Shown one piece after another: positions 1 to 64,000 of a stretch of 64,000 bases of DNA. A program made the translations under genes and the position numbers. The notes under the pieces are model-generated. The model was not told the origin of the DNA. It ran no database searches and saw only the letters and a list, made by a program, of their open reading frames with translations. This DNA is from an uncultured Acidobacteriota bacterium (lineage in GTDB: Bacteria > Acidobacteriota > Vicinamibacteria > Vicinamibacterales > Fen-181). The stretch lies in NCBI GenBank assembly GCA_963744445.1, contig CAVUTP010000001.1:276308-340307 (forward strand), in the 5' to 3' direction. Position 1 is the first letter of the stretch, and the number at the start of each line of letters is the position of its first letter.

Positions 1-966
1 TTCCCGGGGGTGGACGGGATCAGATGCGGGCCATGGCCAGCCGCCAAACTGCGTGCGCCGGTAGTCGAGGAAGGCCTGCTGGATTTCCTCGTCGGTGTTC
101 ATCACGAACGGGCCGTACTGCACCACCGGCTCACCGATGGGCCGGCCCTGCAGCAGCAGGAGGTCGGCGTCCTTGCGGCCGTTCACGAGGCTGGCGTCCA
201 CGTCGGGGCGCAACTGGACCAGCGAGCCGGCAGGCACGGACCGGCCGCCCACCTCCAGCGTCTCGCCCTGGAAGAAGTAGAGCGTGCGCCCGACGCCTCT
301 CGCGGTGCGGGGCAACGTCCATCCGGCGCCGGCCGACAGTCGAACCGTCCAGATCGCCACCTCGGAGTCGGGTTCGGCGGCCCAGGAATCGGGCGGCGGC
401 ACGGGCGGGTCGAGGGTTTCGAGACGCCCCGCCACTACCACGACCTCCACCGACCGGCCGGCCTCGTCCTCCAGCCGCCAGGCGGGCACCGCGTCTCGCC
501 AGAACATGGAGAAGTAAGGCGACACCATCTTCCGGTCGCGGGGCAGGTTCAGCCAGATCTGGAACAGCTCGAGGGGATTGGGCCCGTGCGCGTCGCGAAG
601 GGGGAACATCTCCGCGTGCTGGATGCCGCCGCCGGCCGTGAGCCACTGCACGTCGCCGGCCCCGTACCTGGCCGTCGCGCCGAGGGAGTCGGAGTGATCG
701 ACGTAGCCGCTGCGCACCACGGTGACCGTTTCGAAGCCGCGGTGCGGGTGCTGGGGGAAGCCGGGGACGCTGGAGCCGTGGTACATCCGCCAGCCGTCCT
801 GCCCCTCGAAGTCCTGGCCGATGCGCCGGCCCTGGAGGGAGGCTGCCGGACCCATCCTCTCGTTGCCCGCGGGGTACGCGTCGCGATGGTGGACGCAGAC
901 CAGGAACGGATCGAAGGTCTGCCAGGGAAACGACAGCCGGGTGGTGGCCAGGACGAGGTCGGACAT
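1..966 (-). CDS. Pirin family bicupin protein (C-terminus runs off the window start)
   Basis: Reverse-strand reading from ATG at 966 gives MSDLVLATTRLSFPWQTF... with the pirin metal-site motif GFPQHPHRGFETVTVV and QWLTAGGGIQHAE. It has no stop inside the window, so it is absent from the ORF track. The + ORF 10..1158 is its antisense shadow. Confidence 0.85.
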   Translation of the reverse strand, partial: MSDLVLATTRLSFPWQTFDPFLVCVHHRDAYPAGNERMGPAASLQGRRIGQDFEGQDGWRMYHGSSVPGFPQHPHRGFETVTVVRSGYVDHSDSLGATARYGAGDVQWLTAGGGIQHAEMFPLRDAHGPNPLELFQIWLNLPRDRKMVSPYFSMFWRDAVPAWRLEDEAGRSVEVVVVAGRLETLDPPVPPPDSWAAEPDSEVAIWTVRLSAGAGWTLPRTARGVGRTLYFFQGETLEVGGRSVPAGSLVQLRPDVDASLVNGRKDADLLLLQGRPIGEPVVQYGPFVMNTDEEIQQAFLDYRRTQFGGWPWPASDPVHPRE

Positions 967-1027
967 CGCTCGCCTCCGCGGGGACAGGAAGAGGTGCAGA
1001 CGCCCGCCTGCGCTCGCCTTGGGCGAG

Positions 1028-2118
<1,091 letters not shown>

Positions 2119-2122
<4 letters not shown>

Positions 2123-2784
2123 CCCACCACCCTCGAACCGCGGCCGAGACGCGCGGTGAACGCGAGGGCCAGCAGCGACACGCCGAGCAGCAGCGCCGAC
2201 AGCACGCCGGCACCCTGCATGTCGAGGGCCTGCACGCGGTCGTAGATGGCGATGGCCACGGTCTTCGTCTCGCCGGGAATGCTCCCGCCCACCATCAGCA
2301 CGACGCCGAACTCGCCCAGGGTGTGCGCGGCGGTCATCACCATACCCGACACGACGCCGGGCCATGCGAGGGGCAGCTCCACGTGCGCCAGCGACCGCCA
2401 GGAGCCCATCCCGCAGACGCGGGCGGCCTGCAGCACCTCCTCGGGAATGGCCTCGAAGGCGCGCTGCATCGGGATGATGGCGAACGGCAGGTTGAACAGC
2501 ACCGAGGCCACCACCAGCCCCGAAAACGAGAAGGCGAGGGGCCGCCCCATCACCGCCTCGTAGAACGCGCCGATCGGCGAGCCCGCGCCCATTCCGACGA
2601 GCAGGTAATACCCCAGCACGGTCGGCGGCAGCACGAGCGGCAGCGCCAGGGCGGCCTCCACGAAGGACCGTCCGCGGACGCGGGTGCGGGCGAGCGTGCG
2701 CGCCGCCAGGGTTCCCAGCGGCAGCAGGATGGCGCTGGTCGCGAGGGCGAGCACGATCGACAGCCGCAGGGACGTCCAGTCCAT
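2119..2784 (-). CDS. modB: Molybdate ABC transporter permease ModB
   Basis: 221-aa polytopic permease (MDWTSLRLSIVLALATSAILLPLG...) lying between modA and modC, with tight coupling on both sides. Confidence 0.9.
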
Positions 2785-2785
2785 G

Positions 2786-3554
2786 TCAGTTCGTTGGAAC
2801 CGCGAAGCCGTAGCGCTTCAGGATCGCCCGCGCCGCGGGCTGCTGCAGGAAATGGTAGAAGCGGCCGGCGGCGCCGCCCCCCCGCTTCAGCAGCACCATC
2901 CGCTGCCGCAGCGGCCGGTGCAGGTTCTCGGGAAGGACGACGTAGTGGCCCTTGGGCCAGGCCCGGCGAGGTGGCCAGCGACAGCGCGAAGAGGCCGGCC
3001 TCGGCCGAGCCGCTCGCGGCAAACTGCGCGGCCTGGGAGACGTTCTCCCCGAACACCAGCTTGCGCTCGACTGCAGGCCACAGCCCCAAAGCCTCCAGCG
3101 CCTCGCGCGCCGCTCGGCCGTACGGCGCATGTTCCGGGTTGGCAATCGCCAGCTTGCGCAAGCGGCCGTCTCCGGCGGCGCGGCCGATGTCTGCCAAACG
3201 CTCGTCCACCCGCACGGGAGAGCCCGCCGGCGCAAACGCTACCAGCCGGCCGATCCCGTAGAGCACGCCCGCGTCCACGGTCAGCCCCTTCGCAGCCAGG
3301 CGCGCGACGAACGACTCGTCGGCCGACAGGAACAGCTCGAACGGCGCGCCCTGCTCGATCTGCCGGGCAATGTCGCCCGAGGACCCGTACGTCACGCGAA
3401 CGCGGAGACCGGTTTCACGCCCGTACGCGGTGATCACGTCGCCCAGGGCAACCCGGAGGTCGGAGGCAGCGGCAATGGTCGCGGGAGGTTGCGCCGCGGC
3501 GGGGGCCGCCAGCAGCAGGACCGCGAGGCGGGCGAGGAGGGCGCGGAGGAGCAT
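2786..3554 (-). CDS. modA: Molybdate-binding periplasmic protein ModA, reading frame broken near 2950-2960
   Basis: N-terminal part in the frame of ORF 2550..3554: signal peptide MLLRALLARLAVLLLAAPAAAQ, then TYGSSGDIARQIEQGAPFELFLSADE. The conserved C-terminus (KGHYVVLPENLHRPLRQRMVLLK...ILKRYGFAVPTN) is in the frame of ORF 2786..3235. A 1-nt shift occurs within GGCCTGGCCCAAGGGCC. Confidence 0.8.
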
Positions 3555-3646
3555 GGCGACTGAGAAGCGGGCAGCGGGCCGCCGTCAGCTTGCAGCGGAT
3601 CACGCTGTCACGCTGCGGGCTGCCAGCTGCCGGCTGCCGGCTAATC

Positions 3647-5494
3647 CTACGGCTGAATCCTGTCCGCATAGGCGAACACGGTCAGGTAGCCCATCTGGAT
3701 GATCTTCGTGAAAAGGTCGGCGTCAATCTTCTCGATGCTGTCGGTCGGCTGATGGTAGTCCGCGGTCATCGCCGCCATGTAGTAGACGAACGGGACCTTG
3801 ACCGACGCGAACGATGCATGGTCGGACCCGCCGCTGCCCACGCCCAGCGGGCTCTCGCGCAGGGCCAGGTCCAGGCCGACGTATTTGTTCATCTCCCGGG
3901 TGAGGGCCGCGAACTCGGTACCCGCGGTCAGGCTGACCGTCGCGTAGCGATTGCCGCGGATCTTCTTCACCGTCTCCTCCGCGCCGGCCACGTTGTACTG
4001 GCGGGTCGAGCGCGCCAGGTTCGCCTCGTCGAACGCGCGGCTGATCATGTCGTAGTTCAGGTAGCCCACGGTCTTCTCGATCGGGAACAGCGGATTGCGC
4101 ACGTAGTAGCGCGAGCCGTAGAGGCCCTTTTCCTCGCCGGTCCACAGCGCGAAGACGATGGTCCGCTTCGGCTTCACGGGGTTGGCGGCCATGGCCTTGG
4201 CAATCGCCAGCACGCCCACCGAGCCCGACCCGTTGTCGTCGGCGCCGTTGTAGATGTAGTCCTCCCAGCGGCCGGTGTGGTCGAAGTGCCCGCCGACCAC
4301 GAAGTACTCGCTCTTCAGCGTCGGGTCCGAACCCTCGATCATGCCGATCACGTTCATGCCGCGGACCAGCGTGGTTTTGGAGGTGGTGGCGACGGTCAGC
4401 TTCGCGCCGGGGATCTCCATCGACGCCGGCTTCATCGAGCTCTCGATCTTGCCCTTCAGGCCGTCGATCGTCTGGCCGGTCCCGTCGAGGATCGCGTTCG
4501 CGATCTCGCGCGTGATCGCCACCGACATGCCGCCCCCGCCGGGGCCGCCGGCCGGCGCGCCGTCACCGGCGATCGTCAGGCGCGTGCGCGGCCGGTTGAT
4601 GATCGGGCGCTCGTCGCTCGGACGCCGCACCATCGACAGGGCGTTGTAGACATCGGTGTCCTTTCCGCCGTTCGCGACGGTGACGATCGCCGCCGGCCCG
4701 AGCTTGGCGATCTCGGCAATCTTGTTGAACCGGGCAGGCCCGCCCTGGCCGCCGCGCCCCCCGACCGGCCCGGCCGGGAAGTACTTGTCCTTCAGCTCCG
4801 GCTTGGCCTGGAACAGCGACTTCGGATCGTCCTTGCCGGGCGCTTCCGTCAAGAGCATGACGATCTTGCCCTTCACGTCGAGGCCCTTCAACTCGTCGAA
4901 CCCGAGCGCCGGCTCGCTGATGCCGTATCCGACGAAGACGACAGGCGCCGCAACGGTTTCCGCCGCGCCGCTCCCGGCCTGGTAGTCCACGCCCGCCGTG
5001 AACGTCCGCGTCCTGGAGGATGCGCCGCTGCGTGTTTCCACGGTGATGGCGCTCTGGACGTCGGACGTCTCCTTGAAGGTGATCTCCTGGAAGTACGAGC
5101 GCTCGCGGGGCAGTGCCGGGGCGCCGCCGCGGCCGCCTCCCCCGCCGCCCATCATGCCGAAGCCGCCAGCCTGCGGCATGTCGCCCGCCGGCTTGATACC
5201 CCACATCTTGAACAGCGACACCGCGTAGTCCGCCGCCAGGGCGTAGCCCTTGGAGGCGGTATCGCGGCCTTCCATCCAGTCGGAGGCGATGAAACCAAGC
5301 ATCGCCATGTTCTCTCGGGCGGTAATCGCCTCGAACCCGGCCTTGTATTTCTCGGGCACGGGCTGCGGCGTCTGGACGAGGCTGAGGGCCTTCTGAACGT
5401 CTTCGAGCTTGAGCGGCTGCGGCGCTGGCATCTGCGCGCGGATCGCCAGCGAGGCGGTAACCATGAGGACGGCTAGGACGAGGCACTTTCGCAT
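3647..5494 (-). CDS. Secreted M28 family zinc aminopeptidase with PA domain
   Basis: Start at MRKCLVLAVLMVTASLAIRAQ (signal peptide). M28 metal-site motifs GADDNGSGSVGVLAIAK, WTGEEKGLYGSRYY and GGSDHASF. The upstream part of ORF 3647..6655 is antisense to secA and was rejected. Confidence 0.85.
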   Translation of the reverse strand: MRKCLVLAVLMVTASLAIRAQMPAPQPLKLEDVQKALSLVQTPQPVPEKYKAGFEAITARENMAMLGFIASDWMEGRDTASKGYALAADYAVSLFKMWGIKPAGDMPQAGGFGMMGGGGGGRGGAPALPRERSYFQEITFKETSDVQSAITVETRSGASSRTRTFTAGVDYQAGSGAAETVAAPVVFVGYGISEPALGFDELKGLDVKGKIVMLLTEAPGKDDPKSLFQAKPELKDKYFPAGPVGGRGGQGGPARFNKIAEIAKLGPAAIVTVANGGKDTDVYNALSMVRRPSDERPIINRPRTRLTIAGDGAPAGGPGGGGMSVAITREIANAILDGTGQTIDGLKGKIESSMKPASMEIPGAKLTVATTSKTTLVRGMNVIGMIEGSDPTLKSEYFVVGGHFDHTGRWEDYIYNGADDNGSGSVGVLAIAKAMAANPVKPKRTIVFALWTGEEKGLYGSRYYVRNPLFPIEKTVGYLNYDMISRAFDEANLARSTRQYNVAGAEETVKKIRGNRYATVSLTAGTEFAALTREMNKYVGLDLALRESPLGVGSGGSDHASFASVKVPFVYYMAAMTADYHQPTDSIEKIDADLFTKIIQMGYLTVFAYADRIQP

Positions 5495-5611
5495 GAACGC
5501 TGCTCCTCTAAGGCAGGACACTCCGGCGGCGGGGGCAGGATAGTGGAATCGGAGTCTATCACGGCCCGCCCCCGCGCCGTGTGGACAGCCGCGAGCCTCC
5601 CGGCGAGGCCC

Positions 5612-5638
5612 TTCTGCATCTTGCATTCTGCATTCTGG
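5612..5638 (+). repeat. Heptamer tandem array TTCTGCA (about 3.8 units)
   Basis: TTCTGCA TCTTGCA TTCTGCA TTCTGG, ending 13 nt before the secA-like start codon. Confidence 0.9.
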
Positions 5639-5650
5639 TACCATCCCCTC

Positions 5651-8062
5651 ATGCCGTCCCGGCTCCGTGACCTGTATGTGCGCCTTGCCGGGATTCCCAT
5701 CCAGCACGACCTCACCCCCTACGTCGAGGGGCTGCGGGCCGTCGAGACGGCAGCCACGGGGCTCGAGGACGCCCCGGACGCGGACCTTCACGCCCGCGCC
5801 GTGCAGGCCCGCGACGAGGCTCGCGCCGGCCGCCCGCCCGACGACCTGCTGCCCGACGTCTTCGCCGTCGGCCGCGAGGCGTCGCGCCGCCTCCTGGGCC
5901 TGCGGCCGTTCGACGTGCAGGTCGCGGCGGCCATCGCCCTGCACCGCGGCCGCCTGGCGCAACTTGCCACGGGCGAGGGCAAGACGCTCGTTGCCGTGCT
6001 CCCGGCCATCCTCAACGCCCTCACCGGCCGCGGCGTGCACGTCTTCACCGCCAACGACTACCTCGCCGAACGCGATGCCGCCTGGATGGGCCCGCTCTAC
6101 CGGTTCTTCGGCGTCGAGCCCTCGTTTGTCGCGCAGGGTCTGGCCCGCGACGCACGCCGCCGGGCCTACGCCTCCGACGTGACGTACCTCACCGCGAAGG
6201 AGGCCGGCTTCGACTTCCTGCGCGACCACACGGCGACCAACGCATCCGACCTGGTCCAGCGGCCCTTCCACTACGTCATCGTGGACGAGGCGGACTTCAT
6301 CCTGGTCGACGAGGCGCGCGTGCCGTTGGTGATCGCGGGGGCGGCGCCGGACCTCGGGGTGAACCAGGCGGCGCTGGCCCAGGTCGTGCGGCAGCTCGCT
6401 CGCGGCGTGGACTTCGCCGCCGACGAGTACCAGCGCACGGTCGTCCTCACCGAGGCCGGCTTCCGCCACGCCGACCGGCTGCTCGGCGTCACTCTGTCGG
6501 CGCCCGAGCAGCACCTGCTGCTCAGCGCCCTCCACGTGGCGCTCCACGCGGAGGTCCTCCTCCGCCGCGACCGCGACTACATCGTCCGCGACGGCCGGAT
6601 CGAGCTGGTGGACGAATTCACGGGGCGGGTGGCCGACAACCGCCGCTGGCCGCACGGCATCCAGGCGGCGGTGGAAGCGAAGGAAGGGGTGGCGGTCAGG
6701 CCCGAGGGGAGGATCCTCGGCTCAATCCCGGTGCAGCACTTCGTGCGGCTCTACCCACGCGTCGCCGGCATGACGGCGACGGCCGTCGCGGCTGCGGAGG
6801 AGTTCCACGCCTTCTTCGGCCTGACCACCGTCGTCTTTCCGCCCAACCGGCCGTGCCGGCGAGACGACGCAGACGACGTGGTGTTCACGCACCGGGCGGC
6901 GAAGGAAGCGGCGCTGATCCAGGAGATCGCGGCAGCTCACGGGGCGGGGCGGCCCGTCCTGGTGGGCACGGCCAGTGTCGCCGAATCCGAGGCCCTGGCC
7001 GCGGCGCTGGCCGCCCGCGGCGTCGCCGGCGAGGTGCTGAACGCGCGCCACGACGCCCGCGAGGCGTCAATCGTGACGCGCGCCGGCGCGCCCGGCGCGA
7101 TCACGATCTCCACCAACATGGCCGGACGCGGCACCGACATCGTGCTGGGCGCCGGCGATCCCGAGGCGCGCGAACGGGTGGCCGGCCTGGGCGGCCTCTA
7201 CGTCATCGGCACCAACCGTCACGAGAGCCGGCGCATCGACGATCAGCTGCGCGGCCGCGCCGGACGCCAGGGCGATCCCGGCGCGTCGCGGTTCTTCATC
7301 AGCCTCGAGGACGATCTGATACGCCGCTACGGGGTGATGGAGCTGATTCCCAAGGCGCGTTGGCCGGCAGCGCGGGAGACCGCCGTCGACGACCCCCTCG
7401 TGCGGCGCGAGATCGCCCGCGCGCAGCGGATCATCGAGGGGCAGAACTTCGAGATTCGGAAGACGCTGTGGAACTACTCGGAGATGGTGGACGAACAGCG
7501 AAGGATGGTCCACGCGCGGCGGCAGGCGTATCTCCGCGGCGAGGCGGACCCGGGCGTCTGCCGCGAAGCAACACCGGAACACTACGAAACGCTCGCCGCG
7601 CAGGCGGGCGAGGAGCCCGTGCGCCGCGCCGAGCGGCGCATCGCAGTCGATGCCCTCGACCGCGCCTGGGCCGAACACCTCGCCCTGATCGAGGACATCC
7701 GCGAGGGCATTCACCTGCAGCGGTACGGCGGGAAGAACCCGATCACCGAGTTCCAGCGCCAGATCATCGGCGCCTTCGACGAGATGATGCAGCGTGTGGA
7801 CGACGAGACCGTCGAGGCGTTCGAGCGGCTGACCGTCGAAGACGGTGCGATCGACCTCTCCCGCGCGGGCCTCGGGAACTCCTCGGCCACCTGGACCTAC
7901 CTCGTCGACGACAACCCGTTCTCGCCGCTGGCCAGCTCGCTGCTCGCCAGCCGCACGCTCACCACCTCGGTCGCCATCCTCGGCGTCCTCTACTTCCCGA
8001 TCACGATTGCCACCGTGATCGGCGTCTTCTGGCGCCGCTGGCGCGGGAAGAAAGACGCGTAG
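5651..8062 (+). CDS. secA: SecA-family preprotein translocase ATPase, divergent short paralog with hydrophobic C-terminal tail
   Basis: Motor motifs ATGEGKTLVAVLP, VIVDEADFILVDEARVPLVI, GMTATA, TNMAGRGTDI and ESRRIDDQLRGRAGRQGDPG. 803 aa from MPSRLRDLY. Ends in a predicted TM segment, SVAILGVLYFPITIATVIGVFWRRWRGKKDA, in place of the usual Zn-finger tail. Confidence 0.85.
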   Translation: MPSRLRDLYVRLAGIPIQHDLTPYVEGLRAVETAATGLEDAPDADLHARAVQARDEARAGRPPDDLLPDVFAVGREASRRLLGLRPFDVQVAAAIALHRGRLAQLATGEGKTLVAVLPAILNALTGRGVHVFTANDYLAERDAAWMGPLYRFFGVEPSFVAQGLARDARRRAYASDVTYLTAKEAGFDFLRDHTATNASDLVQRPFHYVIVDEADFILVDEARVPLVIAGAAPDLGVNQAALAQVVRQLARGVDFAADEYQRTVVLTEAGFRHADRLLGVTLSAPEQHLLLSALHVALHAEVLLRRDRDYIVRDGRIELVDEFTGRVADNRRWPHGIQAAVEAKEGVAVRPEGRILGSIPVQHFVRLYPRVAGMTATAVAAAEEFHAFFGLTTVVFPPNRPCRRDDADDVVFTHRAAKEAALIQEIAAAHGAGRPVLVGTASVAESEALAAALAARGVAGEVLNARHDAREASIVTRAGAPGAITISTNMAGRGTDIVLGAGDPEARERVAGLGGLYVIGTNRHESRRIDDQLRGRAGRQGDPGASRFFISLEDDLIRRYGVMELIPKARWPAARETAVDDPLVRREIARAQRIIEGQNFEIRKTLWNYSEMVDEQRRMVHARRQAYLRGEADPGVCREATPEHYETLAAQAGEEPVRRAERRIAVDALDRAWAEHLALIEDIREGIHLQRYGGKNPITEFQRQIIGAFDEMMQRVDDETVEAFERLTVEDGAIDLSRAGLGNSSATWTYLVDDNPFSPLASSLLASRTLTTSVAILGVLYFPITIATVIGVFWRRWRGKKDA

Positions 8063-8065
8063 GAC

Positions 8066-8332
8066 TCAGTCCTTGCGTCTTCGGCCGGTGGCGGGCGAGA
8101 GATCGATCGACAGCGCGATGACGAGGCCGACGATGGGCCACAGGGTCCACTGGCCGGAGAACCAGTGCTGCACCGCGGTGTACCAGAGGAGCGTGGTGGG
8201 CAGGAAGATGAAGCCGATGACCGGCCAGAGGATCGTCGAGAACAGGCCCTGGAACCAGTTGGTGAGGAGCCACAGCAGGACGACAACCAGCCGCGGCGCC
8301 GCAAGCGAGAGGACGATGACAAGACAGGGCAT
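8066..8332 (-). CDS. Small integral membrane protein, unknown function
   Basis: 88 aa from MPCLVIVLSLAAPRLVVVLLWLL..., with three hydrophobic segments. GAGAGGAA ribosome-binding site upstream of the ATG at 8332. Confidence 0.55.
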   Translation of the reverse strand: MPCLVIVLSLAAPRLVVVLLWLLTNWFQGLFSTILWPVIGFIFLPTTLLWYTAVQHWFSGQWTLWPIVGLVIALSIDLSPATGRRRKD

Positions 8333-8352
8333 AGGGTTCCTCTCAGACGGCC

Positions 8353-8386
8353 AGGGCTCAAGGCTCAGGCTCACGGATTCTCAGGC
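8353..8386 (+). repeat. Heptamer-like tandem array GGCTCA(R)
   Basis: GGGCTCA AGGCTCA GGCTCAC GGATTCT CAGGCCC, lying between the ROK-like stop and the start of the small membrane protein gene. Confidence 0.6.
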
Positions 8387-8402
8387 CCAGGTCGGATGCG
8401 GC

Positions 8403-9854
8403 TCAGGGCGCTCGGCGCGCGGCCGGCAGGCTGGCTGCCGCGACGGCCTGCCCCACCCGGCGGCTCTTCTCGTCCGGAAGGTTGATGCGGGCCCGCGCTG
8501 CGACATCCGGGTACTCGGCCGCGAGCACTGCCTTCGCCCTCGACAGGATCAAATCGCCGCCCGACCCGCTCGTCACGCGCCCGAGGATCAGCACGTGCTT
8601 CAGCTCGTAGAATTCCGCGTACAGGCCGAGCGCGTAGCCGAGATACACGCCAATCGCATCCCAGACGCGGCGCGCCGCCGGATCGCCGGCTTCCAGGCGC
8701 TCCTGCACGGTCTTGAGCCGCTCGGCGAGGCCCAGCCGGCCGTCAACCGGGATGCCGCCGATCGGCGCAAGGCGGAACACGGCCTGCTGGCTGAAGTAGT
8801 TCGCACCCACGCCGCGATCGCCGCTCCACTCGTCCACGGGACCGTCGGGATCGAGATCCACGGGAGCGAACGCGAGCTCGTTCAGCCAGGACGTGATCTC
8901 GCCGCCCGGCGTGACGTAACCCGCCGCCTGGCTGGAGCCGAGCGCGATCCCCAGCACCGGCTGATCCTCGAGGCTCATCGCGCCGGCCAGCGCCGTCACT
9001 TCCCCGTCGTTCACCACGTCGAAGGGCACGCCGCCCCAGGCCTTCTGCAGCTCGAAGAACAGGTTGGCCGTGCGCGCCTCGAACAGATCCTTCGGGATGC
9101 CGCGGAAGAGCGAGCCGACCCTCGGGCGGTTGCCGATGTACACGCCCGCCGAGCTACCGCCGATCGCGTCCACCCGCGGCAGGTGGGCTGCAGCCGAGCG
9201 CAGCGCCTTCATCAGCTCGTCGTAGTGATACTGCGGGTCGGTGGCGCCTCGCGGGTCCCACGCGACCTCCTCGGTGAAGATCGGCGTGCCGTCCACGACC
9301 GCCGAGACCTTCCGGTCGCTGGCGCCGAGGTCGAACCCGATCCGGCAGCCTTCGAGGTGGCCGCCCAGCGCGACGGTGCTCTCCTCGGCGGCAGGCAGCG
9401 ATGCCTCGTCTACCGCTTCCACCGTGAAGGGGTGGCCGTAAACGCCGCTCATGAAGGCGTGGTCGAACGCCCGGGCGCCGTCCGCCGAGTAGATCGCCTT
9501 CAAATGGTCCGCGACCCCACCGGGCGCCGACACGAGCACGCGCCACCCGCCCCGCGACCAGAGCAGGAACTTCACGATCCGCTCGGCGTACTCGAAATTC
9601 AGGCCCGCCTCCGGGTGGTCCGCCGGGAGGCATGTCGTGTCGAAGCGGGAGACGGCGCCGCCGCCGCGCTCGATCGCGAGGCAGAGCCGGGCGGGACGGC
9701 CACTGGCCGCGGCCTTCTCCCGCAGGCCTCTCAACGCCAGGCCGAGCGGTCGGAAACCAGGGTGGAGTTCAGGACTGAAGCGAGGCGCGGAAAGAGCATG
9801 AAGTGCGGGCATAACGGTTGTCCGTCGGCCAGGGTCAGCGGCGGCGACGGCCAA
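8403..9854 (-). CDS. ROK/ASKHA-superfamily sugar-kinase-like protein with about 170-aa N-terminal extension
   Basis: Actin-fold ATPase motifs GFDLGASDRKV, VVNDGEVTALAG and GIALGSSQAAGYV. The start is uncertain (9854 or 9812). The ROK zinc CxCGxxGC motif was not seen. Confidence 0.6.
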   Translation of the reverse strand: MAVAAADPGRRTTVMPALHALSAPRFSPELHPGFRPLGLALRGLREKAAASGRPARLCLAIERGGGAVSRFDTTCLPADHPEAGLNFEYAERIVKFLLWSRGGWRVLVSAPGGVADHLKAIYSADGARAFDHAFMSGVYGHPFTVEAVDEASLPAAEESTVALGGHLEGCRIGFDLGASDRKVSAVVDGTPIFTEEVAWDPRGATDPQYHYDELMKALRSAAAHLPRVDAIGGSSAGVYIGNRPRVGSLFRGIPKDLFEARTANLFFELQKAWGGVPFDVVNDGEVTALAGAMSLEDQPVLGIALGSSQAAGYVTPGGEITSWLNELAFAPVDLDPDGPVDEWSGDRGVGANYFSQQAVFRLAPIGGIPVDGRLGLAERLKTVQERLEAGDPAARRVWDAIGVYLGYALGLYAEFYELKHVLILGRVTSGSGGDLILSRAKAVLAAEYPDVAARARINLPDEKSRRVGQAVAAASLPAARRAP

Positions 9855-9916
9855 CCGGAGCGGCGCCGCGGCTCGGAAGGTAGCGGAGAGCCTGGGCGGA
9901 TGTCAAACGGAACTGA

Positions 9917-10297
9917 CTACTTGTCCCTGCAGGCCGGCGCCGGGAAATTGCGCATCGTGTAGCGCGTCCCGCCCTTCGGCGTCGGGTTCGGCATCTTCGG
10001 GTCGACTTCCGCCGGGTCCACGAAGATGAGCGTCATCCCGCAGACCACCTTCGTGCGCGGCTTCTTGGCGACCGGCTCGTTCTGCTTGGGCTCCGGGATG
10101 ATGCGCGACTGCCCGCCCTCCGGTTCGGCCTTCAACTGTCCGGAGAAGAGCTTCGAATACGGGCCGGACTGAGGCGTCGAGGGCAGAGACAACTGGACGG
10201 CAGGCCCAGGCCTGGCCGGGGGTTGGACTTTCGACACCTGGGCGGCAACACCCACGGGCACCGCGACCACCACGGCAGCGAGGAGCGGGATGTACAT
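9917..10297 (-). CDS. Small secreted protein, unknown function
   Basis: 126 aa from MYIPLLAAVVVAVPVGVAAQ (signal peptide), with a GGAGGA ribosome-binding site upstream of the ATG at 10297. The remainder of ORF 9917..10894 is antisense to the 2Fe-2S gene. Confidence 0.6.
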   Translation of the reverse strand: MYIPLLAAVVVAVPVGVAAQVSKVQPPARPGPAVQLSLPSTPQSGPYSKLFSGQLKAEPEGGQSRIIPEPKQNEPVAKKPRTKVVCGMTLIFVDPAEVDPKMPNPTPKGGTRYTMRNFPAPACRDK

Positions 10298-10407
10298 GAC
10301 GCGTCCTCCACTCGCTTTAGACGAACGGGGGCCGGAACCAGTCTGCCACAAGAGCAGGGCTGAAGGCCTGCCCCTTCCGAGCGCCAGGCAACGGTCCCCG
10401 CCTCCGG

Positions 10408-10442
10408 CATTCCACATTCTGCATTGTGCATTCTGCATTCCG
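10408..10442 (+). repeat. Heptamer tandem array GCATTCT (5 units; same family as TTCTGCA)
   Basis: GCATTCC ACATTCT GCATTGT GCATTCT GCATTCC, 35 nt upstream of the 2Fe-2S subunit start codon. Confidence 0.9.
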
Positions 10443-10477
10443 AGGGGTAGACTCCGCCTATCCAAAAGGAGCTGCGG

Positions 10478-10951
10478 ATGCGCGATCTGTCCTTCACGCT
10501 GAACGGCAAGCCGACACGCCTCACGGTGGATCCCGGGCGCATGCTGCTCTGGGTTCTGCGCGACGACCTTGGACTCACGGGGACGAAGTTCGGGTGCGGC
10601 CAGGCGGTCTGCGGCGCGTGCACCGTGCTGGTGAACAACCAGGCGGTGACGTCGTGCAGCACGACGGTCGGCGAGGTCGAGGGGAAGCAGGTGCTGACGA
10701 TCGAGGGCCTGGCGAAGGACGACCGGCTGCACCCCATCCAGCAGGCCTTCGTCACGCACAACGCCTTCCAGTGCGGCTACTGCACGCCCGGCATGATCCT
10801 CGGGGCCTACGCCCTGCTGCTGAAGAACCCGAAGGCCACGCGGGCCGACATCGTCCGCCAGCTCGACTCGCACCTGTGCCGGTGCGGCGCGCACGAGCGC
10901 GTCGTGCGGGCGGTCGAGAGCGCGGCGTCGTCGAAAGGGGGCGCACGATGA
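10478..10951 (+). CDS. (2Fe-2S)-binding small subunit of a xanthine-dehydrogenase/aldehyde-oxidase-family oxidoreductase (IorA/CoxS-like)
   Basis: Two [2Fe-2S] cysteine clusters, GCGQAVCGACTV and QCGYCTPGMI...CRCG. ATGA overlap with the large subunit gene. Confidence 0.9.
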   Translation: MRDLSFTLNGKPTRLTVDPGRMLLWVLRDDLGLTGTKFGCGQAVCGACTVLVNNQAVTSCSTTVGEVEGKQVLTIEGLAKDDRLHPIQQAFVTHNAFQCGYCTPGMILGAYALLLKNPKATRADIVRQLDSHLCRCGAHERVVRAVESAASSKGGAR

Positions 10952-13128
10952 ATCCCCACGACCTCGATAAGGACCACGAGCTGGTGGACGAGGGTCCGAT
11001 GGCCTTCCCCGTCGACCGCCGCGACTTCCTCCGCAGCGGCGCGGCCGGCCTGTTCGTGCTGTTCTTCGTGGACCGCGCGGGAGCGCTGCAGGAGCCGGCC
11101 CGGCTGCCCGCCGGGCGCCAGGGCTACCCCACCGACTTCAACGCCTACCTGCACGTGAAGGCGGACGGCCGCGTCACCTGCCTGGTGGGCAAGATCGAGA
11201 TGGGCCAGGGTGTCTCTACCTCGCTGGCACAGCTGCTGGCGGAGGAGATGGACGTCCCGCTCACATCGGTGGACATCATCCTCGGCGACACCGACCTGTG
11301 CCCGTGGGACATGGGCACCTTCGGTTCGCTCAGCATCCGGCAGTTCGGCCCGGTCCTCAAGGATGCGGCGGCCGAGGCGCGCGCGGTCCTCCTGCTGATG
11401 GCGGCGGAGCGGCTCCAGGTGCCTGCCGAACGCCTGGCGGTGAAGGCGGGCGTGATCAGCGACAGGGCCGACCCGAAGAAGTCGGTGAGCTACGCCGCGC
11501 TCACGCAGGGCCAGCGCATCGAGCGCCACCTCGGGACGAAGCCCACTCTCAAACCGCTCGCCTCTTACAGCGTGGTGGGGACCTCGGCGCCGCGTCGCGA
11601 CGCGCTCGAGAAGGTGACGGGGCGCGCAAAGTTCGCCGGCGACATCGTCCCGCCGGGCGGCGCGCTGCACGCGCGCATCCTGCGTCCCCCGGCACACGGC
11701 GCCGTGCTCGCGTCGGTGGATACCTCCGCCGCCGAGAAGATGGCCGGCGTTCGCGTGGTTCGCGACGGCGACATGGTGGCGGTGCTCCACGAACACCGGG
11801 ACGAGGCCGATCGCGCGCTGGCCGCCGTGAAGGCGGAGTTCACGCGGCACGACCCGCCGGTTGACGACAAGACGATCTTCGAGCACCTGGTGAAGGCCGC
11901 CCCGGCCCCTCAAACCCCCGCGCAGGGCGGGACGCTGGCGAGCGGCGAGGCGGCGGCCACGGCGGTCCTGGAGCAGACATGGCTCGACGGCTACGTGGCG
12001 CACGCCCCCATGGAACCGCACGCCGCGGTGGCGGCGGTGGAGGGCGGCAAGGTGACGGTCTGGGCCGGGACGCAGACGCCGTTCTCGCTCAAGAACCAGG
12101 TGATGCAGGGCCTGAAGCTGCCGGCCGAGAAGGTGCGCGTCATCACCGCGTACGTGGGCGGCGGGTTCGGCGGCAAGTCGGCCTCCAGGCAGGGCGTCGA
12201 GGCGGCGCGGCTGGCGGTCCTCACCGGCAGACCGGTGCGCGTGCAGTGGAGCCGGGAGGAGGAGTTCTTCTACGACACCTTCCGGCCGGCGGCGGTGATC
12301 AAGATCAGGTCCGGCCTCGACGCGTCGAAGCGCATCGCATTCTGGGACTACGACGTCGTGGCGGCCGGCGAACGGGGGGCCGCGCACTTCTACGACATCC
12401 CCCACCACCGGACGGTGGTCCGGGGCGGCTGGAGCGGAGGGCAGACGGCTGGATTCCACCCCTTCGCTGTCGGCCCCTGGAGGGCACCCGGCGCCAGCAC
12501 CAACGCGTTCGCGCGGGAGTCGCAGATCGACATGCTCGCCGCGCGGGCTGCGATGGACCCGGTGGAGTTCCGGCTGAAGAACCTCACGGACCAGCGGATG
12601 ATCCGCGTGGTGAACGCGGTGGCCAAGAAGGCGGGCTGGACGCCCAAGCCGCTACCGAGCGGCCGCGGCGTCGGGATCGCGTGCGGCATCGACGCCGGCA
12701 CCTACGCCGCGGTCGTGGCCGAAGTGGCAGTGGACAAGAAGACGGGCCGGGTGCAGGTCACCCGCCTGGTGTGCGCACAGGATATGGGCGTGGTCGTGAA
12801 CCCGGAGGGCGCTCTTCAGCAGATCGAGGGGTGCCTGACCATGGGCCTGGGGTACACGCTCACCGAGGAGGTGCACTTCAAGGGCGGTGAGGTCCTCGAC
12901 CGCAACTTCGACAGTTACGAGCTGCCGCGCTTCTCGTCGCTGCCGAAGCTCGAGACGGTCATCATCGACGCGCCCGAGGTGCCGGCACAAGGCGGAGGGG
13001 AGCCGGCCATCGTCCCGGTGGGCGCCGCCATCGCCAACGCCATCTTCGACGGCAGCGGCGCGCGCCTCTTCCGCATGCCGATGACCCCGGAACGCGTGCA
13101 GGAGGCGCTCGGGAGGGTTGCACGCTAG
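10948..13128 (+). CDS. Molybdopterin-binding large subunit of the same oxidoreductase (IorB-like), Tat-type signal
   Basis: Start at MNPHDLDK, with twin-arginine region VDRRDFLRSGAAGLFVLFFV. 726 aa with aldehyde-oxidase/xanthine-dehydrogenase-like blocks (GKIEMGQGVSTSLAQLLAEE, GGGFGGKS, GEPAIVPVGAAIANAIFDGSG). Confidence 0.85.
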   Translation: MNPHDLDKDHELVDEGPMAFPVDRRDFLRSGAAGLFVLFFVDRAGALQEPARLPAGRQGYPTDFNAYLHVKADGRVTCLVGKIEMGQGVSTSLAQLLAEEMDVPLTSVDIILGDTDLCPWDMGTFGSLSIRQFGPVLKDAAAEARAVLLLMAAERLQVPAERLAVKAGVISDRADPKKSVSYAALTQGQRIERHLGTKPTLKPLASYSVVGTSAPRRDALEKVTGRAKFAGDIVPPGGALHARILRPPAHGAVLASVDTSAAEKMAGVRVVRDGDMVAVLHEHRDEADRALAAVKAEFTRHDPPVDDKTIFEHLVKAAPAPQTPAQGGTLASGEAAATAVLEQTWLDGYVAHAPMEPHAAVAAVEGGKVTVWAGTQTPFSLKNQVMQGLKLPAEKVRVITAYVGGGFGGKSASRQGVEAARLAVLTGRPVRVQWSREEEFFYDTFRPAAVIKIRSGLDASKRIAFWDYDVVAAGERGAAHFYDIPHHRTVVRGGWSGGQTAGFHPFAVGPWRAPGASTNAFARESQIDMLAARAAMDPVEFRLKNLTDQRMIRVVNAVAKKAGWTPKPLPSGRGVGIACGIDAGTYAAVVAEVAVDKKTGRVQVTRLVCAQDMGVVVNPEGALQQIEGCLTMGLGYTLTEEVHFKGGEVLDRNFDSYELPRFSSLPKLETVIIDAPEVPAQGGGEPAIVPVGAAIANAIFDGSGARLFRMPMTPERVQEALGRVAR

Positions 13129-13133
13129 AGATA

Positions 13134-13174
13134 GTGCTGGAGGTGCCGAAGGTGCTGCAGGCTGGAAGTGCCGG
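13134..13174 (-). repeat. GCACCTYC-type 9-nt-period array (reverse orientation)
   Basis: GTGCTGGAGGTGCCGAAGGTGCTGCAGGCTGGAAGTGCCGG is the reverse complement of the family at 13541-13658 and 22258-22353. Confidence 0.8.
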
Positions 13175-13195
13175 AGCGGGCCGTTGAACGATGGG

Positions 13196-13233
13196 TCCGG
13201 CCGCCGCGGGTGCGAGCCCTGACGGCGGCCGGA
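13196..13233. terminator. Stem-loop between convergent genes (11-bp perfect stem, 16-nt loop), possible bidirectional terminator
   Basis: TCCGGCCGCCG, a 16-nt loop, then CGGCGGCCGGA. No clear U-tract. Confidence 0.35.
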
Positions 13234-13254
13234 GCGTTCAGACGGGGACAGGGT

Positions 13255-13422
13255 TCAGTTGCTGGTGGCTTCGGCCCTCTTCGCCTGGAGGGCCAGCCGC
13301 GCCCGGAGGATCGAGCACCAGTCCTTGTGATTCTCGACCGGCATCCCGCACTCGACGCACACCCGCACGCGCTTTGCCGGCTCGCTCGCCTTGCCCCCGA
13401 AAATCTTGCTCAGCAACGACAT
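13255..13422 (-). CDS. Small Cys-containing protein (possible zinc knuckle), unknown function
   Basis: 55 aa, MSLLSKIFGGKASEPAKRVRVCVECGMPVENHKDWCSILRARLALQAKRAEATSN. GGAGG ribosome-binding site 6-8 nt upstream of the ATG at 13422. CxxC...H...C spacing. Confidence 0.5.
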   Translation of the reverse strand: MSLLSKIFGGKASEPAKRVRVCVECGMPVENHKDWCSILRARLALQAKRAEATSN

Positions 13423-13540
13423 TGTCCGACCTCCGGTGAAGCGGGCCCGCGGCCCGTTTGCTTCATAAGACGGACCCAGAGAGGAAATGGTTCGCTTCGG
13501 GCTCATCCGAATCGCTCATCTGCGGCCGCCCACAGCTTTC

Positions 13541-13658
13541 CAGCACAGCTCCTCCAACACAGCACCTCCAGCACTCAGCACCCGAGGCGCCCCCAGCACG
13601 TCCAGCACCCAAGCACAGCACCTCCAGCACCTTCGGCACCCCGGCACCTCCAGCACCT
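13541..13658 (+). repeat. CAGCAC / GCACCTCCAGCAC low-complexity array
   Basis: At least 8 CAGCAC cores, including GCACCTCCAGCAC three times, within the 385-nt gap between the small Cys protein gene and the receiver gene. Confidence 0.85.
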
Positions 13659-13808
13659 CGTCTTCGCCCTGTTGAGACTGTCCGCAGGCTGTCCGTGGTT
13701 GCCCGGGGAACGCCGGTCCGCTAACATCGAGGGCTGCCCTTCAGCCATACTGTTCCAGCGGTAGAAATCACGGCCACGCCGGCCAATCGGGATCAGGAGC
13801 GACCGAGC

Positions 13809-14198
13809 ATGAATGCAGGTGCCCGAGTGCTCATCGTGGACGACGACCGGGACACGCTGACCCTGTACGCCTTCGCGCTCGGCGATTCGGGTTTGCTCGT
13901 GGACCAGGCCACGACCGGCGCGGAGGCCCTGGCAGCTGCACGGGCGCACCCCCCCGCGGTGATCGTGACGGATTTGACTCTCCCCGACGTCGATGGCATC
14001 GAGCTGTGCCGGGAGCTGCGGGTGGCGGCCGGTCCCGGCCTGTCGGGGCTGATCGTGCTGAGCGGCACCTCGGACGCCGGGCAGCACGATCGCGCGCGCC
14101 GGGCTGGCGCGACCGAGGTGCTGACCAAGCCGTGCCTGCCGGCTGACCTCGAGGGCGTCATCCGCGCGGCGCTCTCTTCCGCGGAATCGGGAGGCTAG
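13809..14198 (+). CDS. Stand-alone response-regulator receiver (CheY-like) protein
   Basis: 129 aa with receiver-domain signatures VLIVDDD, VIVTDLTLPDVDG, LSGTSD and LTKP. No output domain. Confidence 0.85.
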   Translation: MNAGARVLIVDDDRDTLTLYAFALGDSGLLVDQATTGAEALAAARAHPPAVIVTDLTLPDVDGIELCRELRVAAGPGLSGLIVLSGTSDAGQHDRARRAGATEVLTKPCLPADLEGVIRAALSSAESGG

Positions 14199-14203
14199 GG
14201 CCG

Positions 14204-15052
14204 GTGACGCCAGCGGCGCGGGGTGTTCTCCCGCCCACCACCTCTCGAACCGCGCTTGGTGCGGATCACACCGCCGCCGCGGCTCCCCCTCTGAAGTGGG
14301 CCGGCGGCAAACGGTGGCAGCTGCCGCATGTCGAGGCGCTGTGGCGGCCGCACGAGGCCCGCAGGCTGGTGGAGCCCTTCTGCGGCGGCCTCGCCGTGAC
14401 GTTGGGACTCAGGCCCCGCGCCGCGCTCCTCAACGACGCCAACCCGCACCTGATCAACTTCTACCGCTGGCTCGCCAGCGGCCTCACGCTCGACATCCCG
14501 CTGGAGAACGACGAGAACGCGTTCTACCGTCACCGCGAGCGGTTCAACGCGTTGTTGACCGCGGGCGGCGAGCGCACCCGCGAGGCGGCCTCGCTGTTCT
14601 ACTACCTGAATCGCACCGGCTACAACGGGCTCTGCCGCTTCAACAGCCGCGGCGAGTTCAACGTCCCGTTCGGGCGCTACGATCGAATCCGCTACCGCCG
14701 CGACCTCTCCGCCTACGCGCCGGTTCTCGGGGAATGGACCTTCACCGCCGGCGACTTCGAGCTCATTCCCGCCGAGCCGGAGGATTTCGTCTACGCCGAC
14801 CCCCCATACGACGTTCCGTTCACGGCCTACGCGCGCGGCGGATTCGGGTGGGACGACCAGGTCCGGGCCGCCCGCTGGGCCGCCCGCCACCCCGGCCCCG
14901 TCATCCTCGTCAACCAGGCGACCGATCGCATCCTCGAACTGTACGAATCTCTCGGCTTCGCGCTGCGCGTCCTCCCCGCACCCCGCCGCATCAGCTGCAA
15001 CGGAGACCGCCGCCCCGTGATGGAAGTCATGGGAACACGGAACGTCGCGTAG
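14204..15052 (+). CDS. dam: DNA adenine methyltransferase, Dam (D12 class, GATC-type) family
   Basis: PLKWAGGKRW, motif I EPFCGGLAV, YYLNRTGYNGLCRFN, and catalytic motif IV YADPPY. GTG start 5 nt after the receiver gene, with a GGGAGG ribosome-binding site. Confidence 0.85.
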   Translation: MTPAARGVLPPTTSRTALGADHTAAAAPPLKWAGGKRWQLPHVEALWRPHEARRLVEPFCGGLAVTLGLRPRAALLNDANPHLINFYRWLASGLTLDIPLENDENAFYRHRERFNALLTAGGERTREAASLFYYLNRTGYNGLCRFNSRGEFNVPFGRYDRIRYRRDLSAYAPVLGEWTFTAGDFELIPAEPEDFVYADPPYDVPFTAYARGGFGWDDQVRAARWAARHPGPVILVNQATDRILELYESLGFALRVLPAPRRISCNGDRRPVMEVMGTRNVA

Positions 15053-15086
15053 GGATCGGGGATCAGGGTTCGGGGATCAGGGGTTC
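15051..15086 (+). repeat. Heptamer tandem array (A/G)GGGATC / AGGGTTC (5 units) carrying three GATC sites
   Basis: AGGGATC GGGGATC AGGGTTC GGGGATC AGGGGTTC, beginning inside the dam stop codon. GATC sites at 15054, 15061 and 15075. Confidence 0.9.
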
Positions 15087-15101
15087 CGCCTCCCTCGCGG
15101 C

Positions 15102-15127
15102 TTCTGCATTCTGCATTTTGCATTTCC
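15102..15127 (+). repeat. Heptamer tandem array TTCTGCA (about 3.7 units)
   Basis: TTCTGCA TTCTGCA TTTTGCA TTTCC, 26 nt upstream of the APC permease start codon. Confidence 0.9.
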
Positions 15128-15153
15128 GCCCGCCCGTCGTACCCTGACTGCCC

Positions 15154-16482
15154 ATGGCCCAGCTGCGCCAGCGCCTGACGCTGTTCGACATGACGATGAT
15201 TGCGATCGGCGGCACAATTGGCTCGGGGATCTTCCTCACCCCGTCGCTCATCGCCCACGCCCTGCCGTCGCCCGTGCTCATCCTGTCCGTCTGGCTTGCC
15301 GGCGGGCTGATGGCCATGGCCGGCGCGCTGACCTTCTCCGAGCTCGCGGCCTTGATGCCGCGCGCGGGCGGCCAGTACGTGTACCTGACCGAGGCGTACG
15401 GCGGACTCGTCGGCTTCCTCTTCGGCTGGGCCTACTTCCTCGTCTGCAACGCGGGCGGCCTCGGCGCGCTCAGCGTCGCCTTCGCGACCTACTTCGGGTA
15501 CTTCGTCCCCCTCGGAGCCACCGGGACCAAGCTCGTCGCCATCGGCGGCCTCCTCCTGCTGACCGGCATCAACGTCGTCGGCGTCAAGGCGGGGGCGATC
15601 TTCTCCGACGTGTTCACGGTCCTGAAGATCGGCGGGATCCTCGCCCTGGTGGTCGTGGGCCTCGCGCTCGGCTCGGCGCAGACGACCGACTTCGCGGCCG
15701 CGATCCCGGAAGTGCCGGGCGGCCTCGGGGGAGCCCTGGCGGCCGCGATGGTGGGCGTCCTCTGGTCCACGGGAGGCTGGCAGCACGCGACTTACGCCTC
15801 GGGCGAGATCAAGAACGCGCGCCGGACGCTCCCGCTCGCGATGGTGATCGGCACCGCCGCCGTGACCGTGATCTACCTCTCGGTAAACGTCGCCTACATG
15901 TTCCTCCTGACCCCGCAGGAAATTGCGGTGTCGCCCCGCGTGGCGGCCGACGCGGTGAGCCGCGTGCTCGGTCCGACAGGGGGCACGTTGATCTCACTCG
16001 CCATCTTCATCTCGACGTTCGGGGTCGTGGGAATCTACACGCTGACCGCCCCGCGCATCTACTTTGCCATGGCGAACGACGGGCTCTTCTTCCGGCGGGT
16101 GGCCGAGGTGCACCCCCGCTTCGAGACCCCCGCCTTCGCCATCGTCGCGCAGTCGCTGTGGGCGGTGGTACTGATCCTCTTCTGGGGCACCTTCGAGAAC
16201 CTGATCTCGTACGTCGTGTTCACCGACTGGATCTTCTTCGGCCTGGCCGCGGCGGCCGTGTTCGTCTTCCGGCGCCGCTGGCCCGATGCCGAGCGCACGG
16301 CGCGGGTGCCGCTCTACCCCCTGACGCCGCTCTTCTTCGTCGCCATGTCGGCGTGGTTCGTCGGCATGACGCTCGTCCAGCGCCCGGCGCAGGCATGGGC
16401 GGGGCTGGCGTTCCTCGCGCTCGGTGTTCCCGTCTATTTCTACTGGAAAGGGAAGCGTTCCGAATTGAGAATTGAGAATTGA
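15154..16482 (+). CDS. APC-family amino acid permease
   Basis: 442 aa, about 12 TM, N-terminal signature MTMIAIGGTIGSGIFLTP. The last residues (SELRIEN) and the stop codon are encoded by a GAATTGA heptamer array. Confidence 0.85.
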   Translation: MAQLRQRLTLFDMTMIAIGGTIGSGIFLTPSLIAHALPSPVLILSVWLAGGLMAMAGALTFSELAALMPRAGGQYVYLTEAYGGLVGFLFGWAYFLVCNAGGLGALSVAFATYFGYFVPLGATGTKLVAIGGLLLLTGINVVGVKAGAIFSDVFTVLKIGGILALVVVGLALGSAQTTDFAAAIPEVPGGLGGALAAAMVGVLWSTGGWQHATYASGEIKNARRTLPLAMVIGTAAVTVIYLSVNVAYMFLLTPQEIAVSPRVAADAVSRVLGPTGGTLISLAIFISTFGVVGIYTLTAPRIYFAMANDGLFFRRVAEVHPRFETPAFAIVAQSLWAVVLILFWGTFENLISYVVFTDWIFFGLAAAAVFVFRRRWPDAERTARVPLYPLTPLFFVAMSAWFVGMTLVQRPAQAWAGLAFLALGVPVYFYWKGKRSELRIEN

Positions 16483-16486
16483 GAAG
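16462..16486 (+). repeat. Heptamer tandem array GAATTGA (3.6 units)
   Basis: GAATTGA GAATTGA GAATTGA GAAGC. It supplies the last codons and the TGA of the permease gene, and ends 4 nt before the corrinoid gene ATG. Confidence 0.9.
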
Positions 16487-16490
16487 CAGA

Positions 16491-17142
16491 ATGTCGATCG
16501 ACAACGAGCTGCGGAACGCGGTGGTCGAGGGCGACGGCGCGGCCGCGGTGCGCCTGGTGCGGCAGCTCCTGGAGCGCGGAACGCCGGCCGACGCCATCCT
16601 GCAACGGTGCCTGGTCGCCGCCATGGACGAGGCGGGGCGCCGCTTCGAGGCGGGCGAGTTCTTCGTGCCGGAGCTGCTCGTGGCAGCCCGAGCCATGAAG
16701 GCCGCGATGGCCGTCCTCGATCCGCTGCTCGCCGGAACGGCGTCGCGCGCCGCCGGCCGCATCGCGATCGGCACGGTGCAGGGCGATCTGCACGACATCG
16801 GGAAGAACCTGGTGGCGACGATGCTCCGCGGAAGCGGCTTCGACGTGGTGGACCTCGGGTCGGACGTCACGCCCGAGCGCTTCGTCGCGGCAGCGCGGGA
16901 CGGCGCTCAGCTCATCGGCCTCTCGGCCTTGCTGACGACCACCATGCTCTCCATGAAGGAGGCGATCGTCCGCCCTCGACGCGGCCGGCCTGCGGCCGGG
17001 AGTCCGCGTGATGGTCGGCGGCGCCCCCCTGACGCCGCAGTATGCCCAGAGCATCGGCGCCGACGGGTTCGCCGACAACGCGGCCGCCGCCGTGACCCTG
17101 GCGCGCCGGCTGCTGGCCCAGTCGGCGGAGGCCTCCCGATGA
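16491..17142 (+). CDS. Cobalamin (B12)-binding corrinoid protein (MtaC/MtbC-like), frame broken near 16970
   Basis: B12-binding motif GDLHDIGKN plus LSALLTTTM in the first frame. The conserved end, ALDAAGLRPGVRVMVGGAPLTPQYAQSIGADGFADNAAAAV, is in the +1 frame and ends with TGA at 17140-17142. The span is not a multiple of 3. Confidence 0.8.
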
Positions 17143-18216
17143 CCGGCCGCGAACGCGTGCTGCTGGCCATGCGCCGACGGCAGCCCGATCGCCCGCCGTT
17201 CGACTTCTCGTGGGGCTTCTCGGAACCGCTCCTGGATCACTTTCGGGAGCGGACGGGCGCGGACAACCCCGACGACTACTTCGGGGCCGACACCAGGATC
17301 GTGCGAATCTCGCCCACCCGGCGGCCGTCCGACTTCTCGCCCTACCACTCGGAACTGCCGCCCGGCACCTGGCTGGACGAGTGGGGCGTGGGACACCAGC
17401 CGACCACGAGCCGCGAGCGCCATCACTCGCACCTCGAGGGTTTCATCTACCCGATGCTCGGGCTGTCTTCGCGCCAGGACGCGATGGACTACCCGCTGCC
17501 GGACGTGGACGCCGACTACCGGTACGAAGCGCTTCCCTGCCGGATTGGCGGAGATCCAGGGAGCGGGCCTCGCGGTCATGGCCGCCCTCGACTGCACGGT
17601 GTTCGAAGTCGCCTGGTACATGCGCAGCATGGAGCAGTTGCTGATGGACTTTGCCGACGGCAGCGAGTTCGCGGCAAGCCTCCTCGACCGCATCACGGCC
17701 AAGCGCGAGGTGCAGGCGGCGCGGTTCGCGGAACTCGGTGCCGACGTCATCTGCCTGGGCGACGACGTGGGGACGCAGCGCGGGATGTTGATGAGCGTCC
17801 GGATGTGGCGCGCGTGGCTCAAGCCTCGCCTGGCCCGCGTGGCGGCGGCGGCGCGGCGGGTGCGCCCGGACGTCCTGCTCTTCTACCACAGCGACGGCAA
17901 CGTCGCGGCCATCGTCCCGGACCTGATCGAGATCGGGATCGACATCCTCAACCCGGTCCAGCCGGAGTGCATGGACCCCGCCGCGCTGAAGTTTCAGTAC
18001 GGGGATCGCCTGTCGCTCTGGGGCACCATCGGGACGCAGTCCACCTTCCCGTTCGGCAGCGCCGAGGACGTGCGGGCAGAGGTCCGTGCCCGCATCGACA
18101 AGGCCGGCCGCGGGGGTGGCCTGTTCCTCGCGCCCACTCACATCGTCGAACCCGAGGTCCCGTTCGAGAACATCGTGGCGTTCGTGGAAGCGGTCAAGGC
18201 AGGCCAGCAGGGCTGA
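17139..18216 (+). CDS. Uroporphyrinogen-decarboxylase-family methyltransferase (MtaA/CmuA-like), frame broken near 17535-17541
   Basis: N-terminal part MTGRERVLLAMRRRQPDRPPFDFSWGF..., with an ATGA overlap to the corrinoid gene. The C-terminal part is in the frame of ORF 17545..18216 (AEIQGAGLAVMAALD...GDDVGTQRGMLMS...DILNPVQPECMD). Confidence 0.75.
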
Positions 18217-18326
18217 AGCCCTGCTCCGACCGATGCAACGGGGCCGAAGCGACGGCGAAAGTGGATGCGGCGCGGGGCTTTCTCGGTGTAACCTATCTGG
18301 CTGCCCTCGGTAGTTCCCTCTGGAGA

Positions 18327-19253
18327 ATGCACCTTATGACTGTCCGGCCGCGCGTAGCCATCGCCCTGATCGCGGTGCTGTTCGCAAGTGGCTGCTCGAT
18401 CAGGAAGATGGCGGTCAAGACGATGGCGGACGCCCTGTCGGAGGGCAGTTCAGGGTACACGACCGACAACGACCCGGAACTCGTGAAGGAAGCGCTGCCC
18501 TTCGGCCTGAAGACGCTCGAAGGCCTCCTGGCCGAGCTGCCCACCCACCGTCCCCTTCTGCGGTCGCTAGCGAGCGGGTTCACGTCGTACGCGGTGGCGT
18601 TCATCGCCCCTGAAATCCGCGCCCTCGAGGAGGTCGATCTCGAACGCTCCCGCGAGCAGCGTGTGCGGGCGCGACTGATGCTGATCCGGGCGCGCGATTA
18701 CGCCCTTCGGTCCCTGGAGGTCGCCTACCCCGGCTTCCGCAAGGCACTCGAGGAGGACCCGCTGAAGGCCGCTGCCCGGGTGAAGGCCGAGGACATCGAG
18801 GATCTCTACTGGGCGGCGGCGGCCTGGGGTTCGGCCATCTCGCTCGGGAAGGACCAGATGGGCCTCGTCGTCGAGGTGCCGCAGGTGGAGGCGCTGATCC
18901 GCCGCGCCTACACGCTGAACGACGCGTGGGACAACGGGTCGATCCACGAGTTCCTGATCGTGTTCGAGAGCCGCGGCGAGGCGTCGGGCGGCAGCTACAA
19001 GCGGGCGCGCGAGCATTTCGAGAAGGCGATGGCGATCTCGAAGGGCCGAAAGGTGGGCCCGCTGGTGGCGCTGGCCGAGAACGTGTCGCTGCAACTCCAG
19101 GATCGCAAGGAGTTCGAGGAACTCCTCGACCGCGCGCTGGCCTTCGATCCCGAGACCGCACCGGAAATTCGATTGGTCAACCTCATCGGTCAGCGCCGCG
19201 CGAAGCAACTCAAGGCGATGGCCGATCAACTCTTCGTGGAGGACGAGAAATGA
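18327..19253 (+). CDS. TRAP transporter TatT-component family lipoprotein (TPR-like)
   Basis: Lipobox LFASGC after MHLMTVRPRVAIALIAV. Helical-repeat protein ending ...RLVNLIGQRRAKQLKAMADQLFVEDEK. ATGA overlap with the downstream TRAP binding protein gene. Confidence 0.7.
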   Translation: MHLMTVRPRVAIALIAVLFASGCSIRKMAVKTMADALSEGSSGYTTDNDPELVKEALPFGLKTLEGLLAELPTHRPLLRSLASGFTSYAVAFIAPEIRALEEVDLERSREQRVRARLMLIRARDYALRSLEVAYPGFRKALEEDPLKAAARVKAEDIEDLYWAAAAWGSAISLGKDQMGLVVEVPQVEALIRRAYTLNDAWDNGSIHEFLIVFESRGEASGGSYKRAREHFEKAMAISKGRKVGPLVALAENVSLQLQDRKEFEELLDRALAFDPETAPEIRLVNLIGQRRAKQLKAMADQLFVEDEK

Positions 19254-20268
19254 AGCGGGTATTCCTGGCCGTGACCGCAGCCGCCTGCCTGCTGGCGACG
19301 AGCGGCAGCGCTGCGGCGCAGCAGGTGATCAAGATTGCGACCGTTGCCCCGGAGGGGACGCCCTGGCACGACATGCTCCAGGACCTCAACGCCAGGTGGA
19401 AGAAGGTCTCGAACGGGGCGATTTCGCTTCGCATCTACCCGAACGCCACACAGGGCGACGAGCCGGACTACATCAGGAAGATTCGGATCGGGCAGCTGCA
19501 GGCCGCGGCGCTGACCAGCGTGGGGATGGAGACGATCGCGGCCGAGGCGAGCGCGCTGTCGATCCCGTTCCTGTTCGACTCGTGGGAAGAGCTGGACTAC
19601 GTCCGGGATCGCATCGGCCCACGGATCAAGAAGGCTCTCGAGGACAAGGGGTTCGTGGTCCTCAACTTCGGTGATGCCGGCTGGGTGCACTTCTTCACCG
19701 CCAAGCCCGCGCCCAGGCCGGCGGATCTGAAGAAGCTGAAGCTCTTCACGTGGGGGAACAACCCGGCCACCGAGGAGATGTACGAGGGAGCCGGCTTCGA
19801 CGTCGTCCCGCTGGCGGCGACCGAGATCCTGCCTGCCCTGCAAACCGGGAAGATCCAGGCCTTCCCCTCGCCGCCCATCATAGCCGGGGCTTCGCAGTGG
19901 TTTGCCCTGGCCAAGAACATGACCGACGTGAAGTTCGCGGCTGTCGTGGGAGGCACGATCATCTCCAAGACCGTGTGGGACAAGATCGACCCGGGGCTGC
20001 GGCAGAAACTGATGAAGGAAGCCGAGGACGTGGCGATGCTGTACCGGCCGAGGATCCGCAAGATGGAGGCCGATGCCATTGCCGAGATGAAGAAACACGG
20101 TCTCCAGGTGGTCGCCGTGCCGCCCGACGCCTTGCGCGAGTGGAAGCAGACCGGGGAGAACGTCTACCCAAGCTGCGCGGGCAGTACATCCTGGCGCCCG
20201 ACTTCGACGAGGTGATGAAGCTCGTCAAGGAGTTCCGGGCGAAGCCGTCGGCCAAGCCCGCGAAGTAG
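19250..20268 (+). CDS. TRAP transporter substrate-binding protein (DctP/TatP-like), frame broken near 20169
   Basis: Signal peptide MKRVFLAVTAAACLLATSGSAAAQ, then KIATVAPEGTPWH. The C-terminal KLRGQYILAPDFDEVMKLVKEFRAKPSAKPAK is in the frame of ORF 19750..20268. The shift is at TACCCAAGC. Confidence 0.8.
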
Positions 20269-20280
20269 CCGCAGCTAAAA

Positions 20281-20301
20281 CAGGATTCAGGATTCAGGAT
20301 A
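20281..20301 (+). repeat. Heptamer tandem array CAGGATT (3 units)
   Basis: CAGGATT CAGGATT CAGGATA, between the TRAP binding-protein stop and the TRAP permease start. Confidence 0.9.
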
Positions 20302-20352
20302 CCGGGCCCGACGTGACTACGCTGCCCTCCCGTGGGGCCCACACACGCTCCG

Positions 20353-22248
20353 ATGACTGACATGGCCGACACGCCCGTCCCGCGCCAGGCTCAACCCCGC
20401 GCCTGGCACCGCCTCGAAGACGCCATCGGCATCGGCGCGCTGGTGGCGCTGGCGCTGCTGCCCCTGACCGAGATTGTCGTCCGGCCCCTGATCGGGATCG
20501 GGGTGGCCAACTCGGTCGGCATGGTGCAGCACCTGACGATGTGGGTGGCGTTTCTCGGGGCGATGATTGCCTCACGGCACCGCCGCCACCTGGCGCTTGC
20601 CACGGCCACGTTCCTGCCGACCTTGTTCCGCCCATTTGCCGACATCGTCTCCGCCGTTGCCGCGGCCGGCGTTGGCGCCGTGCTCGCCTGGGCCTCGGCG
20701 CAACTCGTTCAGGCAGAGCGCTTGAGCATCCAGACCCTCACTGGAGGGCTGCCAGTCTGGGTGGCGATGACGATCATCCCCTTCGGGTTCGCGGTCGTCG
20801 CCCTGCGGGCCTGGTGGCAGGCCGGCGTGGCACACGCCCCCGAGGGCGCGCAGCCGCCACCGCCCTTCTCTCCTGGGCTGGCGTGGACGCGCCGGGCTGT
20901 CGTGGGCCTCGGCGTCGTCGCCATCGTGGGCTTGGGATTCGCGTCCGAGGCCACGGCGGCTTCCGCCCGATGGCCGTTGATCGGCGGCCTGCTCGCGGCG
21001 ACCGTCCTCGGCGCCCCCATCTTCGTGACACTGGGCGGGGTGGCGCTGGTGCTCTTCTACGCCGACGCCATCCCTTTGGCGGCGGTGGCCAGCGAAACCT
21101 ACAAGATCGTGTCCTCGCCCACGCTCCCGACCATCCCGCTCTTCACGATGGCGGGCGTGCTGCTGGCGGAAGGCGGCACGCCGACGCGCCTTGTTCGGTT
21201 GTTCCAGGCTCTTGCCGGGTGGCTGCCGGGCGGGACGGCGGTGGCGGCGATTCTCGTCTGCGCGTTCTTCACGACCTTCACGGGCGCCTCCGGCGTGACG
21301 ATCCTGGCTCTCGGCGGCCTGCTGCTGCCGGTGCTGATGAAGGACGTGTACTCGGAACGGTTCTCGCTCGGTGCGATCACGTCGGCCGGCAGCATCGGCC
21401 TGCTGTTCGTCCCCAGCCTCCCCGTGATCCTGTACGCCATTTCCGCGGGGACTCCGGTCAACGAGATGTTCGCCGCGGCGATGGGCCCCGGCGTCGTCCT
21501 CGTCGGCCTTGTCTCCCTGTACTGCTTGTGGGAGGGCATCCGGCGCGGCAGCCGGTGGCGCACGCCCGATGTCGGCGAGATAGCCGCGGCAGCCTGGGCG
21601 GCGAAATGGGAGGTCGTGCTGCCGGTGGTGGTGTTCGTCAGCCTGTTCGGGGGCTTCGCCTCCACGGTGGAGGCGGCCGCCATCACGTTCTCCTACGCCT
21701 TCGTCATCAAGTGCCTCGTCTACCGGGACGTGACGATCACGCGAGGGCTGCCGCACGTGCTGCTCGAGTCGGCCGTCCTGGTTGGCGGCGTCCTGATTAT
21801 CCTCGGCTGCGCGCTGGGCCTCACCGGCTACCTGATCGACGCCGAGATCCCGATGCGCGGCGCCGACTGGGTCAAGGCGACCATCCAGTCGAAGTGGGCC
21901 TTCCTCCTCACGCTGAACGTGTTCCTGCTGATCGTCGGCTGCCTGATGGACATCTTCTCGGCGATCTTCGTGGTCGTCCCGCTGATCCTGCCCATCGCCG
22001 CGGCGTTCGACATCCACCCGCTCCACCTCGGGGCAATCTTCCTGACGAACCTGGAACTGGGCTACCTGACGCCGCCGGTGGGCCTGAACCTGTTCCTGGC
22101 ATCGATGCGCTTCCGCCGGAGCATGTTCGAGGTCGTGCGCGCCGTACTGCCGTTCCTGGCCGTGCAGGCCGTCGCGGTCCTGCTCGTCACCTTCGTCCCG
22201 GCGCTGAGCGTCAACTTCTCCGCCTGGCTGATGCGACTGCTGGGATAA
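20353..22248 (+). CDS. TRAP transporter fused small/large permease (DctQ-DctM fusion)
   Basis: About 630-aa polytopic protein. The N-terminal 4-TM DctQ-like part is followed by a DctM-like part (TFTGASGVTILALGGLLLP, GYLTPPVGLNLF). The start is uncertain (20332, 20353 or 20362). Confidence 0.85.
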   Translation: MTDMADTPVPRQAQPRAWHRLEDAIGIGALVALALLPLTEIVVRPLIGIGVANSVGMVQHLTMWVAFLGAMIASRHRRHLALATATFLPTLFRPFADIVSAVAAAGVGAVLAWASAQLVQAERLSIQTLTGGLPVWVAMTIIPFGFAVVALRAWWQAGVAHAPEGAQPPPPFSPGLAWTRRAVVGLGVVAIVGLGFASEATAASARWPLIGGLLAATVLGAPIFVTLGGVALVLFYADAIPLAAVASETYKIVSSPTLPTIPLFTMAGVLLAEGGTPTRLVRLFQALAGWLPGGTAVAAILVCAFFTTFTGASGVTILALGGLLLPVLMKDVYSERFSLGAITSAGSIGLLFVPSLPVILYAISAGTPVNEMFAAAMGPGVVLVGLVSLYCLWEGIRRGSRWRTPDVGEIAAAAWAAKWEVVLPVVVFVSLFGGFASTVEAAAITFSYAFVIKCLVYRDVTITRGLPHVLLESAVLVGGVLIILGCALGLTGYLIDAEIPMRGADWVKATIQSKWAFLLTLNVFLLIVGCLMDIFSAIFVVVPLILPIAAAFDIHPLHLGAIFLTNLELGYLTPPVGLNLFLASMRFRRSMFEVVRAVLPFLAVQAVAVLLVTFVPALSVNFSAWLMRLLG

Positions 22249-22257
22249 GGCGAAGGT

Positions 22258-22353
22258 GGCACTGGCACCGCGCGGGGCACCGCACCTTCGGTACCTCCGG
22301 CACCTTCGGCACTGCACCATCAGCACCTCCGGCACCTTCAGCACCCTTGGCAC
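22258..22353 (+). repeat. 9-nt-period array GGCACCTTC / GGTACCTCC (about 10 units)
   Basis: GGCACCTTCGGTACCTCCGGCACCTTCGGCACTGCACCATCAGCACCTCCGGCACCTTCAGCACCCTTGGCAC, lying between convergent gene ends. Confidence 0.85.
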
Positions 22354-22790
22354 GACACTCTCACGATCGCCGCAATGGCGTCCGTGTCGTGAGCCAGCGC
22401 GAGGGCGACGAGGTCCGCAACCGTCGTCTTCCCGCGGCGGGCCACAAGTACCGTCGACGACAGCTGAGCAGCGGTGAGGGTATCGAGGTTCCGGACCGTG
22501 GCGGCCCGAAGCGCCGCAAATCGCGCCATGAGGGTCTCGGGTGGTTCGGCGGAGCCAGGCGCGGGGCGGGACGCCGCATCGACGGGCTCGGCGCCCACCT
22601 CCGCGTCCGTCGCGAAACGGCCAGCCTCGATGCTTTCCTGCAGCCACGATTCGTAGGCCAGCAGCCCGCGGAGCACGGGCCCTACGTCGAACGCTCCCCG
22701 CCCGTGCGACTCGCGCAGCCGCGACGCCAGCCTGCGCGGCGTGTCGGCGAGCGCCTTGATCTGAATCACACACTCGAGAAGATCGGCCAT
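22338..22790 (-). CDS. Hypothetical protein (possibly DinB-like helical bundle)
   Basis: 150-aa ORF, MADLLECVIQIKALADTPRRL... Coding-like composition. No firm motif recognised; the family assignment is a guess. Confidence 0.4.
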   Translation of the reverse strand: MADLLECVIQIKALADTPRRLASRLRESHGRGAFDVGPVLRGLLAYESWLQESIEAGRFATDAEVGAEPVDAASRPAPGSAEPPETLMARFAALRAATVRNLDTLTAAQLSSTVLVARRGKTTVADLVALALAHDTDAIAAIVRVSCQGC

Positions 22791-22875
22791 CAGAAAGGCC
22801 TCCTGTCCTCAGTCTACCTCCGCGGTTCGCGTCGCCGCCCATTCGGAGACCGCCACGCCATCAGACAAGCCTCCG

Positions 22876-23003
22876 TGTGCTTGGTGTCTTGGTAATGGTT
22901 CGTCTTCGTGGTGACAGCCTGGCCGCGTGACACGGCTCCGCGACCTTTGTGGTCTCGGTGGTTGTCTTTGTCTTCGCGATCTTCGTGCGCTTCGTGGTGA
23001 ACT
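22876..23003 (+). repeat. T-rich dispersed element with CTTCGTG / GTTGTCTTTG motifs
   Basis: GTGTGCTTGGTGTCTTGGTAATGGTTCGTCTTCGTGGTGA...GGTTGTCTTTGTCTTCGCGATCTTCGTGCGCTTCGTGGTGA. It shares GTTGTCTTTG..CTTCGTGGT with 62764-62832. Confidence 0.7.
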
Positions 23004-23012
23004 CTGGTAGGT

Positions 23013-23780
23013 TCAGGCGTCTTTGAGCGCGGCGATGAGTGCGGTGACCGTGGTGATTTCGCCCGAGCGGGCGGCGTGGGCAGTGCGGCGGGCGGCGGCG
23101 AAAGGTGGCACCGGCTGTTCGCCGAGCAGTCGCTCGAGGATTTCGCCGAGGGCGGCGACATCGAGGGCGGGCGCCGCGTGGGTTCCGCTCAGGAGTCCAA
23201 ACCCGGTGGTCACCGGCTGCATCTGCCCTCCCCGGCGGCTCACGACGATCGACCCGGCCCCGAGGCGGCCGTGCAGGACGCCGGCCGCGTGCGCGTACTC
23301 GAGCGCCCGGCAGGCCAGGACGAACAGGGCCAGGCGCTCGGCCGGCTCCAGCTGGCGCGCCGAACAGTAGCGCTCGAGCGGCGTGCCCGGGATGTACTCG
23401 GACGCGACGCAGTAGTCACCGCCGGCGGTCACCCATCCCCCAGCCACGCTCGCGATGCCCGCGTGCGACAGCCTGCGAAGTTCCTTCAAGCGGGCGTCAA
23501 AGGTGCCCGCCGTCGTGGGCGCCGCAGCCGCCCCCCCCACCACTTCGATCGCGAGGAGCTGGCGCGTGCCGGGCCGCTCGGCCAGGTAAATCGTGTGGTC
23601 GGCGCCGCCATCGAGGACCGCCAACACGGCGGCCGACGAGAAATCGTCCCCGCTGACTGGCTCCTCCCCGCTCTCGTTGGGCTCGAGCAGCGCAAGCCCC
23701 AGTAGGCAGGCCGGGCACAGGCCGCCGCCGACGCGTCCCGTGGCCCGAGCGCCGCACGACGGGCAGCCCGACGTCGCCAT
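23013..23780 (-). CDS. Pseudokinase: protein-kinase-like domain lacking catalytic residues, with N-terminal Cys4 ribbon
   Basis: Start at MATSGCPSCG...CPAC, with a GGAGGAG ribosome-binding site. The kinase-fold blocks are degenerate: AIE replaces VAIK, HGRLGAGS replaces HRDLKPxN, and GFG replaces DFG. Confidence 0.7.
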   Translation of the reverse strand: MATSGCPSCGARATGRVGGGLCPACLLGLALLEPNESGEEPVSGDDFSSAAVLAVLDGGADHTIYLAERPGTRQLLAIEVVGGAAAAPTTAGTFDARLKELRRLSHAGIASVAGGWVTAGGDYCVASEYIPGTPLERYCSARQLEPAERLALFVLACRALEYAHAAGVLHGRLGAGSIVVSRRGGQMQPVTTGFGLLSGTHAAPALDVAALGEILERLLGEQPVPPFAAARRTAHAARSGEITTVTALIAALKDA

Positions 23781-23826
23781 GGTCACTCCTCCGCTCCACG
23801 GTATGAAGCAACCGCGCGCGCTCGTT

Positions 23827-24576
23827 TCACCCGGCGCCCAACACCCGGAACAGCTCCCGGATCTCACCGTCCACCTGCGAGGGGTCGGATACCGTTTCCC
23901 CAATCTCCTCGCGGAGCAGCGCGCCGAACCGGCGTCGGAGCCGGTGCACCGCCACCTTGATCGCGCCCTCCGACATCCCCAGTTCCCGCGAGAGCTCGGC
24001 GTAGGGCACCGTCTCCTGCTCGCCCGTGAGGTACCCCTCGAGCCGCGAGAGCTGCTCGGCCTTGCCGGCCTCGCGGAACTCCCGCCGCAGGCGCGCGAGC
24101 GTGCGCTCCAGGAGCGTCATCGCCCACCGGCGCTCGAAGACCCGTTCGGGCGTGTCCTCGTCCGGGGGCTCGAGGCTGTAACGCCCCTCCGCGCCTTCCA
24201 TCTCGAGCGACAGCAGGGCCACGCGGCCCCCGCGTTTCACCGCGCCCGCCCGGTCGCGCTCGTTCGACAGAAAGTGGCGGAGCGAGGCGAGCAGAAACGA
24301 CCGGAAGCGGCCGCGCGTCGGATCGGCATCTTTCAAGTAGTGCTTCTCGAGGAGGCGGGCGAAGAACTGCTGCGTGAGGTCCTGGGCCTGGTCCGCGTCG
24401 AAACCCCAGCGCCGCACGTAGGCGTAGAGCGGATACCAGTAGGCCTCGCACAGGTCAGCGAGCGCCTGCGCCCCGGCTGCCTGGGGATCCTGGCCGGCGG
24501 CCAGCACCTGGCTCCAGCGGGTCGTCGCGAAACGCCGGCCTCCGCGCGCGGATGGGCCGCCCGACTGTTCGGTCAT
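23827..24576 (-). CDS. ECF-type RNA polymerase sigma factor of the Ser/Thr-kinase-associated kind
   Basis: 249 aa from MTEQSGG, with a GGAGGAGG ribosome-binding site. N-terminal FATTRWSQV motif, a sigma-2 region (DLTQQFFARLL) and a sigma-4 HTH (YAELSRELGMSEGAIKVAVHRLRRRF). ATGA overlap with the upstream kinase gene. No anti-sigma gene is adjacent. Confidence 0.85.
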   Translation of the reverse strand: MTEQSGGPSARGGRRFATTRWSQVLAAGQDPQAAGAQALADLCEAYWYPLYAYVRRWGFDADQAQDLTQQFFARLLEKHYLKDADPTRGRFRSFLLASLRHFLSNERDRAGAVKRGGRVALLSLEMEGAEGRYSLEPPDEDTPERVFERRWAMTLLERTLARLRREFREAGKAEQLSRLEGYLTGEQETVPYAELSRELGMSEGAIKVAVHRLRRRFGALLREEIGETVSDPSQVDGEIRELFRVLGAG

Positions 24577-27329
24577 CTCGCCTCCTCCGAAATCGCGTCC
24601 TCGAGACCGGCCAGGAATCCTTCGGCGGTGGCGGGCCGCCCGGCCGGGTCGATGGCCAGGGCCTGCCGGAAGAACCCATGCTCGCGCTCGCCGAGCGACT
24701 CGAGGACCCCGGCCAGGCGCGACACGTCGCCGGCTGGCGGTGTCGTCCACGCCTGGTGCCCCGGACGCCAGCCGGGAACCGGGTACCCCCCGGTGAGCAG
24801 CTCGTAAGCCACCACGGCCAGCGACCACAGGTCCCATGCCGGGGAGGCCTCTTCCCCGCGAAGCTGCTCGGGCGCCATGTACCTGCGGGGTGCCCAGGAG
24901 GAGTCCGACTCCCGTCTCGCCGTGGCCGGCCGCGGCTGCCATGCCGCTGATCTTCGCGATCCCGAAGTCGAGCACCTTGGGCGTCTCGACGCCGTCCATG
25001 TCGGCCAGGAAGACGTTCTCGGGCTTCAGGTCCCGGTGGACCAGCTGCCTGCGGTGGGCGGCGCCAACGGCCGAACACACGGGCCGCAGCACCTCGAGGG
25101 CGCGCCCGCGCGCGAGACGGCCGCTCCCGGCCAGCTCCTCGCGCAGCGTCCTGCCGTGCAACAGCTCCATGACGAGGAACGCGCGGCCCTCGCCGAGCAC
25201 GCCGAAGTCGTGGATCGTGACGACGTGCGGGTGCGAGAACCGGGCGGAAAGCCGTGCCTCGCGCTGGAACCGTTCGGCGGAGCGCGGATCGGCCACCAGC
25301 TCCTCGCGCAGCACCTTGACCGCAACCGGCCGGTCCAACGCCTCGTCGTGAGCGCAGTAGACGACGCCCATCCCGCCCTGCCCCAGCCGGTTCTCCAGCC
25401 GGTAGCGCCCGGCAAACACACGCGGGAGCCGCGAGGGCACGAGGGGCGTGCCTTCATTCGAGCACACCGTCGACCAGTGGTCGTAGCAGATGCCGCAACG
25501 AGGGCACTCGCCGAAGGTGGTCACGCTGGGGCTCGTTCTCGTCTGCCGATCGAGCAGGAATCCCAGGCCCCGGGCAATCGATCCGAGCAGGGCCAGATCC
25601 TCCGACGCGTACGGCTCGTCCGAGCGTCGCGGGCCCAACGCCACCACGGCCGATGTCGAGGCGGGACCCGAGGGTACCGGCACCAGAAGGTCCAGGTGGG
25701 ACGCCGCCACTAACGCGGCCTCGTCCGCTGACAGCGGGCTCGCGTCTCCCTGCGCGGCAGCTTCCGCCACCTCGAGCGGCGTGCCGATCACCGTGGCCAG
25801 ACCGACCAGCCGTCCCCCTGCCGGCAGGGCCGAGGGGCCTTCCCCGGGCGGCACGCACGCCACGCGACGGGTACTCGTCGTCGCCGGCACGCCTCGTGAG
25901 AACTGAAACGAACGTGGGGTGCAGGGCGAGGTGGATCGAAGCCGCGACGCGTGCGGCCGCCTGCTCCAGCGTGGCGGCCCCTTCGATGTCGGCCGCGACC
26001 TGCCGCAGAATCCGCGACGTGTCGTAGCGCTCGCGGAAGAAACGGCGGTCCAGCGCATCGAGCCACTCGTGCCGCCGCCACTGCGCGACGAGGAGCGCCG
26101 ACACGAGGACGGCATACGTCGGAGCGCGAGTCCCGACCAGCTGGCCGATTGGCTCGTCGCGGTGCACGTACACGTCGGCCGCGAGCACGACGAGGAGCAG
26201 CGGGACGAGCGACAGCAGCAGGCGCCGCGCCAGCGCGTACCTCACGCCCTGGCGGACGATGAAGCTCAGGTCGAACAGCCGGTGCCGGAGGATCGCGTAG
26301 GAGAAGGATGCCGGGACCGACAGCATGAGGAGCGCGGCCAGCGCGACGAGGGGCGAGTCGAACAGCGCCAGCCTTCCGGTGACCATCCAGTAGCCCGCCA
26401 CTCCGCCTACGCCTGAGATACACGCCACCATCGTTCCGGCCACCAGCACGCGCACTCTCCGCCGGTCCGTCGGCTCTCGCATGGCCCGATAGCTCTGGAC
26501 GACGGTCACCGCCGTCGCCGCCAGGTAGGAGAACGACGCGAGCAGCAGCACGGTGAAGCCGTCCGGCGGCGGCTCGCCAACCGGCGAGTAGACCGACGCG
26601 AGCTGGTACCGCGCGTGCGGCGCTGCCGCGCCAACCATGGGCGCCCACACCAGGAGCCAGATCCACGGGGATCGGACCCGCCGGTAGGGATACGAGAGGA
26701 AGAACGTGAAGAGAATGACCGCGAGCACGAGCGTGCTCAGGTACGGAAGCCACAGCGCCTCGCGCACGCCCGGCGGAAGGTTTCGCCACACTTCCGAGAT
26801 TCGGTAGGGCAGGACCACGCAGAAGACGCCGAACACGGCGAGGACCCAGGCCCCGAGAAGCGCGGCGGAATCGCGCGGCCGGCGGCGGACGATGAGGAGG
26901 GCGAGCGCGAGGGACACCGCCTGGACGGCGCGGCTGAGCAGGACGCCGAGTCCCTCTCGGGTCAGCCAGGTACTGCCAGGATTCCCGCCCCTGCTGCAGG
27001 ACAACCGTCCGCAACGCGCCTTGACGCAGGACTTCCAACCGGGTGGGCAGGTCGAAGCTGAAGTTTGCGGCGACCACCGACCAGTCCATCCGCGACCGGA
27101 CGATCCGACCGCTCGCCCGGACAATCTCGTCGCCTTCGCGGAGGCCGGCACGCCCCGCCGGACCGCCCGGCTCCACGTGCGACACCCGGAGCCCGGCGGA
27201 GGAGCCGTCGAGCTCCATGCCTTCGTTCTCGGGCCGGGCCAGGTCGCAGTAGACGAGCAGGGCGAAGTAGGCGAGGAACGTCGCGACGCACGCGAGGAGC
27301 CAGACGGGCGGCCGTGGGGCCGTGTGCAC
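24573..27329 (-). CDS. Multidomain membrane Ser/Thr protein kinase (TM-PDZ, about 7 TM, GAF-like, Cys ribbon, kinase); frame broken about 3 times (near 26965, 25865, 24885)
   Basis: Assembled from four ORF-track frames. PDZ region: GLRVSHVEPGGPAGRAGLREGDEIV. Polytopic region: LALALLIV...LLLVVLAADVYV. GAF-like region: EQAAARVAASIHLALHPTFVSVL...LLGSIARGLGFLLD. Cys ribbon: CPRCGICYDHWSTVC. Kinase motifs: GQGGMGVVY, VAVKVL, HRDLKPENVF, DFGIAK and GTP(R)YMAPE. The total span is divisible by 3. Confidence 0.7.
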
Positions 27330-27341
27330 GGGGGGATTATA

Positions 27342-27383
27342 GGAGAATTGAGAATGGAGAATGGAGAATTGAGAATGGAGAAG
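27342..27383 (+). repeat. Heptamer tandem array GGAGAAT / TGAGAAT (6 units), left arm of an inverted pair
   Basis: GGAGAAT TGAGAAT GGAGAAT GGAGAAT TGAGAAT GGAGAAG. Confidence 0.9.
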
Positions 27384-27414
27384 GGACGAGCGCCCAAGCG
27401 TGGATCTCCGTTTT

Positions 27415-27457
27415 CCTTCTACATTCTCAATTCCCGGTTCTCAATTCTCGATTCTGG
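27415..27457 (+). repeat. Heptamer array ATTCTC(N) (6 units), right arm of the inverted pair
   Basis: CCTTCTA CATTCTC AATTCCC GGTTCTC AATTCTC GATTCTG. About 35 of 43 positions are complementary to the left arm (hand alignment). Confidence 0.85.
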
Positions 27458-28086
27458 AATAGGCGCTCCGCGGGTACGAGTTTCTCCGCCAGCTGCCGGG
27501 CGTGCCACTCGATCCCCCGGACGTGATCGAGCATGGCCAGGTAGATCGACGAGGCCCCGGGCTGGCAGACGCCCTCGATCAGGCGCTGCTCGTGCTGCAG
27601 GGCGTACTCGTGCGCCCGCGTCTCGCACTCCCGGCCCCCGTCGAGGATGGAGCGGACGAGGGTTCGGTTCCCGGTGCGCAGCGCGTCGTGGAGGTCCTCC
27701 ACCAAGGCGATCACGGTGTCCAGGAGGCCGCGGATCTCCCGCGTGGCGCGGTCGGTGAACAGCGCACCCTCTTTGAGGACCCGCTCCGCGTCCGCCGCCA
27801 GCAGTTCGATGTTGCTGACGATGCGGTCGAGATGCATGGGGAGAAACACCGCCTCGTCTTCGCGTTCGACGTGAAGGTTGACCGAGGCGGCGCGCTTGAC
27901 CATCAGGTCGATGAGCGCTCGCTCCTGACGGTGCACCGCCTGCGCCGTGCGGGCGGCCTCCTGCAGGGGCGCGATGTCGAGGTGGACGAATCCGTCACGC
28001 ACGCGATGCAGCATCCTCACGACTTGCTCGCCCATCCCCAGGAGCTGTGTCCGGTCCTCGCCGTCCGGGAGCGCCCTGCCGTCCAT
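27427..28086 (-). CDS. PhoU-domain-like helical protein, function uncertain
   Basis: 219 aa from MDGRALPDGEDRTQLL, with a GGGGGAGGA ribosome-binding site. Two helical repeats resemble PhoU/Na-Pi-associated domains (family recall only). The C-terminal residues and stop lie in a heptamer array. Confidence 0.45.
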   Translation of the reverse strand: MDGRALPDGEDRTQLLGMGEQVVRMLHRVRDGFVHLDIAPLQEAARTAQAVHRQERALIDLMVKRAASVNLHVEREDEAVFLPMHLDRIVSNIELLAADAERVLKEGALFTDRATREIRGLLDTVIALVEDLHDALRTGNRTLVRSILDGGRECETRAHEYALQHEQRLIEGVCQPGASSIYLAMLDHVRGIEWHARQLAEKLVPAERLFQNRELRTGN

Positions 28087-28219
28087 GGCCGTCCTCCCCC
28101 GTTGAAGCCGCGGTTCGACGAACTCGGGGCCGCCGCGCCAGTTCTTTCCCGTGTGTCGGACAGTATGGATCAAAACCGCGTCGCTCGCGGCGGGAACCTG
28201 TGCGAGGGCCTACGGTATA

Positions 28220-28262
28220 ATGACGTGTTTTGCGCACCAAGATGACGTGTTCGCGGACCAAG
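28220..28262 (+). repeat. Tandem 21-22-nt direct repeat downstream of a TATAAT box
   Basis: ATGACGTGTTTTGCGCACCAAG is followed directly by ATGACGTGTTCGCGGACCAAG. TATAAT lies at 28216-28221. The repeat is about 40 nt upstream of the dedA GTG. Confidence 0.8.
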
Positions 28263-28300
28263 CGACGCCGGGATGAACAGGCCGGGCGAGGGAGCCGTTC

Positions 28301-28960
28301 GTGGAGTTGATCCAGCAGTTTTTCAGCAACGTCTACAACGTTCCCGAACTGATCCGCCTGGTCGGCCTCGTCGGCCTCGTGTTCATCATCTTCGCGGAGA
28401 CCGGCCTGATGGTCGGGTTCTTCCTGCCGGGCGACTCGCTGCTCGTGACGGCCGGGCTGTTCGCCGCGCGGGGTGACCTCGAAATCGCCTGGTTGATCCC
28501 GAGCCTGCTGGCCGCCGCGATCGTGGGCAATGGCACCGGCTACTACATCGGCCGGCGTGCCGGGCGGGCGCTCTACAGCCGACCCAACTCGTTCTTCTTC
28601 AGGCGCCAGCATCTCATCAGCACCCACGAGTTCTACGAGCGGCACGGCGGCAAGACGATCGTGCTCGCGCAGTTCATGCCCATCGTCCGCACCTTCGCGC
28701 CCGTCGTGGCCGGCGCCGCGGAGATGACCTACCGGCGGTTCGCGACCTTCAACGTGGTCGGGGCGATCCTGTGGATCAACTCGATGACACTCACGGGCTA
28801 CTACCTCGGCCTGGCGATCCCCGGCATCGAGGAACGCATCCACATCGTGGTGGCGGTGGTGATCTTCCTGTCGCTGCTGCCGGGGATCCTCGCCTACCTT
28901 CGGTCGAAGCTGCGCGACAGGCGCGCGGCGGCGGGATCGGGGGCGGGGGTGGATCGGTAG
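28301..28960 (+). CDS. DedA family (SNARE-associated) membrane protein
   Basis: 219 aa with the typical DedA blocks FAETGLMVGFFLPGDSLLVTAG and GKTIVLAQFMPIVRTFAPVVAG. Confidence 0.85.
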   Translation: MELIQQFFSNVYNVPELIRLVGLVGLVFIIFAETGLMVGFFLPGDSLLVTAGLFAARGDLEIAWLIPSLLAAAIVGNGTGYYIGRRAGRALYSRPNSFFFRRQHLISTHEFYERHGGKTIVLAQFMPIVRTFAPVVAGAAEMTYRRFATFNVVGAILWINSMTLTGYYLGLAIPGIEERIHIVVAVVIFLSLLPGILAYLRSKLRDRRAAAGSGAGVDR

Positions 28961-29565
28961 GGTCGCCGGCGGGAGCCCGCCCACAGCCTCGCGGCAAACA
29001 GAACCCCGAGCACGATGGCGTAGAGCCGCGGCTCGCTGACGTCCGCTTTGACCAGCCACCAGAAGTGCACCACGCCCAGGACGGCCGCCAGGTACACCAG
29101 CCGGTGCAGGGCGCGCCAACGGGCGCCGCCAAGGCGGCGGATCATCCCGGCGGTAGAAGTGGCCGCCAGCGGCACCAGCAGGGCGAATGCGGCGAAGCCC
29201 GCGGTGATGAACGGGCGCTTCGGGATGTCGCGCAGGATGTCCGGCCAGGAAAAGAACTGGTCGAACCAGAGGTACGTGAACAGGTGCAGGGTCGCGTAGA
29301 AGAAGGCGAAGAGGCCCAGCATCCTGCGGAACCTGATGAGAGCGTTGGCGCCGGTCAGCGCCCGCAGCGGCGTCACGGCGAGCGTCCCGAGGAGGAACCG
29401 CAGGGTCCAATCGCCGGTCGCGTGGGTAACCGCTTCCAGTGGGTTGGCACCGAGGCGGCCTGCCCCAGTCCGCCAGGCAAGCCACGCGACCGGGACGAGC
29501 GCCAGGAGGAACAGCGCCGCCTTGATCCACGCCACCCGGCTGCTCGTGGCGCGCCCCGTCGGCAT
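28894..29565 (-). CDS. msrQ: Protein-methionine-sulfoxide reductase heme-binding subunit MsrQ (YedZ)
   Basis: 223-aa 6-TM ferric-reductase-like protein (GDWTLRFLLGTLAVTPLR, FFYATLHLFTYLW, HRLVYLAAVLGVVHFWW), immediately downstream of msrP. Confidence 0.85.
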   Translation of the reverse strand: MPTGRATSSRVAWIKAALFLLALVPVAWLAWRTGAGRLGANPLEAVTHATGDWTLRFLLGTLAVTPLRALTGANALIRFRRMLGLFAFFYATLHLFTYLWFDQFFSWPDILRDIPKRPFITAGFAAFALLVPLAATSTAGMIRRLGGARWRALHRLVYLAAVLGVVHFWWLVKADVSEPRLYAIVLGVLFAARLWAGSRRRPYRSTPAPDPAAARLSRSFDRR

Positions 29566-30540
<975 letters not shown>

Positions 30541-30583
30541 TTATTCCGCGACGGTGGTTGCCTTCGTCTCAAGAGGCGCACGG

Positions 30584-32212
30584 TCAGCGGCCGTGCTTTC
30601 GCTCGACCGCGCGTTCCCGGGCGGGCGGCGGCGCCCGCCTCAGACGCGCCTGCGTGCCTTCTTGCGCCCCGCGCCAGGCCAGGTTCACCTCCGGCATGTC
30701 CGCGCCGGCCGTGAGCCCTGCCGCGTCGCGCGGCGCATCGGCTCCCGGTGCCAGCCGGAAGTCGCCGCGGGTCGCATCCACGAACAGGCGTTCGAAGTCC
30801 CGCACCGGCGGGAAGAGGTTCCCCGGTGGATAGAGCCGCTCCTGGCCGCCGGCGAGGACGTTCCCCGTGAAGACGGCACCGGGAAAGTAGGCGTCGAGGG
30901 TATCAGCCCCCACCCCCCGGTCGCTGCCGTGCACACCGTACTCGTTGTGCCGCACGACATTGAAGCGGAAGGCAAACGGCCGGATGGGCGTCGGCCGGTC
31001 GCGCGACCCGCCGTAAGCCGAGATGACGTTCCCCGAGTGCAGCACGGTGTTGTGCTCGACGGTCACGTCAGCCGGGCCGTCCCCCATTCGCAGGAACTCC
31101 CCGTTGCCGCCCCAGCGGGCACCGTCCACGTCGTAGAGGAGGTTGTCGGAGACCACGATCCTGCGCGCGGTTCCGCTCGCATTCGGGCTGTCATGACCGA
31201 GCAGGTTGATTGCCGCGGCCACACGCCGGAGGATGTTGAAGCGGACGGACACGTCCTCGACCGTGGACCAGGGTGCACCGCCATCCTGGTTCCGCGGCGT
31301 GAGCAGCAGTGCGTATCCCGGCTGGGCGCCGCCCCAGTTGTTTTCCATGAGGTTGCCCTCGATCCGGACGGCCCGGGCGTTCTTCAACTCGAGCAGGTTC
31401 TTCACCTGCCAGCGCGTGCCGCGCCATTCCTCCGGCCGCGTGAGGTGGTTGCCCCTGATCCAGATGTCGGTCGGAACGAGGTTCGGGGTCCTGGGGTCGG
31501 CGCCGCCGAAGAGGATAGCCTGGCCGGCGGCCTCCAGGCGGTTATTCAGGATCGTGTAGGGACCAGGGCCGTTCCACCCGGCGATGGCCTGGCTGTCCTG
31601 TCCCGCGGACTTGATGTCCACGATCAGCGAGTTGAGAATGCGCGTGGCTCCACTGTTGAGGGCAATGCCGCGCTTCTGCCCGGCACCGGGGTCGCCGCGG
31701 ATATAACACCGGTCGAAGACGAGATCTTCCGGGATGCTCCCCGCGGTCTGGGACACGCCGCCGTCGCCCAGGCGGACGATTTCCCCGGCTCCGCCCGCGT
31801 TGGCCTGGAACTCGACGAGCACGACCCGCCAGTAACGAGCACCCGGTGCCGTGCGAAGCGCTGGCTCGCCGTTGGGCGATCGCAGCTTGGGCAGGAGCGG
31901 TGCGTGGCCCGCCGAGATGCGAGTGGACTCGTCGGGGGCCTCCGACTCCGGGATCGACGAACGGACGGTAATGAACCGGTCGTCGTCGCCGCGCCGGGCA
32001 GGCAGCACGAAGTTGCCGACGAAGGTCGCGCCGGCCTCCAGCTGGATCTCGTCTCCCGGCTGGGCGGCATCCAGCACGGCTTGGAGGTCGCGGCCAGGGC
32101 CGACGAGGACGACCGACGCGCGCCCGCCGACGGCCGACGGGCTGGCAAGGCAGAGCAAGCCTGCCGCGAGAGCCGCGAGCAGCCGGGTGGGCCGATGTCG
32201 GAACATGCGCAA
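30584..32212 (-). CDS. Secreted right-handed parallel beta-helix repeat protein (polysaccharide lyase/hydrolase-like fold)
   Basis: Signal peptide MRMFRHRPTRLLAALAAGLLCLASPSAVGG. Repetitive beta-helix-like turns (IRGNHL, IEGNLMENNWGG, VSDNLLYDV, VEHNTVLHSGN, VVRHNEYG). Lies 13 nt downstream of the PEP-CTERM-like mini-gene. Confidence 0.7.
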   Translation of the reverse strand: MRMFRHRPTRLLAALAAGLLCLASPSAVGGRASVVLVGPGRDLQAVLDAAQPGDEIQLEAGATFVGNFVLPARRGDDDRFITVRSSIPESEAPDESTRISAGHAPLLPKLRSPNGEPALRTAPGARYWRVVLVEFQANAGGAGEIVRLGDGGVSQTAGSIPEDLVFDRCYIRGDPGAGQKRGIALNSGATRILNSLIVDIKSAGQDSQAIAGWNGPGPYTILNNRLEAAGQAILFGGADPRTPNLVPTDIWIRGNHLTRPEEWRGTRWQVKNLLELKNARAVRIEGNLMENNWGGAQPGYALLLTPRNQDGGAPWSTVEDVSVRFNILRRVAAAINLLGHDSPNASGTARRIVVSDNLLYDVDGARWGGNGEFLRMGDGPADVTVEHNTVLHSGNVISAYGGSRDRPTPIRPFAFRFNVVRHNEYGVHGSDRGVGADTLDAYFPGAVFTGNVLAGGQERLYPPGNLFPPVRDFERLFVDATRGDFRLAPGADAPRDAAGLTAGADMPEVNLAWRGAQEGTQARLRRAPPPARERAVERKHGR

Positions 32213-32224
32213 GCCGTTAAGGAC

Positions 32225-32512
32225 TCAGGTCGTTCGACGAACCGCCGCGGCCAAGCCCAACAGCAACCCTCCCACCATGACGAGCGCCAGCTTCTCCGGA
32301 ACCGACCGGAGGGGATCGAGTCCCACCGGACTCGCCACGGAGCCGCCTGCGCGTGCCGGGACGTCGCCCGACGCGACCGTATACTCAGGGGACCGGGACG
32401 GCCCATCCGGAGGCGGCACGGCGGGAGTGGACCGCACCCCGAGCGTCACGAACATCATCGCGAGCAGCACGAGCCGGGTTGCGCCTGCCGCCCTCTTCCA
32501 GGTTGTCGCCAA
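32225..32512 (-). CDS. Small secreted protein with PEP-CTERM-like C-terminal sorting signal (candidate exosortase substrate)
   Basis: Proposed TTG start at 32512, preceded by GAGGGAGAG. Signal-like N-terminus (M)ATTWKRAAGATRLVLLAMMFVTLGV, a Pro/Ser-rich middle, and the C-terminus SVPEKLALVMVGGLLLGLAAAVRRTT (PEx motif, TM helix, basic tail). An alternative ATG lies at 32458. Confidence 0.5.
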   Translation of the reverse strand: MATTWKRAAGATRLVLLAMMFVTLGVRSTPAVPPPDGPSRSPEYTVASGDVPARAGGSVASPVGLDPLRSVPEKLALVMVGGLLLGLAAAVRRTT

Positions 32513-32590
32513 GATTGCTCTCCCTCTCAGACGCCGTGTACTTCCTCTCAGACGCCACACACTCGAAAGTCGGTTGCGCTGGCACCGGCT

Positions 32591-32605
32591 ACAAGTGCCG
32601 TGCCA
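32591..32605 (-). promoter_or_regulatory. Sigma-54-like promoter TGGCACG-N4-TTGT
   Basis: The reverse strand reads GTGGCACGGCACTTGTAGCC, with correct -24/-12 spacing but a -12 of TTGT instead of TTGC. It lies about 80 nt upstream of the PEP-CTERM-like mini-gene. Confidence 0.5.
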
Positions 32606-32737
32606 CCGCAGCCGGCTCGTCGTTGCGTCCGACCGCCGCGGTGCCGGCGCGACGCACGGCCGTGCTTCAACCTCACCACCAGGCGCCTCGCGTGCTACCA
32701 TCGAAAAATCGGGCCGTCAACCAGACAACAGCACTGT

Positions 32738-33448
32738 ATGAACGAGCATCGTGACCACTGCGCGAAACTGCTCTCGCTCGCCGTGCACGAGTTCCGGTCT
32801 CCCGTGGCGGTGGTCTCCGGTTACCTGCGGCTGCTCATGAAGCACTTCGGGGACAACCTCACCGAGAAGCAGCTGCACCTGTTGCAGGAGAGCGAGAAAT
32901 CGTGCGGCGCGCTGTCGAAGCTGCTATCCGATCTGAGCGAGTTGGGGCAGCTGGAAGCGGCCGGTATCGCGATGCGGCGCGAGCCCGTGGCGATCTTCGA
33001 GCTGCTGCGGGAGGTGGCCTCGAACGTGCATGAGGGTAGGGACCGCGGAGTCAGTCTCGAGGTCACGGCCCCCGAAACCGACGTCCTTGTGATGGGTGAT
33101 CGCGCCCGGCTCTCCGCGGCCCTCGCCTCGGTGATCCACGCGGCGTTGCGCGAGCGGCCCGGGGCGGCGCGGCTGACGGCCTGCGGCGTGGTGGAACGCG
33201 GGCAGGCCCCGCACGTCGTCATCTCGGTTGGTGACGGGGACCTCGCGCCCTCGTCGCCCGACCCCCACGGCGCCCAAGGCACGGCGTTCGATGAGTACCG
33301 CGGCGGTTTGGGTTTCCGCCTGCCGATCGCCGCGCGCGTCCTGGAAGGGCACGGCGGCCGGCTGCACTCCCCCGTGACGGAGCGGGGACACCTGGCGATC
33401 GTGCTGTCGCTGCCGCTGACATCCCCTGACGCGGAGAAGACCGGGTGA
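32738..33448 (+). CDS. Soluble histidine kinase core (HisKA plus degenerate HATPase_c), no sensor domain
   Basis: 236 aa. H-box LAVHEFRSPVAVVSGY and G2-like box YRGGLGFRLPIAARVLEGHGG. Its stop overlaps the GTG start of the downstream response regulator. Confidence 0.75.
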   Translation: MNEHRDHCAKLLSLAVHEFRSPVAVVSGYLRLLMKHFGDNLTEKQLHLLQESEKSCGALSKLLSDLSELGQLEAAGIAMRREPVAIFELLREVASNVHEGRDRGVSLEVTAPETDVLVMGDRARLSAALASVIHAALRERPGAARLTACGVVERGQAPHVVISVGDGDLAPSSPDPHGAQGTAFDEYRGGLGFRLPIAARVLEGHGGRLHSPVTERGHLAIVLSLPLTSPDAEKTG

Positions 33449-34959
33449 AAAAACCTTACGTGGCGATCGTGGACGACGACTCGGGGTTCTCGAACTACCT
33501 GCGCACGTTCCTGTCGCTACGCGGGTACGACACGCGCACGTACTCCCGCGGCGACGAACTGCTCGCGGCCATCAGGCAGGCAGACCCGCCCGACATCGTG
33601 CTGCTCGACGTGATGATGCCAGGGCTCGACGGCCTGGCCACCCTGCGTGCGCTGAAGGCGGCCCGCCCCGAGACGCAGGCGATCATGCTCTCCGGCCGCG
33701 AGCAGCCCTCCACCATCGTGGAGGCCGTGCGGCTGGGCGCCGCCGACTACGTGGTCAAGCCGGACGACCCCGAGGGCCTGGGCGAGATCGCGCTCGACGT
33801 GGCCATCAAGAACGCGCTCGAGAAGAATCGCCTGGTCAGCGAGCTGACGGAACTGAAGCAGCAGCTGAGCGACGACCAGGATCGCGCCTTCCTGTTCTGG
33901 GGCAACAGCGAGCAGATGCGCCAGATCGCGACGGTCGTCGAGCAGGTGGCCGACAGCGACGTGACGGTGCTCATCCGCGGCGAGAGCGGCGTCGGCAAGG
34001 AGCTGGTGGCGCGGGCGGTTCATCAGCGCTCGCCGCGGCACGCGAAGCCGCTCGTCCGGGTGAACTGCGCGGCCCTGCCGACCGAGCTGCTGGAGAGCGA
34101 GCTGTTCGGGCACGAGAAGGGCGCGTTCACCGGCGCGGCGAACACGCGCATCGGCAAGTTCGAGCAGGCCGACGGCGGCACGCTGCTGCTCGACGAAATC
34201 GCCGAGATGAAGGCCGCCCTGCAAGCCAAGCTGCTGCATGTGCTCCAGGACGGGGAGTTCACGAAACTTGGCAGCAACAAGCGGCAGAGCGTGGACGTGC
34301 GGGTGCTCGCCGCCACCAACCGCGATCTCGAGGCGATGATGATCGCCGGGGACTTCCGCGAGGACCTCTACTACCGGCTGAAGGTGATCGAGGTGATGGT
34401 GCCCGCGCTTCGCGAGCGCCGGGACGAGATCCCGCACCTGACCGACTTCTTCATCGCAAAGTACAGCCGGAAATACAACCGGCCGGCCCCGCCGACCTCC
34501 GACGAGCTGCGCGAGCTGTTCCTGCGGCACGAGTGGCCGGGCAACATCCGCGAGCTGGAGAATATGATCAAGCGGCTCGTCATCCTTCAGGACGAGCAGA
34601 TGATCATCCGCGAGCTGCGAATGGCGGCCGCCCGGACCAGTGTCCCGGCGTACGCGTCGGCCGTCGCCGCGCCGGTGGCGGTGGGCGTGGGTGCAGCCTC
34701 GGGGTACGTGCCCGGCCCGGCCGAACCCATCCCAGCCGAGGCCGATGACGAGCTCGTGGTCGAGGCGGTCGAGCCGCCGGAGGAACCGCGGACGCTCTCC
34801 GACATCGCGCGGGCAGCGGCGATGAAGGCAGAGCGCGCGGCCCTCGAACAGACGCTGGACCAGGTGCGATGGAACCGCCGCAAAGCGGCTCAGCTCCTCG
34901 GCGTGAGCTACAAGACGCTCCTCAACAAGATCAAGGAGTGCGGGATCAGCCAGAAGTAG
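33445..34959 (+). CDS. Sigma-54-dependent response regulator (REC, AAA+, Fis-type HTH; NtrC family, PrsR-like candidate)
   Basis: Receiver domain VAIVDDD...VLLDVMMPGLDG; Walker A GESGVGKE; intact GAFTGA; LLLDEI; ELENMIKR; C-terminal HTH RKAAQLLGVSYKTLLNKIKE. Confidence 0.9.
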   Translation: MKKPYVAIVDDDSGFSNYLRTFLSLRGYDTRTYSRGDELLAAIRQADPPDIVLLDVMMPGLDGLATLRALKAARPETQAIMLSGREQPSTIVEAVRLGAADYVVKPDDPEGLGEIALDVAIKNALEKNRLVSELTELKQQLSDDQDRAFLFWGNSEQMRQIATVVEQVADSDVTVLIRGESGVGKELVARAVHQRSPRHAKPLVRVNCAALPTELLESELFGHEKGAFTGAANTRIGKFEQADGGTLLLDEIAEMKAALQAKLLHVLQDGEFTKLGSNKRQSVDVRVLAATNRDLEAMMIAGDFREDLYYRLKVIEVMVPALRERRDEIPHLTDFFIAKYSRKYNRPAPPTSDELRELFLRHEWPGNIRELENMIKRLVILQDEQMIIRELRMAAARTSVPAYASAVAAPVAVGVGAASGYVPGPAEPIPAEADDELVVEAVEPPEEPRTLSDIARAAAMKAERAALEQTLDQVRWNRRKAAQLLGVSYKTLLNKIKECGISQK

Positions 34960-35071
34960 CGGCGTTCCCTTTCTCGGAAGATCCTTTCCCTCGCGACCGT
35001 GGGCCCGCCTCGAGCGGACTCGCGGCTTCCCACTCTCGACCCGCCCGCCCCCCTTCGCCAATCCATGTCCG

Positions 35072-35087
35072 TGGCACCTCCCTTGCT
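35072..35087 (+). promoter_or_regulatory. Sigma-54 (-24/-12) promoter TGGCAC-N5-TTGCT
   Basis: GTGGCACCTCCCTTGCTGAAC matches the consensus TGGCAC-N5-TTGCW exactly. It lies about 29 nt upstream of the ATG at 35116 and next to two sigma-54 activator genes. Confidence 0.7.
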
Positions 35088-35115
35088 GAACAGCCTTGCG
35101 GTTCAGTTGAAGAAC

Positions 35116-36564
35116 ATGACCGATCAGCGCATCACCATCATGATCGTCGGGGCCGACGCGGCCAGCAGCCAGATCATCGGGGACGCGATCGCCCGTCACC
35201 AGCTGGCGCACACGATCCTCGCCCCGGCCGAGCAGGCGGTGCGGCGCTACGAGGCCGAGCGCCCGGCGGCGGTCGTACTCGATGCAGACGCCGGGGGATT
35301 GCCGCCCCTGCGCGAGTTGCGCGCCATCGACCGTGACGTTCCGATCCTCATCGCCGCCTCCGAGATAGGGGCGCGGGCGGTCATCGAGGCGATGGCGTAC
35401 GGCATCGCGGGCCTCCTGAGGAAGCCGCTGGCCGAAGCCGAGGTCGCGGAGTCGCTCGGCCGTGCCCTCGACAACAGGCGGGTGGCCGCCGAGATTGCGT
35501 CGCTCCGCAGGGAGCTCGGGTCCGCCTCCCAGCACCGGCTGGTGCTCGGGTCCAATGCCCGCATGGCCGAGGTCGCGAATCTGTTGGAACGTGCGGCTGA
35601 CACGGACGCGACGGTGTTGATCGAGGGAGAGGCCGGCACCGGCAAGGACCTGGTCGCGAGGGTCATCCACGATCTTTCGACGCGGCGCGAAGGCCCCTTC
35701 GTGAAAGTCAACTGCGCGAGCCTCGCGGAGGGTGCGTTGGAGTCGGCGCTGTTCGGCTTCGAGCGAGGCGCCTTTTGGGGCGCGGTGCAGCACAAGCCGG
35801 GCAAGCTGGATTTCGCGCACCACGGCACGCTGTTCCTCGACGAGGTGGCCGCCATGGCGCCGGCGCTCCAGGCCAAGCTCCTGCTGGTCCTGCAGGAGGG
35901 GGCCTACTCCCGCATGGGGAGCATCGCCCGGGTGCCCGTCGACGCGCGCATCGTCGCCGCCACCTCCACCGACCTTGCCGCCGCGGTCGGCGCCGGGGCG
36001 TTCCGCGAGGACCTCTACTTCAGGCTCAACGTCATCGCCGTGTTCCTTCCGCCGCTGCGGGAGCGCCGCGAGGACATTCGCCCGCTGACCGAACACTTCC
36101 TCCGGATCTTCTCGGTGCACTGCAACAAGGGCCGGCCGACGGTCGCGGAGGACACGCTGCAGCTGCTGGCCGAGCACGAGTGGCCCGGCAACGTGCGCGA
36201 ACTGCAGAACACGGTCCGCCGCCTCGTACCGCCGGGCGGGGAGGCGGAAGTCCGGCGCGAGTTGCAGCGCGCGATCGCCTCGCGCCTCTCGCAACCGAAG
36301 CCCGCGAGGCGCGAGCGGCGCGCTCAGGCCGGCATCGCAACGCCGGCGCAAGCGGAGCCGGCAACGCCGGTCCCGGCGACCGGCACCCTGAAGGAGATCG
36401 CACGCGCCGCCGCCCGCGCGGCGGAACGCGCGGCCATCTTCAAGGTCCTGCAGCGCACGCGATGGAACCGGAAGGCCGCTGCCGAGTTCCTCGGGATCAG
36501 CTATAAGGCGCTGCTCTACAAGATTCGGGAGAACGGCCTGGACAAGCCTGCGCCGACGTCATGA
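35116..36564 (+). CDS. Second sigma-54 activator-family regulator with atypical GAFWGA loop and degenerate receiver acidic pocket
   Basis: Start set at MTDQRITIMIVGAD because a sigma-54 promoter lies at 35072-35087, inside the longer ORF. Walker A GEAGTGKD, FERGAFWGAV in place of GAFTGA, LFLDEV, and HTH RKAAAEFLGISYKALLYKIRE. Confidence 0.8.
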   Translation: MTDQRITIMIVGADAASSQIIGDAIARHQLAHTILAPAEQAVRRYEAERPAAVVLDADAGGLPPLRELRAIDRDVPILIAASEIGARAVIEAMAYGIAGLLRKPLAEAEVAESLGRALDNRRVAAEIASLRRELGSASQHRLVLGSNARMAEVANLLERAADTDATVLIEGEAGTGKDLVARVIHDLSTRREGPFVKVNCASLAEGALESALFGFERGAFWGAVQHKPGKLDFAHHGTLFLDEVAAMAPALQAKLLLVLQEGAYSRMGSIARVPVDARIVAATSTDLAAAVGAGAFREDLYFRLNVIAVFLPPLRERREDIRPLTEHFLRIFSVHCNKGRPTVAEDTLQLLAEHEWPGNVRELQNTVRRLVPPGGEAEVRRELQRAIASRLSQPKPARRERRAQAGIATPAQAEPATPVPATGTLKEIARAAARAAERAAIFKVLQRTRWNRKAAAEFLGISYKALLYKIRENGLDKPAPTS

Positions 36565-37046
36565 ACCAGCAGTCCCTTTACGAAGACGGCTCGCGGCTGC
36601 TCAAACCCGACATGTTCGAGTTCGTGCTGGCGTCCGAGCTGAAGCGGGCGGTCCGCGCGCAGACCTTTCTGACGCTCATCACCCTGGAGGCCCGGCGCGT
36701 CTGGGACGGCCTCACCGTCGCGGCCGACGACGGCACGCTGGCGGAGCTCGCCGAGCTGGTCTCGCGGGAGGTCCGCGACACCGACCCGATCGGGCAGACC
36801 GACCGCGGCGCCCTCGGGCTGATGCTGCTCGAGGCCGACCCGCACGGCGGCTCGTGCGTGATCGGGCGGGTGATGTCGCGCATCGACAACTACCGGTTTT
36901 CCGCCCCGCTCTCGATCTCGATCGGCGCCGCCTCGTGCCCGACGCACGCGGTGGACGCCGAGGCGCTGAAGCGCGAGGCGTCCTCGCGCCCGATGATCAG
37001 CGCGCGGCGAGGCGTCAACCCCGGAACCACGACGGAAGGCCTATGA
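36561..37046 (+). CDS. Degenerate GGDEF-domain protein retaining an RxxD I-site (candidate c-di-GMP receptor)
   Basis: 161 aa. Aligns by eye to the GGDEF fold: RDTD, five residues, then DRGAL where GG(D/E)EF is expected; then GLMLLEAD and ISIGAAS. ATGA overlaps on both sides. Confidence 0.6.
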   Translation: MNQQSLYEDGSRLLKPDMFEFVLASELKRAVRAQTFLTLITLEARRVWDGLTVAADDGTLAELAELVSREVRDTDPIGQTDRGALGLMLLEADPHGGSCVIGRVMSRIDNYRFSAPLSISIGAASCPTHAVDAEALKREASSRPMISARRGVNPGTTTEGL

Positions 37047-37702
37047 CCGCCACGCTTCGCTTTCACGTTGTCGCTTCCCTGCTCACGGCGGCCGTTGCCG
37101 CCTCCGCGCCCGTCGGCGTCCGCGCGCAGGGCCTGCGCGACAGGCCGGCGGCGTTATCGCAACCCAAGCCGGTCGCGCCAGCGCCGGCCGCGAAGGCCCA
37201 GGAGCCCGTCGCGCAGCCCTCGAGCGCCGAGTACAGGCTCGGTGCGGGGGACAAGCTGCGAATCGAGGTCTACAAGGACCCGCAGCTCTCCCAGTCTGTG
37301 CAGATCCGCCCGGACGGCAAGATCACGATGCCGCTCATCGGCGACCTCGCCGCCGTGGACATGACGCCGATCGAGCTGCGCGACCGTATCGCCGCGGCCC
37401 TCAAGGAGTACGTCACCAACCCGGTGGTCACGGTGATCGTCGTCGAAGCGATCGCCTCCAGCGTGTACGTGATGGGCGAGGTCATCAAGCCCGGGCCCGT
37501 CCCGCTGCAGGGTCCGCTCACCGCCCTCCAGGCGCTGGCCATGTCGGGCGGCTTCAAGGACTTCGCGAACACCAAGGACATCCGGATCCTGCGGCGCACC
37601 GCGAAGGGCGTCGAAACGATCCGGTTCAACTACCGCGAGGCGGTACGGGGCAACGGCGCCCCAATCTACCTCCGCGCGGGCGACACCATCATCGTCCCGT
37701 AG
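37043..37702 (+). CDS. Polysaccharide export protein (Wza/Poly_export family, PEP-CTERM-locus type)
   Basis: Signal peptide, then YRLGAGDKLRIEVYKDPQLSQSVQIRPDGKITMPLIGDL and VYVMGEVIKPGPVPL, typical of Poly_export plus SLBB domains. Confidence 0.85.
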   Translation: MTATLRFHVVASLLTAAVAASAPVGVRAQGLRDRPAALSQPKPVAPAPAAKAQEPVAQPSSAEYRLGAGDKLRIEVYKDPQLSQSVQIRPDGKITMPLIGDLAAVDMTPIELRDRIAAALKEYVTNPVVTVIVVEAIASSVYVMGEVIKPGPVPLQGPLTALQALAMSGGFKDFANTKDIRILRRTAKGVETIRFNYREAVRGNGAPIYLRAGDTIIVP

Positions 37703-37712
37703 CCAAGGCGTC

Positions 37713-38909
37713 ATGAGCTCCATCAAGCCCCTCGCGCTCGTGTTCGCGTTCGTCACCGTCGCCGCCGCGTCGCCGGCCTGGGGACAGCTCCGTACCGCCG
37801 CCGACCCGGGGCAGACGCCGGGCTGGACGATGACACCCACGTTCGTGTTCTCGAACGCCTGGGACGACAACGTCATCCTCGCAGGCGAGGGTGCGGAGAC
37901 GGCCGGGGATGCGATCACCATCCTCACGCCCATGCTGGACGGCCAGTACCGGGCACGCCACCACTGGCTGGGGTTCGGCTACACCGGATCGTTCTCGGCG
38001 TACCACGACCTTTCGGAGCTGAACACGTTCGACCAGCAGCTGCGCGTGGACTCGCGGCACCAGGTCTCGCGCCGCCTCACGCTGCAGCTGCACGACAACT
38101 TCGCGGCCGTGCCGACGACCGAAGGAGTGTTCCTGAGCGGCGTGCCCTTCCTCCGTACCGGTTCCCGCCTGAACGACTTCGGAACGCTCGTGACCGCGGC
38201 TCTCGACGCGCGCACCACCGTCTCCGCCGGCTACTCCTTCGAGTGGGTCGCCTTCGACCAGGACGCGCCATTCGCCGAGTTCCTCCACGGCGGAAAGACC
38301 CACGTGTTCGACGGCTCGATCCGGCGCCAGGTCCACCAGCGCGTGACGGTGGGCGCGGACGGATCCTACCGGCGGTCGTTCGTGTCGAACGGCGGCGGTC
38401 GGTTCGACATCGTGGACGCCTTGGGCTACCTCTCCTACCAGGTTACGAAGACCCTGGCCATCTCGGGCGGGTTCGGCTTCTCGCACCTGACCGATTTCCA
38501 GGAGCAGACCTCGCAGACCGGGCCGTCCTGGAACGTGAGCGTCGTGCAGCGCGTGCAGCGCGCGACCCTGAGCGCCGGGTACATCCGGTCGTACGTGCCC
38601 GCGTTCGGGATCGGCGGCACCGTCCAGAACCAGGAGCTGAACGCCGACGTGCACATGCCGGTCGCCAAGAACCGCGCCTACGTCCAGGTCGGGCTGTCCT
38701 GGCGCCGCAACGAACCGCTGACGCCCGGCGAGCTGGACCTCAGGTCGCTGTGGTTCCAGAGCACGGCGGGCTATTCGGTCCTCCGCTGGCTCCGGGTCGA
38801 GGCCTACTACTGGCGCACGCAGCAGGACTCCCAGCAGGCGGGCGGCAAGATGAACCGCGACCGCATCGGTGTCCAGGCCGTGACGTCGCTGCCCATGAGG
38901 ATCAAGTGA
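37713..38909 (+). CDS. Predicted outer-membrane beta-barrel protein associated with PEP-CTERM EPS loci
   Basis: Signal peptide MSSIKPLALVFAFVTVAAASPAWGQ, and alternating amphipathic beta-strand pattern throughout. Its position between the Wza-like and chain-length genes matches the TIGR03016-type family, recalled from memory. Confidence 0.65.
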   Translation: MSSIKPLALVFAFVTVAAASPAWGQLRTAADPGQTPGWTMTPTFVFSNAWDDNVILAGEGAETAGDAITILTPMLDGQYRARHHWLGFGYTGSFSAYHDLSELNTFDQQLRVDSRHQVSRRLTLQLHDNFAAVPTTEGVFLSGVPFLRTGSRLNDFGTLVTAALDARTTVSAGYSFEWVAFDQDAPFAEFLHGGKTHVFDGSIRRQVHQRVTVGADGSYRRSFVSNGGGRFDIVDALGYLSYQVTKTLAISGGFGFSHLTDFQEQTSQTGPSWNVSVVQRVQRATLSAGYIRSYVPAFGIGGTVQNQELNADVHMPVAKNRAYVQVGLSWRRNEPLTPGELDLRSLWFQSTAGYSVLRWLRVEAYYWRTQQDSQQAGGKMNRDRIGVQAVTSLPMRIK

Positions 38910-40392
38910 TGGACGAACCTCGCTTTCACCCGCTCGACTACCTCTCCGTCGTCCGCCGCCGCAAGTGGTGGTTCGTGGTGCCGCTCGTGCTGGCGATCGT
39001 GGTCGGCGTCTCGCTCGCGCTGTTCCTGCCGAAGGAATACCTGTCCAGCGCCACGGTCGGGATCGCCGCGCCCGCGGTCTCGTCAGACCTCGCGCGGTCG
39101 GCGGGGCCGATGGACCACGAGGAGCGCGTGCGGGTGATCTCGCAGCAGCTCCTGAGCCGGCAGGTGCTCGCGCGCGTGGCACAGTCGGAGATGGCGGGCT
39201 TGGCGCCCGAGGAGGTGGACCTGGCGATTGCCCGCCTCCGGGCGAATATCCAGCCGGTCACATTCCCGACGCCGATCGCGCCGGACGGCAACCCGCGGCT
39301 CGACAGCTTCATCGTCTCGTACGTCGACCGTACCCCCGAGGCGGCCCAGCGGGTCACCAACCGGCTGGTCGAGGTGTTCGTGGACGAGACGACGCGCGTC
39401 CGCGCGACGCGGGCCGAGGGGACCACGGCATTCCTGGACGTGCAGGTGCGCGACGCACAGGCGAAGCTGGCGGCCACCGAGGAGCGGCTGCGCGACGCGA
39501 AGCAGCTGAACATCGGGCGGCTGCCCGAGCAGACCGGCGCGAACCTCCAGACGCTCAACGGCCTGCGCCAGCAACTCGAATCGACCAACATCGCCCTGCG
39601 CGGCGAGCAGGACCGCCTCTCGATGGTGGACCGCCAGCTCGAGGCGATGCGGCAGGGCACCGAGGGGATGCCGCTCTTGCGCGGCAACGGCGACACGGCG
39701 GGGATGGCGCCGCGCATGAAGGTGCAGGCGCTGGAGCAGGAGCTGGCCGCGGCGCGGATGACCTACACGGCGAAGCACCCCGAGGTCATCCGCCTGCAGG
39801 AGGAGCTGGCGTCGGCGAAGGCCGCCGCGGCGGCCGAGCGCGCCCGCCCGCCGGACGATCGCCTCGCCTACCTCAAGAACGACCCGACTTACCGCCAGCT
39901 GCTGGCGGACCAGGAGATGGGGCGCATGCGCGTGCGTGAGCTGCAGCGGGCCGAGGCGCAGGGGCGGAGTCAGATCGCACTCTACCAGCGGCGCGTGGAA
40001 GTACTCCGATGGTCGAACAGCAGCTCTCGTCTCTGCAGCGTGAGTACGACTTGCAGAAGGCGCAGTACTCGGACCTGGTTTCGAAGCGCGAGGCGGCCAG
40101 GATGGCTGAAGCACTGGAGCAACGACAGGCGGTCGAGCAGTTCCGGGTCTTCTCGCCGGCGACCTGGCCGAAGTCGCCCTTCAAGCCGAACCGCCTGCGG
40201 ATCCTCCTGGGAGCCGTCGTGCTGGGGTTGTTCCTCGGGGGGCTCGGCGTCGTGGGACGCGAATTCATGGACCGGTCGGTGCATGACGCCCAGACGCTGC
40301 AGCACGAGTACGAGCTGCCGGTGCTGGGCGAGATCTCGACCATCCCGGTGGCGCTCGCGGAGGGCGGCCGGCTGCGCCGCCGTTCCGCGTGA
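38909..40392 (+). CDS. Polysaccharide chain-length determinant (Wzz/GumC-like, PEP-CTERM locus type), frame broken near 40001
   Basis: N-terminal TM RRRKWWFVVPLVLAIVVGVSLALFL, and a long coiled-coil periplasmic region. The C-terminal part (MVEQQLSSLQREYDLQKAQYSDL...second TM ILLGAVVLGLFLGGLGVV) is in the frame of ORF 40009..40392. Confidence 0.8.
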
Positions 40393-40432
40393 GCGGGGCG
40401 GCTTCGGCCGGAAGGGAGCAGGAGGACCGACG

Positions 40433-41560
40433 ATGAGCCGGATTCAACGTGTGCTGGACAAGGCCGAACGCGAAGGCCAGGTGCGGCGGACGACGAGCGA
40501 CGTCCCGCCCGCCCCGACGGGATCGACCGCCGGGCAGAGCACCTCGCCGGTCTCGGCTCAGCCGCCGGTGGCCAGCCGGCGGTCGGTACCGCCGGCGGAT
40601 CCACCCGCGTCGCCCGGCTTGACCTCCGGGCCCCGGGCGGCCGCTCCTCCGCCGTCCGGCTCGCCTCGTTCCGTGGCGATGCCGCCCGGTTCCGCCGGCG
40701 CGCCCGCTGCCTCGGTCGCGGCTGCCGCCCCGGTCGCGTCGCCAGCGGCATCGTCGCTGGGACCGGCCTCGTTCCCCGCCCATGGCGGGCACCAGCCGTT
40801 GCCGATCGTGGTGCCGAATCCCGTGATCGGCGGGGGCCGCCGCGCGTCCTCGGTGTCCCTGCACCCGCTCCTGGCGGCGTCGCTGCAGTTCGGGTCCCCG
40901 ACGGCAGAGCAGTTCCGGGCACTGCGCACGCGGATCGGGCAGATCGAGTTCGGGGGCCGCGACTGTCGCTCGATCGTCGTGACGAGCCCGACGCCGGGCG
41001 ACGGCAAGACCGTGACGTCGAGCAACCTCGCCCTCAGCATGGCGCAGGAGTTCCACCGCAAGGTGCTGCTGATCGACGCCGACCTGCGCAAGGGCGCGCT
41101 GCACCGCATGTTCGGCGTAGACGGCGAGCCGGGTCTGACCGACGTGCTGGCCGGCGACCTGTCGCTCGAGGAGGCGCTCATCTGGATCCCGGAGTTCCGG
41201 TTGACGCTCCTGCCAGCCGGCCGGCCCACCAACCAGCCGACCGAGCTGCTGGGTTCGTTCGAGATGCGGCGCACCGTGGACACGCTGCGAACCCACTTCG
41301 ACCGTATTGTCATCGACACCCCGCCGGCGCTGGCGCTCGCCGACGTCGGCGTGGTGGGCCCGCTGTCGGACGGCGTGCTGGTGGTCGTGCGCGCGGGGCG
41401 GACGCCTCGGCCGGCGATCGAACGCGCTCTTCGACAGGTGGCGCCGGCACGGGTGCTGGGCCTCGTGCTCAACGACGTGGGTGAGATCGCGTCCGGGTAC
41501 GCCTACGGACGGGTCGAGACCCCGAAGGCGGGCCGCCGGGCGGCGCGGTCCGGGGCCTGA
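40433..41560 (+). CDS. BY-kinase-type tyrosine autokinase/ParA-like ATPase (EPS co-polymerase partner) with long Pro/Ala/Ser-rich N-terminal region
   Basis: GGAGCAGGAGG ribosome-binding site. Walker A SPTPGDGKT, A-prime LLIDADLRKG, Walker B RIVIDTPP, and tail tyrosines in SGYAYG. Confidence 0.8.
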   Translation: MSRIQRVLDKAEREGQVRRTTSDVPPAPTGSTAGQSTSPVSAQPPVASRRSVPPADPPASPGLTSGPRAAAPPPSGSPRSVAMPPGSAGAPAASVAAAAPVASPAASSLGPASFPAHGGHQPLPIVVPNPVIGGGRRASSVSLHPLLAASLQFGSPTAEQFRALRTRIGQIEFGGRDCRSIVVTSPTPGDGKTVTSSNLALSMAQEFHRKVLLIDADLRKGALHRMFGVDGEPGLTDVLAGDLSLEEALIWIPEFRLTLLPAGRPTNQPTELLGSFEMRRTVDTLRTHFDRIVIDTPPALALADVGVVGPLSDGVLVVVRAGRTPRPAIERALRQVAPARVLGLVLNDVGEIASGYAYGRVETPKAGRRAARSGA

Positions 41561-41565
41561 GCAAC

Positions 41566-42948
41566 ATGTCCGACGTGACGGTGTTCAAACGTTCCGTCTC
41601 GACACGAGGGATCGCCGCGTTCGCCGGCGAAGTCCTGCTGATCTACGGGTCCATCGTGATTGCCCTCCGGTTGCACAGCCCGGACGGCGTCCCGGCGGGG
41701 CTCTGGTGGAAGGCTGCCTTCACGGCCGTCCTCTGGCAGCTGTGCCTCTACTACAACGACTTCTACGACCTGACGCTCGTGCGCGGCAGCCGCGAACTGG
41801 TGGTCCGGCTGCTGCAGGCTGCCGGCGCCGCGTCTCTCATCCTGGCTGCGTTGTACGTCGTGGTTCCCGCGCTCGATCTCGGCAGCCGCGTCATCATCAC
41901 GTCCCTGTGCCTGTTCCTGGTGGCGGTCCTGACGTGGCGGCTGCTCTTCAACCAGGTGACCGGCGCGACGGCGCTGGAGGAGCGCGTGCTGATCGTGGGG
42001 ACCGGTCACGCCGCGCGGACGGTCGCGCGCCAGATCCAGTCGCAGCACGATTTCGGGTACCGCGTCGTCGGCTTCGTGGACGACGAGCCTGACGTCGAGG
42101 CGGCCGGGGAGCGCCGGCCCTGGTGCCTTGGGTCGGCGGCGGACATTCCTCGCCTGGTCGACGAGTACCAGGTGGACCGGATCGTCGTCGGTCTCGGGGA
42201 CCGCCGGGGCCGCCTGCCCGTGCAGGAACTGCTGCACGCCAAGCTCTCGGGCGTGCGGGTGGAGGACGCGACGGCCACCTACGAGCGGCTGACCGGCAAG
42301 GTGCTGGTGGACAGCCTTCGTCCCAGCTGGCTGATCTTCTCCGACGGCTTCCGCGTCTCGCGCTGGACGAGGACGGTCAAGAGAGGTTTCGACCTGCTGC
42401 TCGCATGCGTGGGCCTGGTGCTCGCAGCGCCGCTGATGCTCCTGACTGCGCTCGCCATCTGGCTAGAGACAGGGAGGCCGGTGCTCTACCGGCAGGAGCG
42501 CGCCGGGGAGAGCGGCCAGCCGTTCACCCTCCTCAAGTTCCGATCGATGCGCACCGACGCGGAACAGGGTACGCCGATCTGGGCGCGGGACAACGACGAC
42601 CGCATCACGTTGGTCGGGGGCGTCATCCGGGCCACGCGGCTGGACGAACTCCCCCAGCTGTGGAACGTGCTCGCCGGGGAGATGAGCTTCGTGGGCCCGC
42701 GGCCCGAGCGGCCCTTCTTCGTCGAGCAGCTGACGGCCCAGATCCCCTTCTACTCGCAGCGCCACGCGGTGAAGCCAGGCATCACCGGGTGGGCGCAGGT
42801 GAAGTACCGCTACGGCGCATCGGTCGAGGACGCCATGGAGAAGCTGCGGTACGACCTCTACTACATCAAGAACCTGTCGATTGGCTTCGACATGACGATC
42901 CTCGTGGACACCGTGAAGGTGATGCTGTTCCGGAAGGGGGCCAAGTGA
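41566..42948 (+). CDS. Undecaprenyl-phosphate sugar phosphotransferase (priming transferase, EpsB/WbaP-like)
   Basis: N-terminal TM bundle, central Rossmann-like region (VLIVGTGHAARTVARQI), and the C-terminal bacterial sugar transferase domain (ELPQLWNVLAGEMSFVGPRPERP, KPGITGWAQV). Confidence 0.9.
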   Translation: MSDVTVFKRSVSTRGIAAFAGEVLLIYGSIVIALRLHSPDGVPAGLWWKAAFTAVLWQLCLYYNDFYDLTLVRGSRELVVRLLQAAGAASLILAALYVVVPALDLGSRVIITSLCLFLVAVLTWRLLFNQVTGATALEERVLIVGTGHAARTVARQIQSQHDFGYRVVGFVDDEPDVEAAGERRPWCLGSAADIPRLVDEYQVDRIVVGLGDRRGRLPVQELLHAKLSGVRVEDATATYERLTGKVLVDSLRPSWLIFSDGFRVSRWTRTVKRGFDLLLACVGLVLAAPLMLLTALAIWLETGRPVLYRQERAGESGQPFTLLKFRSMRTDAEQGTPIWARDNDDRITLVGGVIRATRLDELPQLWNVLAGEMSFVGPRPERPFFVEQLTAQIPFYSQRHAVKPGITGWAQVKYRYGASVEDAMEKLRYDLYYIKNLSIGFDMTILVDTVKVMLFRKGAK

Positions 42949-44520
42949 GCCAGGCGGACCCCACGCCGGCCGGGTGGGAGGGCGGCACCGGGCTGCCGGG
43001 CCTCGCGCGGAACGTGTCCACCCGCTACCTGGCGTTCGGTGTCGAGGCCGGCCTCGGCGTCCTCCTGCTTCCGTTCAACCTGGCGCGTCTCGGCGCCGAC
43101 ACCTACGGCCTGTGGATGGTGGCGACGTCGATCACCGTCGTACTTTTCGTTCCTCGATCTCGGGTACGGCGGCGCGCTGGTGAAGTTCGTCGCCCAGTAC
43201 CGGGCGCGGCAGGATGCGCGCGCGATTAACGAGATTCTCAGCACCCTCTTTCTTCTGTTCACCGGCGTGGGGATCCTCGCGTGGCTCGTCGCGGCCGGCC
43301 TCGCCTACCGCCTCGACTGGTTCTTCGAGCTGTCGCCGGCGCAGGCGGAAACCGGGCGGGCCGTGTTGCTCATCGTCAGCGCGAACGTCGCCGCGGGGTT
43401 CGCCTTCAGCGTGTTCGGGGGCGTGATCAACGGGTTCCAGCGCTACGACCTGAACAACGTCGTGGGCCTGGCCAGCAGCGTGGTGATCGCCATCGTGAAC
43501 GTCGCGGTCCTCGCGGCCGGGTACGGCCTGGTCGCGCTGGTCGCGGCCACGACCGCCGTCAGGCTGGCGAGCTACGTGATCTACCGCCACAACGCCTACC
43601 GGGTGTTCCCGGCGCTCTCGATCTCGCCCTCGCTGGCAAGCGCCGGCCGGCTCCGGGAGGTGACGGGGTTCAGCGTCTTCATGCTGCTGCTCGACTGGGC
43701 CGCAAAGGTCAACTACTCGATGGACGCCATCGTGATCGGCGCGATCCTCGGCACCGCGCAGGTGGCGGTCTGGACGGTGGCCCAACGGCTGGCCGAAGTC
43801 TCGCAGCGGCTGACGAACCAGCTGAATGACGTCCTCTTCCCCACGGTCGTGGACTCGGACACCGGGAACCGGCCGGATCGCCTCCGGCTGATCCTCGTGC
43901 AGGGCACGCGCCTGTCCCTGGCGGCCGTCCTGCCCGTGGCGTTCACGCTGGGGCTGATCGCCGGCCCGGTGGTGACCGCATGGGTAGGCCCGGGCTTCGA
44001 CGGCGCGGTCGCGGTGCTGCAGGTGCTCGCCGCGGTGGCGGCGATCCGCGTCGGGACGGCCACGGCGCACACCGTGCTCAAGGGCGCCGGGAAGCACCGC
44101 CTGCTCGCGTTGAGCAATGTCGTGACGGCGGTCGGGAACCTGCTCCTGAGCCTGCTGCTCGTGCGCCGCCTCGGCCTGGTCGGCGTGGCATACGGAACCC
44201 TAATCCCGGTGGCATCCGCCGGGCTGCTGGTGCTCTTCCCCGCCGCGTGCCGGCGCGTCGGCCTCGGGGTCTGGGCCGCCTTACGGGAAGCCGTCTGGCC
44301 CGCGGCCTGGCCCGGCCTCGTGGTCGCCCTGGGCCTTGCCGCGGTCCGCCCTTACGTGCCGCCGTCGTTGCCGCTGATCGCCTTGTACGCGGCGGCTGCT
44401 GGCCTCGTCTACCTGGTGCTGTTCCTGCGCTTGGGCCTGCCCGCGCGGGACCGGCGTCTCTACTTCTCGAAGGCGGCCCACCTGCTCGCGCGGGTGCGCC
44501 GCGTGGAGGCGACGACCTAG
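42945..44520 (+). CDS. Wzx-type oligosaccharide flippase 1, frame broken near 43138
   Basis: GTG start overlapping the upstream stop. The N-terminus, GADTYGLWMVATSITV, is in the frame of ORF 42123..43229. The rest (YFSFLDLGYGGALVKFVAQY..., about 12 more TM) is in the frame of ORF 43039..44520. It parallels the intact paralog at 52802. Confidence 0.75.
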
Positions 44521-44522
44521 CC

Positions 44523-45344
44523 ATGCGCGCCATCATCCTCGCCGCCGGCCGGGGCACGCGCCTGACCCGCGTTACCGGCGACAAGCCCAAGTGCCTCATG
44601 CCTCTGGGCGGTCGGGCATTGATCGAGCGACAGATCGCGTCGGTCCGCTCCTGCGGCGTCGCCGCCATCACCGTGGTGGCCGGGTACCAGGCGGCGCGTG
44701 TCAAGGAGGTCTGCGGCCTTTACGCCACGGCGATCGACAACCCTCGGTTCGCCGAGACCAACAGCCTCTACTCCCTGTGGCTGGCGCGCGAGTCGCTGTC
44801 CGACGGATTCGTGGTGCTGAACGCCGACGTCCTGTTCCACCCGCAGCTGCTGTGCGACCTCGTCTCCTCGCGGTACGAGGACGCGCTGCTCGTGGGGTTC
44901 CGCTCACCCGGGGACGGGGCGTTTGGCGACGAGGAGATGAAGGTCAAGGTCCGCGGCGGCCTCGTGGCCGACATAGCCAAGACCCTCCCGCCCGCCGATG
45001 CGGACGGCGAGAACGTGGGGATCGCGAAGTTCGGCCCGCGCGGCGCGCGGCTGCTCGTCGAGCAGCTCGACGCGGTCGTCGCCGCGGGCGGCCTGCGCGA
45101 GTGGGCGCCGCGGGCCTTTCTGGAGTTCGCGCGGCTGCGCCCCCTGCACGCCATCGGGACCCGCGGCTTCCCATGGATCGAGATCGACTTCCCGGAGGAC
45201 TACCACCGGGCAGCGGCCCAGGTCCTGCCTCTGATTGACACCCCCTCGCTCGCGGAGGAGGCCGCGCTGCCCCTCCCGCCGCCGCTGGCGGCCGCGAGCG
45301 ATTCGACCGGCGCGGACTGGAGGCCGCATCCCGGCCATGTATGA
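44523..45344 (+). CDS. Sugar/alcohol-phosphate nucleotidyltransferase (LicC/MobA-like NTP-transferase fold)
   Basis: MRAIILAAGRGTRL...KPKCLMPLGG, NSLYSLWLA, VLNADVLF and ENVGIAKF. Resembles CTP:phospho-alcohol cytidylyltransferases. Confidence 0.75.
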   Translation: MRAIILAAGRGTRLTRVTGDKPKCLMPLGGRALIERQIASVRSCGVAAITVVAGYQAARVKEVCGLYATAIDNPRFAETNSLYSLWLARESLSDGFVVLNADVLFHPQLLCDLVSSRYEDALLVGFRSPGDGAFGDEEMKVKVRGGLVADIAKTLPPADADGENVGIAKFGPRGARLLVEQLDAVVAAGGLREWAPRAFLEFARLRPLHAIGTRGFPWIEIDFPEDYHRAAAQVLPLIDTPSLAEEAALPLPPPLAAASDSTGADWRPHPGHV

Positions 45345-46800
45345 AGCGTATTTCCAGCTCCGCGAACGACCCTTTGCGCTGAGCCCGGACCCCGACTACC
45401 TCTACCCGAGCCGCGGCCACCGGGAGGCGCTCGCCTACCTTCGCTACGGCATCGAGAGCCAGGCCGGCTTCGTCGTCATCACCGGCGAGATCGGGTCGGG
45501 CAAGACAACGCTGCTGCAGGCGTTGCTGCGCGGCCTCGACGGCCAGACGACCGTCGTGCGGTTGATGAACACCCTGCTCGAACCGCACGAGTTGCTCGAG
45601 GCTATCGCCATCGACCTGGGGATCGTTCCCTCGGGGACGAGCAAGCCCGCGTTGCTCCGCGACCTGTCGGTGCGGCTCGTCGAAGAGCGCGCGGCGGGCC
45701 GGCTCGTGCTGCTCGTGATCGACGAGGCGCAGAACCTGGGCCTCCCCGCGCTCGAGGAAATCCGGATGCTCTCGAACCTCGAGACGGAGAAGTCGAAGCT
45801 GGTCCAGATCGTCCTGGTAGGACAGCCGAATTTGCGGCAACAGCTCGATCTGCCCCGGCTCGAGCAGCTGCGCCAGCGGATCACGGTGAGCTACCACCTC
45901 AATGCTTTGGACGCCGACGAGACCGAGGCCTACATCAATCACCGGCTGCGTCGCGCGGCTCTCGGCGCCCCTCTCCAGCTGCGGCGGGAGGTGACCGACC
46001 GCGTGCACGAACGGTCGCGGGGGGTGCCGCGCCTTGTCAACGTGATTTGCGACGCCGCGCTGGTCTTCGTGTACGCCGAGGAACGGCGGTCTATCGACCC
46101 GCCGCTGATGAGCGAGGTCTTCACCGAGCTGGAGGAGACCGGCGTCCTGCGGCCGGTCGCAGCAACAGCCGGGGTGCCGCTCGCCGGCCCATCGCCGGTG
46201 CCAGCTGCGGCGTCCCCGGTGCCGGTCCCCACGGCGGTGAGCGAGGGAATCACGACCGCCCCGGTGCCGCCGTTCGAGGAGGTCGAACAACCGGCAGCCA
46301 TCGAGCACACGACAGACACGAGGGCCGCCGTCACCCTGCCCGCCGTGGCCGCGCCGCCCCCTGCAGTGCCGACGCCTCCCGTCAGGCCGGCGGCCGCCAT
46401 CCAGGCGGCAGCGGACAGGCAGCACGTCCAGGAGGTCCTCGAGCAGGAGTCGCTGCTGCGCGCCCGCGAGGAACAGATCGCGCGCCGCGAGCGGCAGCTC
46501 GTCGAGCAACAGCGCGTGCTCGCCGAGGAGTACCGGCTCTTCCGCACGCGCCACGCGCGCGAGCTCACTCGGGCGGCCGTCGAGCCGCGCGGCAGGTCCT
46601 CCTCCACCGCGTCTTCGGCTCCCGCGTGGCCGCCGTTGACGGGAGCACCGCACGTCGACGCCCCCGCCCGGGCCGCGTCCCCGAAACCGGCGAGCGTCGC
46701 CCAGGCGTGGACGCCGCCGCCCCCCCGGCCGACGTTCTGGCGGCGGGTGAAGAACATCTTGCTCGGCGTGCCGGTGGCCGCCGTGGAGGACCGGCGCTAG
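45337..46800 (+). CDS. ExeA/GspA-like AAA ATPase (PEP-CTERM locus secretion-ATPase family) with low-complexity and coiled-coil C-terminal half
   Basis: MYEAYFQLRERPFALSPDPDYLY, Walker A GEIGSGKTT, Walker B LLVIDEAQNL, and SKLVQIVLVGQPNL. The start overlaps the upstream stop. Confidence 0.8.
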   Translation: MYEAYFQLRERPFALSPDPDYLYPSRGHREALAYLRYGIESQAGFVVITGEIGSGKTTLLQALLRGLDGQTTVVRLMNTLLEPHELLEAIAIDLGIVPSGTSKPALLRDLSVRLVEERAAGRLVLLVIDEAQNLGLPALEEIRMLSNLETEKSKLVQIVLVGQPNLRQQLDLPRLEQLRQRITVSYHLNALDADETEAYINHRLRRAALGAPLQLRREVTDRVHERSRGVPRLVNVICDAALVFVYAEERRSIDPPLMSEVFTELEETGVLRPVAATAGVPLAGPSPVPAAASPVPVPTAVSEGITTAPVPPFEEVEQPAAIEHTTDTRAAVTLPAVAAPPPAVPTPPVRPAAAIQAAADRQHVQEVLEQESLLRAREEQIARRERQLVEQQRVLAEEYRLFRTRHARELTRAAVEPRGRSSSTASSAPAWPPLTGAPHVDAPARAASPKPASVAQAWTPPPPRPTFWRRVKNILLGVPVAAVEDRR

Positions 46801-46812
46801 CCGGGAACCCTC

Positions 46813-48018
46813 ATGGAGGCCGCCTTCTGGGTCTCGGCGTTCGTCGTCGCCTACGTTTACGTGGGGTATCCGCTCCTGCTTGCCGCGTGGGCAAGGTTGC
46901 GCCCGGCGGGGAGTGGCATCCCGCGGGGCGCCACGATTCGACCGGGAGGGTTGCCCTTCGTGAGCGTGGTGCTGGCGGCGCGCAACGAGGGACACCAGTT
47001 GGCGCGGCGCCTTGAGAACCTCCTTTCACAGGACTACCCCGCCGACCGCCTCGAGATCATCGTGGCTTCGGACGGCTCGACCGACGAGACGGCGCGGGTG
47101 GCGGCCCGCTATGCACCCCGCGTTCGGTGCGTTGCACTGCCGCCAGGCGGCAAGGCGCCGGCGCTCAATGCCGGGGTCCGTGAGGCCCGCCGCCCGATCC
47201 TCGTTTTCGCCGATGCACGCCAATGCTTCGCTCCCGACGCCGTCCGCCGGCTCGTGGCTCCTTTCGCGGACCCGCGCATCGGCGGCGTCTCGGGGGAACT
47301 GCACCTGGGAACTGACGCTGAAGGCGGGCGGGCCTGCCTCGCCGAAGCTCGCAGTCCGGCGAACGGCGCAGACGCTCAGTTCGCGGCGGGCATCGGCGAG
47401 GGCGTCGGGCTGTATTGGGCATACGAGAAGTGGATCAGGCGACAGGAGAGCGCGGTCGCGTCGGTCGTTGGCACCACCGGCGCCATCTACGCCCTGCGGC
47501 GTTCCGCCTGGAAGGACCTCCCCGCCAACGCGATTCTGGACGATGTGCTGACGCCGATGCGGGCGGTCCTCGCCGGCTACCGCGTCGTGTTCGAGCCGCG
47601 CGCCCGGGCCTACGACACGCCGCCCGACGACGCCGGTGCGGAAGGGCGGAGGAAGACCCGGACCCTGGCAGGCAACTACCAGCTCCTCCGGCTCGAGCCC
47701 CGCCTCCTGGTACCCGGCCTCAACCCGGTGTGGCTGCAGTTCGTCTCGCACAAGATCGGGCGCCTGGTCGTCCCGCATGCGCTCGTGATCCTGCTGGTGT
47801 CGAACACTGCGCTGGCCAGCGCGGGGCCTCTGTACTCGCTGGCGCTCATCCTGCAGGTGGCCTTCTACGTGCTGGCCCTGCACGGCGCCACGCTCGTGTT
47901 GGCGCCGGCACCGCCCCAGGATCGGCAGGCCCGGCAGACCCCGGTGGCAGAAGCGGCCGACCTCGACGCCGTGGGCTCGCCGGCGCCTAAGGAGTGGATG
48001 AATGCGTCGCTGGATTGA
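46813..48018 (+). CDS. Membrane-anchored family-2 glycosyltransferase
   Basis: N-terminal TM, VSVVLAARNEG, IIVASDGSTDET, FADARQ and C-terminal TM helices. The true C-terminus may continue into the mini-ORF 48002..48115 (see findings). Confidence 0.8.
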   Translation: MEAAFWVSAFVVAYVYVGYPLLLAAWARLRPAGSGIPRGATIRPGGLPFVSVVLAARNEGHQLARRLENLLSQDYPADRLEIIVASDGSTDETARVAARYAPRVRCVALPPGGKAPALNAGVREARRPILVFADARQCFAPDAVRRLVAPFADPRIGGVSGELHLGTDAEGGRACLAEARSPANGADAQFAAGIGEGVGLYWAYEKWIRRQESAVASVVGTTGAIYALRRSAWKDLPANAILDDVLTPMRAVLAGYRVVFEPRARAYDTPPDDAGAEGRRKTRTLAGNYQLLRLEPRLLVPGLNPVWLQFVSHKIGRLVVPHALVILLVSNTALASAGPLYSLALILQVAFYVLALHGATLVLAPAPPQDRQARQTPVAEAADLDAVGSPAPKEWMNASLD

Positions 48019-48105
48019 TCGCGCGTCGCGGGTGGCCTTCGCCTTCGCGATGATGAACTACGCGGCGGTCGTCGGGCTCGTGATGCTCGTCGCCGGCCGC
48101 CGGGT

Positions 48106-49602
48106 ATGGCGTTAGCAATGGAACGACTGGCCTTCGGGCATGGCGCCGTGCCGGGCCGCCGGGAGGTCCCGGAGGTCCGCATCGAGCCCCGGGTGCCTCA
48201 CGAGCGCGACATCCCCCCGGTGGTGGCCGACCCGCTGCCCGGCGAGAGCAGCGACTGGGCGTTCTTCGGCTTGTTGGGCTTCACCGCGGTCCTCTTCTTC
48301 AGGCCGCAGGACCAGGTGCCGGCGCTCGGGTCGCTTCACCTGGCGGAAGTGACCGCGCTCGTCGGTCTCGGCGCCATGGTAGCCAAGCGCCTCGCACGCG
48401 GCCTGACGCTCGTGCACCTGACGCCCGAGATTGTGGGGCTGCTGGCCTTCGGCGGCGCCTTGCTCTTCAGCACGCCGTTCTCGTTCTGGCCTGGCGGGTC
48501 GGTCGAGGTGATCACCGGCCTCTACGTGAAAGTCCTTCTCATCGTCGTGCTGATGGTCAACTCGATCAACTCGGCACAGCGCCTCCGCCGCTTCTCCTGG
48601 CTCATCGTCTTCGCCTCGTCCTACCTGGCTGCACGCGCGGTCACCGACTACATCCGGGGCGCAAATCTGATCGAACACGGGCGGGTGGCGGGCTCCGTGC
48701 ACGGCATGTTCGGCAACCCGAACGACCTCGCGCTCAACATGGTCGCGTTCCTTCCGCTGGCCGCCCTCTTCGCGCTGCGCCCGCCGCGGCCCCGACGCAC
48801 CCCCCTCGACGCCGCGCCGCCGCGCGAGCGGGCCTCGCTGTGGCCCTGGGTTGCGGCCGCGGCATCCCTGCTCATGGTGCTCACGGTGGTCTTCACCAAG
48901 TCGCGCAGCGGGGCTCTCGGGATGGCGGCCATGGGCGCCGCCCTGGTCTACTTCGGTCACCGCGTCCGCCCGAGCCTGGCGCCGGTCGCGCTCGTCGTCA
49001 CGGTCATTGCCGTGCCCATGCTCCCGACGTCCTTCTGGGCGCGGATGACCAGCATCGTGGAGCCGGCCGCCGACGACACCGGGTCGCGGGAGGCGCGCCG
49101 CACCGTCATGTGGGAGGCGGCCGAGGTATTCCTCGAGCGACCCTTCACCGGCATCGGTCCCGGACAGTTCAAGAACTACAACCCGCCGGGCCGCGAGGAG
49201 CGCTGGCGCGAGGCGCACAACGTGTGGCTGCAGGTTGCGTCGGAGACTGGCCTGCCGGGCCTGCTGACGTTTGCCTTCCTCGTCGTCGCGGCCTTCCGCA
49301 GCGTGCTCTGGGCCCGCCACCGTCTTGCGCGGCTGCCCGCCTCGGGCGAGGGCCTGGCGCCACTCGACCGCCGCGATGCGCCAATCCTGCACCTGCACGC
49401 CGCGGCGCTGGTCGCCAGTCTCGCCGGCTGGTTCGTCTGCGCCTTCTTCGCCTCGGTCGCTTACAACTGGACCTTCTACTACCTCCTGGGCCTGTGCATC
49501 GCCACCCGGGAGTTGACCCGGACGATCGTGGCGAGCGTCCCGGTACGCCGCCGGGCCGCGGAGGCGCCGGGCCTCCAACCCATCGCCATGGCACGAGGGT
49601 GA
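48106..49602 (+). CDS. O-antigen ligase/Wzy-like polymerase family membrane protein
   Basis: About 11 TM, with the Wzy_C-like block EAHNVWLQVASETGLPGLLTFAFLV. The start is 48106 or 48118. Confidence 0.8.
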   Translation: MALAMERLAFGHGAVPGRREVPEVRIEPRVPHERDIPPVVADPLPGESSDWAFFGLLGFTAVLFFRPQDQVPALGSLHLAEVTALVGLGAMVAKRLARGLTLVHLTPEIVGLLAFGGALLFSTPFSFWPGGSVEVITGLYVKVLLIVVLMVNSINSAQRLRRFSWLIVFASSYLAARAVTDYIRGANLIEHGRVAGSVHGMFGNPNDLALNMVAFLPLAALFALRPPRPRRTPLDAAPPRERASLWPWVAAAASLLMVLTVVFTKSRSGALGMAAMGAALVYFGHRVRPSLAPVALVVTVIAVPMLPTSFWARMTSIVEPAADDTGSREARRTVMWEAAEVFLERPFTGIGPGQFKNYNPPGREERWREAHNVWLQVASETGLPGLLTFAFLVVAAFRSVLWARHRLARLPASGEGLAPLDRRDAPILHLHAAALVASLAGWFVCAFFASVAYNWTFYYLLGLCIATRELTRTIVASVPVRRRAAEAPGLQPIAMARG

Positions 49603-49613
49603 GCGGAGACCGT

Positions 49614-51806
49614 ATGGCCCCTGCCGCCTGGCGCCCGCTGGTGAGCGTCGTCATCCCCGCTTACAACGCTGAGGCGGTGATCGGCGACGCGCTTCGCTCG
49701 GTCTTCGCGCAGACGTTCAGGGATTTCGAAGTCGTCGTCGTGGACGACGGCTCGACCGACGACACCGTTGGCGTCTTGGAAGCTATTGGCGGAGGCGTCC
49801 GGTTGCTCAGGCAGCCGAATGGCGGTCCCGCCGCCGCCCGGAACGCCGGCATCGCCGTCACCACCGCGCCGTTCATCGCTTTCCTGGACGCGGACGACGA
49901 GTGGTTCCCCGCCAAGCTGGAGATGCAGACGGCCTACTTTGCCGCCTACCCGGAAGCCGCGTTGCTCCACACGGCCACCGCCCGCGCCGGGGATCCGAGG
50001 ACTTCATCCGCGGCGTCGATGGAGCCCGAGCCGCCGTCGGCCGTCTTCTGCGATCTCTTCCACACCGACCACGACATCAACACCTTGACGGTGATGGTGC
50101 GTCGCGAGGCGGTGGAGGAAGCCGGCGGCTTCGACGAGCGGCGCGAGGTGCACGTCGAAGACTGGGACCTCTGGCTGCGGATCGCCGCCAGACACAAGGT
50201 CGGCTACCTGCCCGCGCCGACGGCAGTGCGACGTCCCGGCGGCGGCATGAGCGGGGACGTCGAGAAGACGTTCCGCGGCCAGGCAGCGGTGATCGGCAAG
50301 GTGGCGCCGCTGTGCGCGCTGGCCTGTCCGCGTCATCGGGAGGCGCCCGCGGCCTGCCTGCGCCGCCGTTGGTACCGCTTCTACTGGGAACTCGGCTACG
50401 CGCGCCGACGCAAGGGCCAGCGCGCGGCGGCTGCCCGGGCATTCCTGCAGGCGATTGCGCGACGACCGCTCGCGGGCGGCGCGTGGGCGCAGCTGGCCGC
50501 AAGCCTCGCCGGCGGCCGCATGGCGCATGCGGCGCGCCATGTTCGAACGGCGGCGGCCAGTGCGGGCTCGAGACCCGAACCGCTCTCGCTCCTGAACGAC
50601 ACCGTCTACCGTCGGACGCGCCGGCTCATCTCGAACCACGTGCACGCGGCCGACAGTCTCGTGCACAGGGCGAGGCTTGGCGAACGCCGCCGAATCCTGT
50701 TCGAGGCGGCCTCGCCGATGAGCTTCGTGATCTTCCGGCCCGTCTACGAACGGCTTCGCCGGGATCCGCGGTTCGAGTTCTGGTTCACGGCGACGGGCTC
50801 CGCCTGGGCGCCGGCGCGTCTCTACGAACGCGTGGGCATCACGGAGCGGGTGGTGGGGCCGGCCCGCGCCGCCTGGATGAAGGTGGATGCCTGCATCAAT
50901 ACCGATTTCTGGGACACCACGTGGCTGCACCGGCGAACGCGCCGCATCCACATGTTCCACGGCGTCGCCGGCAAGTACGGCCTGGATGCGCCGCTGGACC
51001 TCGCCCCCACCGTTCGAAGCTTCGACCGGATCCTCTTCCCGAACGAGGATCGGCTGCGACGGTACACCGAGAGCGCGCTCGTCGGCGAAGGCTCGCCGGC
51101 CGCGGTGCTCGCCGGCTACCCGAAGGTGGACTGCCTGGTGGACGGCACGCTCGACGGAGCAGCGGTGCGACGGGCCCTCGGCCTCGATGCCGGAAGGCCG
51201 ACCGTCATTTACGCGCCCACCTGGTCGCCCTACTCGTCGCTGAACCACATCGGGGAGGCGTTGATCGCGGCGCTGGCCGCCGCCGGCTACAACGTCATCG
51301 TGAAGCTGCACGACCGGTCGTACGACCCGACGTCGCGCGCTTCCGGCGGCGTGGATTGGCACTCACGGCTCGAGGTGTTCGCGGGCCACCCCCGCGTGAA
51401 ACTGGCCATGTCGCCCGACGCCACGCCGTACCTTGCCGCCGCCGACGCGCTGGTGACCGACCACAGCTCGATCGGCTTCGAGTACTCGCTGCTCGACCGG
51501 CCGCTCGTGATCGTGGACTGCCCGGATCTCCTGGCCAATGCCCGCGTCACGCCCTCGAAGGTCAACGCCCTTCGATCGGCCGCGGAAGTCGTGTCGTCTC
51601 CCGGTGATGCCGTCGAAGCCATCGGCCGCCAGCTCCAGGAACCAGGCCTGCACGGAGTGGAACGGCAGGCCCTCGCGCGCCAGTTCTTCTATCGACCCGG
51701 CACCGCCACGGACCGGGCGGTGCGGGCGATCTACGAAGTCCTGGCGCTCGAGCCGCATGGAGCGGCCCTTCCCGCGCCACGCATCCAGGAGGGCTTGACG
51801 ACATGA
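49614..51806 (+). CDS. Bifunctional fusion: N-terminal GT2 glycosyltransferase plus C-terminal CDP-glycerol glycerophosphotransferase (TagB/TagF-like) domain
   Basis: One uninterrupted frame. The GT2 part has VSVVIPAYNAE, VVVVDDGSTDDT and FLDADDEW. The TagF-like part has VIYAPTWSPY and LVTDHSSIGFEYSLLDRPLVIV. Confidence 0.75.
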   Translation: MAPAAWRPLVSVVIPAYNAEAVIGDALRSVFAQTFRDFEVVVVDDGSTDDTVGVLEAIGGGVRLLRQPNGGPAAARNAGIAVTTAPFIAFLDADDEWFPAKLEMQTAYFAAYPEAALLHTATARAGDPRTSSAASMEPEPPSAVFCDLFHTDHDINTLTVMVRREAVEEAGGFDERREVHVEDWDLWLRIAARHKVGYLPAPTAVRRPGGGMSGDVEKTFRGQAAVIGKVAPLCALACPRHREAPAACLRRRWYRFYWELGYARRRKGQRAAAARAFLQAIARRPLAGGAWAQLAASLAGGRMAHAARHVRTAAASAGSRPEPLSLLNDTVYRRTRRLISNHVHAADSLVHRARLGERRRILFEAASPMSFVIFRPVYERLRRDPRFEFWFTATGSAWAPARLYERVGITERVVGPARAAWMKVDACINTDFWDTTWLHRRTRRIHMFHGVAGKYGLDAPLDLAPTVRSFDRILFPNEDRLRRYTESALVGEGSPAAVLAGYPKVDCLVDGTLDGAAVRRALGLDAGRPTVIYAPTWSPYSSLNHIGEALIAALAAAGYNVIVKLHDRSYDPTSRASGGVDWHSRLEVFAGHPRVKLAMSPDATPYLAAADALVTDHSSIGFEYSLLDRPLVIVDCPDLLANARVTPSKVNALRSAAEVVSSPGDAVEAIGRQLQEPGLHGVERQALARQFFYRPGTATDRAVRAIYEVLALEPHGAALPAPRIQEGLTT

Positions 51807-52805
51807 CCAGCGTGATCGTGGCCACGCACAACCGGCGCGCGCTCCTGGAGCGCACCGTTTCCGCGCTGGCAGCCCAGGCGCATCCGCGGGGCGAGCTCGG
51901 AGATCGTGGTGGTGGACAACGCCTCCACGGATGGAACCGCGGAAGCGGTCGAGGCGCTGGCGCGACGCGCAGGCGGGCACCCGGTCCGGCTGCTACACGA
52001 GGCTCGGCCCGGCAAGTCGTACGCGGTGAACACCGGCGTCTCGGCGGCGGCGGGCGATCTCCTGGCGTTCACCGACGACGACGTCCTGCCCTCGCCCGGT
52101 TGGGTGGCGGCGATCTGCCGGGCCATGGAGGAAGGCGGTGCGGACTTCTGCGTCGGCCGCATCCGCCCGCTGTGGGAGGTCCCGCCTCCCACGTGGCTGT
52201 CGCCGGCGCTTCACGGCGTGTTGGCGATTCCCGACAACGGATCCGAGCGCCTGCCGATACGCCGCGGGCTCAACGAACACCTGATGCCCATCGGCGCGAA
52301 TATGGCCGTCCGCCGGGCGGTGCTCGATCGCCTGGGCGGGTGGAGGCCGGAGTTGGGCAAGCTCCGCCACACGCTGCGCAGCGGCGAGGATCACGAGTTC
52401 TTCCTGCGGATGCTGCATGCCGGGCTGCGGGGCGTGTACGAGCCCAACGCGGTGGTCGCCCACCTCGTGCCCGCCGACCGGTTGCACAAGGGGTATTTCC
52501 TGCGCTGGCTGCACGACAACGGGCAAGTTGTCGCCGGCATCGAGCGGGCGTATCCCCCGCGCGTGGTGTCCCTGCTCGGCGTGCCGCGCTATCTCTGGCG
52601 CGAGGCGGCTTCCGACGGCGTACGCCTGGCGGCAGCGCTGCGCCCGGGCCGCGGGGCGGAACGGTTCGCCCGGGCGACACGCCTCGCGTGGTTCGCCGGC
52701 TACCTTCGCGGGGCGTGGAGCGGCGCCACCCTCGCCGCGGCGCTTCGTCCGTCCGCGCCGGTCATCGGCAACGCAGGCAACCCCCGCTTGCAGGAGCCGA
52801 AATGA
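51803..52805 (+). CDS. GT2 glycosyltransferase (paralog 1 of 3), frame broken near 51899
   Basis: MTSVIVATHNRRALLERTV is in one frame. EIVVVDNASTDGT...AFTDDDVLP...SGEDHEFFLRM...HLVPADRL is in the frame of ORF 51906..52805. ATGA overlap with the upstream gene. Confidence 0.75.
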
Positions 52806-54364
52806 CCACGCCGGGCCCTCACCGCTCGGCTGCCTGGAACGTGATGACGGGCACGGCCGCCAAGTACACGCTCCTCGTCATCAACATCGCGATCGGCGTC
52901 TGGATGATGCCCTTCACGGTGGGCCACCTGGGCAAGAGCGACTACGGCCTCTGGATGCTGGTGGTTTCGCTGACCTACTACTTCCAGCTGCTGGACCTCG
53001 GGTACGGAAACGGCCTGGTGCGCCAGATCGCGGCGGCCGACTCGGCGGGCGACGAGCAGGCCGTCAACGCGGTGGTCAGCACCTTCGTGGTGATCTACGC
53101 GGGCATCGGGGCGCTGGCGCTGGCCCTCGTCGGGCTGGTGACGGTCGCGCTGATCCCGCGCTTCCCGAACTTGACGCCCTCACAGGTGGCGACGGCGCAG
53201 TGGGTGATGGTCGTCATGGGGTTGCGCATCGCCGTAGGCTTCCCGATGACGGTGTTCGGGGCGGTCACCACGGCACGGCAGCGCTTCGCCCTCAACACGA
53301 GCATCGCCATCGTGGTCTCGCTGCTCAACGCGGCGGTGACCTATCTCGTCCTCAGCCGCAACCATGGCCTCCGGGTGCTCGTGCCCGCCACGACGGCGCT
53401 GAGCCTCCTGTCCTACCTCGCATATGCCCGGGCCGCCCGGGCCGCCTTCCCGGCGCTGCGGCTGGCGCCCTCGCTGTTCTCCAGGCGTCACCTGCGAGAG
53501 GTGACTTCGTTCAGTCTCTACCTGTTCATGATCGACATCGCGGTTCAACTGGGCTTCAACCTCGACAACGTGGTGCTCGGCGCGTTCCTCGGGACCGGGG
53601 CCGTTGCGGTTTATGCGGTGGCTTCGCGGCTCGCGGATTACCAGCGCCAGCTCTGCAACCAGTTCAATGGCCTTCTGTTCCCGGTCGTCGTCGGCCTCGG
53701 CGCGCGCGCGGACCTCCCACGCCTGCGGGCCACGCTGCTCGACGGCACGAGGCTGGCATTCGGGCTGGTCCTGGGGGTGACGGTCAGCCTCGTGGTGTTC
53801 GCCGAGCCCCTGGTGCGCATCTGGATGGGCGCGGAGTTCCTCGAGACGCTCCCCGCCCTTTACGCCCTCGCCGCCGCGGGCGTCGTCCTGGTCGCGCAGG
53901 GGCCACTCGGGAACATCCTGCTCGGCACGGGGCGCCACCGGCTGGTGGCATCGGCTGCCCTGGCCGAGGCGCTGATCAACGCGGCACTCAGCGTCGTGTT
54001 CGTGCGGTGGTGGGGGGTGACGGGAGTCGCCGTCGGCACCGCCATCCCGGTGGTCGCGGTCAACGTGCTCGTGCTGTTGCCGGCTGCGTGCCGATCCGTG
54101 CAGGTGCCGGTCGCGGAACTGCTGCGCGTGGCGACGGTGCCTGCGCTTGTTTCCGCTCTGCCGGCCGTCGCCACCGGGCTCGCACTGCGGTGGTACGCGC
54201 CGCCGTCTTCGCTCTTCGAGGTGGTGCTCGAAGGCGGCCTCGCGGGTCTCGTCTTCGTTCTCTGCTTCGCGCGCTTCGGCCTGCCCCGCGCAGACCGGAC
54301 CCGCTATGTCGGCTACCTTCGGCGACTCGTTCCGGTCGGCGGCGCCCGCGCCGCCGCCTTGTGA
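52802..54364 (+). CDS. Wzx-type oligosaccharide flippase 2
   Basis: 520-aa polytopic protein (GKSDYGLWMLVVSLTYYFQLLDLGYGNGLVRQI...), a paralog of the flippase at 42945. ATGA overlap upstream. Confidence 0.8.
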   Translation: MTTPGPHRSAAWNVMTGTAAKYTLLVINIAIGVWMMPFTVGHLGKSDYGLWMLVVSLTYYFQLLDLGYGNGLVRQIAAADSAGDEQAVNAVVSTFVVIYAGIGALALALVGLVTVALIPRFPNLTPSQVATAQWVMVVMGLRIAVGFPMTVFGAVTTARQRFALNTSIAIVVSLLNAAVTYLVLSRNHGLRVLVPATTALSLLSYLAYARAARAAFPALRLAPSLFSRRHLREVTSFSLYLFMIDIAVQLGFNLDNVVLGAFLGTGAVAVYAVASRLADYQRQLCNQFNGLLFPVVVGLGARADLPRLRATLLDGTRLAFGLVLGVTVSLVVFAEPLVRIWMGAEFLETLPALYALAAAGVVLVAQGPLGNILLGTGRHRLVASAALAEALINAALSVVFVRWWGVTGVAVGTAIPVVAVNVLVLLPAACRSVQVPVAELLRVATVPALVSALPAVATGLALRWYAPPSSLFEVVLEGGLAGLVFVLCFARFGLPRADRTRYVGYLRRLVPVGGARAAAL

Positions 54365-55350
54365 TGCGGGGTGATTGGCGAATGACGATCAGCGTGGTGA
54401 TCGCCACCTTCAACCGGGCCAGGGAGCTCGCACTGTGCCTCGACCAGCTCGGGCGCCAGCACTTCCGCCCTGGAGACGAGGTCGTGGTTGCGGACAACGG
54501 CTCCACCGACGGCACGTCCGCCTTGCTCGCGCGGCTGGCGCCTGGATTCCCGGTCCCCCTGCGCGCCGTGCGCGAAGCACGGCCGGGCAAGTCACACGCC
54601 GTGGCCGCCGCGGTGGCCGGGAACACGGCGGACGTCTTGGCGTTCACCGACGACGACGTGCTGGTGGACGACCGTTGGATCGCGAGGATTCACGAGATCA
54701 TGGAACGGGAGAGGATCGACCTGATCGGTGGTCGCGTGCTCCCGCGCTTCGCCGCGCGCGTCCCCGACTGGCTCGTCCTCAGCGGCGACAGGGGGTTTGG
54801 CCGCCTGGCCTCGCCGCTGGCGCTCCTCGATTACGGCAACGCGCGCGAGGTGCTGGGCCCCCGCACGGCAATCGGCGCGAACCTGGTCGTGCGCCGCTCC
54901 ACCTTCGCCGCGGTCGGCGGCTACTCGACGGCCCTCGGCAAGCTCCGCGGCACGCTCCTGTCGGGTGAAGATCACCAGCTCTGCGAGCGCGCCCAGGCGG
55001 CGGGTTACCGTGCCGTGTACGACCCCTCGCTGGTGGTCAGGCATCTCGTGCCAGCCGACCGGCTGAAGGTCGGCTACTTCGTCCGGTGGTTCTTCTGGTC
55101 CGGCGTGACGCACGCCGCGCTCGACGCCGGACGCAAAGAGGGCGGGACTGCGCGGCGCCTCCGTCGTTACCACATCGCGGAGGCAGCACGTGCGGCCGGA
55201 CACGCCGCCCTGTCGGCGGCGAGAGGCGGCTGGAGCCATGCCGTGGCTGCCCTGACCCGCCTCGCGTTCTCGTCGGGGTACGTCTGGTCGTCCTCCAGGA
55301 GCCCTGCGGACCGCCGTGCGCCGGGCCGCCGGCAGCCGGAGGCTGCATGA
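54364..55350 (+). CDS. GT2 glycosyltransferase (paralog 2 of 3)
   Basis: ISVVIATFNRARELALCL, VVVADNGSTDGT, AFTDDDVLV, SGEDHQLCERA and HLVPADRL. The start is 54364 or 54382. Confidence 0.8.
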   Translation: MRGDWRMTISVVIATFNRARELALCLDQLGRQHFRPGDEVVVADNGSTDGTSALLARLAPGFPVPLRAVREARPGKSHAVAAAVAGNTADVLAFTDDDVLVDDRWIARIHEIMERERIDLIGGRVLPRFAARVPDWLVLSGDRGFGRLASPLALLDYGNAREVLGPRTAIGANLVVRRSTFAAVGGYSTALGKLRGTLLSGEDHQLCERAQAAGYRAVYDPSLVVRHLVPADRLKVGYFVRWFFWSGVTHAALDAGRKEGGTARRLRRYHIAEAARAAGHAALSAARGGWSHAVAALTRLAFSSGYVWSSSRSPADRRAPGRRQPEAA

Positions 55351-56418
55351 TCGTCACCGCGGCCTCGGTCCTCGTGTGCACGCATAACCGCGCAGACTCA
55401 CTGCAGGCGACGCTTGACGCGCTCGTCGCCGGCTGCCAGCCGCCGGACTGCCGCACCGAGGTCGTCGTCGTCGACAACAACTCGGGCGACCGCACGCGTG
55501 CGGTCGTGGAAGCGACCGCACGCCGTTCTCGGATCCCCGTTCGATACCTCTTCGAGCCGCGGCAGGGCAAGAGCTTCGCCCTCAACCTCGGGCTTTCCGA
55601 AGCCGTTGGCGACATCATCGCGCACACGGACGACGACGTCATTCCTCAGCCCGGCTGGCTGGATCGGATCGTGGAAGCCTTCAGGCGGCACGACATTGCC
55701 TTCGCGTTCGGCAAGGTGCTGCCCCGCTGGGGGGCGCTGCCGCCGCCGGAATTGCTGGTGCCGCGCGCTCACGAGATTCTGGGGCCCGCTGGCGCTCCTC
55801 GACTACGGCGACGCCCCGCGCGTCTACGAGGGCGACGCGGCCAGCCAGCGGCTGCCGGTGGGCGCGAACCTCGCCTTCCAACGCGAGACGCTGCGCCAGA
55901 TCGGCGGCTGGCGAACGGACCTCGGCAAGGTGAACAACTCGCTCATCTCGGGTGAAGACCACGAGGTGTTCTTCCGCCTCAAGGCCGCGGGTCTATTCCG
56001 GGGCCTGTACGACCCTTCGATCGTGGTGCGGCACTTCGTCCCCGCGTCCCGCCTGACGCGCCGGTACTTCCGGCGCTGGTTCTACTGGCACGGCAAGACG
56101 CTCGCCCGGATGCCCGAGCAGCTGTACGGCCTGGACCTGTCCGCGGTACCGCACGTGGCGGGCGTGCCGCGCTTTCTCTACCGCCAGGCGCTGCAGGCTG
56201 CCTGTGGTTGGGCATGGACGATGGGCCGGCGCGATTCGCTCGGGCTGCTCATCCGGGAACTGGAATGCTGTCAGTTTGCGGGCTTCTTTGCCGAGTCGTG
56301 GAAGCTGAGGCGGGCGAGGGCGCGTCGCACGCCGGCACCACGGGCGGTGCCGGCGACCGGCTCTCCGACTGCTGGCCCCGCGGCCTCGCCGCGTTTCTGG
56401 GAGGGCACCCGATCATGA
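55347..56418 (+). CDS. GT2 glycosyltransferase (paralog 3 of 3), frame broken near 55780
   Basis: MIVTAASVLVCTHNRADSL...VVVVDNNSGDRT...AHTDDDVIP is in the frame of ORF 55086..55955. WGPLALLDYGD...SGEDHEVFFRL...HFVPASRL is in the frame of ORF 55414..56418. Confidence 0.75.
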
Positions 56419-57604
56419 CCGCCCCCGACCGGTGGGGCGTGCGGACGACGACCGCTTCACCCGTGTCTCCGAACCGCCGTCTGCGGGTAGCCATTGTCGC
56501 CCCCTCGCTGGGCATCCTCGGCGGCCAGGCGGTGCAAGCGCGGCGGCTGCTCGACGGGTGGACCGGGGACCGCGACGTGGAGGCGTGGCTGGTGCCCATC
56601 AACCCGGTTCCGCCGGGTCCACTGCGGCACGCGACCCGCGTGAAGTACGCCCGCACGCTGGCAACCCAGGGGACGTACTGGCCGTCGCTCGTGCGACAGC
56701 TCTCGCGGGCCGACGTCGTTCACGTCTTCTCGGCGTCCTACTTCTCTTTCCTCCTGGCGCCCGTGCCCGCCTTCCTTGTGGCGCGCGCCCTCGGACGCCC
56801 GGTGGTACTGAATTACAGGAGCGGCGAAGCCGCGGATCATCTCGCGCGGTCCGCGGTGGCGCGGCGCGTCGCCCGGCGCTGCGATCGTGTGGTCGTCCCC
56901 TCGTCGTTCCTGCGCGACGTCTTCGGGGCGCACGGGGTCGCGGCGCGGGTGATCCCGAACACCGTGGACGCGGAGCGGTTTGCGTTCCGGCTGCGCGACC
57001 CGCTGAAGCCTCACCTTCTCTCGACCCGCAATCTCGAGCCCCTGTACAACGTGGCGTGTACGCTCCGGGTGTTCCGCAGGGTGCAGGACCGCTACCCCGA
57101 CGCCACGCTGACCGTCGTCGGCGCGGGCTCGCAGTTCCGCGCGCTGCGCGCACAGGCTGAAGGACTGGGGTTGAAGCACGTGCGCTTCACGGGGCCGATG
57201 GCTCCCGACGAGATCTGGCGGGCGTACGCGGACGCCGATGTGTATTTGCAGACGCCCGACATCGACAACATGCCTTCGTCCGTGCTCGAGGCTTTCTCGA
57301 GCGGAACCCCCGTAGTCTCCACCGACGCCGGCGGCGTCCCGGCGATGGTCAAACGGGCGTCAACGGTCTCCTCGCGCGGTGCAACGACGACGGAGCGCTT
57401 GCCGCGCACGTGCTGCGCCTGCTCGACGCGCCGGGCCTCGCGGCGCGGATTGCGCGGTCGGCGCTGCTTTCGTGCGGCCGCTACCGCTGGGCGATGGTGC
57501 GTTCGGAGTGGCTGGCGCTGTATCGGGAACTGTCGTCGGTGTCTGTTCCGGCCGCGGCGGAGCGCCCGGAACGAAGGTGGACGGTTCGCAGGATTCCGGG
57601 CTGA
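56415..57604 (+). CDS. GT4 (GT-B fold) glycosyltransferase, frame broken near 57350
   Basis: LRVAIVAPSLGILGGQAVQARRL...PSSVLEAFSSGTPVVSTDAGGVPAMV is in one frame. GVNGLLARCNDDGALAAHVLRLLDAPGLAARIA...YRWAMVRSEWLALY is in the frame of ORF 57410..57604. The shift is at GTCAAACGGG. Confidence 0.75.
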
Positions 57605-57641
57605 TGGACCCCGAGTCCTGGTTCCTTCTGGGAGGAAGCAC

Positions 57642-59531
57642 GTGTGCGGAATCGCTGGCGTGGTGAGCAGCGAGGCGGGGCCGCGCGAGGCCCGGTCGGA
57701 CCTCGTCCGGTCGATGTGCGCCGCAATCCGGCACCGCGGCCCGGACGACGAGGGGATCTACGTGGACGACCGCGCGGCGCTCGGCATGCGCCGCCTGAGC
57801 ATCATCGACCTCTCCACCGGGCAGCAGCCGATGACCGGCGAGGACGGCCGGTTCTGGCTGGTGTTCAACGGCGAGATCTACAACTACCGCGAGCTGGCGG
57901 ACGAACTGCGATCGCGCGGCCACACGCTGCGCACCGCGTCGGACACCGAGGTGATCGTCCACGCCTGGGAGGAGTGGGGCGAGGCGGCGCTCGACCGGCT
58001 GCACGGGATGTTCGGGTTCGCGATGTGGGACACGGGCACACGCACGCTGTGGCTGGCGCGCGACCGGCCCGGCATCAAGCCGCTGCACTACCACGCCGCC
58101 GGTGGCCGGCTGGCGTTCGCCTCCGAGATCAAGTCGTTGCTGGTGGACCCGGCCACGCCCCGGGCGCTCGACGAGGAGGCTCTGGATCACTACTGCTCGT
58201 TCCTCTACACGCCGCCCGACCGGTCCATCCTCGCCGGCATCCGGAAGCTCCCGCCTGGTCACGTGCTGCGCTGGCGCGACGGCGAGGTGTCGGTACGCCG
58301 TTACTGGGACCTGCCCGAGACCGAGGACTTTGCCGGCGACGAGCGCGAGGCGGCCGCGGCGCTCCGGGTCGCGCTTCGCTCGGCGGTTCGATCGCACATG
58401 ATCAGCGACGTGCCGCTCGGTGCCTTCCTCTCGGGCGGCGTGGACTCGAGCGTGATCGTCGGCCTGATGGCGGAAGTGTCGTCGCGGCCCGTGCGCACGT
58501 TCTCGATCGGTTTCGAGGACGCCGGCTACAACGAGCTGCCGTACGCGCGCCAAGTGGCGGAGCAGTTCGGCACCGAGCACCATGAGTTCGTCGTACGGCC
58601 GGATGCGGTGTCGATCGTCGATCGGCTCGTTCACCACTTCGACGAGCCGTTCGGCGACTCGTCTGCCATCCCGACGTGGTACGTCTCGGAAATCGCCCGG
58701 CGTCATGTCACGGTCGTGCTCTCTGGCGACGGCGGCGACGAGCTGTTCGGCGGTTACGAGCGATACCTGCCCCACGCGCACGTCGAGGCGTTCGATCGCC
58801 TGAAGCTTCCGGGAAAGCGGTCGGTCGCCGGCGTGGCGGGACGGCACTGGCCGCGCCGGCTGCGCGGACGCGCGTTCCTCCGCCACGTCGCGCTCGACCG
58901 CGAATCGAGGTACCTCGAGGATGTCGGGTTCTTCAGGCCGGACGAGAAGGCGGCGCTGTACTCGGGCGCCTTCGCGTCACGCCTGAAGGGCCGTGACGCG
59001 TTCGAAGGCATGCGGAAGCAGTTCGAGCCCGGGCGCCGCCTGCCGTGGCCCAGCCAGATGATGCGTTTCGACTTCCACACGTATCTTCCAGAGGACGTGC
59101 TGACGAAGGTGGACCGGATGAGCATGGCGCACTCCATCGAGTCGCGCGTGCCGCTGCTGGACACGGGCGTCATCGAGCTCGCGGCGCGATTCCCGGCGAG
59201 CCTCCGCATCGCCGGCCGGAGACAGAAGCACGTGCTCAAGCAGTCGGTCGCGGACCTGCTGCCGGCGTCGATCCTCGACCGGCCGAAGCACGGGTTCGGC
59301 GTCCCGATCGGCGCCTGGTTCGGCGGCGGCCTGCGCGAGCTGTTCGCGGACACTCTCCTGTCGCCGCGCGCCCGGCAGCGCGGCTTTTTCCGGCCGGCCG
59401 CGATCGATGCGCTGGTGGCCGAACACCTGGCCGGCCGCCGCGACCATACGCTCCGCTTGTGGCTGCTGGTGGTGCTGGAGCTGTGGCAGCGCGAGTACGT
59501 CGATGGGCTGGCCGGAGCGCGAGCGGCGTGA
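57642..59531 (+). CDS. asnB: Asparagine synthase (glutamine-hydrolysing) family amidotransferase, EPS-locus paralog 1
   Basis: GTG start preceded by GGGAGGAAG. Ntn nucleophile (M)CGIAG, NGEIYNY, and PP-loop SGGVDSS. 629 aa. Confidence 0.9.
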   Translation: MCGIAGVVSSEAGPREARSDLVRSMCAAIRHRGPDDEGIYVDDRAALGMRRLSIIDLSTGQQPMTGEDGRFWLVFNGEIYNYRELADELRSRGHTLRTASDTEVIVHAWEEWGEAALDRLHGMFGFAMWDTGTRTLWLARDRPGIKPLHYHAAGGRLAFASEIKSLLVDPATPRALDEEALDHYCSFLYTPPDRSILAGIRKLPPGHVLRWRDGEVSVRRYWDLPETEDFAGDEREAAAALRVALRSAVRSHMISDVPLGAFLSGGVDSSVIVGLMAEVSSRPVRTFSIGFEDAGYNELPYARQVAEQFGTEHHEFVVRPDAVSIVDRLVHHFDEPFGDSSAIPTWYVSEIARRHVTVVLSGDGGDELFGGYERYLPHAHVEAFDRLKLPGKRSVAGVAGRHWPRRLRGRAFLRHVALDRESRYLEDVGFFRPDEKAALYSGAFASRLKGRDAFEGMRKQFEPGRRLPWPSQMMRFDFHTYLPEDVLTKVDRMSMAHSIESRVPLLDTGVIELAARFPASLRIAGRRQKHVLKQSVADLLPASILDRPKHGFGVPIGAWFGGGLRELFADTLLSPRARQRGFFRPAAIDALVAEHLAGRRDHTLRLWLLVVLELWQREYVDGLAGARAA

Positions 59532-59631
59532 CGCTGAGAAGCCGGTTGCCCAAGAACGGACGAGGATTCCACGAAACGGGCAACGTGCCGGCCGCGCGGT
59601 CGCCGGCGCTACATCTTCACGGCCCGATTGG

Positions 59632-59647
59632 TGGTACCTCCCTTGCT
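59632..59647 (+). promoter_or_regulatory. Sigma-54 (-24/-12) promoter TGGTAC-N5-TTGCT
   Basis: GTGGTACCTCCCTTGCTGACC is nearly identical, over about 20 nt, to the element at 35072. It lies in the only sizeable intergenic gap (128 nt) of the EPS operon. The -12 element is only about 13 nt from the ATG at 59660. Confidence 0.55.
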
Positions 59648-59659
59648 GACCTTGTGGCC

Positions 59660-60847
59660 ATGCTGCCGTCCAGACGGATCCCGCTTGCCTTGTTTCTGAC
59701 CAGCTTCTCCCCTGGCGGAACCGAACGGCAGATGATCGAGCTGCTTCGGCGGCTCGACCGCGACCGCTTCGCGGTGCACCTCGCCTGCTTCCACAGGTCC
59801 GGGGAGTGGCAGGCGCGCGCGGAGGAGCTGGCGGAGTCGGTGACGGAGTTTCCGGTCACCAGCTTCCGCGCGCCGTCCACCGCGCGCCAGGCCGCGGCGT
59901 TCGCGCGGTGGTGCCGTCGCCTGCATTTGGCGATCGTGCACACGTGCGACCTGTACGCGAACACCTTCGGCCTGCCGGCCGCGGCGCTGGCCGGCGTGCC
60001 GGTGCGCATCGCCAACCGGCGGGAGCTGAACCCCGACAAGTCCACCGCCCAGATTGCCGCCCAGCGGCTTGCCTATGGCTTCGCGAACCGCATCGTCGCG
60101 AACTCGCATGCGGCGCGGCGCCGGCTGCAGCGGGAGGGCGTGAGCGCCGGCCGGGTGACGGTGATCCCCAATGGCATCGATCTCTCGGAGTTCAGACCGC
60201 GGGATTCAGGATTCAGGAACCAGGAATCAGGCGTCACGCGTGACACGCTGAATCCGGTGCGGCGGGTCTTGACCGTCGCGCGCTTTCGCCCCGAGAAAGG
60301 CCTCGACACGTTCATCGACGCGGCGCGCCTGGCCCTGGCGCGGGTTCCCGACCTGGAGTTCGCGCTGGCGGGCGACGGGCCGCTTGCCGCCGACCTCCGC
60401 TCGCGCGTCCAGGCCGCGAACCTGGGGCAGCGGGTCCGGTTCCTGGGCCTGCGAGACGACGTCTCCGACGTGCTGCGCGCGCACGACGTGTTCGTGCTGC
60501 CCTCGAGGTCCGAGGCATTCCCCAACGCCGTGCTCGAAGCGATGGCCACCGCGCTGCCGATCGTCGCCACGCGCGTGGGTGGCGTGCCGGAGCTGATCGA
60601 GCATGGCAAGTCAGGTCTGCTCGTAGCACCTGGGAGCGCGGCGGACCTGGCGGCGGCGATCGTCGACCTGGCCCTGGGACCGTTGTACGCCCGGGCGCTC
60701 GGCCAGCGGGCGCGTGCGGACGCCGAGGCTCACTATTCATTCGACCTCATGGTCCGGCGGTTCGAGCAGCTGTATCTGACCGAGGCCGCGGCTCGCCGGC
60801 GGATGGCGCCCGGAACCGCGCGTTCCTCTCAACCCATCGCCTCGTAG
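59660..60847 (+). CDS. GT4 (GT-B fold) glycosyltransferase
   Basis: MLPSRRIPLALFLTSFSPGGTERQ, and VLPSRSEAFPNAVLEAMATALPIVATRVGGVPELIEHGKSGLLV (E-x7-E type). Contains an in-frame GGATTCA-type repeat that encodes DSGFRNQESG. Confidence 0.85.
   Translation: MLPSRRIPLALFLTSFSPGGTERQMIELLRRLDRDRFAVHLACFHRSGEWQARAEELAESVTEFPVTSFRAPSTARQAAAFARWCRRLHLAIVHTCDLYANTFGLPAAALAGVPVRIANRRELNPDKSTAQIAAQRLAYGFANRIVANSHAARRRLQREGVSAGRVTVIPNGIDLSEFRPRDSGFRNQESGVTRDTLNPVRRVLTVARFRPEKGLDTFIDAARLALARVPDLEFALAGDGPLAADLRSRVQAANLGQRVRFLGLRDDVSDVLRAHDVFVLPSRSEAFPNAVLEAMATALPIVATRVGGVPELIEHGKSGLLVAPGSAADLAAAIVDLALGPLYARALGQRARADAEAHYSFDLMVRRFEQLYLTEAAARRRMAPGTARSSQPIAS
60202..60231 (+). repeat. Heptamer array GGATTCA (2 perfect and 2 degenerate units) inside the GT4 coding sequence
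   Basis: GGATTCA GGATTCA GGAACCA GGAATCA GG, the same family as 20281-20301. Confidence 0.85.
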
Positions 60848-60856
60848 GACACCCCC

Positions 60857-62758
60857 ATGTGCGGCATTGCTGGAATGTTCATGTTCGACCCCACCCGTCC
60901 GATGGACGCGCGCGTGCTCGCGTCGATGACCGACGTGCTCGCGCATCGCGGCCCCGACGGGCGCGGGCTTCACATCGACGGCCCTGTGGGCCTCGGCCAC
61001 CGGCGCCTCAGCATCATCGACCTCGCCACCGGCGCGCAGCCGCTCGGCAACGAGGATGGGTCGGTGGTGACGGTGTTCAACGGGGAGATCTACAACTTCC
61101 GGGACCTGCGGGCGGAGCTCGAGAGCCGCGGGCATCAGTTCCGGACCAAGACCGACACCGAGGTCCTGGTGCACGGTTACGAGGAGTGGGGGGAGCACCT
61201 CCCGGAGCACCTCCGCGGGATGTTCGCGTTTGCGATCTGGGACCGCGGGCGGCGCCGCCTGCTCCTCGCCCGCGATCGGCTGGGCATCAAGCCGCTCCAC
61301 TACTCCACCATCGGCGGACGGGGCGTGGCGTTCGGCTCCGAGGTGAAGGCGGTCGTCGAGCACCCGGACGTCTCGCGGGCGTGGCGTCGCGACGCCGTGG
61401 ACGCGTACCTGGCCCTCCAGTACGTGCCCACGCCGATGACCATCTTCTCGGACGTCCACAAGCTGCCACCCGCCCACGTGCTGGTGGCCGAGGACGGCCA
61501 GGTCCGCCTCCGCCGCTACTGGAGCCTGACGTTTCCCGGCGACGGCGACGCGTGGCGCGAGGAGGAGTATCTCGAGCGGCTGGACAGCCTGCTTCACGAG
61601 GCCGTCAAGATCCGCCTGATCAGCGACGTGCCGCTCGGGGCCTTCCTCTCCGGGGGCATCGACTCGAGCGCCGTGGTTGCGGCGATGGTCGCCACATCCG
61701 ACGCGCCGGTGCTCACCACGTCGGTGGGTTTCGACGAGCAGGACTACGACGAGGTGCAGCACGCACGCGATGTCGCGCGGCACCTGGGCTGCGAGCACTA
61801 CTCCAGGACGGTGACGCCGGACATCGCGGACCTGCTCCCGCGCCTCGCGTGGCACCTCGACGAGCCGTTCTCCGACTCGTCGGCCGTGCCGACCTACTTC
61901 GTCTCCGCCGTGGCGCGCGAGAAGGTCACGGTGGCGCTCTCGGGGGACGGCGGGGACGAGCTGTGGGCGGGATACGCGAGGCACCGGGTGGAACGGGCCG
62001 AGGCGCAGGCGCGGCGCTGGCTCGGCTCCGCCGGGTCCCAGGCGGCCGCGCGCGTGGCGCGACTGCTGCCGCTTTCCATCAAGGGCGCCCGCTCTCTGCG
62101 GCACCTCGGTCTGCCGCCCGACGAGGCGTGCGCGCAGAAGCACGTCTACGGCCTGTTCGAACGCGGTCTGCGGGACCGGCTCTACACCCTGGACTTCGCA
62201 GCCGACGTCCGGGAGCACGACCCGCTGGTCCCGTTCCGATCGATCTGGGCCTCGTGCCCGTCGCCCGACCCGGTCGATCGCGCGCTGCTCGTTGACGTCC
62301 AGACCTACTTGCTCGACGACATCCTCACGAAGGTGGATCGCATGAGCATGGCCGTCTCGCTGGAGGCGCGCGTGCCGCTGCTCGACCACCACCTCGTCGA
62401 GTTCGCCGCGTCGGTCCCGATGGCGCTCAAGATCCAGGGAGGCCGCGGCAAGCACCTGCTCCGGCGCTTTCTCGAGGGCCGGGTCCCGAAACACATCATC
62501 GACAGGCCCAAGCAGGGCTTCGCGGCGCCGACAGCCGAGTGGCTGCGGGGCCCGCTCGCGCCCATGGCCGCGGACCTCCTCCTCGGCCACACGTTCCGAG
62601 CCCGCGGAATATTCTCGCCCCCGGCGGTCGGCCGGCTCTGGCGCGAGCACCAGTCGCGCGAGCACGACCACCGTCATCGACTGTGGTCCCTGCTGATGCT
62701 GGAACTGTGGTTCCGCCAGTTCGTGGACCGACCGGCGCAGGTGGCGTTGTCGGCGTAG
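60857..62758 (+). CDS. asnB: Asparagine synthase family amidotransferase, EPS-locus paralog 2
   Basis: MCGIAGMF, NGEIYNF, and PP-loop SGGIDSS. 633 aa. Confidence 0.9.
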   Translation: MCGIAGMFMFDPTRPMDARVLASMTDVLAHRGPDGRGLHIDGPVGLGHRRLSIIDLATGAQPLGNEDGSVVTVFNGEIYNFRDLRAELESRGHQFRTKTDTEVLVHGYEEWGEHLPEHLRGMFAFAIWDRGRRRLLLARDRLGIKPLHYSTIGGRGVAFGSEVKAVVEHPDVSRAWRRDAVDAYLALQYVPTPMTIFSDVHKLPPAHVLVAEDGQVRLRRYWSLTFPGDGDAWREEEYLERLDSLLHEAVKIRLISDVPLGAFLSGGIDSSAVVAAMVATSDAPVLTTSVGFDEQDYDEVQHARDVARHLGCEHYSRTVTPDIADLLPRLAWHLDEPFSDSSAVPTYFVSAVAREKVTVALSGDGGDELWAGYARHRVERAEAQARRWLGSAGSQAAARVARLLPLSIKGARSLRHLGLPPDEACAQKHVYGLFERGLRDRLYTLDFAADVREHDPLVPFRSIWASCPSPDPVDRALLVDVQTYLLDDILTKVDRMSMAVSLEARVPLLDHHLVEFAASVPMALKIQGGRGKHLLRRFLEGRVPKHIIDRPKQGFAAPTAEWLRGPLAPMAADLLLGHTFRARGIFSPPAVGRLWREHQSREHDHRHRLWSLLMLELWFRQFVDRPAQVALSA

Positions 62759-62763
62759 AACGG

Positions 62764-62832
62764 AAGGCACGAAGGCCACAACGCCCTTGTGTCTTCGTGT
62801 TGTCTTTGCTCTTCGTGGTTCGTTCGTCGTCA
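62764..62832 (+). repeat. T-rich dispersed element with CTTCGTG / GTTGTCTTTG motifs
   Basis: AAGGCACGAAGGCCACAACGCCCTTGTGTCTTCGTGTTGTCTTTGCTCTTCGTGGTTCGTTCGTCG, between asnB paralogs 2 and 3. Confidence 0.7.
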
Positions 62833-62868
62833 AGCGAAGCGAGCACTGGGACTCGAGGGAGGCGTCTC

Positions 62869-64000
<1,132 letters not shown>

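Follow-up and report, generated by a model that had tools for sequence, protein, structure and literature searches.

Heptamer tandem arrays with a fixed strand polarity abut gene boundaries in GC-rich DNA of an uncultured Acidobacteriota bacterium

Tandem arrays of heptanucleotides, at least 11 in number, are present in the DNA analysed here, a stretch of 64,000 nucleotides (the window, 70% GC) from an uncultured Acidobacteriota bacterium, and they lie against gene boundaries with a fixed polarity. In 11 of 11 intergenic arrays of the window the 5' end of the purine-rich strand, which is the strand with G>C, abuts the boundary, so that the sense strand is pyrimidine-rich before starts and purine-rich after stops. 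The arrays belong to a widespread class of bacterial heptanucleotide repeats that also comprises the long SSRs surveyed by Mrazek and coworkers, the STRR of cyanobacteria, GGGAATC of Xanthomonas and TAACTGA of Beggiatoaceae. Our preferred explanation, held tentatively with a probability of about 0.45, is that the class is born by slippage, that its polarity is kept by selection at the level of transcripts and that upstream of promoters it has only a generic role.

Heptamer arrays in the window

Arrays were located with Tandem Repeats Finder at period 7; among periods 4-12, AT-rich tandem arrays occur in the window at period 7 only. A prior sequence-only reading had placed three TTCTGCA-family arrays upstream of + strand start codons, and these are found as described: TTCTGCA (3.7 copies, 5612-5637, pyrimidine-rich sense strand) ends 13 nt before ATG 5651 of a SecA-like gene, GCATTCT (4.9 copies, 10407-10440) ends 37 nt before ATG 10478 of a 2Fe-2S subunit and TTCTGCA (3.3 copies, 15102-15124) ends 29 nt before ATG 15154 of an amino-acid permease. 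The ATTCTCC/ATTCTCA array that it reported on the minus strand (6.4 copies, 27342-27386, GGAGAAT on the + strand) is likewise present, 12 nt before GTG 27329. The Ser/Thr kinase assigned to that start needs correction, as the minus-strand ORF from 27329 has a PDZ domain only and a different frame, with an overlapping ORF (23827-26115), contains the kinase domain. The arrays so reported are indeed more AT-rich than their surroundings, with 56-65% AT.

The window contains more arrays than that reading had noticed: some are purine-rich and lie at the 3' ends of genes, others make up two inverted, hairpin-forming pairs, and one is within a coding sequence. The first pair is GC-rich and convergent, with AGCGGGC (4.7 copies, 3566-3598, +) as its 5' arm, 11 nt away from where a minus-strand gene starts (3554), and GCTGCCG (4.4 copies, 3612-3642, +) as its 3' arm, 4 nt from the stop (3647) of a minus-strand M28 peptidase gene. 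In the second pair GAATTGA/GAATCGA (4.7 copies, 27423-27455, minus strand in sense) overlaps the stop of a PhoU-like gene and supplies the 5' arm of a long hairpin whose 3' arm is the ATTCTCC array at 27342-27386. The G-rich AGGGATC/GGGGATC/AGGGTTC array (4.6 copies, 15051-15082, +) begins at the stop codon of a Dam-like methyltransferase gene; it contains three GATC sites and five tracts of 3-4 G spaced by 3-4 nt, which make it capable of forming a G-quadruplex, and it is convergent with the array at 15102-15124 without being complementary to it. GAATTGA (3.4 copies, 16462-16485, +), with a purine-rich sense strand, codes for the permease C-terminus (...SELRIEN) plus stop and ends 5 nt before ATG 16491 of a gene with a B12-binding domain, and CAGGATT (2.9 copies, 20281-20300, +) lies 12 nt past TAG 20268, which closes an ORF downstream of the DctP domain, and 31-52 nt before the DctQM start. 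The genes next to arrays in the window have no common function.

These arrays are genuine, exceed chance and are not an artefact of assembly. The pattern ATTCNNNATTCNNNATTC (ATTCNNN three times), with at most one mismatch, has 14 matches in the window where 0.02 are expected, and ATTCNNNATTC has 13 where 0.38 are expected. The distribution is uneven: ten arrays fall between 3.5 and 27.5 kb of the window, and the 10 kb that lie upstream of the window contain none. The arrays persist in an independent, 98.8% identical contig (ERZ25039545 contig_96827), where four are the same base for base and a fifth departs from the window only at isolated single bases, as is usual for that noisier contig; no copy-number difference was found between this contig and the window.

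Polarity, promoters and hairpins

The suggestion that position and orientation are non-random is borne out, both by the window and by other genomes, where the numbers of arrays for and against the purine-rich strand's 5' side being closer to the gene are 89 vs 21 for the ATTC type (p = 4e-11) and 61 vs 21 for the remaining heptamers (p = 1e-5), statistics that are built on rough gene calls in loci selected via one heptamer family. Unpaired arrays taken by themselves follow the rule 67:21, and 25 arrays form convergent pairs while 2 form divergent ones. The median distance to the gene boundary is 13-20 nt, and about two thirds of the boundary-adjacent arrays in these genomes face a stop codon rather than a start. 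The pyrimidine-rich units had been described as lying always on the coding strand. This is incorrect, as the orientation is purine-rich at the end of the permease gene (16462-16485) and at the 3' end of the PhoU-like gene (27423-27455, minus strand). What the polarity does entail is that RNA made toward a gene is pyrimidine-rich and G-poor and that purines prevail, and C is scarce, in RNA that leaves a gene.

Predicted -10-like boxes follow the start-proximal arrays. TACCAT (5639-5644, +; sequence reading and TANNNT scan) lies 1 nt past its array and 6 nt before ATG 5651, which would make this gene near-leaderless; TAGACT (10448-10453, +; sequence reading) lies 7 nt past its array and precedes a leader of ∼18-24 nt with AAGGAG; TACCCT (15140-15145, +; TANNNT scan and orthologue comparison) is 8 nt before ATG 15154; and TATAAT (27336-27341, minus strand; sequence reading) directly adjoins its array, 6 nt before GTG 27329. 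Between the end of a start-proximal array and the TANNNT hexamer downstream of it there are thus 0-17 nt, and in 4 of 5 cases this hexamer is 6-8 nt from the start codon. A TANNNT hexamer 5-9 nt before the start is found at 4 of 5 array-bearing starts, compared with 2 of 41 others even if alternative starts in the same frame are admitted (Fisher p = 4e-4). In orthologous permease loci (L121-L129, L193) the box is retained in the form (TG)nTAnnnT and precedes the ATG by 8-10 nt. Because the arrays end just upstream of the putative boxes, their location would be upstream promoter DNA rather than 5' UTR, and the position of TANNNT suggests that they occupy the -35/upstream region of near-leaderless promoters.

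The paired arrays are predicted to fold into strong hairpins, with -49.5 kcal/mol (z -2.5) for 3566-3598/3612-3642 and -51.9 kcal/mol (z -6.7) for 27342-27386/27423-27455, folded over 27335-27465 of the minus strand; unpaired arrays are unstructured (z about 0). No U-tract was found after the paired-array hairpins, which therefore fail the classical pattern of intrinsic terminators. The arrangement of stop, hairpin, -10 box and start recurs in Thermoanaerobaculia, Tepidisphaerales and others. From their sequence we predict that paired arrays probably act as terminators or insulators.

Occurrence in other genomes, turnover and related repeats

Heptamers predominate beyond the window. In 824 kb of loci selected for one such array there are 322 heptamer arrays and at most 14 of any other period, and 286 of the 322 are intergenic despite ∼84% coding DNA; in 532 kb of permease-orthologue loci, chosen with no repeat selection, the numbers are 15 and at most 7. 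Arrays of ATTCTSM are spread over many phyla, the cyanobacteria Nostoc, Okeania, Moorena and Crocosphaera among them. They lack G-tracts and obey the same polarity rule (89:21), and identical heptamers are found in very distant phyla.

Arrays turn over between relatives. In a syntenic relative (L121) with 86-89% nucleotide identity to the window, the CAGGATT array (20281-20300) is present with the same unit at the same site, GAATTGA at the 16462 site has 4.9 copies as opposed to 3.4 in the window, and the TTCTGCA and GGGATCA repeats are replaced by two copies of CCACTAG beside the same -10 box and ATG. Some array sites are retained in relatives although their flanks diverge. The change in copy number and the replacement of units establish that turnover is at work, and we infer that arrays arise, change length and are replaced through slipped-strand mispairing. 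The contention that the pattern speaks for function rather than for slippage is thus not sustained, although slippage accounts for neither the period of 7 nor the polarity.

The STRR of heterocystous cyanobacteria, to which the arrays had been likened, do indicate the right class of repeat. As summarised for Calothrix PCC 7601 they are dispersed tandem heptamers, mainly intergenic, with several unit families per genome; their units (such as CCCCAGT, TTGGTCA and CAACAGT) differ from those in the window, and their hosts are cyanobacteria of low to mid GC content. Heptanucleotides were reportedly the commonest class of long SSR in many genomes, the GC-rich ones of Burkholderia, Actinobacteria and Xanthomonas among them, in the 2007 survey by Mrazek et al., who are said to have proposed polymerase slippage as the origin. 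Long SSRs are a survey category, however, and summaries of that work mention neither a polarity rule nor a link to promoters.

The genome of Xanthomonas is about 65% GC, and it is here that the statement that no equivalent is known from GC-rich soil phyla finds no support. The kind of repeat, the intergenic bias, the strand and position rule, the convergent pairs and the turnover have all been published before for GGGAATC of GC-rich Xanthomonas (PMC4692102). GGGAATC and, in Nostoc, GGGGA(C/T)T are 7-bp tandem units, usually in 2-6 copies and about 90% intergenic, whose G-rich strand always has its 5' side closer to the gene; convergent inverted pairs are frequent, length and sequence vary between related genomes and neighbouring genes are functionally unrelated (Rehm 2015, PLoS One, PMC4692102). 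The array at 15051-15082 is of their GGGNATC type. Most arrays of the window (TTCTGCA, GAATTGA, GGAGAAT, CAGGATT), in contrast, are without G-tracts and cannot form quadruplexes, and the window arrays, in an uncultured host of 70% GC, adjoin -10-like boxes of predicted near-leaderless genes. TAACTGA direct repeats have a patchy distribution in marine Beggiatoaceae, cyanobacteria and Bacteroidetes, with 2-6 copies in one orientation directly upstream of start codons (MacGregor 2015, PMC4679880). They too are mostly intergenic heptamers, some overlapping the final part of the ORF upstream, with unrelated genes downstream, but the unit is another one, a single inverted pair is reported where many window arrays are paired or follow stops, and most of them stop one to a few nt short of the start and are interpreted as 5'-UTR elements (PMC4679880), whereas in the window a -10-like box intervenes.

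Phase-variable contingency SSRs of Haemophilus, Neisseria and Moraxella are also short tandem repeats that lie close to promoters or starts and whose length changes through slippage; their units, however, are of 1-5 nt, with heptamers rare, and lie in coding sequences or between -35 and -10, not upstream of -10, and their length switches the expression of surface or virulence genes, whereas the window arrays adjoin housekeeping genes and have equal lengths in two near-identical assemblies. Paired window arrays resemble REP/BIME and bidirectional terminators in forming long stem-loops immediately after stops, and the bias of their arms, purine/A-rich for the 5' arm and pyrimidine/T-rich for the 3' arm, is the polarity of bidirectional terminators; they differ in that their stems are tandem heptamers with neither U-tract nor conserved REP sequence and in that many arrays are unpaired.

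Explanations for the polarity

In our preferred explanation slipped-strand mispairing would create, resize and replace arrays, and the polarity would reflect selection acting on transcripts. Before starts, the sense strand would offer few start codons or Shine-Dalgarno-like motifs and would not fold (motif counts near starts and stops depend on the polarity itself); after stops, an array can provide stop codons in all three frames. When an array has a convergent partner, the arms may pair into a hairpin of about 50 kcal/mol, whose probable effect is to terminate the upstream transcript, or to insulate it, immediately ahead of the -10 box of the next gene. Near promoters the arrays would most likely be generic filler, AT-rich, unstructured and -35-tolerant, rather than specific binding sites. 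It is also conceivable, if on balance unlikely, that the arrays are functionless by-products of slippage filling DNA at harmless places, their polarity being due only to the removal of harmful orientations. The fast turnover of sequence and copy number, the orthologous promoters, nearer and more remote, that work without arrays, the lack of structure in single arrays and the unrelated functions of neighbouring genes, here as in earlier studies (Rehm 2015, PMC4692102; MacGregor 2015, PMC4679880), all fit such an origin. Less easily accommodated are arrays that press against gene boundaries instead of lying anywhere in the spacer, the large excess of convergent over divergent pairs, the sites kept while flanks diverge and the same layout from stop to start in several phyla.

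A sequence-specific function, as a -35 or UP element or as tandem sites for a regulator, had been favoured previously and now appears doubtful. The arrays do fall at about -13 to -50 relative to inferred start sites, hexamers that contain TTG arise from variant units 16 and 18 nt ahead of the -10 box (at 15118 and 10424), and, as is established for UP elements, an AT-rich stretch upstream of a promoter can stimulate its transcription. Yet in orthologous permease promoters the -10 box and start codon are retained with the array missing or replaced by an unrelated heptamer, the unit varies by gene (TTCTGCA, ATTCTCC, CAGGATT), no more than 12 nt separate the TTG hexamer at 5621 from its -10 box, a 7-bp period sets successive sites on different faces of the helix, and members of the same families are also found behind stop codons, within hairpins and in one coding sequence. 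Single strands rich in T/C are preferred by cold-shock domains, each of which spans about 7 nt, and the sense strand of the arrays is G-poor and unstructured, as would suit 5'-UTR elements through which an RNA-binding protein, be it S1, a cold-shock-domain protein or CsrA, tunes translation; ATTC-sense arrays in other taxa, moreover, often end 0-20 nt from the start codon. Translational tuning of this sort was MacGregor's proposal for the TAACTGA repeats, most of which end a few nt before starts without a ribosome-binding site (PMC4679880). For the window, the 5'-UTR role that had been suggested is improbable, since in four of five genes a -10-like hexamer between array and start would leave the array outside the gene's own transcript, and most boundary-adjacent arrays elsewhere face stops.

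Inverted pairs resemble extragenic palindromes, and the recurrence of identical heptamers in very distant phyla might point to copies or relics of a small mobile element, MITE- or REP-like, whose inverted ends consist of heptamers, but we consider this very improbable: there is no common internal sequence and no target-site duplication at the arrays, arm lengths and units are variable, single arms outnumber pairs, Rfam gave no match, and an earlier study detected no association with mobile elements (Rehm 2015, PMC4692102). G-quadruplex formation, proposed by Rehm et al. for GGGAATC and GGGGA(C/T)T, would fit the array at 15051-15082, and scarcely any likelihood attaches to it otherwise. TTCTGCA, GAATTGA, GGAGAAT and CAGGATT arrays follow the same position and polarity rule with no GGG on either strand, as do ATTCTSM arrays in many phyla, so quadruplexes cannot be the unifying feature and are refuted as a general explanation.

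The array within a coding sequence, GGATTCA/GGAATCA (4.3 copies, 60202-60231, +), lies in frame in a GT4 glycosyltransferase gene and encodes an interdomain linker; as linkers in solved homologues have a similar length, the array does not amount to a large insertion. Downstream of it come a short complementary CTGAATCC and the palindrome GTCACGCGTGAC.

Period-7 arrays in the window

Period-7 arrays are found at 11 sites in the window by Tandem Repeats Finder, cross-checked with our own scan of periods 4-12, each comprising 2.9-6.4 copies joined head-to-tail, and in that scan the AT-rich tandem arrays were of period 7 only. At most 1 mismatch being allowed, ATTCNNNATTCNNNATTC has 14 matches in the window as against 0.02 expected from shuffles, while ATTCNNNATTC has 13 versus an expected 0.38. 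A second, near-identical contig (ENA assembly ERZ25039545, 98.8% identity over 20 kb) carries the arrays at 5612, 10407, 15051/15102 and 20281 unchanged and of identical length. The arrays are not assembly artefacts, and shuffle counts, period specificity and the second assembly together rule out chance or artefact as their origin.

The four arrays to which a sequence-only reading had drawn attention are all recovered by Tandem Repeats Finder at about the positions it gave. Three of these are on the + strand and precede genes assigned by Pfam: TTCTGCA x3.7 (5612-5637) ends 13 nt before the ATG at 5651 of a SecA-like gene, GCATTCT x4.9 (10407-10440) ends 37 nt before the ATG at 10478 of a 2Fe-2S subunit gene and TTCTGCA x3.3 (15102-15124) ends 29 nt before the ATG at 15154 of an amino-acid permease gene. 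The fourth, GGAGAAT x6.4 (27342-27386), reads ATTCTCC/ATTCTCA on the - strand and ends 12 nt before the GTG at 27329. Their AT content of 56-65%, in a window whose GC is 70%, is, as had been stated, far above the background. The gene that starts at GTG 27329 had been taken for a Ser/Thr kinase; the array does lie before it, but the open reading frame there has only a PDZ domain. This frame (25788-27329, -) overlaps, in another frame, one at 23827-26115 (-) that has a protein kinase domain and weak hits to sigma-70 regions 2 and 4, and 23827-27329 (-) is either one multidomain gene with a frameshift or a pair of genes that overlap.

Further arrays had been overlooked, and they show that the heptamers are not, as claimed, always on the coding strand. 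Thus GAATTGA x3.4 (16462-16485), of the reverse-complement family and purine-rich on the coding strand, codes for the last residues of the permease and its stop and leaves 5 nt between its end and the next ATG. ATTCTCA x4.7 (27423-27455) is inverted relative to the array at 27342-27386 and overlaps the stop of a PhoU-like gene, CAGGATT x2.9 (20281-20300) lies downstream of the stop that follows the DctP gene, a GC-rich pair occupies 3566-3598 and 3612-3642, and a GGGATC-type array (x4.6, 15051-15082) begins at the stop codon that closes a Dam-like methyltransferase gene. This D12-class N6-adenine methyltransferase gene (14204-15082 region) is followed at once by the G-rich heptamers GGGATCGGGGATCAGGGTTCGGGGATC, in which three GATC sites share 30 nt. 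The frame 18926-20215 (+) encodes the whole DctP solute-binding domain; the C-terminal tail ...EFRAKP..AKPAK (then a stop), conserved in L121, a syntenic relative, lies in another frame and ends at 20268, which suggests a frameshift or a sequencing error.

The remaining array, GGATTCA x4.3 (60202-60231), is in frame within a GT4 glycosyltransferase gene, where it encodes the interdomain linker RDSGFRNQESG; next come the palindrome GTCACGCGTGAC and a short sequence complementary to the array, the whole occupying 60199-60262 (+). Because solved GT4 homologues have linkers of similar length the array is not a large insertion, and a recent insertion was rejected. All others, 10 of 11, are intergenic or overlap a stop. 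The distribution along the chromosome is uneven: ten arrays fall within 3.5-27.5 kb of the window and heptamer arrays are absent from the 10 kb directly upstream of it (positions 11096-21095 of locus L201, which contains that region). An Rfam scan of the window returned no RNA gene.

Strand polarity at gene boundaries

In 11 of 11 intergenic window arrays the purine-rich strand has its 5' end within 0-37 nt of a gene boundary, either a start or a stop, and the opposite side is farther from any gene or forms the loop of a pair. Read on the sense strand, the arrays are therefore pyrimidine-rich before starts and purine-rich after stops. The orientation is non-random, as the sequence-only reading had it from the arrays before starts.

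Nor are the heptamers confined to the window. With one genome scanned per species, at least 119 loci (824 kb) have three copies of ATTCT[GC][AC], those listed spanning cyanobacteria, Bacteroidota, Clostridia, Planctomycetota, Verrucomicrobiota, Chloroflexota, Methylomirabilota, candidate phyla, proteobacteria and, within the Acidobacteriota, Vicinamibacterales, Thermoanaerobaculia and Blastocatellia, with GC contents of 30-72%; GC-rich counterparts in public genomes are, among the matches listed, mostly from Acidobacteriota and Planctomycetota. By tblastx the window resembles these 119 loci only distantly, with no more than 49% identity, and its best match among them is in a Thermoanaerobaculia MAG. 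In the 824 kb of these listed matches there are 322 heptamer arrays as compared with at most 14 of any other period, over half of the 322 having units unrelated to the query. Another set, 532 kb of loci picked only for a permease homologue, has 15 period-7 arrays versus at most 7 of any other period.

Position and polarity in other genomes were tested with our own rough gene calls (84% coding) and all counts that follow are among the matches listed. The intergenic enrichment extends beyond the window (286 of 322 arrays). The closer gene is on the 5' side of the purine-rich strand in 89 versus 21 ATTC-type arrays (p 4e-11) and in 61 versus 21 other heptamer arrays (p 1e-5), and single arrays alone follow the same polarity by 67:21. 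Convergent pairs hold 25 arrays and divergent pairs 2; within 0-40 nt before starts ATTC-sense arrays prevail by 28 to 9, the next start being distant from GAAT-sense arrays. Miscalled ORFs would weaken such a polarity, not create it.

We had considered GAAT/ATTC as the defining core of the arrays and dropped it in favor of purine/pyrimidine strand composition, since CAGGATT has ATTC on its purine-rich strand and yet fits the composition, and since unrelated heptamers comply as well. Near starts the sense strand is G-poor (11% G), and although the counts are not independent of polarity itself, start codons occur on the sense strand of 13 arrays versus the other strand of 37 and Shine-Dalgarno-like motifs in 2 versus 12; beside stops, C is scarce on the sense strand (9%) and stop codons, with the same dependence, are more frequent there.

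Predicted promoters, hairpins and turnover between relatives

At 4 of the 5 start-proximal arrays a -10-like hexamer TANNNT separates array and gene, 0-17 nt downstream of the former and 6-8 nt ahead of the start codon (TACCAT at 5639, TACCCT at 15140 and TACGCT at 20318, all +, and TATAAT at 27341-27336, -), while at the fifth TAGACT (10448, +) is followed by a short leader with AAGGAG. The gaps of 12-37 nt between array and start thus have the hexamer inside. Even with alternative in-frame starts allowed, TANNNT is found 5-9 nt upstream of only 2 of 41 other called genes (Fisher p 4e-4), the remaining genes having mostly Shine-Dalgarno-type leaders or being operon-internal. An extended motif, (TG)nTAnnnT, is kept 8-10 nt before the ATG in the GC-rich permease orthologues L121-L129 and L193, and no array is present at this site in more distant orthologues. 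The conserved motif suggests a leaderless or near-leaderless mRNA in this lineage, and we infer that promoters here may be near-leaderless, with the arrays filling the -35/upstream region. By eye, other AT-rich heptamer-like runs stand directly before the permease ATG at the mid-GC orthologous loci L184-L187 and L174, for example ACTGAAC ACTGATC ACTGAAA in L186 and AAATCAA-type runs in L184 and L185.

A promoter scan matched TTGAGA-N16/17-GAGAAT inside the GAATTGA arrays, sigma-70 patterns of TTGAGA, 16-17 nt and GAGAAT/CAGAAT being present at 16465-16492 and 27348-27376 (+). The match arises because the spacing of -35 and -10 is that of three units and 2 nt; as transcription from such a promoter would head away from the neighboring gene, we take the match to be a by-product of the repeat.

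The convergent pair 27342/27423 forms a predicted hairpin (27335-27465, -) of -51.9 kcal/mol, z -6.7 relative to shuffles, and the pair 3566/3612 one (3555-3650, -) of -49.5 kcal/mol, z -2.5. Single arrays with their surroundings fold no better than shuffles (z near 0), so that they are truly single and hidden hairpin partners can be ruled out. A terminator scan located no T-run at either paired-array hairpin; a role as intrinsic (Rho-independent) terminators, for which a U-tract is expected, was therefore rejected. A similar succession of stop, hairpin, -10-like box and start is seen in Thermoanaerobaculia (L092) and Tepidisphaerales (L055).

Among 80 orthologous metagenome loci retrieved with the permease as query, L121 shares synteny with the window (86-89% nucleotide identity). 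It retains the CAGGATT array downstream of the DctP-region stop, and copy number, identical in the ERZ25039545 contig, does differ in L121, where the GAATTGA array at the permease stop has 4.9 copies as against 3.4. Ahead of the permease L121 has, instead of the GGGATC and TTCTGCA arrays, CCACTAG x2 next to the same -10 box and ATG, and after the CoxL-like gene it has GGGGTCA and TCCGCCT arrays versus a 9-mer repeat in the window. Given this replacement and the array-free distant orthologues, the arrays are labile and their sequence is not needed for the predicted promoter.

L121 also lacks ∼1.7 kb (window 16621-18285) in the region of the B12-binding-domain gene that follows the permease (16491-17300), a gene with an apparent frameshift near 16950, beyond which the domain resumes in another frame. 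Other long heptamer arrays occur in GC-rich relatives: ACACAGG x6, with an inverted partner, in L193 (14043-14130), GGGATTC/GGGGTTC x7 in L175 (14970-15018), TAGGCGA x9 in L168 (655-716) and CTGCCTG x11 in L134 (3-81).

Known heptamer repeats and possible roles

Bacterial tandem heptamers have been on record since 1990. Repeats of GGGAATC in Xanthomonas and of GGGGA(C/T)T in Nostoc (Rehm 2015, PMC4692102) have 2-26 units, are 89-93% intergenic with ∼40% in convergent inverted pairs, 'almost exclusively' have their closer gene on the 5' side of the G-rich strand and vary in length and sequence between two Xanthomonas species; their neighboring genes share no functional theme, no function was found and G-quadruplexes were proposed. 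TAACTGA repeats of Beggiatoaceae, cyanobacteria and Bacteroidetes stand in one orientation just before start codons, and a translational regulator was suggested for them (MacGregor 2015, PMC4679880). In the account cited by both papers, Mrazek 2007, heptanucleotides are the commonest class of long simple-sequence repeats in many genomes, including those of GC-rich Burkholderia, Actinobacteria and Xanthomonas, and 7 nt is suggested to be the stretch of DNA held by a polymerase. These precedents overturn the earlier statement that, beyond the heterocystous cyanobacteria, no equivalent was known for GC-rich phyla. A Nostoc preprint describes other heptamers near promoters and starts. Our search of the literature for these exact heptamers returned primer sequences only, and on mechanism nothing newer than the 2015 papers.

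The window arrays belong to this known class and are not a new phenomenon. They share with bacterial heptanucleotide long repeats of the GGGAATC-like kind the 7-bp head-to-tail units in at least 2 copies, the non-coding excess, the polarity, the convergent pairs and the variation in copy number and sequence at conserved sites. TAACTGA repeats differ in unit and in lying within a few nt of the start, in the 5' UTR, whereas here the 12-37 nt gaps contain a -10-like hexamer. In heterocystous cyanobacteria the STRR units are CCCCAGT, TTGGTCA and CAACAGT; none occurs in the window, and 70% GC is not consistent with such a host. Phase-variation loci have their repeat in coding sequence or in the -35/-10 spacer, where a change in units switches expression, and are polymorphic in length among strains. 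The present arrays are upstream of a -10-like box or follow stops, gain or loss of 7 bp in one that abuts the -10 would leave the proximal sequence unaltered, and the two assemblies show no length difference. SARP-type sites of Streptomyces are heptamers at 11-bp periodicity beside the -10 box, in contrast to contiguous units of 7-bp period.

The arrays are real, period-7-specific, intergenic, boundary-hugging, polar, often in convergent folding pairs and variable between relatives. Our leading reading, to which we assign a probability of roughly 45%, is that slipped-strand mispairing would create and resize them and that selection at the transcript level would retain only one polarity; (GAATTGA)n has TGA in all three frames. 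Paired arrays would probably end or insulate the upstream transcript right before the -10 box of the next gene, though they have no U-tract, and single arrays are probably AT-rich, unstructured filler tolerated by a -10-driven promoter. That the arrays are a fully neutral by-product is possible but doubtful; such a view sits easily with their lability, while their closeness to gene boundaries and the excess of convergent pairs speak against it. A specific promoter or regulator site, for which the position beside -10-like boxes might speak, is improbable given an array sequence that seems dispensable for the promoter. A translational element in the 5' UTR, as suggested for TAACTGA, would accord with the short distance to starts; since the arrays abut -10-like boxes of predicted near-leaderless genes, however, a role would be at the DNA/promoter level or on read-through transcripts and not in their own 5' UTR, and we consider the element quite unlikely.

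An origin from mobile elements we consider very improbable. MITE/REP-type elements are dispersed in near-identical copies with terminal inverted repeats and target-site duplications, or have a conserved REP consensus; in the pairs examined, the unit, the length of the arms and the loop vary from pair to pair, and no duplications were seen. G-quadruplexes as a general explanation are hardly credible. Only the array at 15051-15082 has the GGG(G) tract per unit and at least 4 units of the GGGNATC subfamily (Rehm 2015), the TTCTGCA, GAATTGA, GGAGAAT and CAGGATT arrays being free of G-tracts, and because ATTCT[GC][AC] units all lack one the published polarity rule is independent of quadruplex potential. 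A broader proposal, which we think a long shot, is that heptamers of any sequence would be a boundary element in many phyla, independent of G-quadruplexes, with the pyrimidine-rich, G-poor strand always reading into the gene and read by a conserved factor with a ∼7-nt single-strand footprint (candidates are cold-shock-domain proteins or else Rho, loading onto RNA rich in C and poor in G), so as to keep incoming transcription out of genes or prepare initiation; in that case the factor, and not polymerase slippage, would account for the 7-bp period.

These results extend the heptamer class to an uncultured, metagenome-derived bacterium of 70% GC and narrow the range of hypotheses on function. 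G-tract-free ATTCTGC, ATTCTCA and ATTCTCC repeats in many phyla share the boundary and polarity rule published for G-rich repeats, which argues against G-quadruplexes as the common denominator and points to strand composition, purine-rich leaving a gene and pyrimidine-rich entering it. The predicted placement of arrays upstream of -10-like boxes of near-leaderless genes adds a further point.

A second repeat family in the window has 9-bp units, CAGCACCTC / GGCACCTYC with reverse complement GAGGTGCTG, in up to 12 copies at 13130-13170, 13531-13659 and 22276-22353 (+). The repeat at 13130 comes directly after the stop of the CoxL-like gene, with the G-rich strand leaving the gene, and that at 22276-22353 extends as far as the stop of a gene on the minus strand. 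A stretch of 141 nt (13525-13665), which contains the remaining copy, is C-rich, G-poor and almost unstructured (-19 kcal/mol).

Follow-up and report, generated by a model that had tools for sequence, protein, structure and literature searches.

In the window, a 64,000-nt stretch of contig CAVUTP010000001.1 from an uncultured Acidobacteriota bacterium (Vicinamibacterales, Fen-181), the spacer at 32513-32737 appears to be a divergent control region. The explanation that we favour as a whole, with moderate confidence, is that a sigma-54 promoter on the minus strand drives a small operon, made up of a gene for a 95-residue mini-protein and a gene for a secreted beta-helix protein, and that this operon diverges from one encoding a histidine kinase and the NtrC-type activator EBP1. 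The best-supported part of this observation is the promoter: judged by its sequence and conservation, the -24/-12 site behaves as a genuine sigma-54 promoter. The mini-protein is encoded by a genuine gene, present once per genome, which belongs to an as yet unnamed family in Acidobacteriota. Its C-terminal tail is not a member of the PEP-CTERM domain, and its three-part architecture is of the exosortase-signal type.

The preliminary description had placed a site with correct -24/-12 spacing on the reverse strand, about 80 nt upstream of a small open reading frame. The site is indeed present, and the distance was roughly right; the start codon of the mini gene was measured at 78 nt downstream of the -12 T. 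On inspection of the sequence, GTGGCACGGCACTTGTA was found at 32606-32590 of the minus strand, within which the promoter TGGCAC-GGCAC-TTGTA (32590..32605, minus) consists of TGGCAC at 32605-32600, the N5 segment GGCAC, and TTGT at 32594-32591. Compared with TGGCAC-N5-TTGC, both TGGCAC and TTG are exact, and so is the GG-N10-G spacing; the -24 GG lies at 32604-32603 and the -12 G is retained at 32592, while a T occupies 32591 where the consensus has C. TGGCAC-N5-TTG was seen twice in the window, where 0.21 occurrences were expected, and both sites are intergenic and upstream of genes. Genome-wide, TGGCAC-N5-TTGC occurred in 26 copies versus 3-13 at other spacings, and 3 of the 40 genomic TGGCAC-N5-TTG sites were located within long high-GC3 open frames, according to a crude 600-nt open-frame check that is distinct from gene annotation. 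A pilin gene follows one of these genomic sites. The TTGT and TTGA variants were not enriched over other spacings in this genome. Since the mini promoter lacks the -12 C and its variant class is not enriched, it would be a weak call if taken without the comparative data.

The comparative data argue for function. TGG[CT]A[CT]-N5-TTG[A/T] was found in all 21 related loci that carry the mini gene, which span at least four families, and the canonical -12 C was found in none of them; the position was A or T in 20 of the 20 tabulated loci. The flanking DNA diverges and has indels of lengths not divisible by three. No such site was present in the three relatives that have the kinase-EBP1 module without the mini gene (G014, G033, and G050), in which the kinase-EBP1 pair faces msrP directly; in G005, the site was retained upstream of a beta-helix remnant. 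The msrPQ genes, which come next after the beta-helix gene in the window, were ruled out as the true promoter target because the site is absent from the three relatives in which msrP faces the kinase. It is also conceivable that the -24/-12-like site is not a working promoter at all, but a chance match or the site of some other protein, with the mini gene transcribed from an unrecognised housekeeping promoter. The missing consensus C and the lack of TTGT/TTGA enrichment speak for such a reading. However, it does not account for conservation in every mini-gene locus amid diverged flanks, for the absence of the site wherever the mini gene is absent, or for the exact spacing. The genome also contains rpoN (C2:299756, 222.8 bits) and adjacent activators, and a search for a sigma-70-like promoter in 28800-32800 found none. 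We regard the reading as extremely improbable.

The regulators lie directly across the spacer; their divergent arrangement relative to the mini gene, as first described, was confirmed. The first plus-strand gene (32738..33448) encodes a short soluble histidine kinase of 236 aa with a HisKA domain and a weak HATPase_c match, and domain searches detected no sensor or transmembrane domain in it. The kinase is the divergent neighbour of the mini gene in G001, G006, G019, G288, L047-L049, and L060-L063. EBP1 (33445..34959, plus) has a receiver, an AAA+ domain with GAFTGA, and a Fis-type HTH; its orthologues, with receiver-domain identities of 84-97%, adjoin the mini gene wherever the mini gene occurs. 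EBP1 is the most likely candidate for the activator of the mini promoter. A second, canonical sigma-54 promoter, TGGCACCTCCCTTGCT (35072..35087, plus), is positioned 19 nt before the likely start of a second NtrC-type activator, EBP2 (35107..36564, plus; likely start 35107), and TTGCT was found at the same position in 9 of 9 loci examined. The EBP2 loop reads GAFWGA in this genome and GAFTGA in its orthologues, except for GAFSGA in L047. A co-evolution of GAFWGA with the odd -12 element was considered and rejected because orthologues sharing the same promoter keep GAFTGA. The neighbouring exopolysaccharide locus is of the XrtA/PEP-CTERM type: it carries the XrtA-system markers TIGR03013, above cut-off, and TIGR03015, marginally above it (326 vs 324.5).

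Within the spacer, TGCTACCAT (32693..32701, plus), 37 nt before the kinase ATG, is a candidate extended -10 promoter element that may serve the divergent kinase-activator operon. The minus-strand block GATGGTAGCACGC at this location is invariant in close relatives, and TGnTAnnAT occurs at the same place in G001, G006, G019, L048, and L049. The perfect palindrome GCACGGCCGTGC (32654..32665, no strand) had been suggested as an activator site about 55 nt upstream of the -24 element. The palindrome exists, at a distance of 48 nt. However, the window contains 42 perfect 12-nt palindromes, so about 0.14 would be expected per 225-nt spacer and GCACGGCCGTGC is not beyond chance; in the four closest relatives, moreover, it is decayed or missing. 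Its role as an operator was rejected for its frequency and its absence of conservation, and it is probably not a conserved operator. A k-mer search of the DNA upstream of both sigma-54 promoters in eight loci revealed no shared activator motif, and it returned blocks of coding sequence or kinase promoter only.

The predicted 5' leader of the mini gene, counted from a presumed transcription start, is about 67 nt long (32513..32579, minus). Within it, GGCGTCTGAGAGG is repeated directly, at 32556-32544 and 32535-32523, and is found nowhere else in the 6.4-Mb genome. As the preliminary description had said of the ribosome-binding site, the Shine-Dalgarno sequence (GAGGGAG) is overlapped by the second copy; the two copies begin 21 nt apart rather than 22. 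Only the closest relatives retain the repeat, and then in part. It was not called by Tandem Repeats Finder and is visible directly in the sequence. The folding energy of the leader RNA (-21 kcal/mol, z = +1.26) was not better than that of shuffled sequences, and an Rfam scan of 32100-32850 returned nothing meaningful. Four sequencing runs on record hold part of the stretch; all are DNA runs from one freshwater-sediment study.

The mini gene runs on the minus strand from TTG 32512 to the stop codon at 32227-32225 (32225..32512), as established by its translation and orthologues, and all of the features first ascribed to its 95-aa product were found. The N-terminus is signal-like (a signal peptide or an N-terminal transmembrane segment), with K6, R7, and R13 followed by LVLLAMMFVTLGV. 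The core is a Pro/Ser-rich linker with an EYTVAS motif. VPEK (71-74), a 17-residue helix, LALVMVGGLLLGLAAAV (75-91), and RRTT (92-95) then lead directly to the stop. A longer open reading frame of 158 aa from ATG 32701 was rejected, because indels that are not multiples of three break its upstream part among close relatives; what these relatives conserve is just the TTG/GTG start and its Shine-Dalgarno sequence. There are 27 close homologues, with orthologues in relatives, and a profile search for the family yielded 245 clusters, nearly all of 53-202 aa. Among 148 newly inspected profile matches, 147 are proteins of 53-202 aa that end in the mini-protein tail, and the remaining one is a long protein that was matched internally. 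The gene is present in one copy in G000 and in one copy per carrier genome. The tail consensus is VG[GST]xL[IL]GLAAAVRR[TA][TA], in which V80, G81, L84, G86, A89, A90, V91, R92, and R93 do not vary, although identity over the rest of the proteins is 30-50%. Over this invariant tail, identity at third codon positions is just 39%, which indicates selection at the protein level.

The tail had been described as a PEP-CTERM-style signal with Lys in place of the second Pro. This description was not upheld. The suggested check of the C-terminus with the TIGR02595 HMM produced no match, and the Pfam and NCBIfam searches gave no match of any kind to the mini-protein at E <= 10, PF07589 and TIGR02595 included; nor was the mini-protein among the genome-wide PF07589 matches at E <= 1. 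Against a model built from 29 PEP-CTERM tails of relatives, the mini tail scored 8.3 bits (E = 4.8) and ranked 35 of 65,075 ORF tails, and it lies in the noise of this lineage-specific model. Across the family, the pre-helix motif is RDE (the commonest), PET, PEK, SEK, SET, PDT, or PGT/PGS, and the PGT/PGS sub-clade is without even the acidic residue; by this comparison, 'PEK' is not conserved but a chance feature confined to one sub-clade. The PEP-CTERM domain was defined by a near-invariant Pro-Glu-Pro before the helix, and as a modular domain found in a median of eight proteins per genome (PMC1569441). The mini tail shares with it a transmembrane helix and, at the very C-terminus, a cluster of basic residues, which here is two Arg only. 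However, it occurs on mini-proteins alone and in single copy, unlike a modular domain. The mini tail is therefore not a PEP-CTERM member.

Some likeness to PEP-CTERM proteins is nonetheless evident. The mini tail aligns in register with the PEP-CTERM tails of the host genome, for example VPDPASMVLFGSGLVGLAAAVRR; the spacing of VPEK, the 17-residue helix, and RR is the same. The host possesses an XrtA-class exosortase, on another contig, and at least seven PEP-CTERM proteins above cut-off. In the family, 10 of 105 members match PF07589 (best E = 0.014) and 3 of 105 match TIGR02595, all with E-values of 0.014 or worse, and the sub-threshold matches are mostly to PEP-CTERM-type models. Ten members also match the LPXTG anchor model below threshold, which shows that much of the likeness is generic, arising from a transmembrane helix plus basic residues. 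The shared spacing, the XrtA and PEP-CTERM proteins of the host, and the weak PF07589 matches are the case for a bona fide PEP-CTERM protein, in which Lys is tolerated for the second Pro and standard exosortase sorting applies. The failure of the curated models, the noise-level score, the absence of the near-invariant PEP from the family (RDE, PET, SEK, PDT, PGT), and a tail that is neither modular nor multi-copy stand against it; the HMM and motif tests largely refute this case, and we consider it very unlikely. The preliminary description would have been abandoned given a sub-noise HMM score together with a genome lacking any exosortase; the former was found, whereas the host genome does have an exosortase.

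Exosortase context and tail architecture remain in favour of a sorting role. An exosortase-family gene was found in 14 of 15 carrier genomes versus 29 of the 61 genomes sampled in the order, a count drawn from related genomes and thus not an independent-sample statistic. The sole carrier without one, G006, is an 86% complete assembly in 450 contigs. G004 (rated 100% complete, 6% contamination) counts against exosortase processing: the family is present, along with a divergent exosortase-like gene as the only gene of that kind, and no PF07589 protein was found. The divergent exosortase/protease-like gene of C13 was considered as a dedicated partner and rejected, its distribution (G000, G001, G024, and G042) being unlike that of the mini family. 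Language-model neighbours of the mini-protein in the ESM Atlas were PEP-CTERM, VPDSG-CTERM, and XrtJ-target clusters. We tentatively suggest, at a little less than even confidence, that the mini tail is a dedicated, divergent signal that is presented to the XrtA-class exosortase.

It is almost as likely that the mini-protein remains in the membrane and partners the polysaccharide or regulatory machinery. In its stricter form, which we consider possible though somewhat unlikely, the mini-protein would not be a sorting substrate but a small, stable protein of the inner membrane that crosses it once or twice, its helix packing on a conserved membrane partner. That partner might be a polysaccharide polymerisation or export component, or a sensor that feeds the sensor-less kinase; the interpretation of the promoter and operon would be the same, and induction by EBP1 would provide feedback or an accessory subunit. 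Small membrane regulators encoded beside two-component systems offer a precedent, and GxxxG-type motifs are typical of helix packing, for which the small-xxx-G-xxx-A pattern of the tail is suited. The single copy per genome, the restriction of the tail to mini-proteins and never larger ones, a helix far more conserved than the pre-helix motif, and the protein-level selection on the tail fit this possibility. So do the failure of every curated sorting-signal model, the lack of a sensor or transmembrane domain in the kinase, and the position of the mini gene, which is always beside the kinase and EBP1 and never adjoins an exosortase gene in the carrier genomes examined. However, few residues would be cytoplasmic (about 12 at the N-terminus and RRTT at the C-terminus), which makes it difficult to envisage direct contact between the mini-protein and a soluble kinase. 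The occurrence of the kinase-EBP1 module without the mini gene in three relatives means that the mini-protein is not obligatory for signalling. The register shared with local PEP-CTERM tails and the presence of an exosortase in nearly all carriers also count against a stable membrane protein.

The second gene of the putative operon (30584..32212, minus) encodes a secreted right-handed parallel beta-helix protein of about 540 aa. The preliminary description had already recognised a secreted beta-helix neighbour, and the protein is signal-bearing and was modelled with this fold by AlphaFold2 (mean pLDDT 84.5, pTM 0.86). It had been placed 13 nt downstream; the gene is co-oriented as stated, and the gap past the mini stop is 12 nt if translation starts at TTG 32212, or 18 nt if it starts at ATG 32206. 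A Foldseek search with the model gave 97 PDB matches at E <= 0.001, the best at 1.7e-7, led by PL6 alginate lyases, chondroitinase B, GH136 enzymes, and phage tailspikes. The best structural matches, PL6-family lyases and related beta-helix enzymes (PDB 8bwk, 7o7t, and 1dbg), share the predicted fold with a query-normalised TM-score of up to 0.56, although sequence identity is just 10-15%. No Pfam or NCBIfam match rose above noise, and a sequence search of the PDB returned 6kfn alone (E = 0.05). From the modelled fold, the protein is probably a polysaccharide lyase or hydrolase. The beta-helix gene follows the mini gene in G002, G019, G054, G039, G004, L047, L049, and L060-L063, no terminator-like site was found between the two genes, and they are likely to be co-transcribed.

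The locus resembles known systems in several respects. In Proteobacteria, PEP-CTERM genes have sigma-54 sites on average 71 nt upstream (PMC1569441, Haft 2006), and pepA of Aquincola tertiaricarbonis is RpoN-dependent (PMC9850573, Xia 2023). The proposed link between an exosortase-type substrate and sigma-54 regulators is not new: PMC1569441 predicted it, and PMC9850573 demonstrated it by experiment. Like PrsK/PrsR (PMC1569441) and pepA (PMC9850573), the mini gene has a -24/-12 promoter tens of nt upstream of a small exported protein gene, at 78 nt here versus the reported mean of 71 nt (PMC1569441), and it is likewise accompanied by a histidine kinase and an NtrC-type receiver/AAA+/Fis activator beside polysaccharide genes. 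There are also differences. The host belongs to the Acidobacteriota; EBP1 (362.1) and EBP2 (296.5) both score under the PrsR (TIGR02915) cut-off of 502.6; and the kinase is a soluble protein of 236 aa, unlike the transmembrane PrsK (TIGR02916), whose model was absent from the best 25 of 37 NCBIfam matches. Furthermore, two tandem activators are present here, the second itself sigma-54-driven, and the -12 element of the mini promoter is TTG[A/T], not GC.

In comparison with PEP-CTERM proteins (PF07589, TIGR02595), the mini-protein has a similar plan of a signal-like N-terminus, a short polar motif, a Gly-containing transmembrane helix, and a basic C-terminal cluster, and the setting is also alike, with the gene at an XrtA-type polysaccharide locus and XrtA encoded in the genome. 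However, its basic cluster is RR followed by T/A instead of a run of Arg/Lys, and its helix is nearly invariant, whereas that of PEP-CTERM is looser. The 'TM-motif-TM' targets of dedicated exosortases grouped in Targ_of_XrtJ (PF27850, the ESM Atlas name) are likewise tiny proteins from Acidobacteriota, in which a hydrophobic N-terminal segment and a C-terminal transmembrane tail flank a short middle part; this is a resemblance only, as the language-model score of 0.81 is below the tool's level for more than a lead. Unlike the XrtJ targets, the mini gene is not beside an exosortase, and the host exosortase is XrtA-class, scoring 47 against the XrtJ model TIGR04199 (cut-off 200).

Taken together, the following circuit may be envisaged. 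On the plus strand, a housekeeping-type promoter with an extended -10 probably drives the sensor-less kinase and EBP1. On the minus strand, the sigma-54 promoter would drive the small operon of the mini gene and a secreted PL6-like glycan-cleaving enzyme, with possible read-through into msrPQ. Phosphorylated EBP1 would bind upstream and remodel the sigma-54 holoenzyme at two promoters, namely the canonical TTGCT promoter of EBP2 and the mini promoter, where A or T replaces the consensus C at -12 throughout the lineage. The outcome would be a small regulatory cascade heading an XrtA-type exopolysaccharide locus. The mini-protein would be exported via Sec and retained in the inner membrane by its hyperconserved C-terminal helix (small-xxx-G-xxx-A), which ends in RR.

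A more far-reaching reading, which we hold to be unlikely, is that C-terminal membrane tails of a new class are defined by this family, with the pattern [R/P/S]-[D/E]-x-x-x-hVhVG[GST]xL[IL]GLAAAVRR[TA][TA]-stop; each genome would have a single dedicated mini-protein with such a tail, encoded in an XrtA-type polysaccharide locus of Acidobacteriota. The tail would either serve exosortases as a dedicated signal that lacks PEP or link the assembly of polysaccharide, as a partner in the membrane, to the sensor-less kinase and EBP1, and the promoter would be a lineage-wide sigma-54 variant (-12 A/T) beside a canonical TTGCT. If this reading is true, the two promoters would differ in their response to the activators, for instance in how leaky they are at the basal level or in the threshold at which they are activated. 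The canonical promoter in the same locus offers an internal control for the effect of the conserved non-consensus -12 on sigma-54 promoter behaviour.

The practical benefit lies in annotation, since mini-proteins of about 245 clusters that are labelled 'hypothetical' can now be placed in a defined context of regulation and gene neighbourhood. Whether an exosortase handles a tail without Pro-Glu-Pro bears on what exosortases recognise. Only in Proteobacteria has it been established how sigma-54 governs the exported proteins of exosortase-type polysaccharide systems. The locus described here appears to hold a comparable circuit in the Acidobacteriota, which abound in soil and sediment and are difficult to study genetically, with differing parts that include a sensor-less kinase, a two-activator cascade, and an unnamed mini-protein as target.

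The preliminary description proposed a sigma-54-type promoter upstream of a 95-aa reading frame, and both the promoter and this mini gene are confirmed here. The site, GTGGCACGGCACTTGTA, lies on the minus strand at 32606-32590, and the mini gene extends on that strand from a TTG at 32512 to the stop codon at 32227-32225. The genome contains rpoN, and TGGCAC-N5-TTGC occurs in it at 26 sites, against 3-13 at other spacings; a crude check with 600-nt frames, which is not a gene annotation, flagged only 3 of 40 TGGCAC-N5-TTG sites inside long high-GC3 open frames. Thus, canonical sigma-54 promoters are used by this organism, one TGGCAC-N5-TTG site being located upstream of a pilin gene. The mini-gene site carries a T at the consensus -12 C position, and neither TTGT nor TTGA variants are enriched genome-wide. 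The comparative evidence, drawn from sequence conservation, is decisive for the promoter. Twenty loci with a mini-gene orthologue were tabulated (15 from species genomes, which represent three of the four carrier families, and five from metagenome contigs), and a 21st, from G028, the sole member of carrier family f8, was checked separately. TGG[CT]A[CT]-N5-TTG[A/T] was found upstream of the mini gene in 21/21 loci; at motif position 15, the 20 tabulated loci have A (14) or T (6) and never C. When the five closest loci are aligned, no position of the promoter block varies, and the spacer around it carries substitutions as well as indels whose lengths are not divisible by three. These indels rule out a longer, 158-aa reading frame.

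Divergent from the mini gene on the plus strand are the genes for a 236-aa kinase (32738-33448; HisKA and a weak HATPase_c match) and EBP1 (33445-34959), an activator of NtrC type whose loop reads GAFTGA. Downstream of the mini gene, on the minus strand, lie a gene for a protein of about 540 aa and then msrP/msrQ homologues. In three relatives (G014, G033 and G050; loci L103, L105 and L106), the same kinase-EBP1 pair lies directly opposite msrP, whose product has a Tat-type RRREF signal, and neither a mini gene nor a -24/-12 site is found between them. Since the kinase-EBP1 module occurs without the mini gene, with msrP then adjoining, the mini gene and its downstream partner look, from gene order, like a cassette inserted between the regulators and msrPQ. 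A decayed locus was observed in G005 (L104, G005:C1:130500-135500, at about 3257-3500), where the sigma-54 site TGGTACGCCACTTGTA is kept beside kinase-EBP1 and the mini gene is lost; only fragments of the downstream gene are left, which correspond to residues 263-313 and to a C-terminal segment. The absence of the site from the three relatives and its retention upstream of this remnant indicate that the promoter element belongs to the mini gene rather than to msrPQ.

Other features of the control region were examined. The leader contains GGCGTCTGAGAGG twice on the minus strand (32556-32544 and 32535-32523), the only two copies in the whole genome. The repeat described earlier is thus present, with an offset of 21 nt that departs slightly from the distance first reported; it is a real local duplication taking in the ribosome-binding site, and the closest relatives retain it only in part. 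The leader RNA folds no better than shuffled sequence, and an Rfam scan of 32100-32850 returned no match. A perfect 12-nt palindrome, GCACGGCCGTGC (32654-32665), had been put forward as a candidate activator site. With 0.65 such palindromes per kb of this DNA, about 0.14 would be expected in the spacer, and none of the four closest relatives has this one intact, the sequence being degraded or absent; its role as an operator was rejected on both grounds. On the plus strand, TGCTACCAT (TGnTAnnAT; 32693-32701) resembles an extended -10 element for the kinase operon, and the start codon of the kinase gene follows after 37 nt; close relatives share the block unchanged, and it can be recognised in G001, G006, G019, L048 and L049.

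A canonical sigma-54 promoter, TGGCACCTCCCTTGCT (TGGCAC-N5-TTGCT), is located at 35072-35087 (plus strand) between the two activator genes, which stand in tandem, and precedes the likely EBP2 start by 19 nt (EBP2, 35107-36564, plus strand). TTGCT occupies the equivalent position in 9/9 loci examined (the window and L042-L049), indicating that each locus keeps a canonical sigma-54 promoter alongside a non-canonical one. EBP2 thus appears to be itself under sigma-54 control, which would give a cascade. In the EBP2 loop, GAFWGA is peculiar to this genome: the closest metagenome relative has GAFSGA, and every other orthologue examined GAFTGA. EBP1 is the conserved neighbour (receiver-domain identity 84-97%) with the canonical loop and is therefore, we infer, the more likely activator. 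A k-mer search upstream of both sigma-54 promoters in eight loci found no conserved activator-binding motif.

The mini-protein has a basic N-terminus followed by LVLLAMMFVTLGV, a Pro/Ser-rich middle, VPEK, the 17-residue helix LALVMVGGLLLGLAAAV and RRTT, as previously described; apart from small differences in distances, that account of the sequence features was accurate. A word-indexed search returned 27 homologues, all unnamed and one labelled Acidobacteria bacterium, and 245 clusters emerged at E <= 0.001 when 1.84 billion representatives were searched with a profile. Among 148 new profile matches inspected, 147 were proteins of 53-202 aa aligning to the C-terminus. The tail consensus is L-[R/P/S]-[D/E]-x-A-A-M-V-L-V-G-[T/S/G]-x-L-I-G-L-A-A-A-V-R-R-[A/T]-[A/T]-stop, and V80, G81, L84, G86, A89, A90, V91, R92 and R93 are invariant in the 18 sequences of alignment A2. 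Identity to the window protein is 31-51% for the seven orthologues of alignment A1 and reaches 84% for some close homologues added in A2. Over the last 16 codons, third positions are just 39% identical and two-thirds of same-residue pairs use different codons; the constraint therefore acts on the protein. The gene occurs in one copy per genome, and a second short motif, EYTVAS or VAVQRV, lies in mid-protein.

The tail had been read as a PEP-CTERM-style sorting signal, a label that our searches do not support. The mini-protein had no Pfam or NCBIfam match at E <= 10 and was absent from genome-wide PF07589 matches at E <= 1. A lineage model built from 29 PEP-CTERM tails of relatives was run with all filters off on 65,075 ORF tails from this genome; 6/7 known PEP-CTERM proteins came out at 35-59 bits, and the mini-protein at rank 35 (8.3 bits, E = 4.8), amid arginine-rich junk. 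'PEK' is restricted to the closest clade, with RDE, PET, SEK, PDT or PGT in others, and the tail is neither modular nor multi-copy. It does align in register with local PEP-CTERM tails such as VPDPASMVLFGSGLVGLAAAVRR. For 105 family members, most sub-threshold matches involve PEP-CTERM-type models, with ten members also matching an LPXTG anchor model, and language-model neighbours outside the family belong to PEP-CTERM, VPDSG-CTERM, VPEID-CTERM and XrtJ-target clusters. Exosortase-family genes are found in 14/15 carrier genomes versus 29/61 in the order, a co-occurrence that is suggestive only, since the genomes are related; one carrier, G004, lacks any PF07589 protein, and its sole exosortase-like gene is divergent. 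On this evidence, the tail was filed as exosortase-signal-like, not a PEP-CTERM member. We lean, tentatively, towards its being processed; that it is a stable membrane helix is only slightly less probable.

Several other sorting-related genes were observed. On contig C9 of this genome, at least four ORFs clustered within about 5380-20536 have VPD(A/G)-type tails, e.g., VPDAAATLLLLGMSLTGLAAAKRRWQ and VPDGGSLVTLLGIALIGLAGARRFMK, which score just 12-18 bits with PEP-CTERM models and may form a variant sorting class resembling VPDSG-CTERM. A second exosortase homologue (L002-L004, C3:6942-7705) is broken across three frames (6942-7358, 7354-7512 and 7508-7705) by either frameshifts or assembly errors, with PEP-CTERM genes beside it at C3:1274 and C3:6282. 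A divergent exosortase/protease-like protein, whose best model is XrtE/VPEID-type and sub-cut-off, is encoded at C13:8611-10746 (L005) and at G001:C1:1650635-1652744. These two genomes are placed in different genera, and the 95-96% identity, versus about 45% for the mini-proteins, could reflect recent transfer or contamination.

The protein of about 540 aa has no Pfam or NCBIfam family match. Its model is a right-handed parallel beta-helix (mean pLDDT 84.5, pTM 0.86), in agreement with the preliminary description; the N-terminal 29 residues are low-confidence and look like a signal peptide. The best structural matches are PL6 alginate lyases, chondroitinase B, GH136 lacto-N-biosidases and phage tailspike depolymerases. 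The gene follows the mini gene in most loci (exceptions G001, G006 and L048). In this genome the gap is 12-18 nt, and no terminator-like site was found between the two genes; co-transcription here is likely from this arrangement. In G002 (L027:1492-4155), the beta-helix gene and the next msrP homologue form a single 887-aa open frame with no stop between, possibly a fusion or a missed stop codon.

The source genome, from the Acidobacteriota, is 6.4 Mb in size with a completeness rating of 78.5%, and the window has a G+C content of 70%. On the plus strand, the kinase, EBP1 and EBP2 genes are followed by one for a degenerate GGDEF protein and then by a polysaccharide locus encoding a PEP-CTERM-system outer-membrane protein homologue, a chain-length determinant and tyrosine kinase, a priming transferase, a flippase, an ATPase, glycosyltransferases, a Wzy-like ligase and two AsnB-type amidotransferases. 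The XrtA-system marker TIGR03013 scores above its cut-off in this locus (482 vs 393) and TIGR03015 barely so (326 vs 324.5); TIGR03016, TIGR03007, TIGR03097 and TIGR03108 give sub-cut-off matches. No exosortase gene lies within the 64-kb window; an XrtA-class gene is found on contig C3 (TIGR03109, 215.5 vs cut-off 208), and the genome encodes at least seven PEP-CTERM proteins elsewhere. A third sigma-54-like site, TGGTACCTCCCTTGCT (59632-59647, plus strand), directly follows a GT4-AsnB fusion gene upstream of a glycosyltransferase/AsnB pair; given this site, part of the polysaccharide cluster may be sigma-54 dependent.

Haft et al. reported a sigma-54 motif upstream of 99/167 proteobacterial PEP-CTERM genes, at a mean of 71 nt from the start codon, and connected it with PrsR, an activator, and PrsK, a transmembrane kinase (PMC1569441). 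Xia et al. mapped a -24/-12 promoter and found pepA to be RpoN-dependent (PMC9850573). The present locus appears to work in a similar way. However, EBP1 scores under the PrsR cut-off, the kinase is soluble, unlike PrsK, and the mini-protein lacks PEP. What is new here is a mini-protein family with an invariant tail, a tandem-activator cascade as it appears from the sequence, and a lineage-wide non-consensus -12 element.
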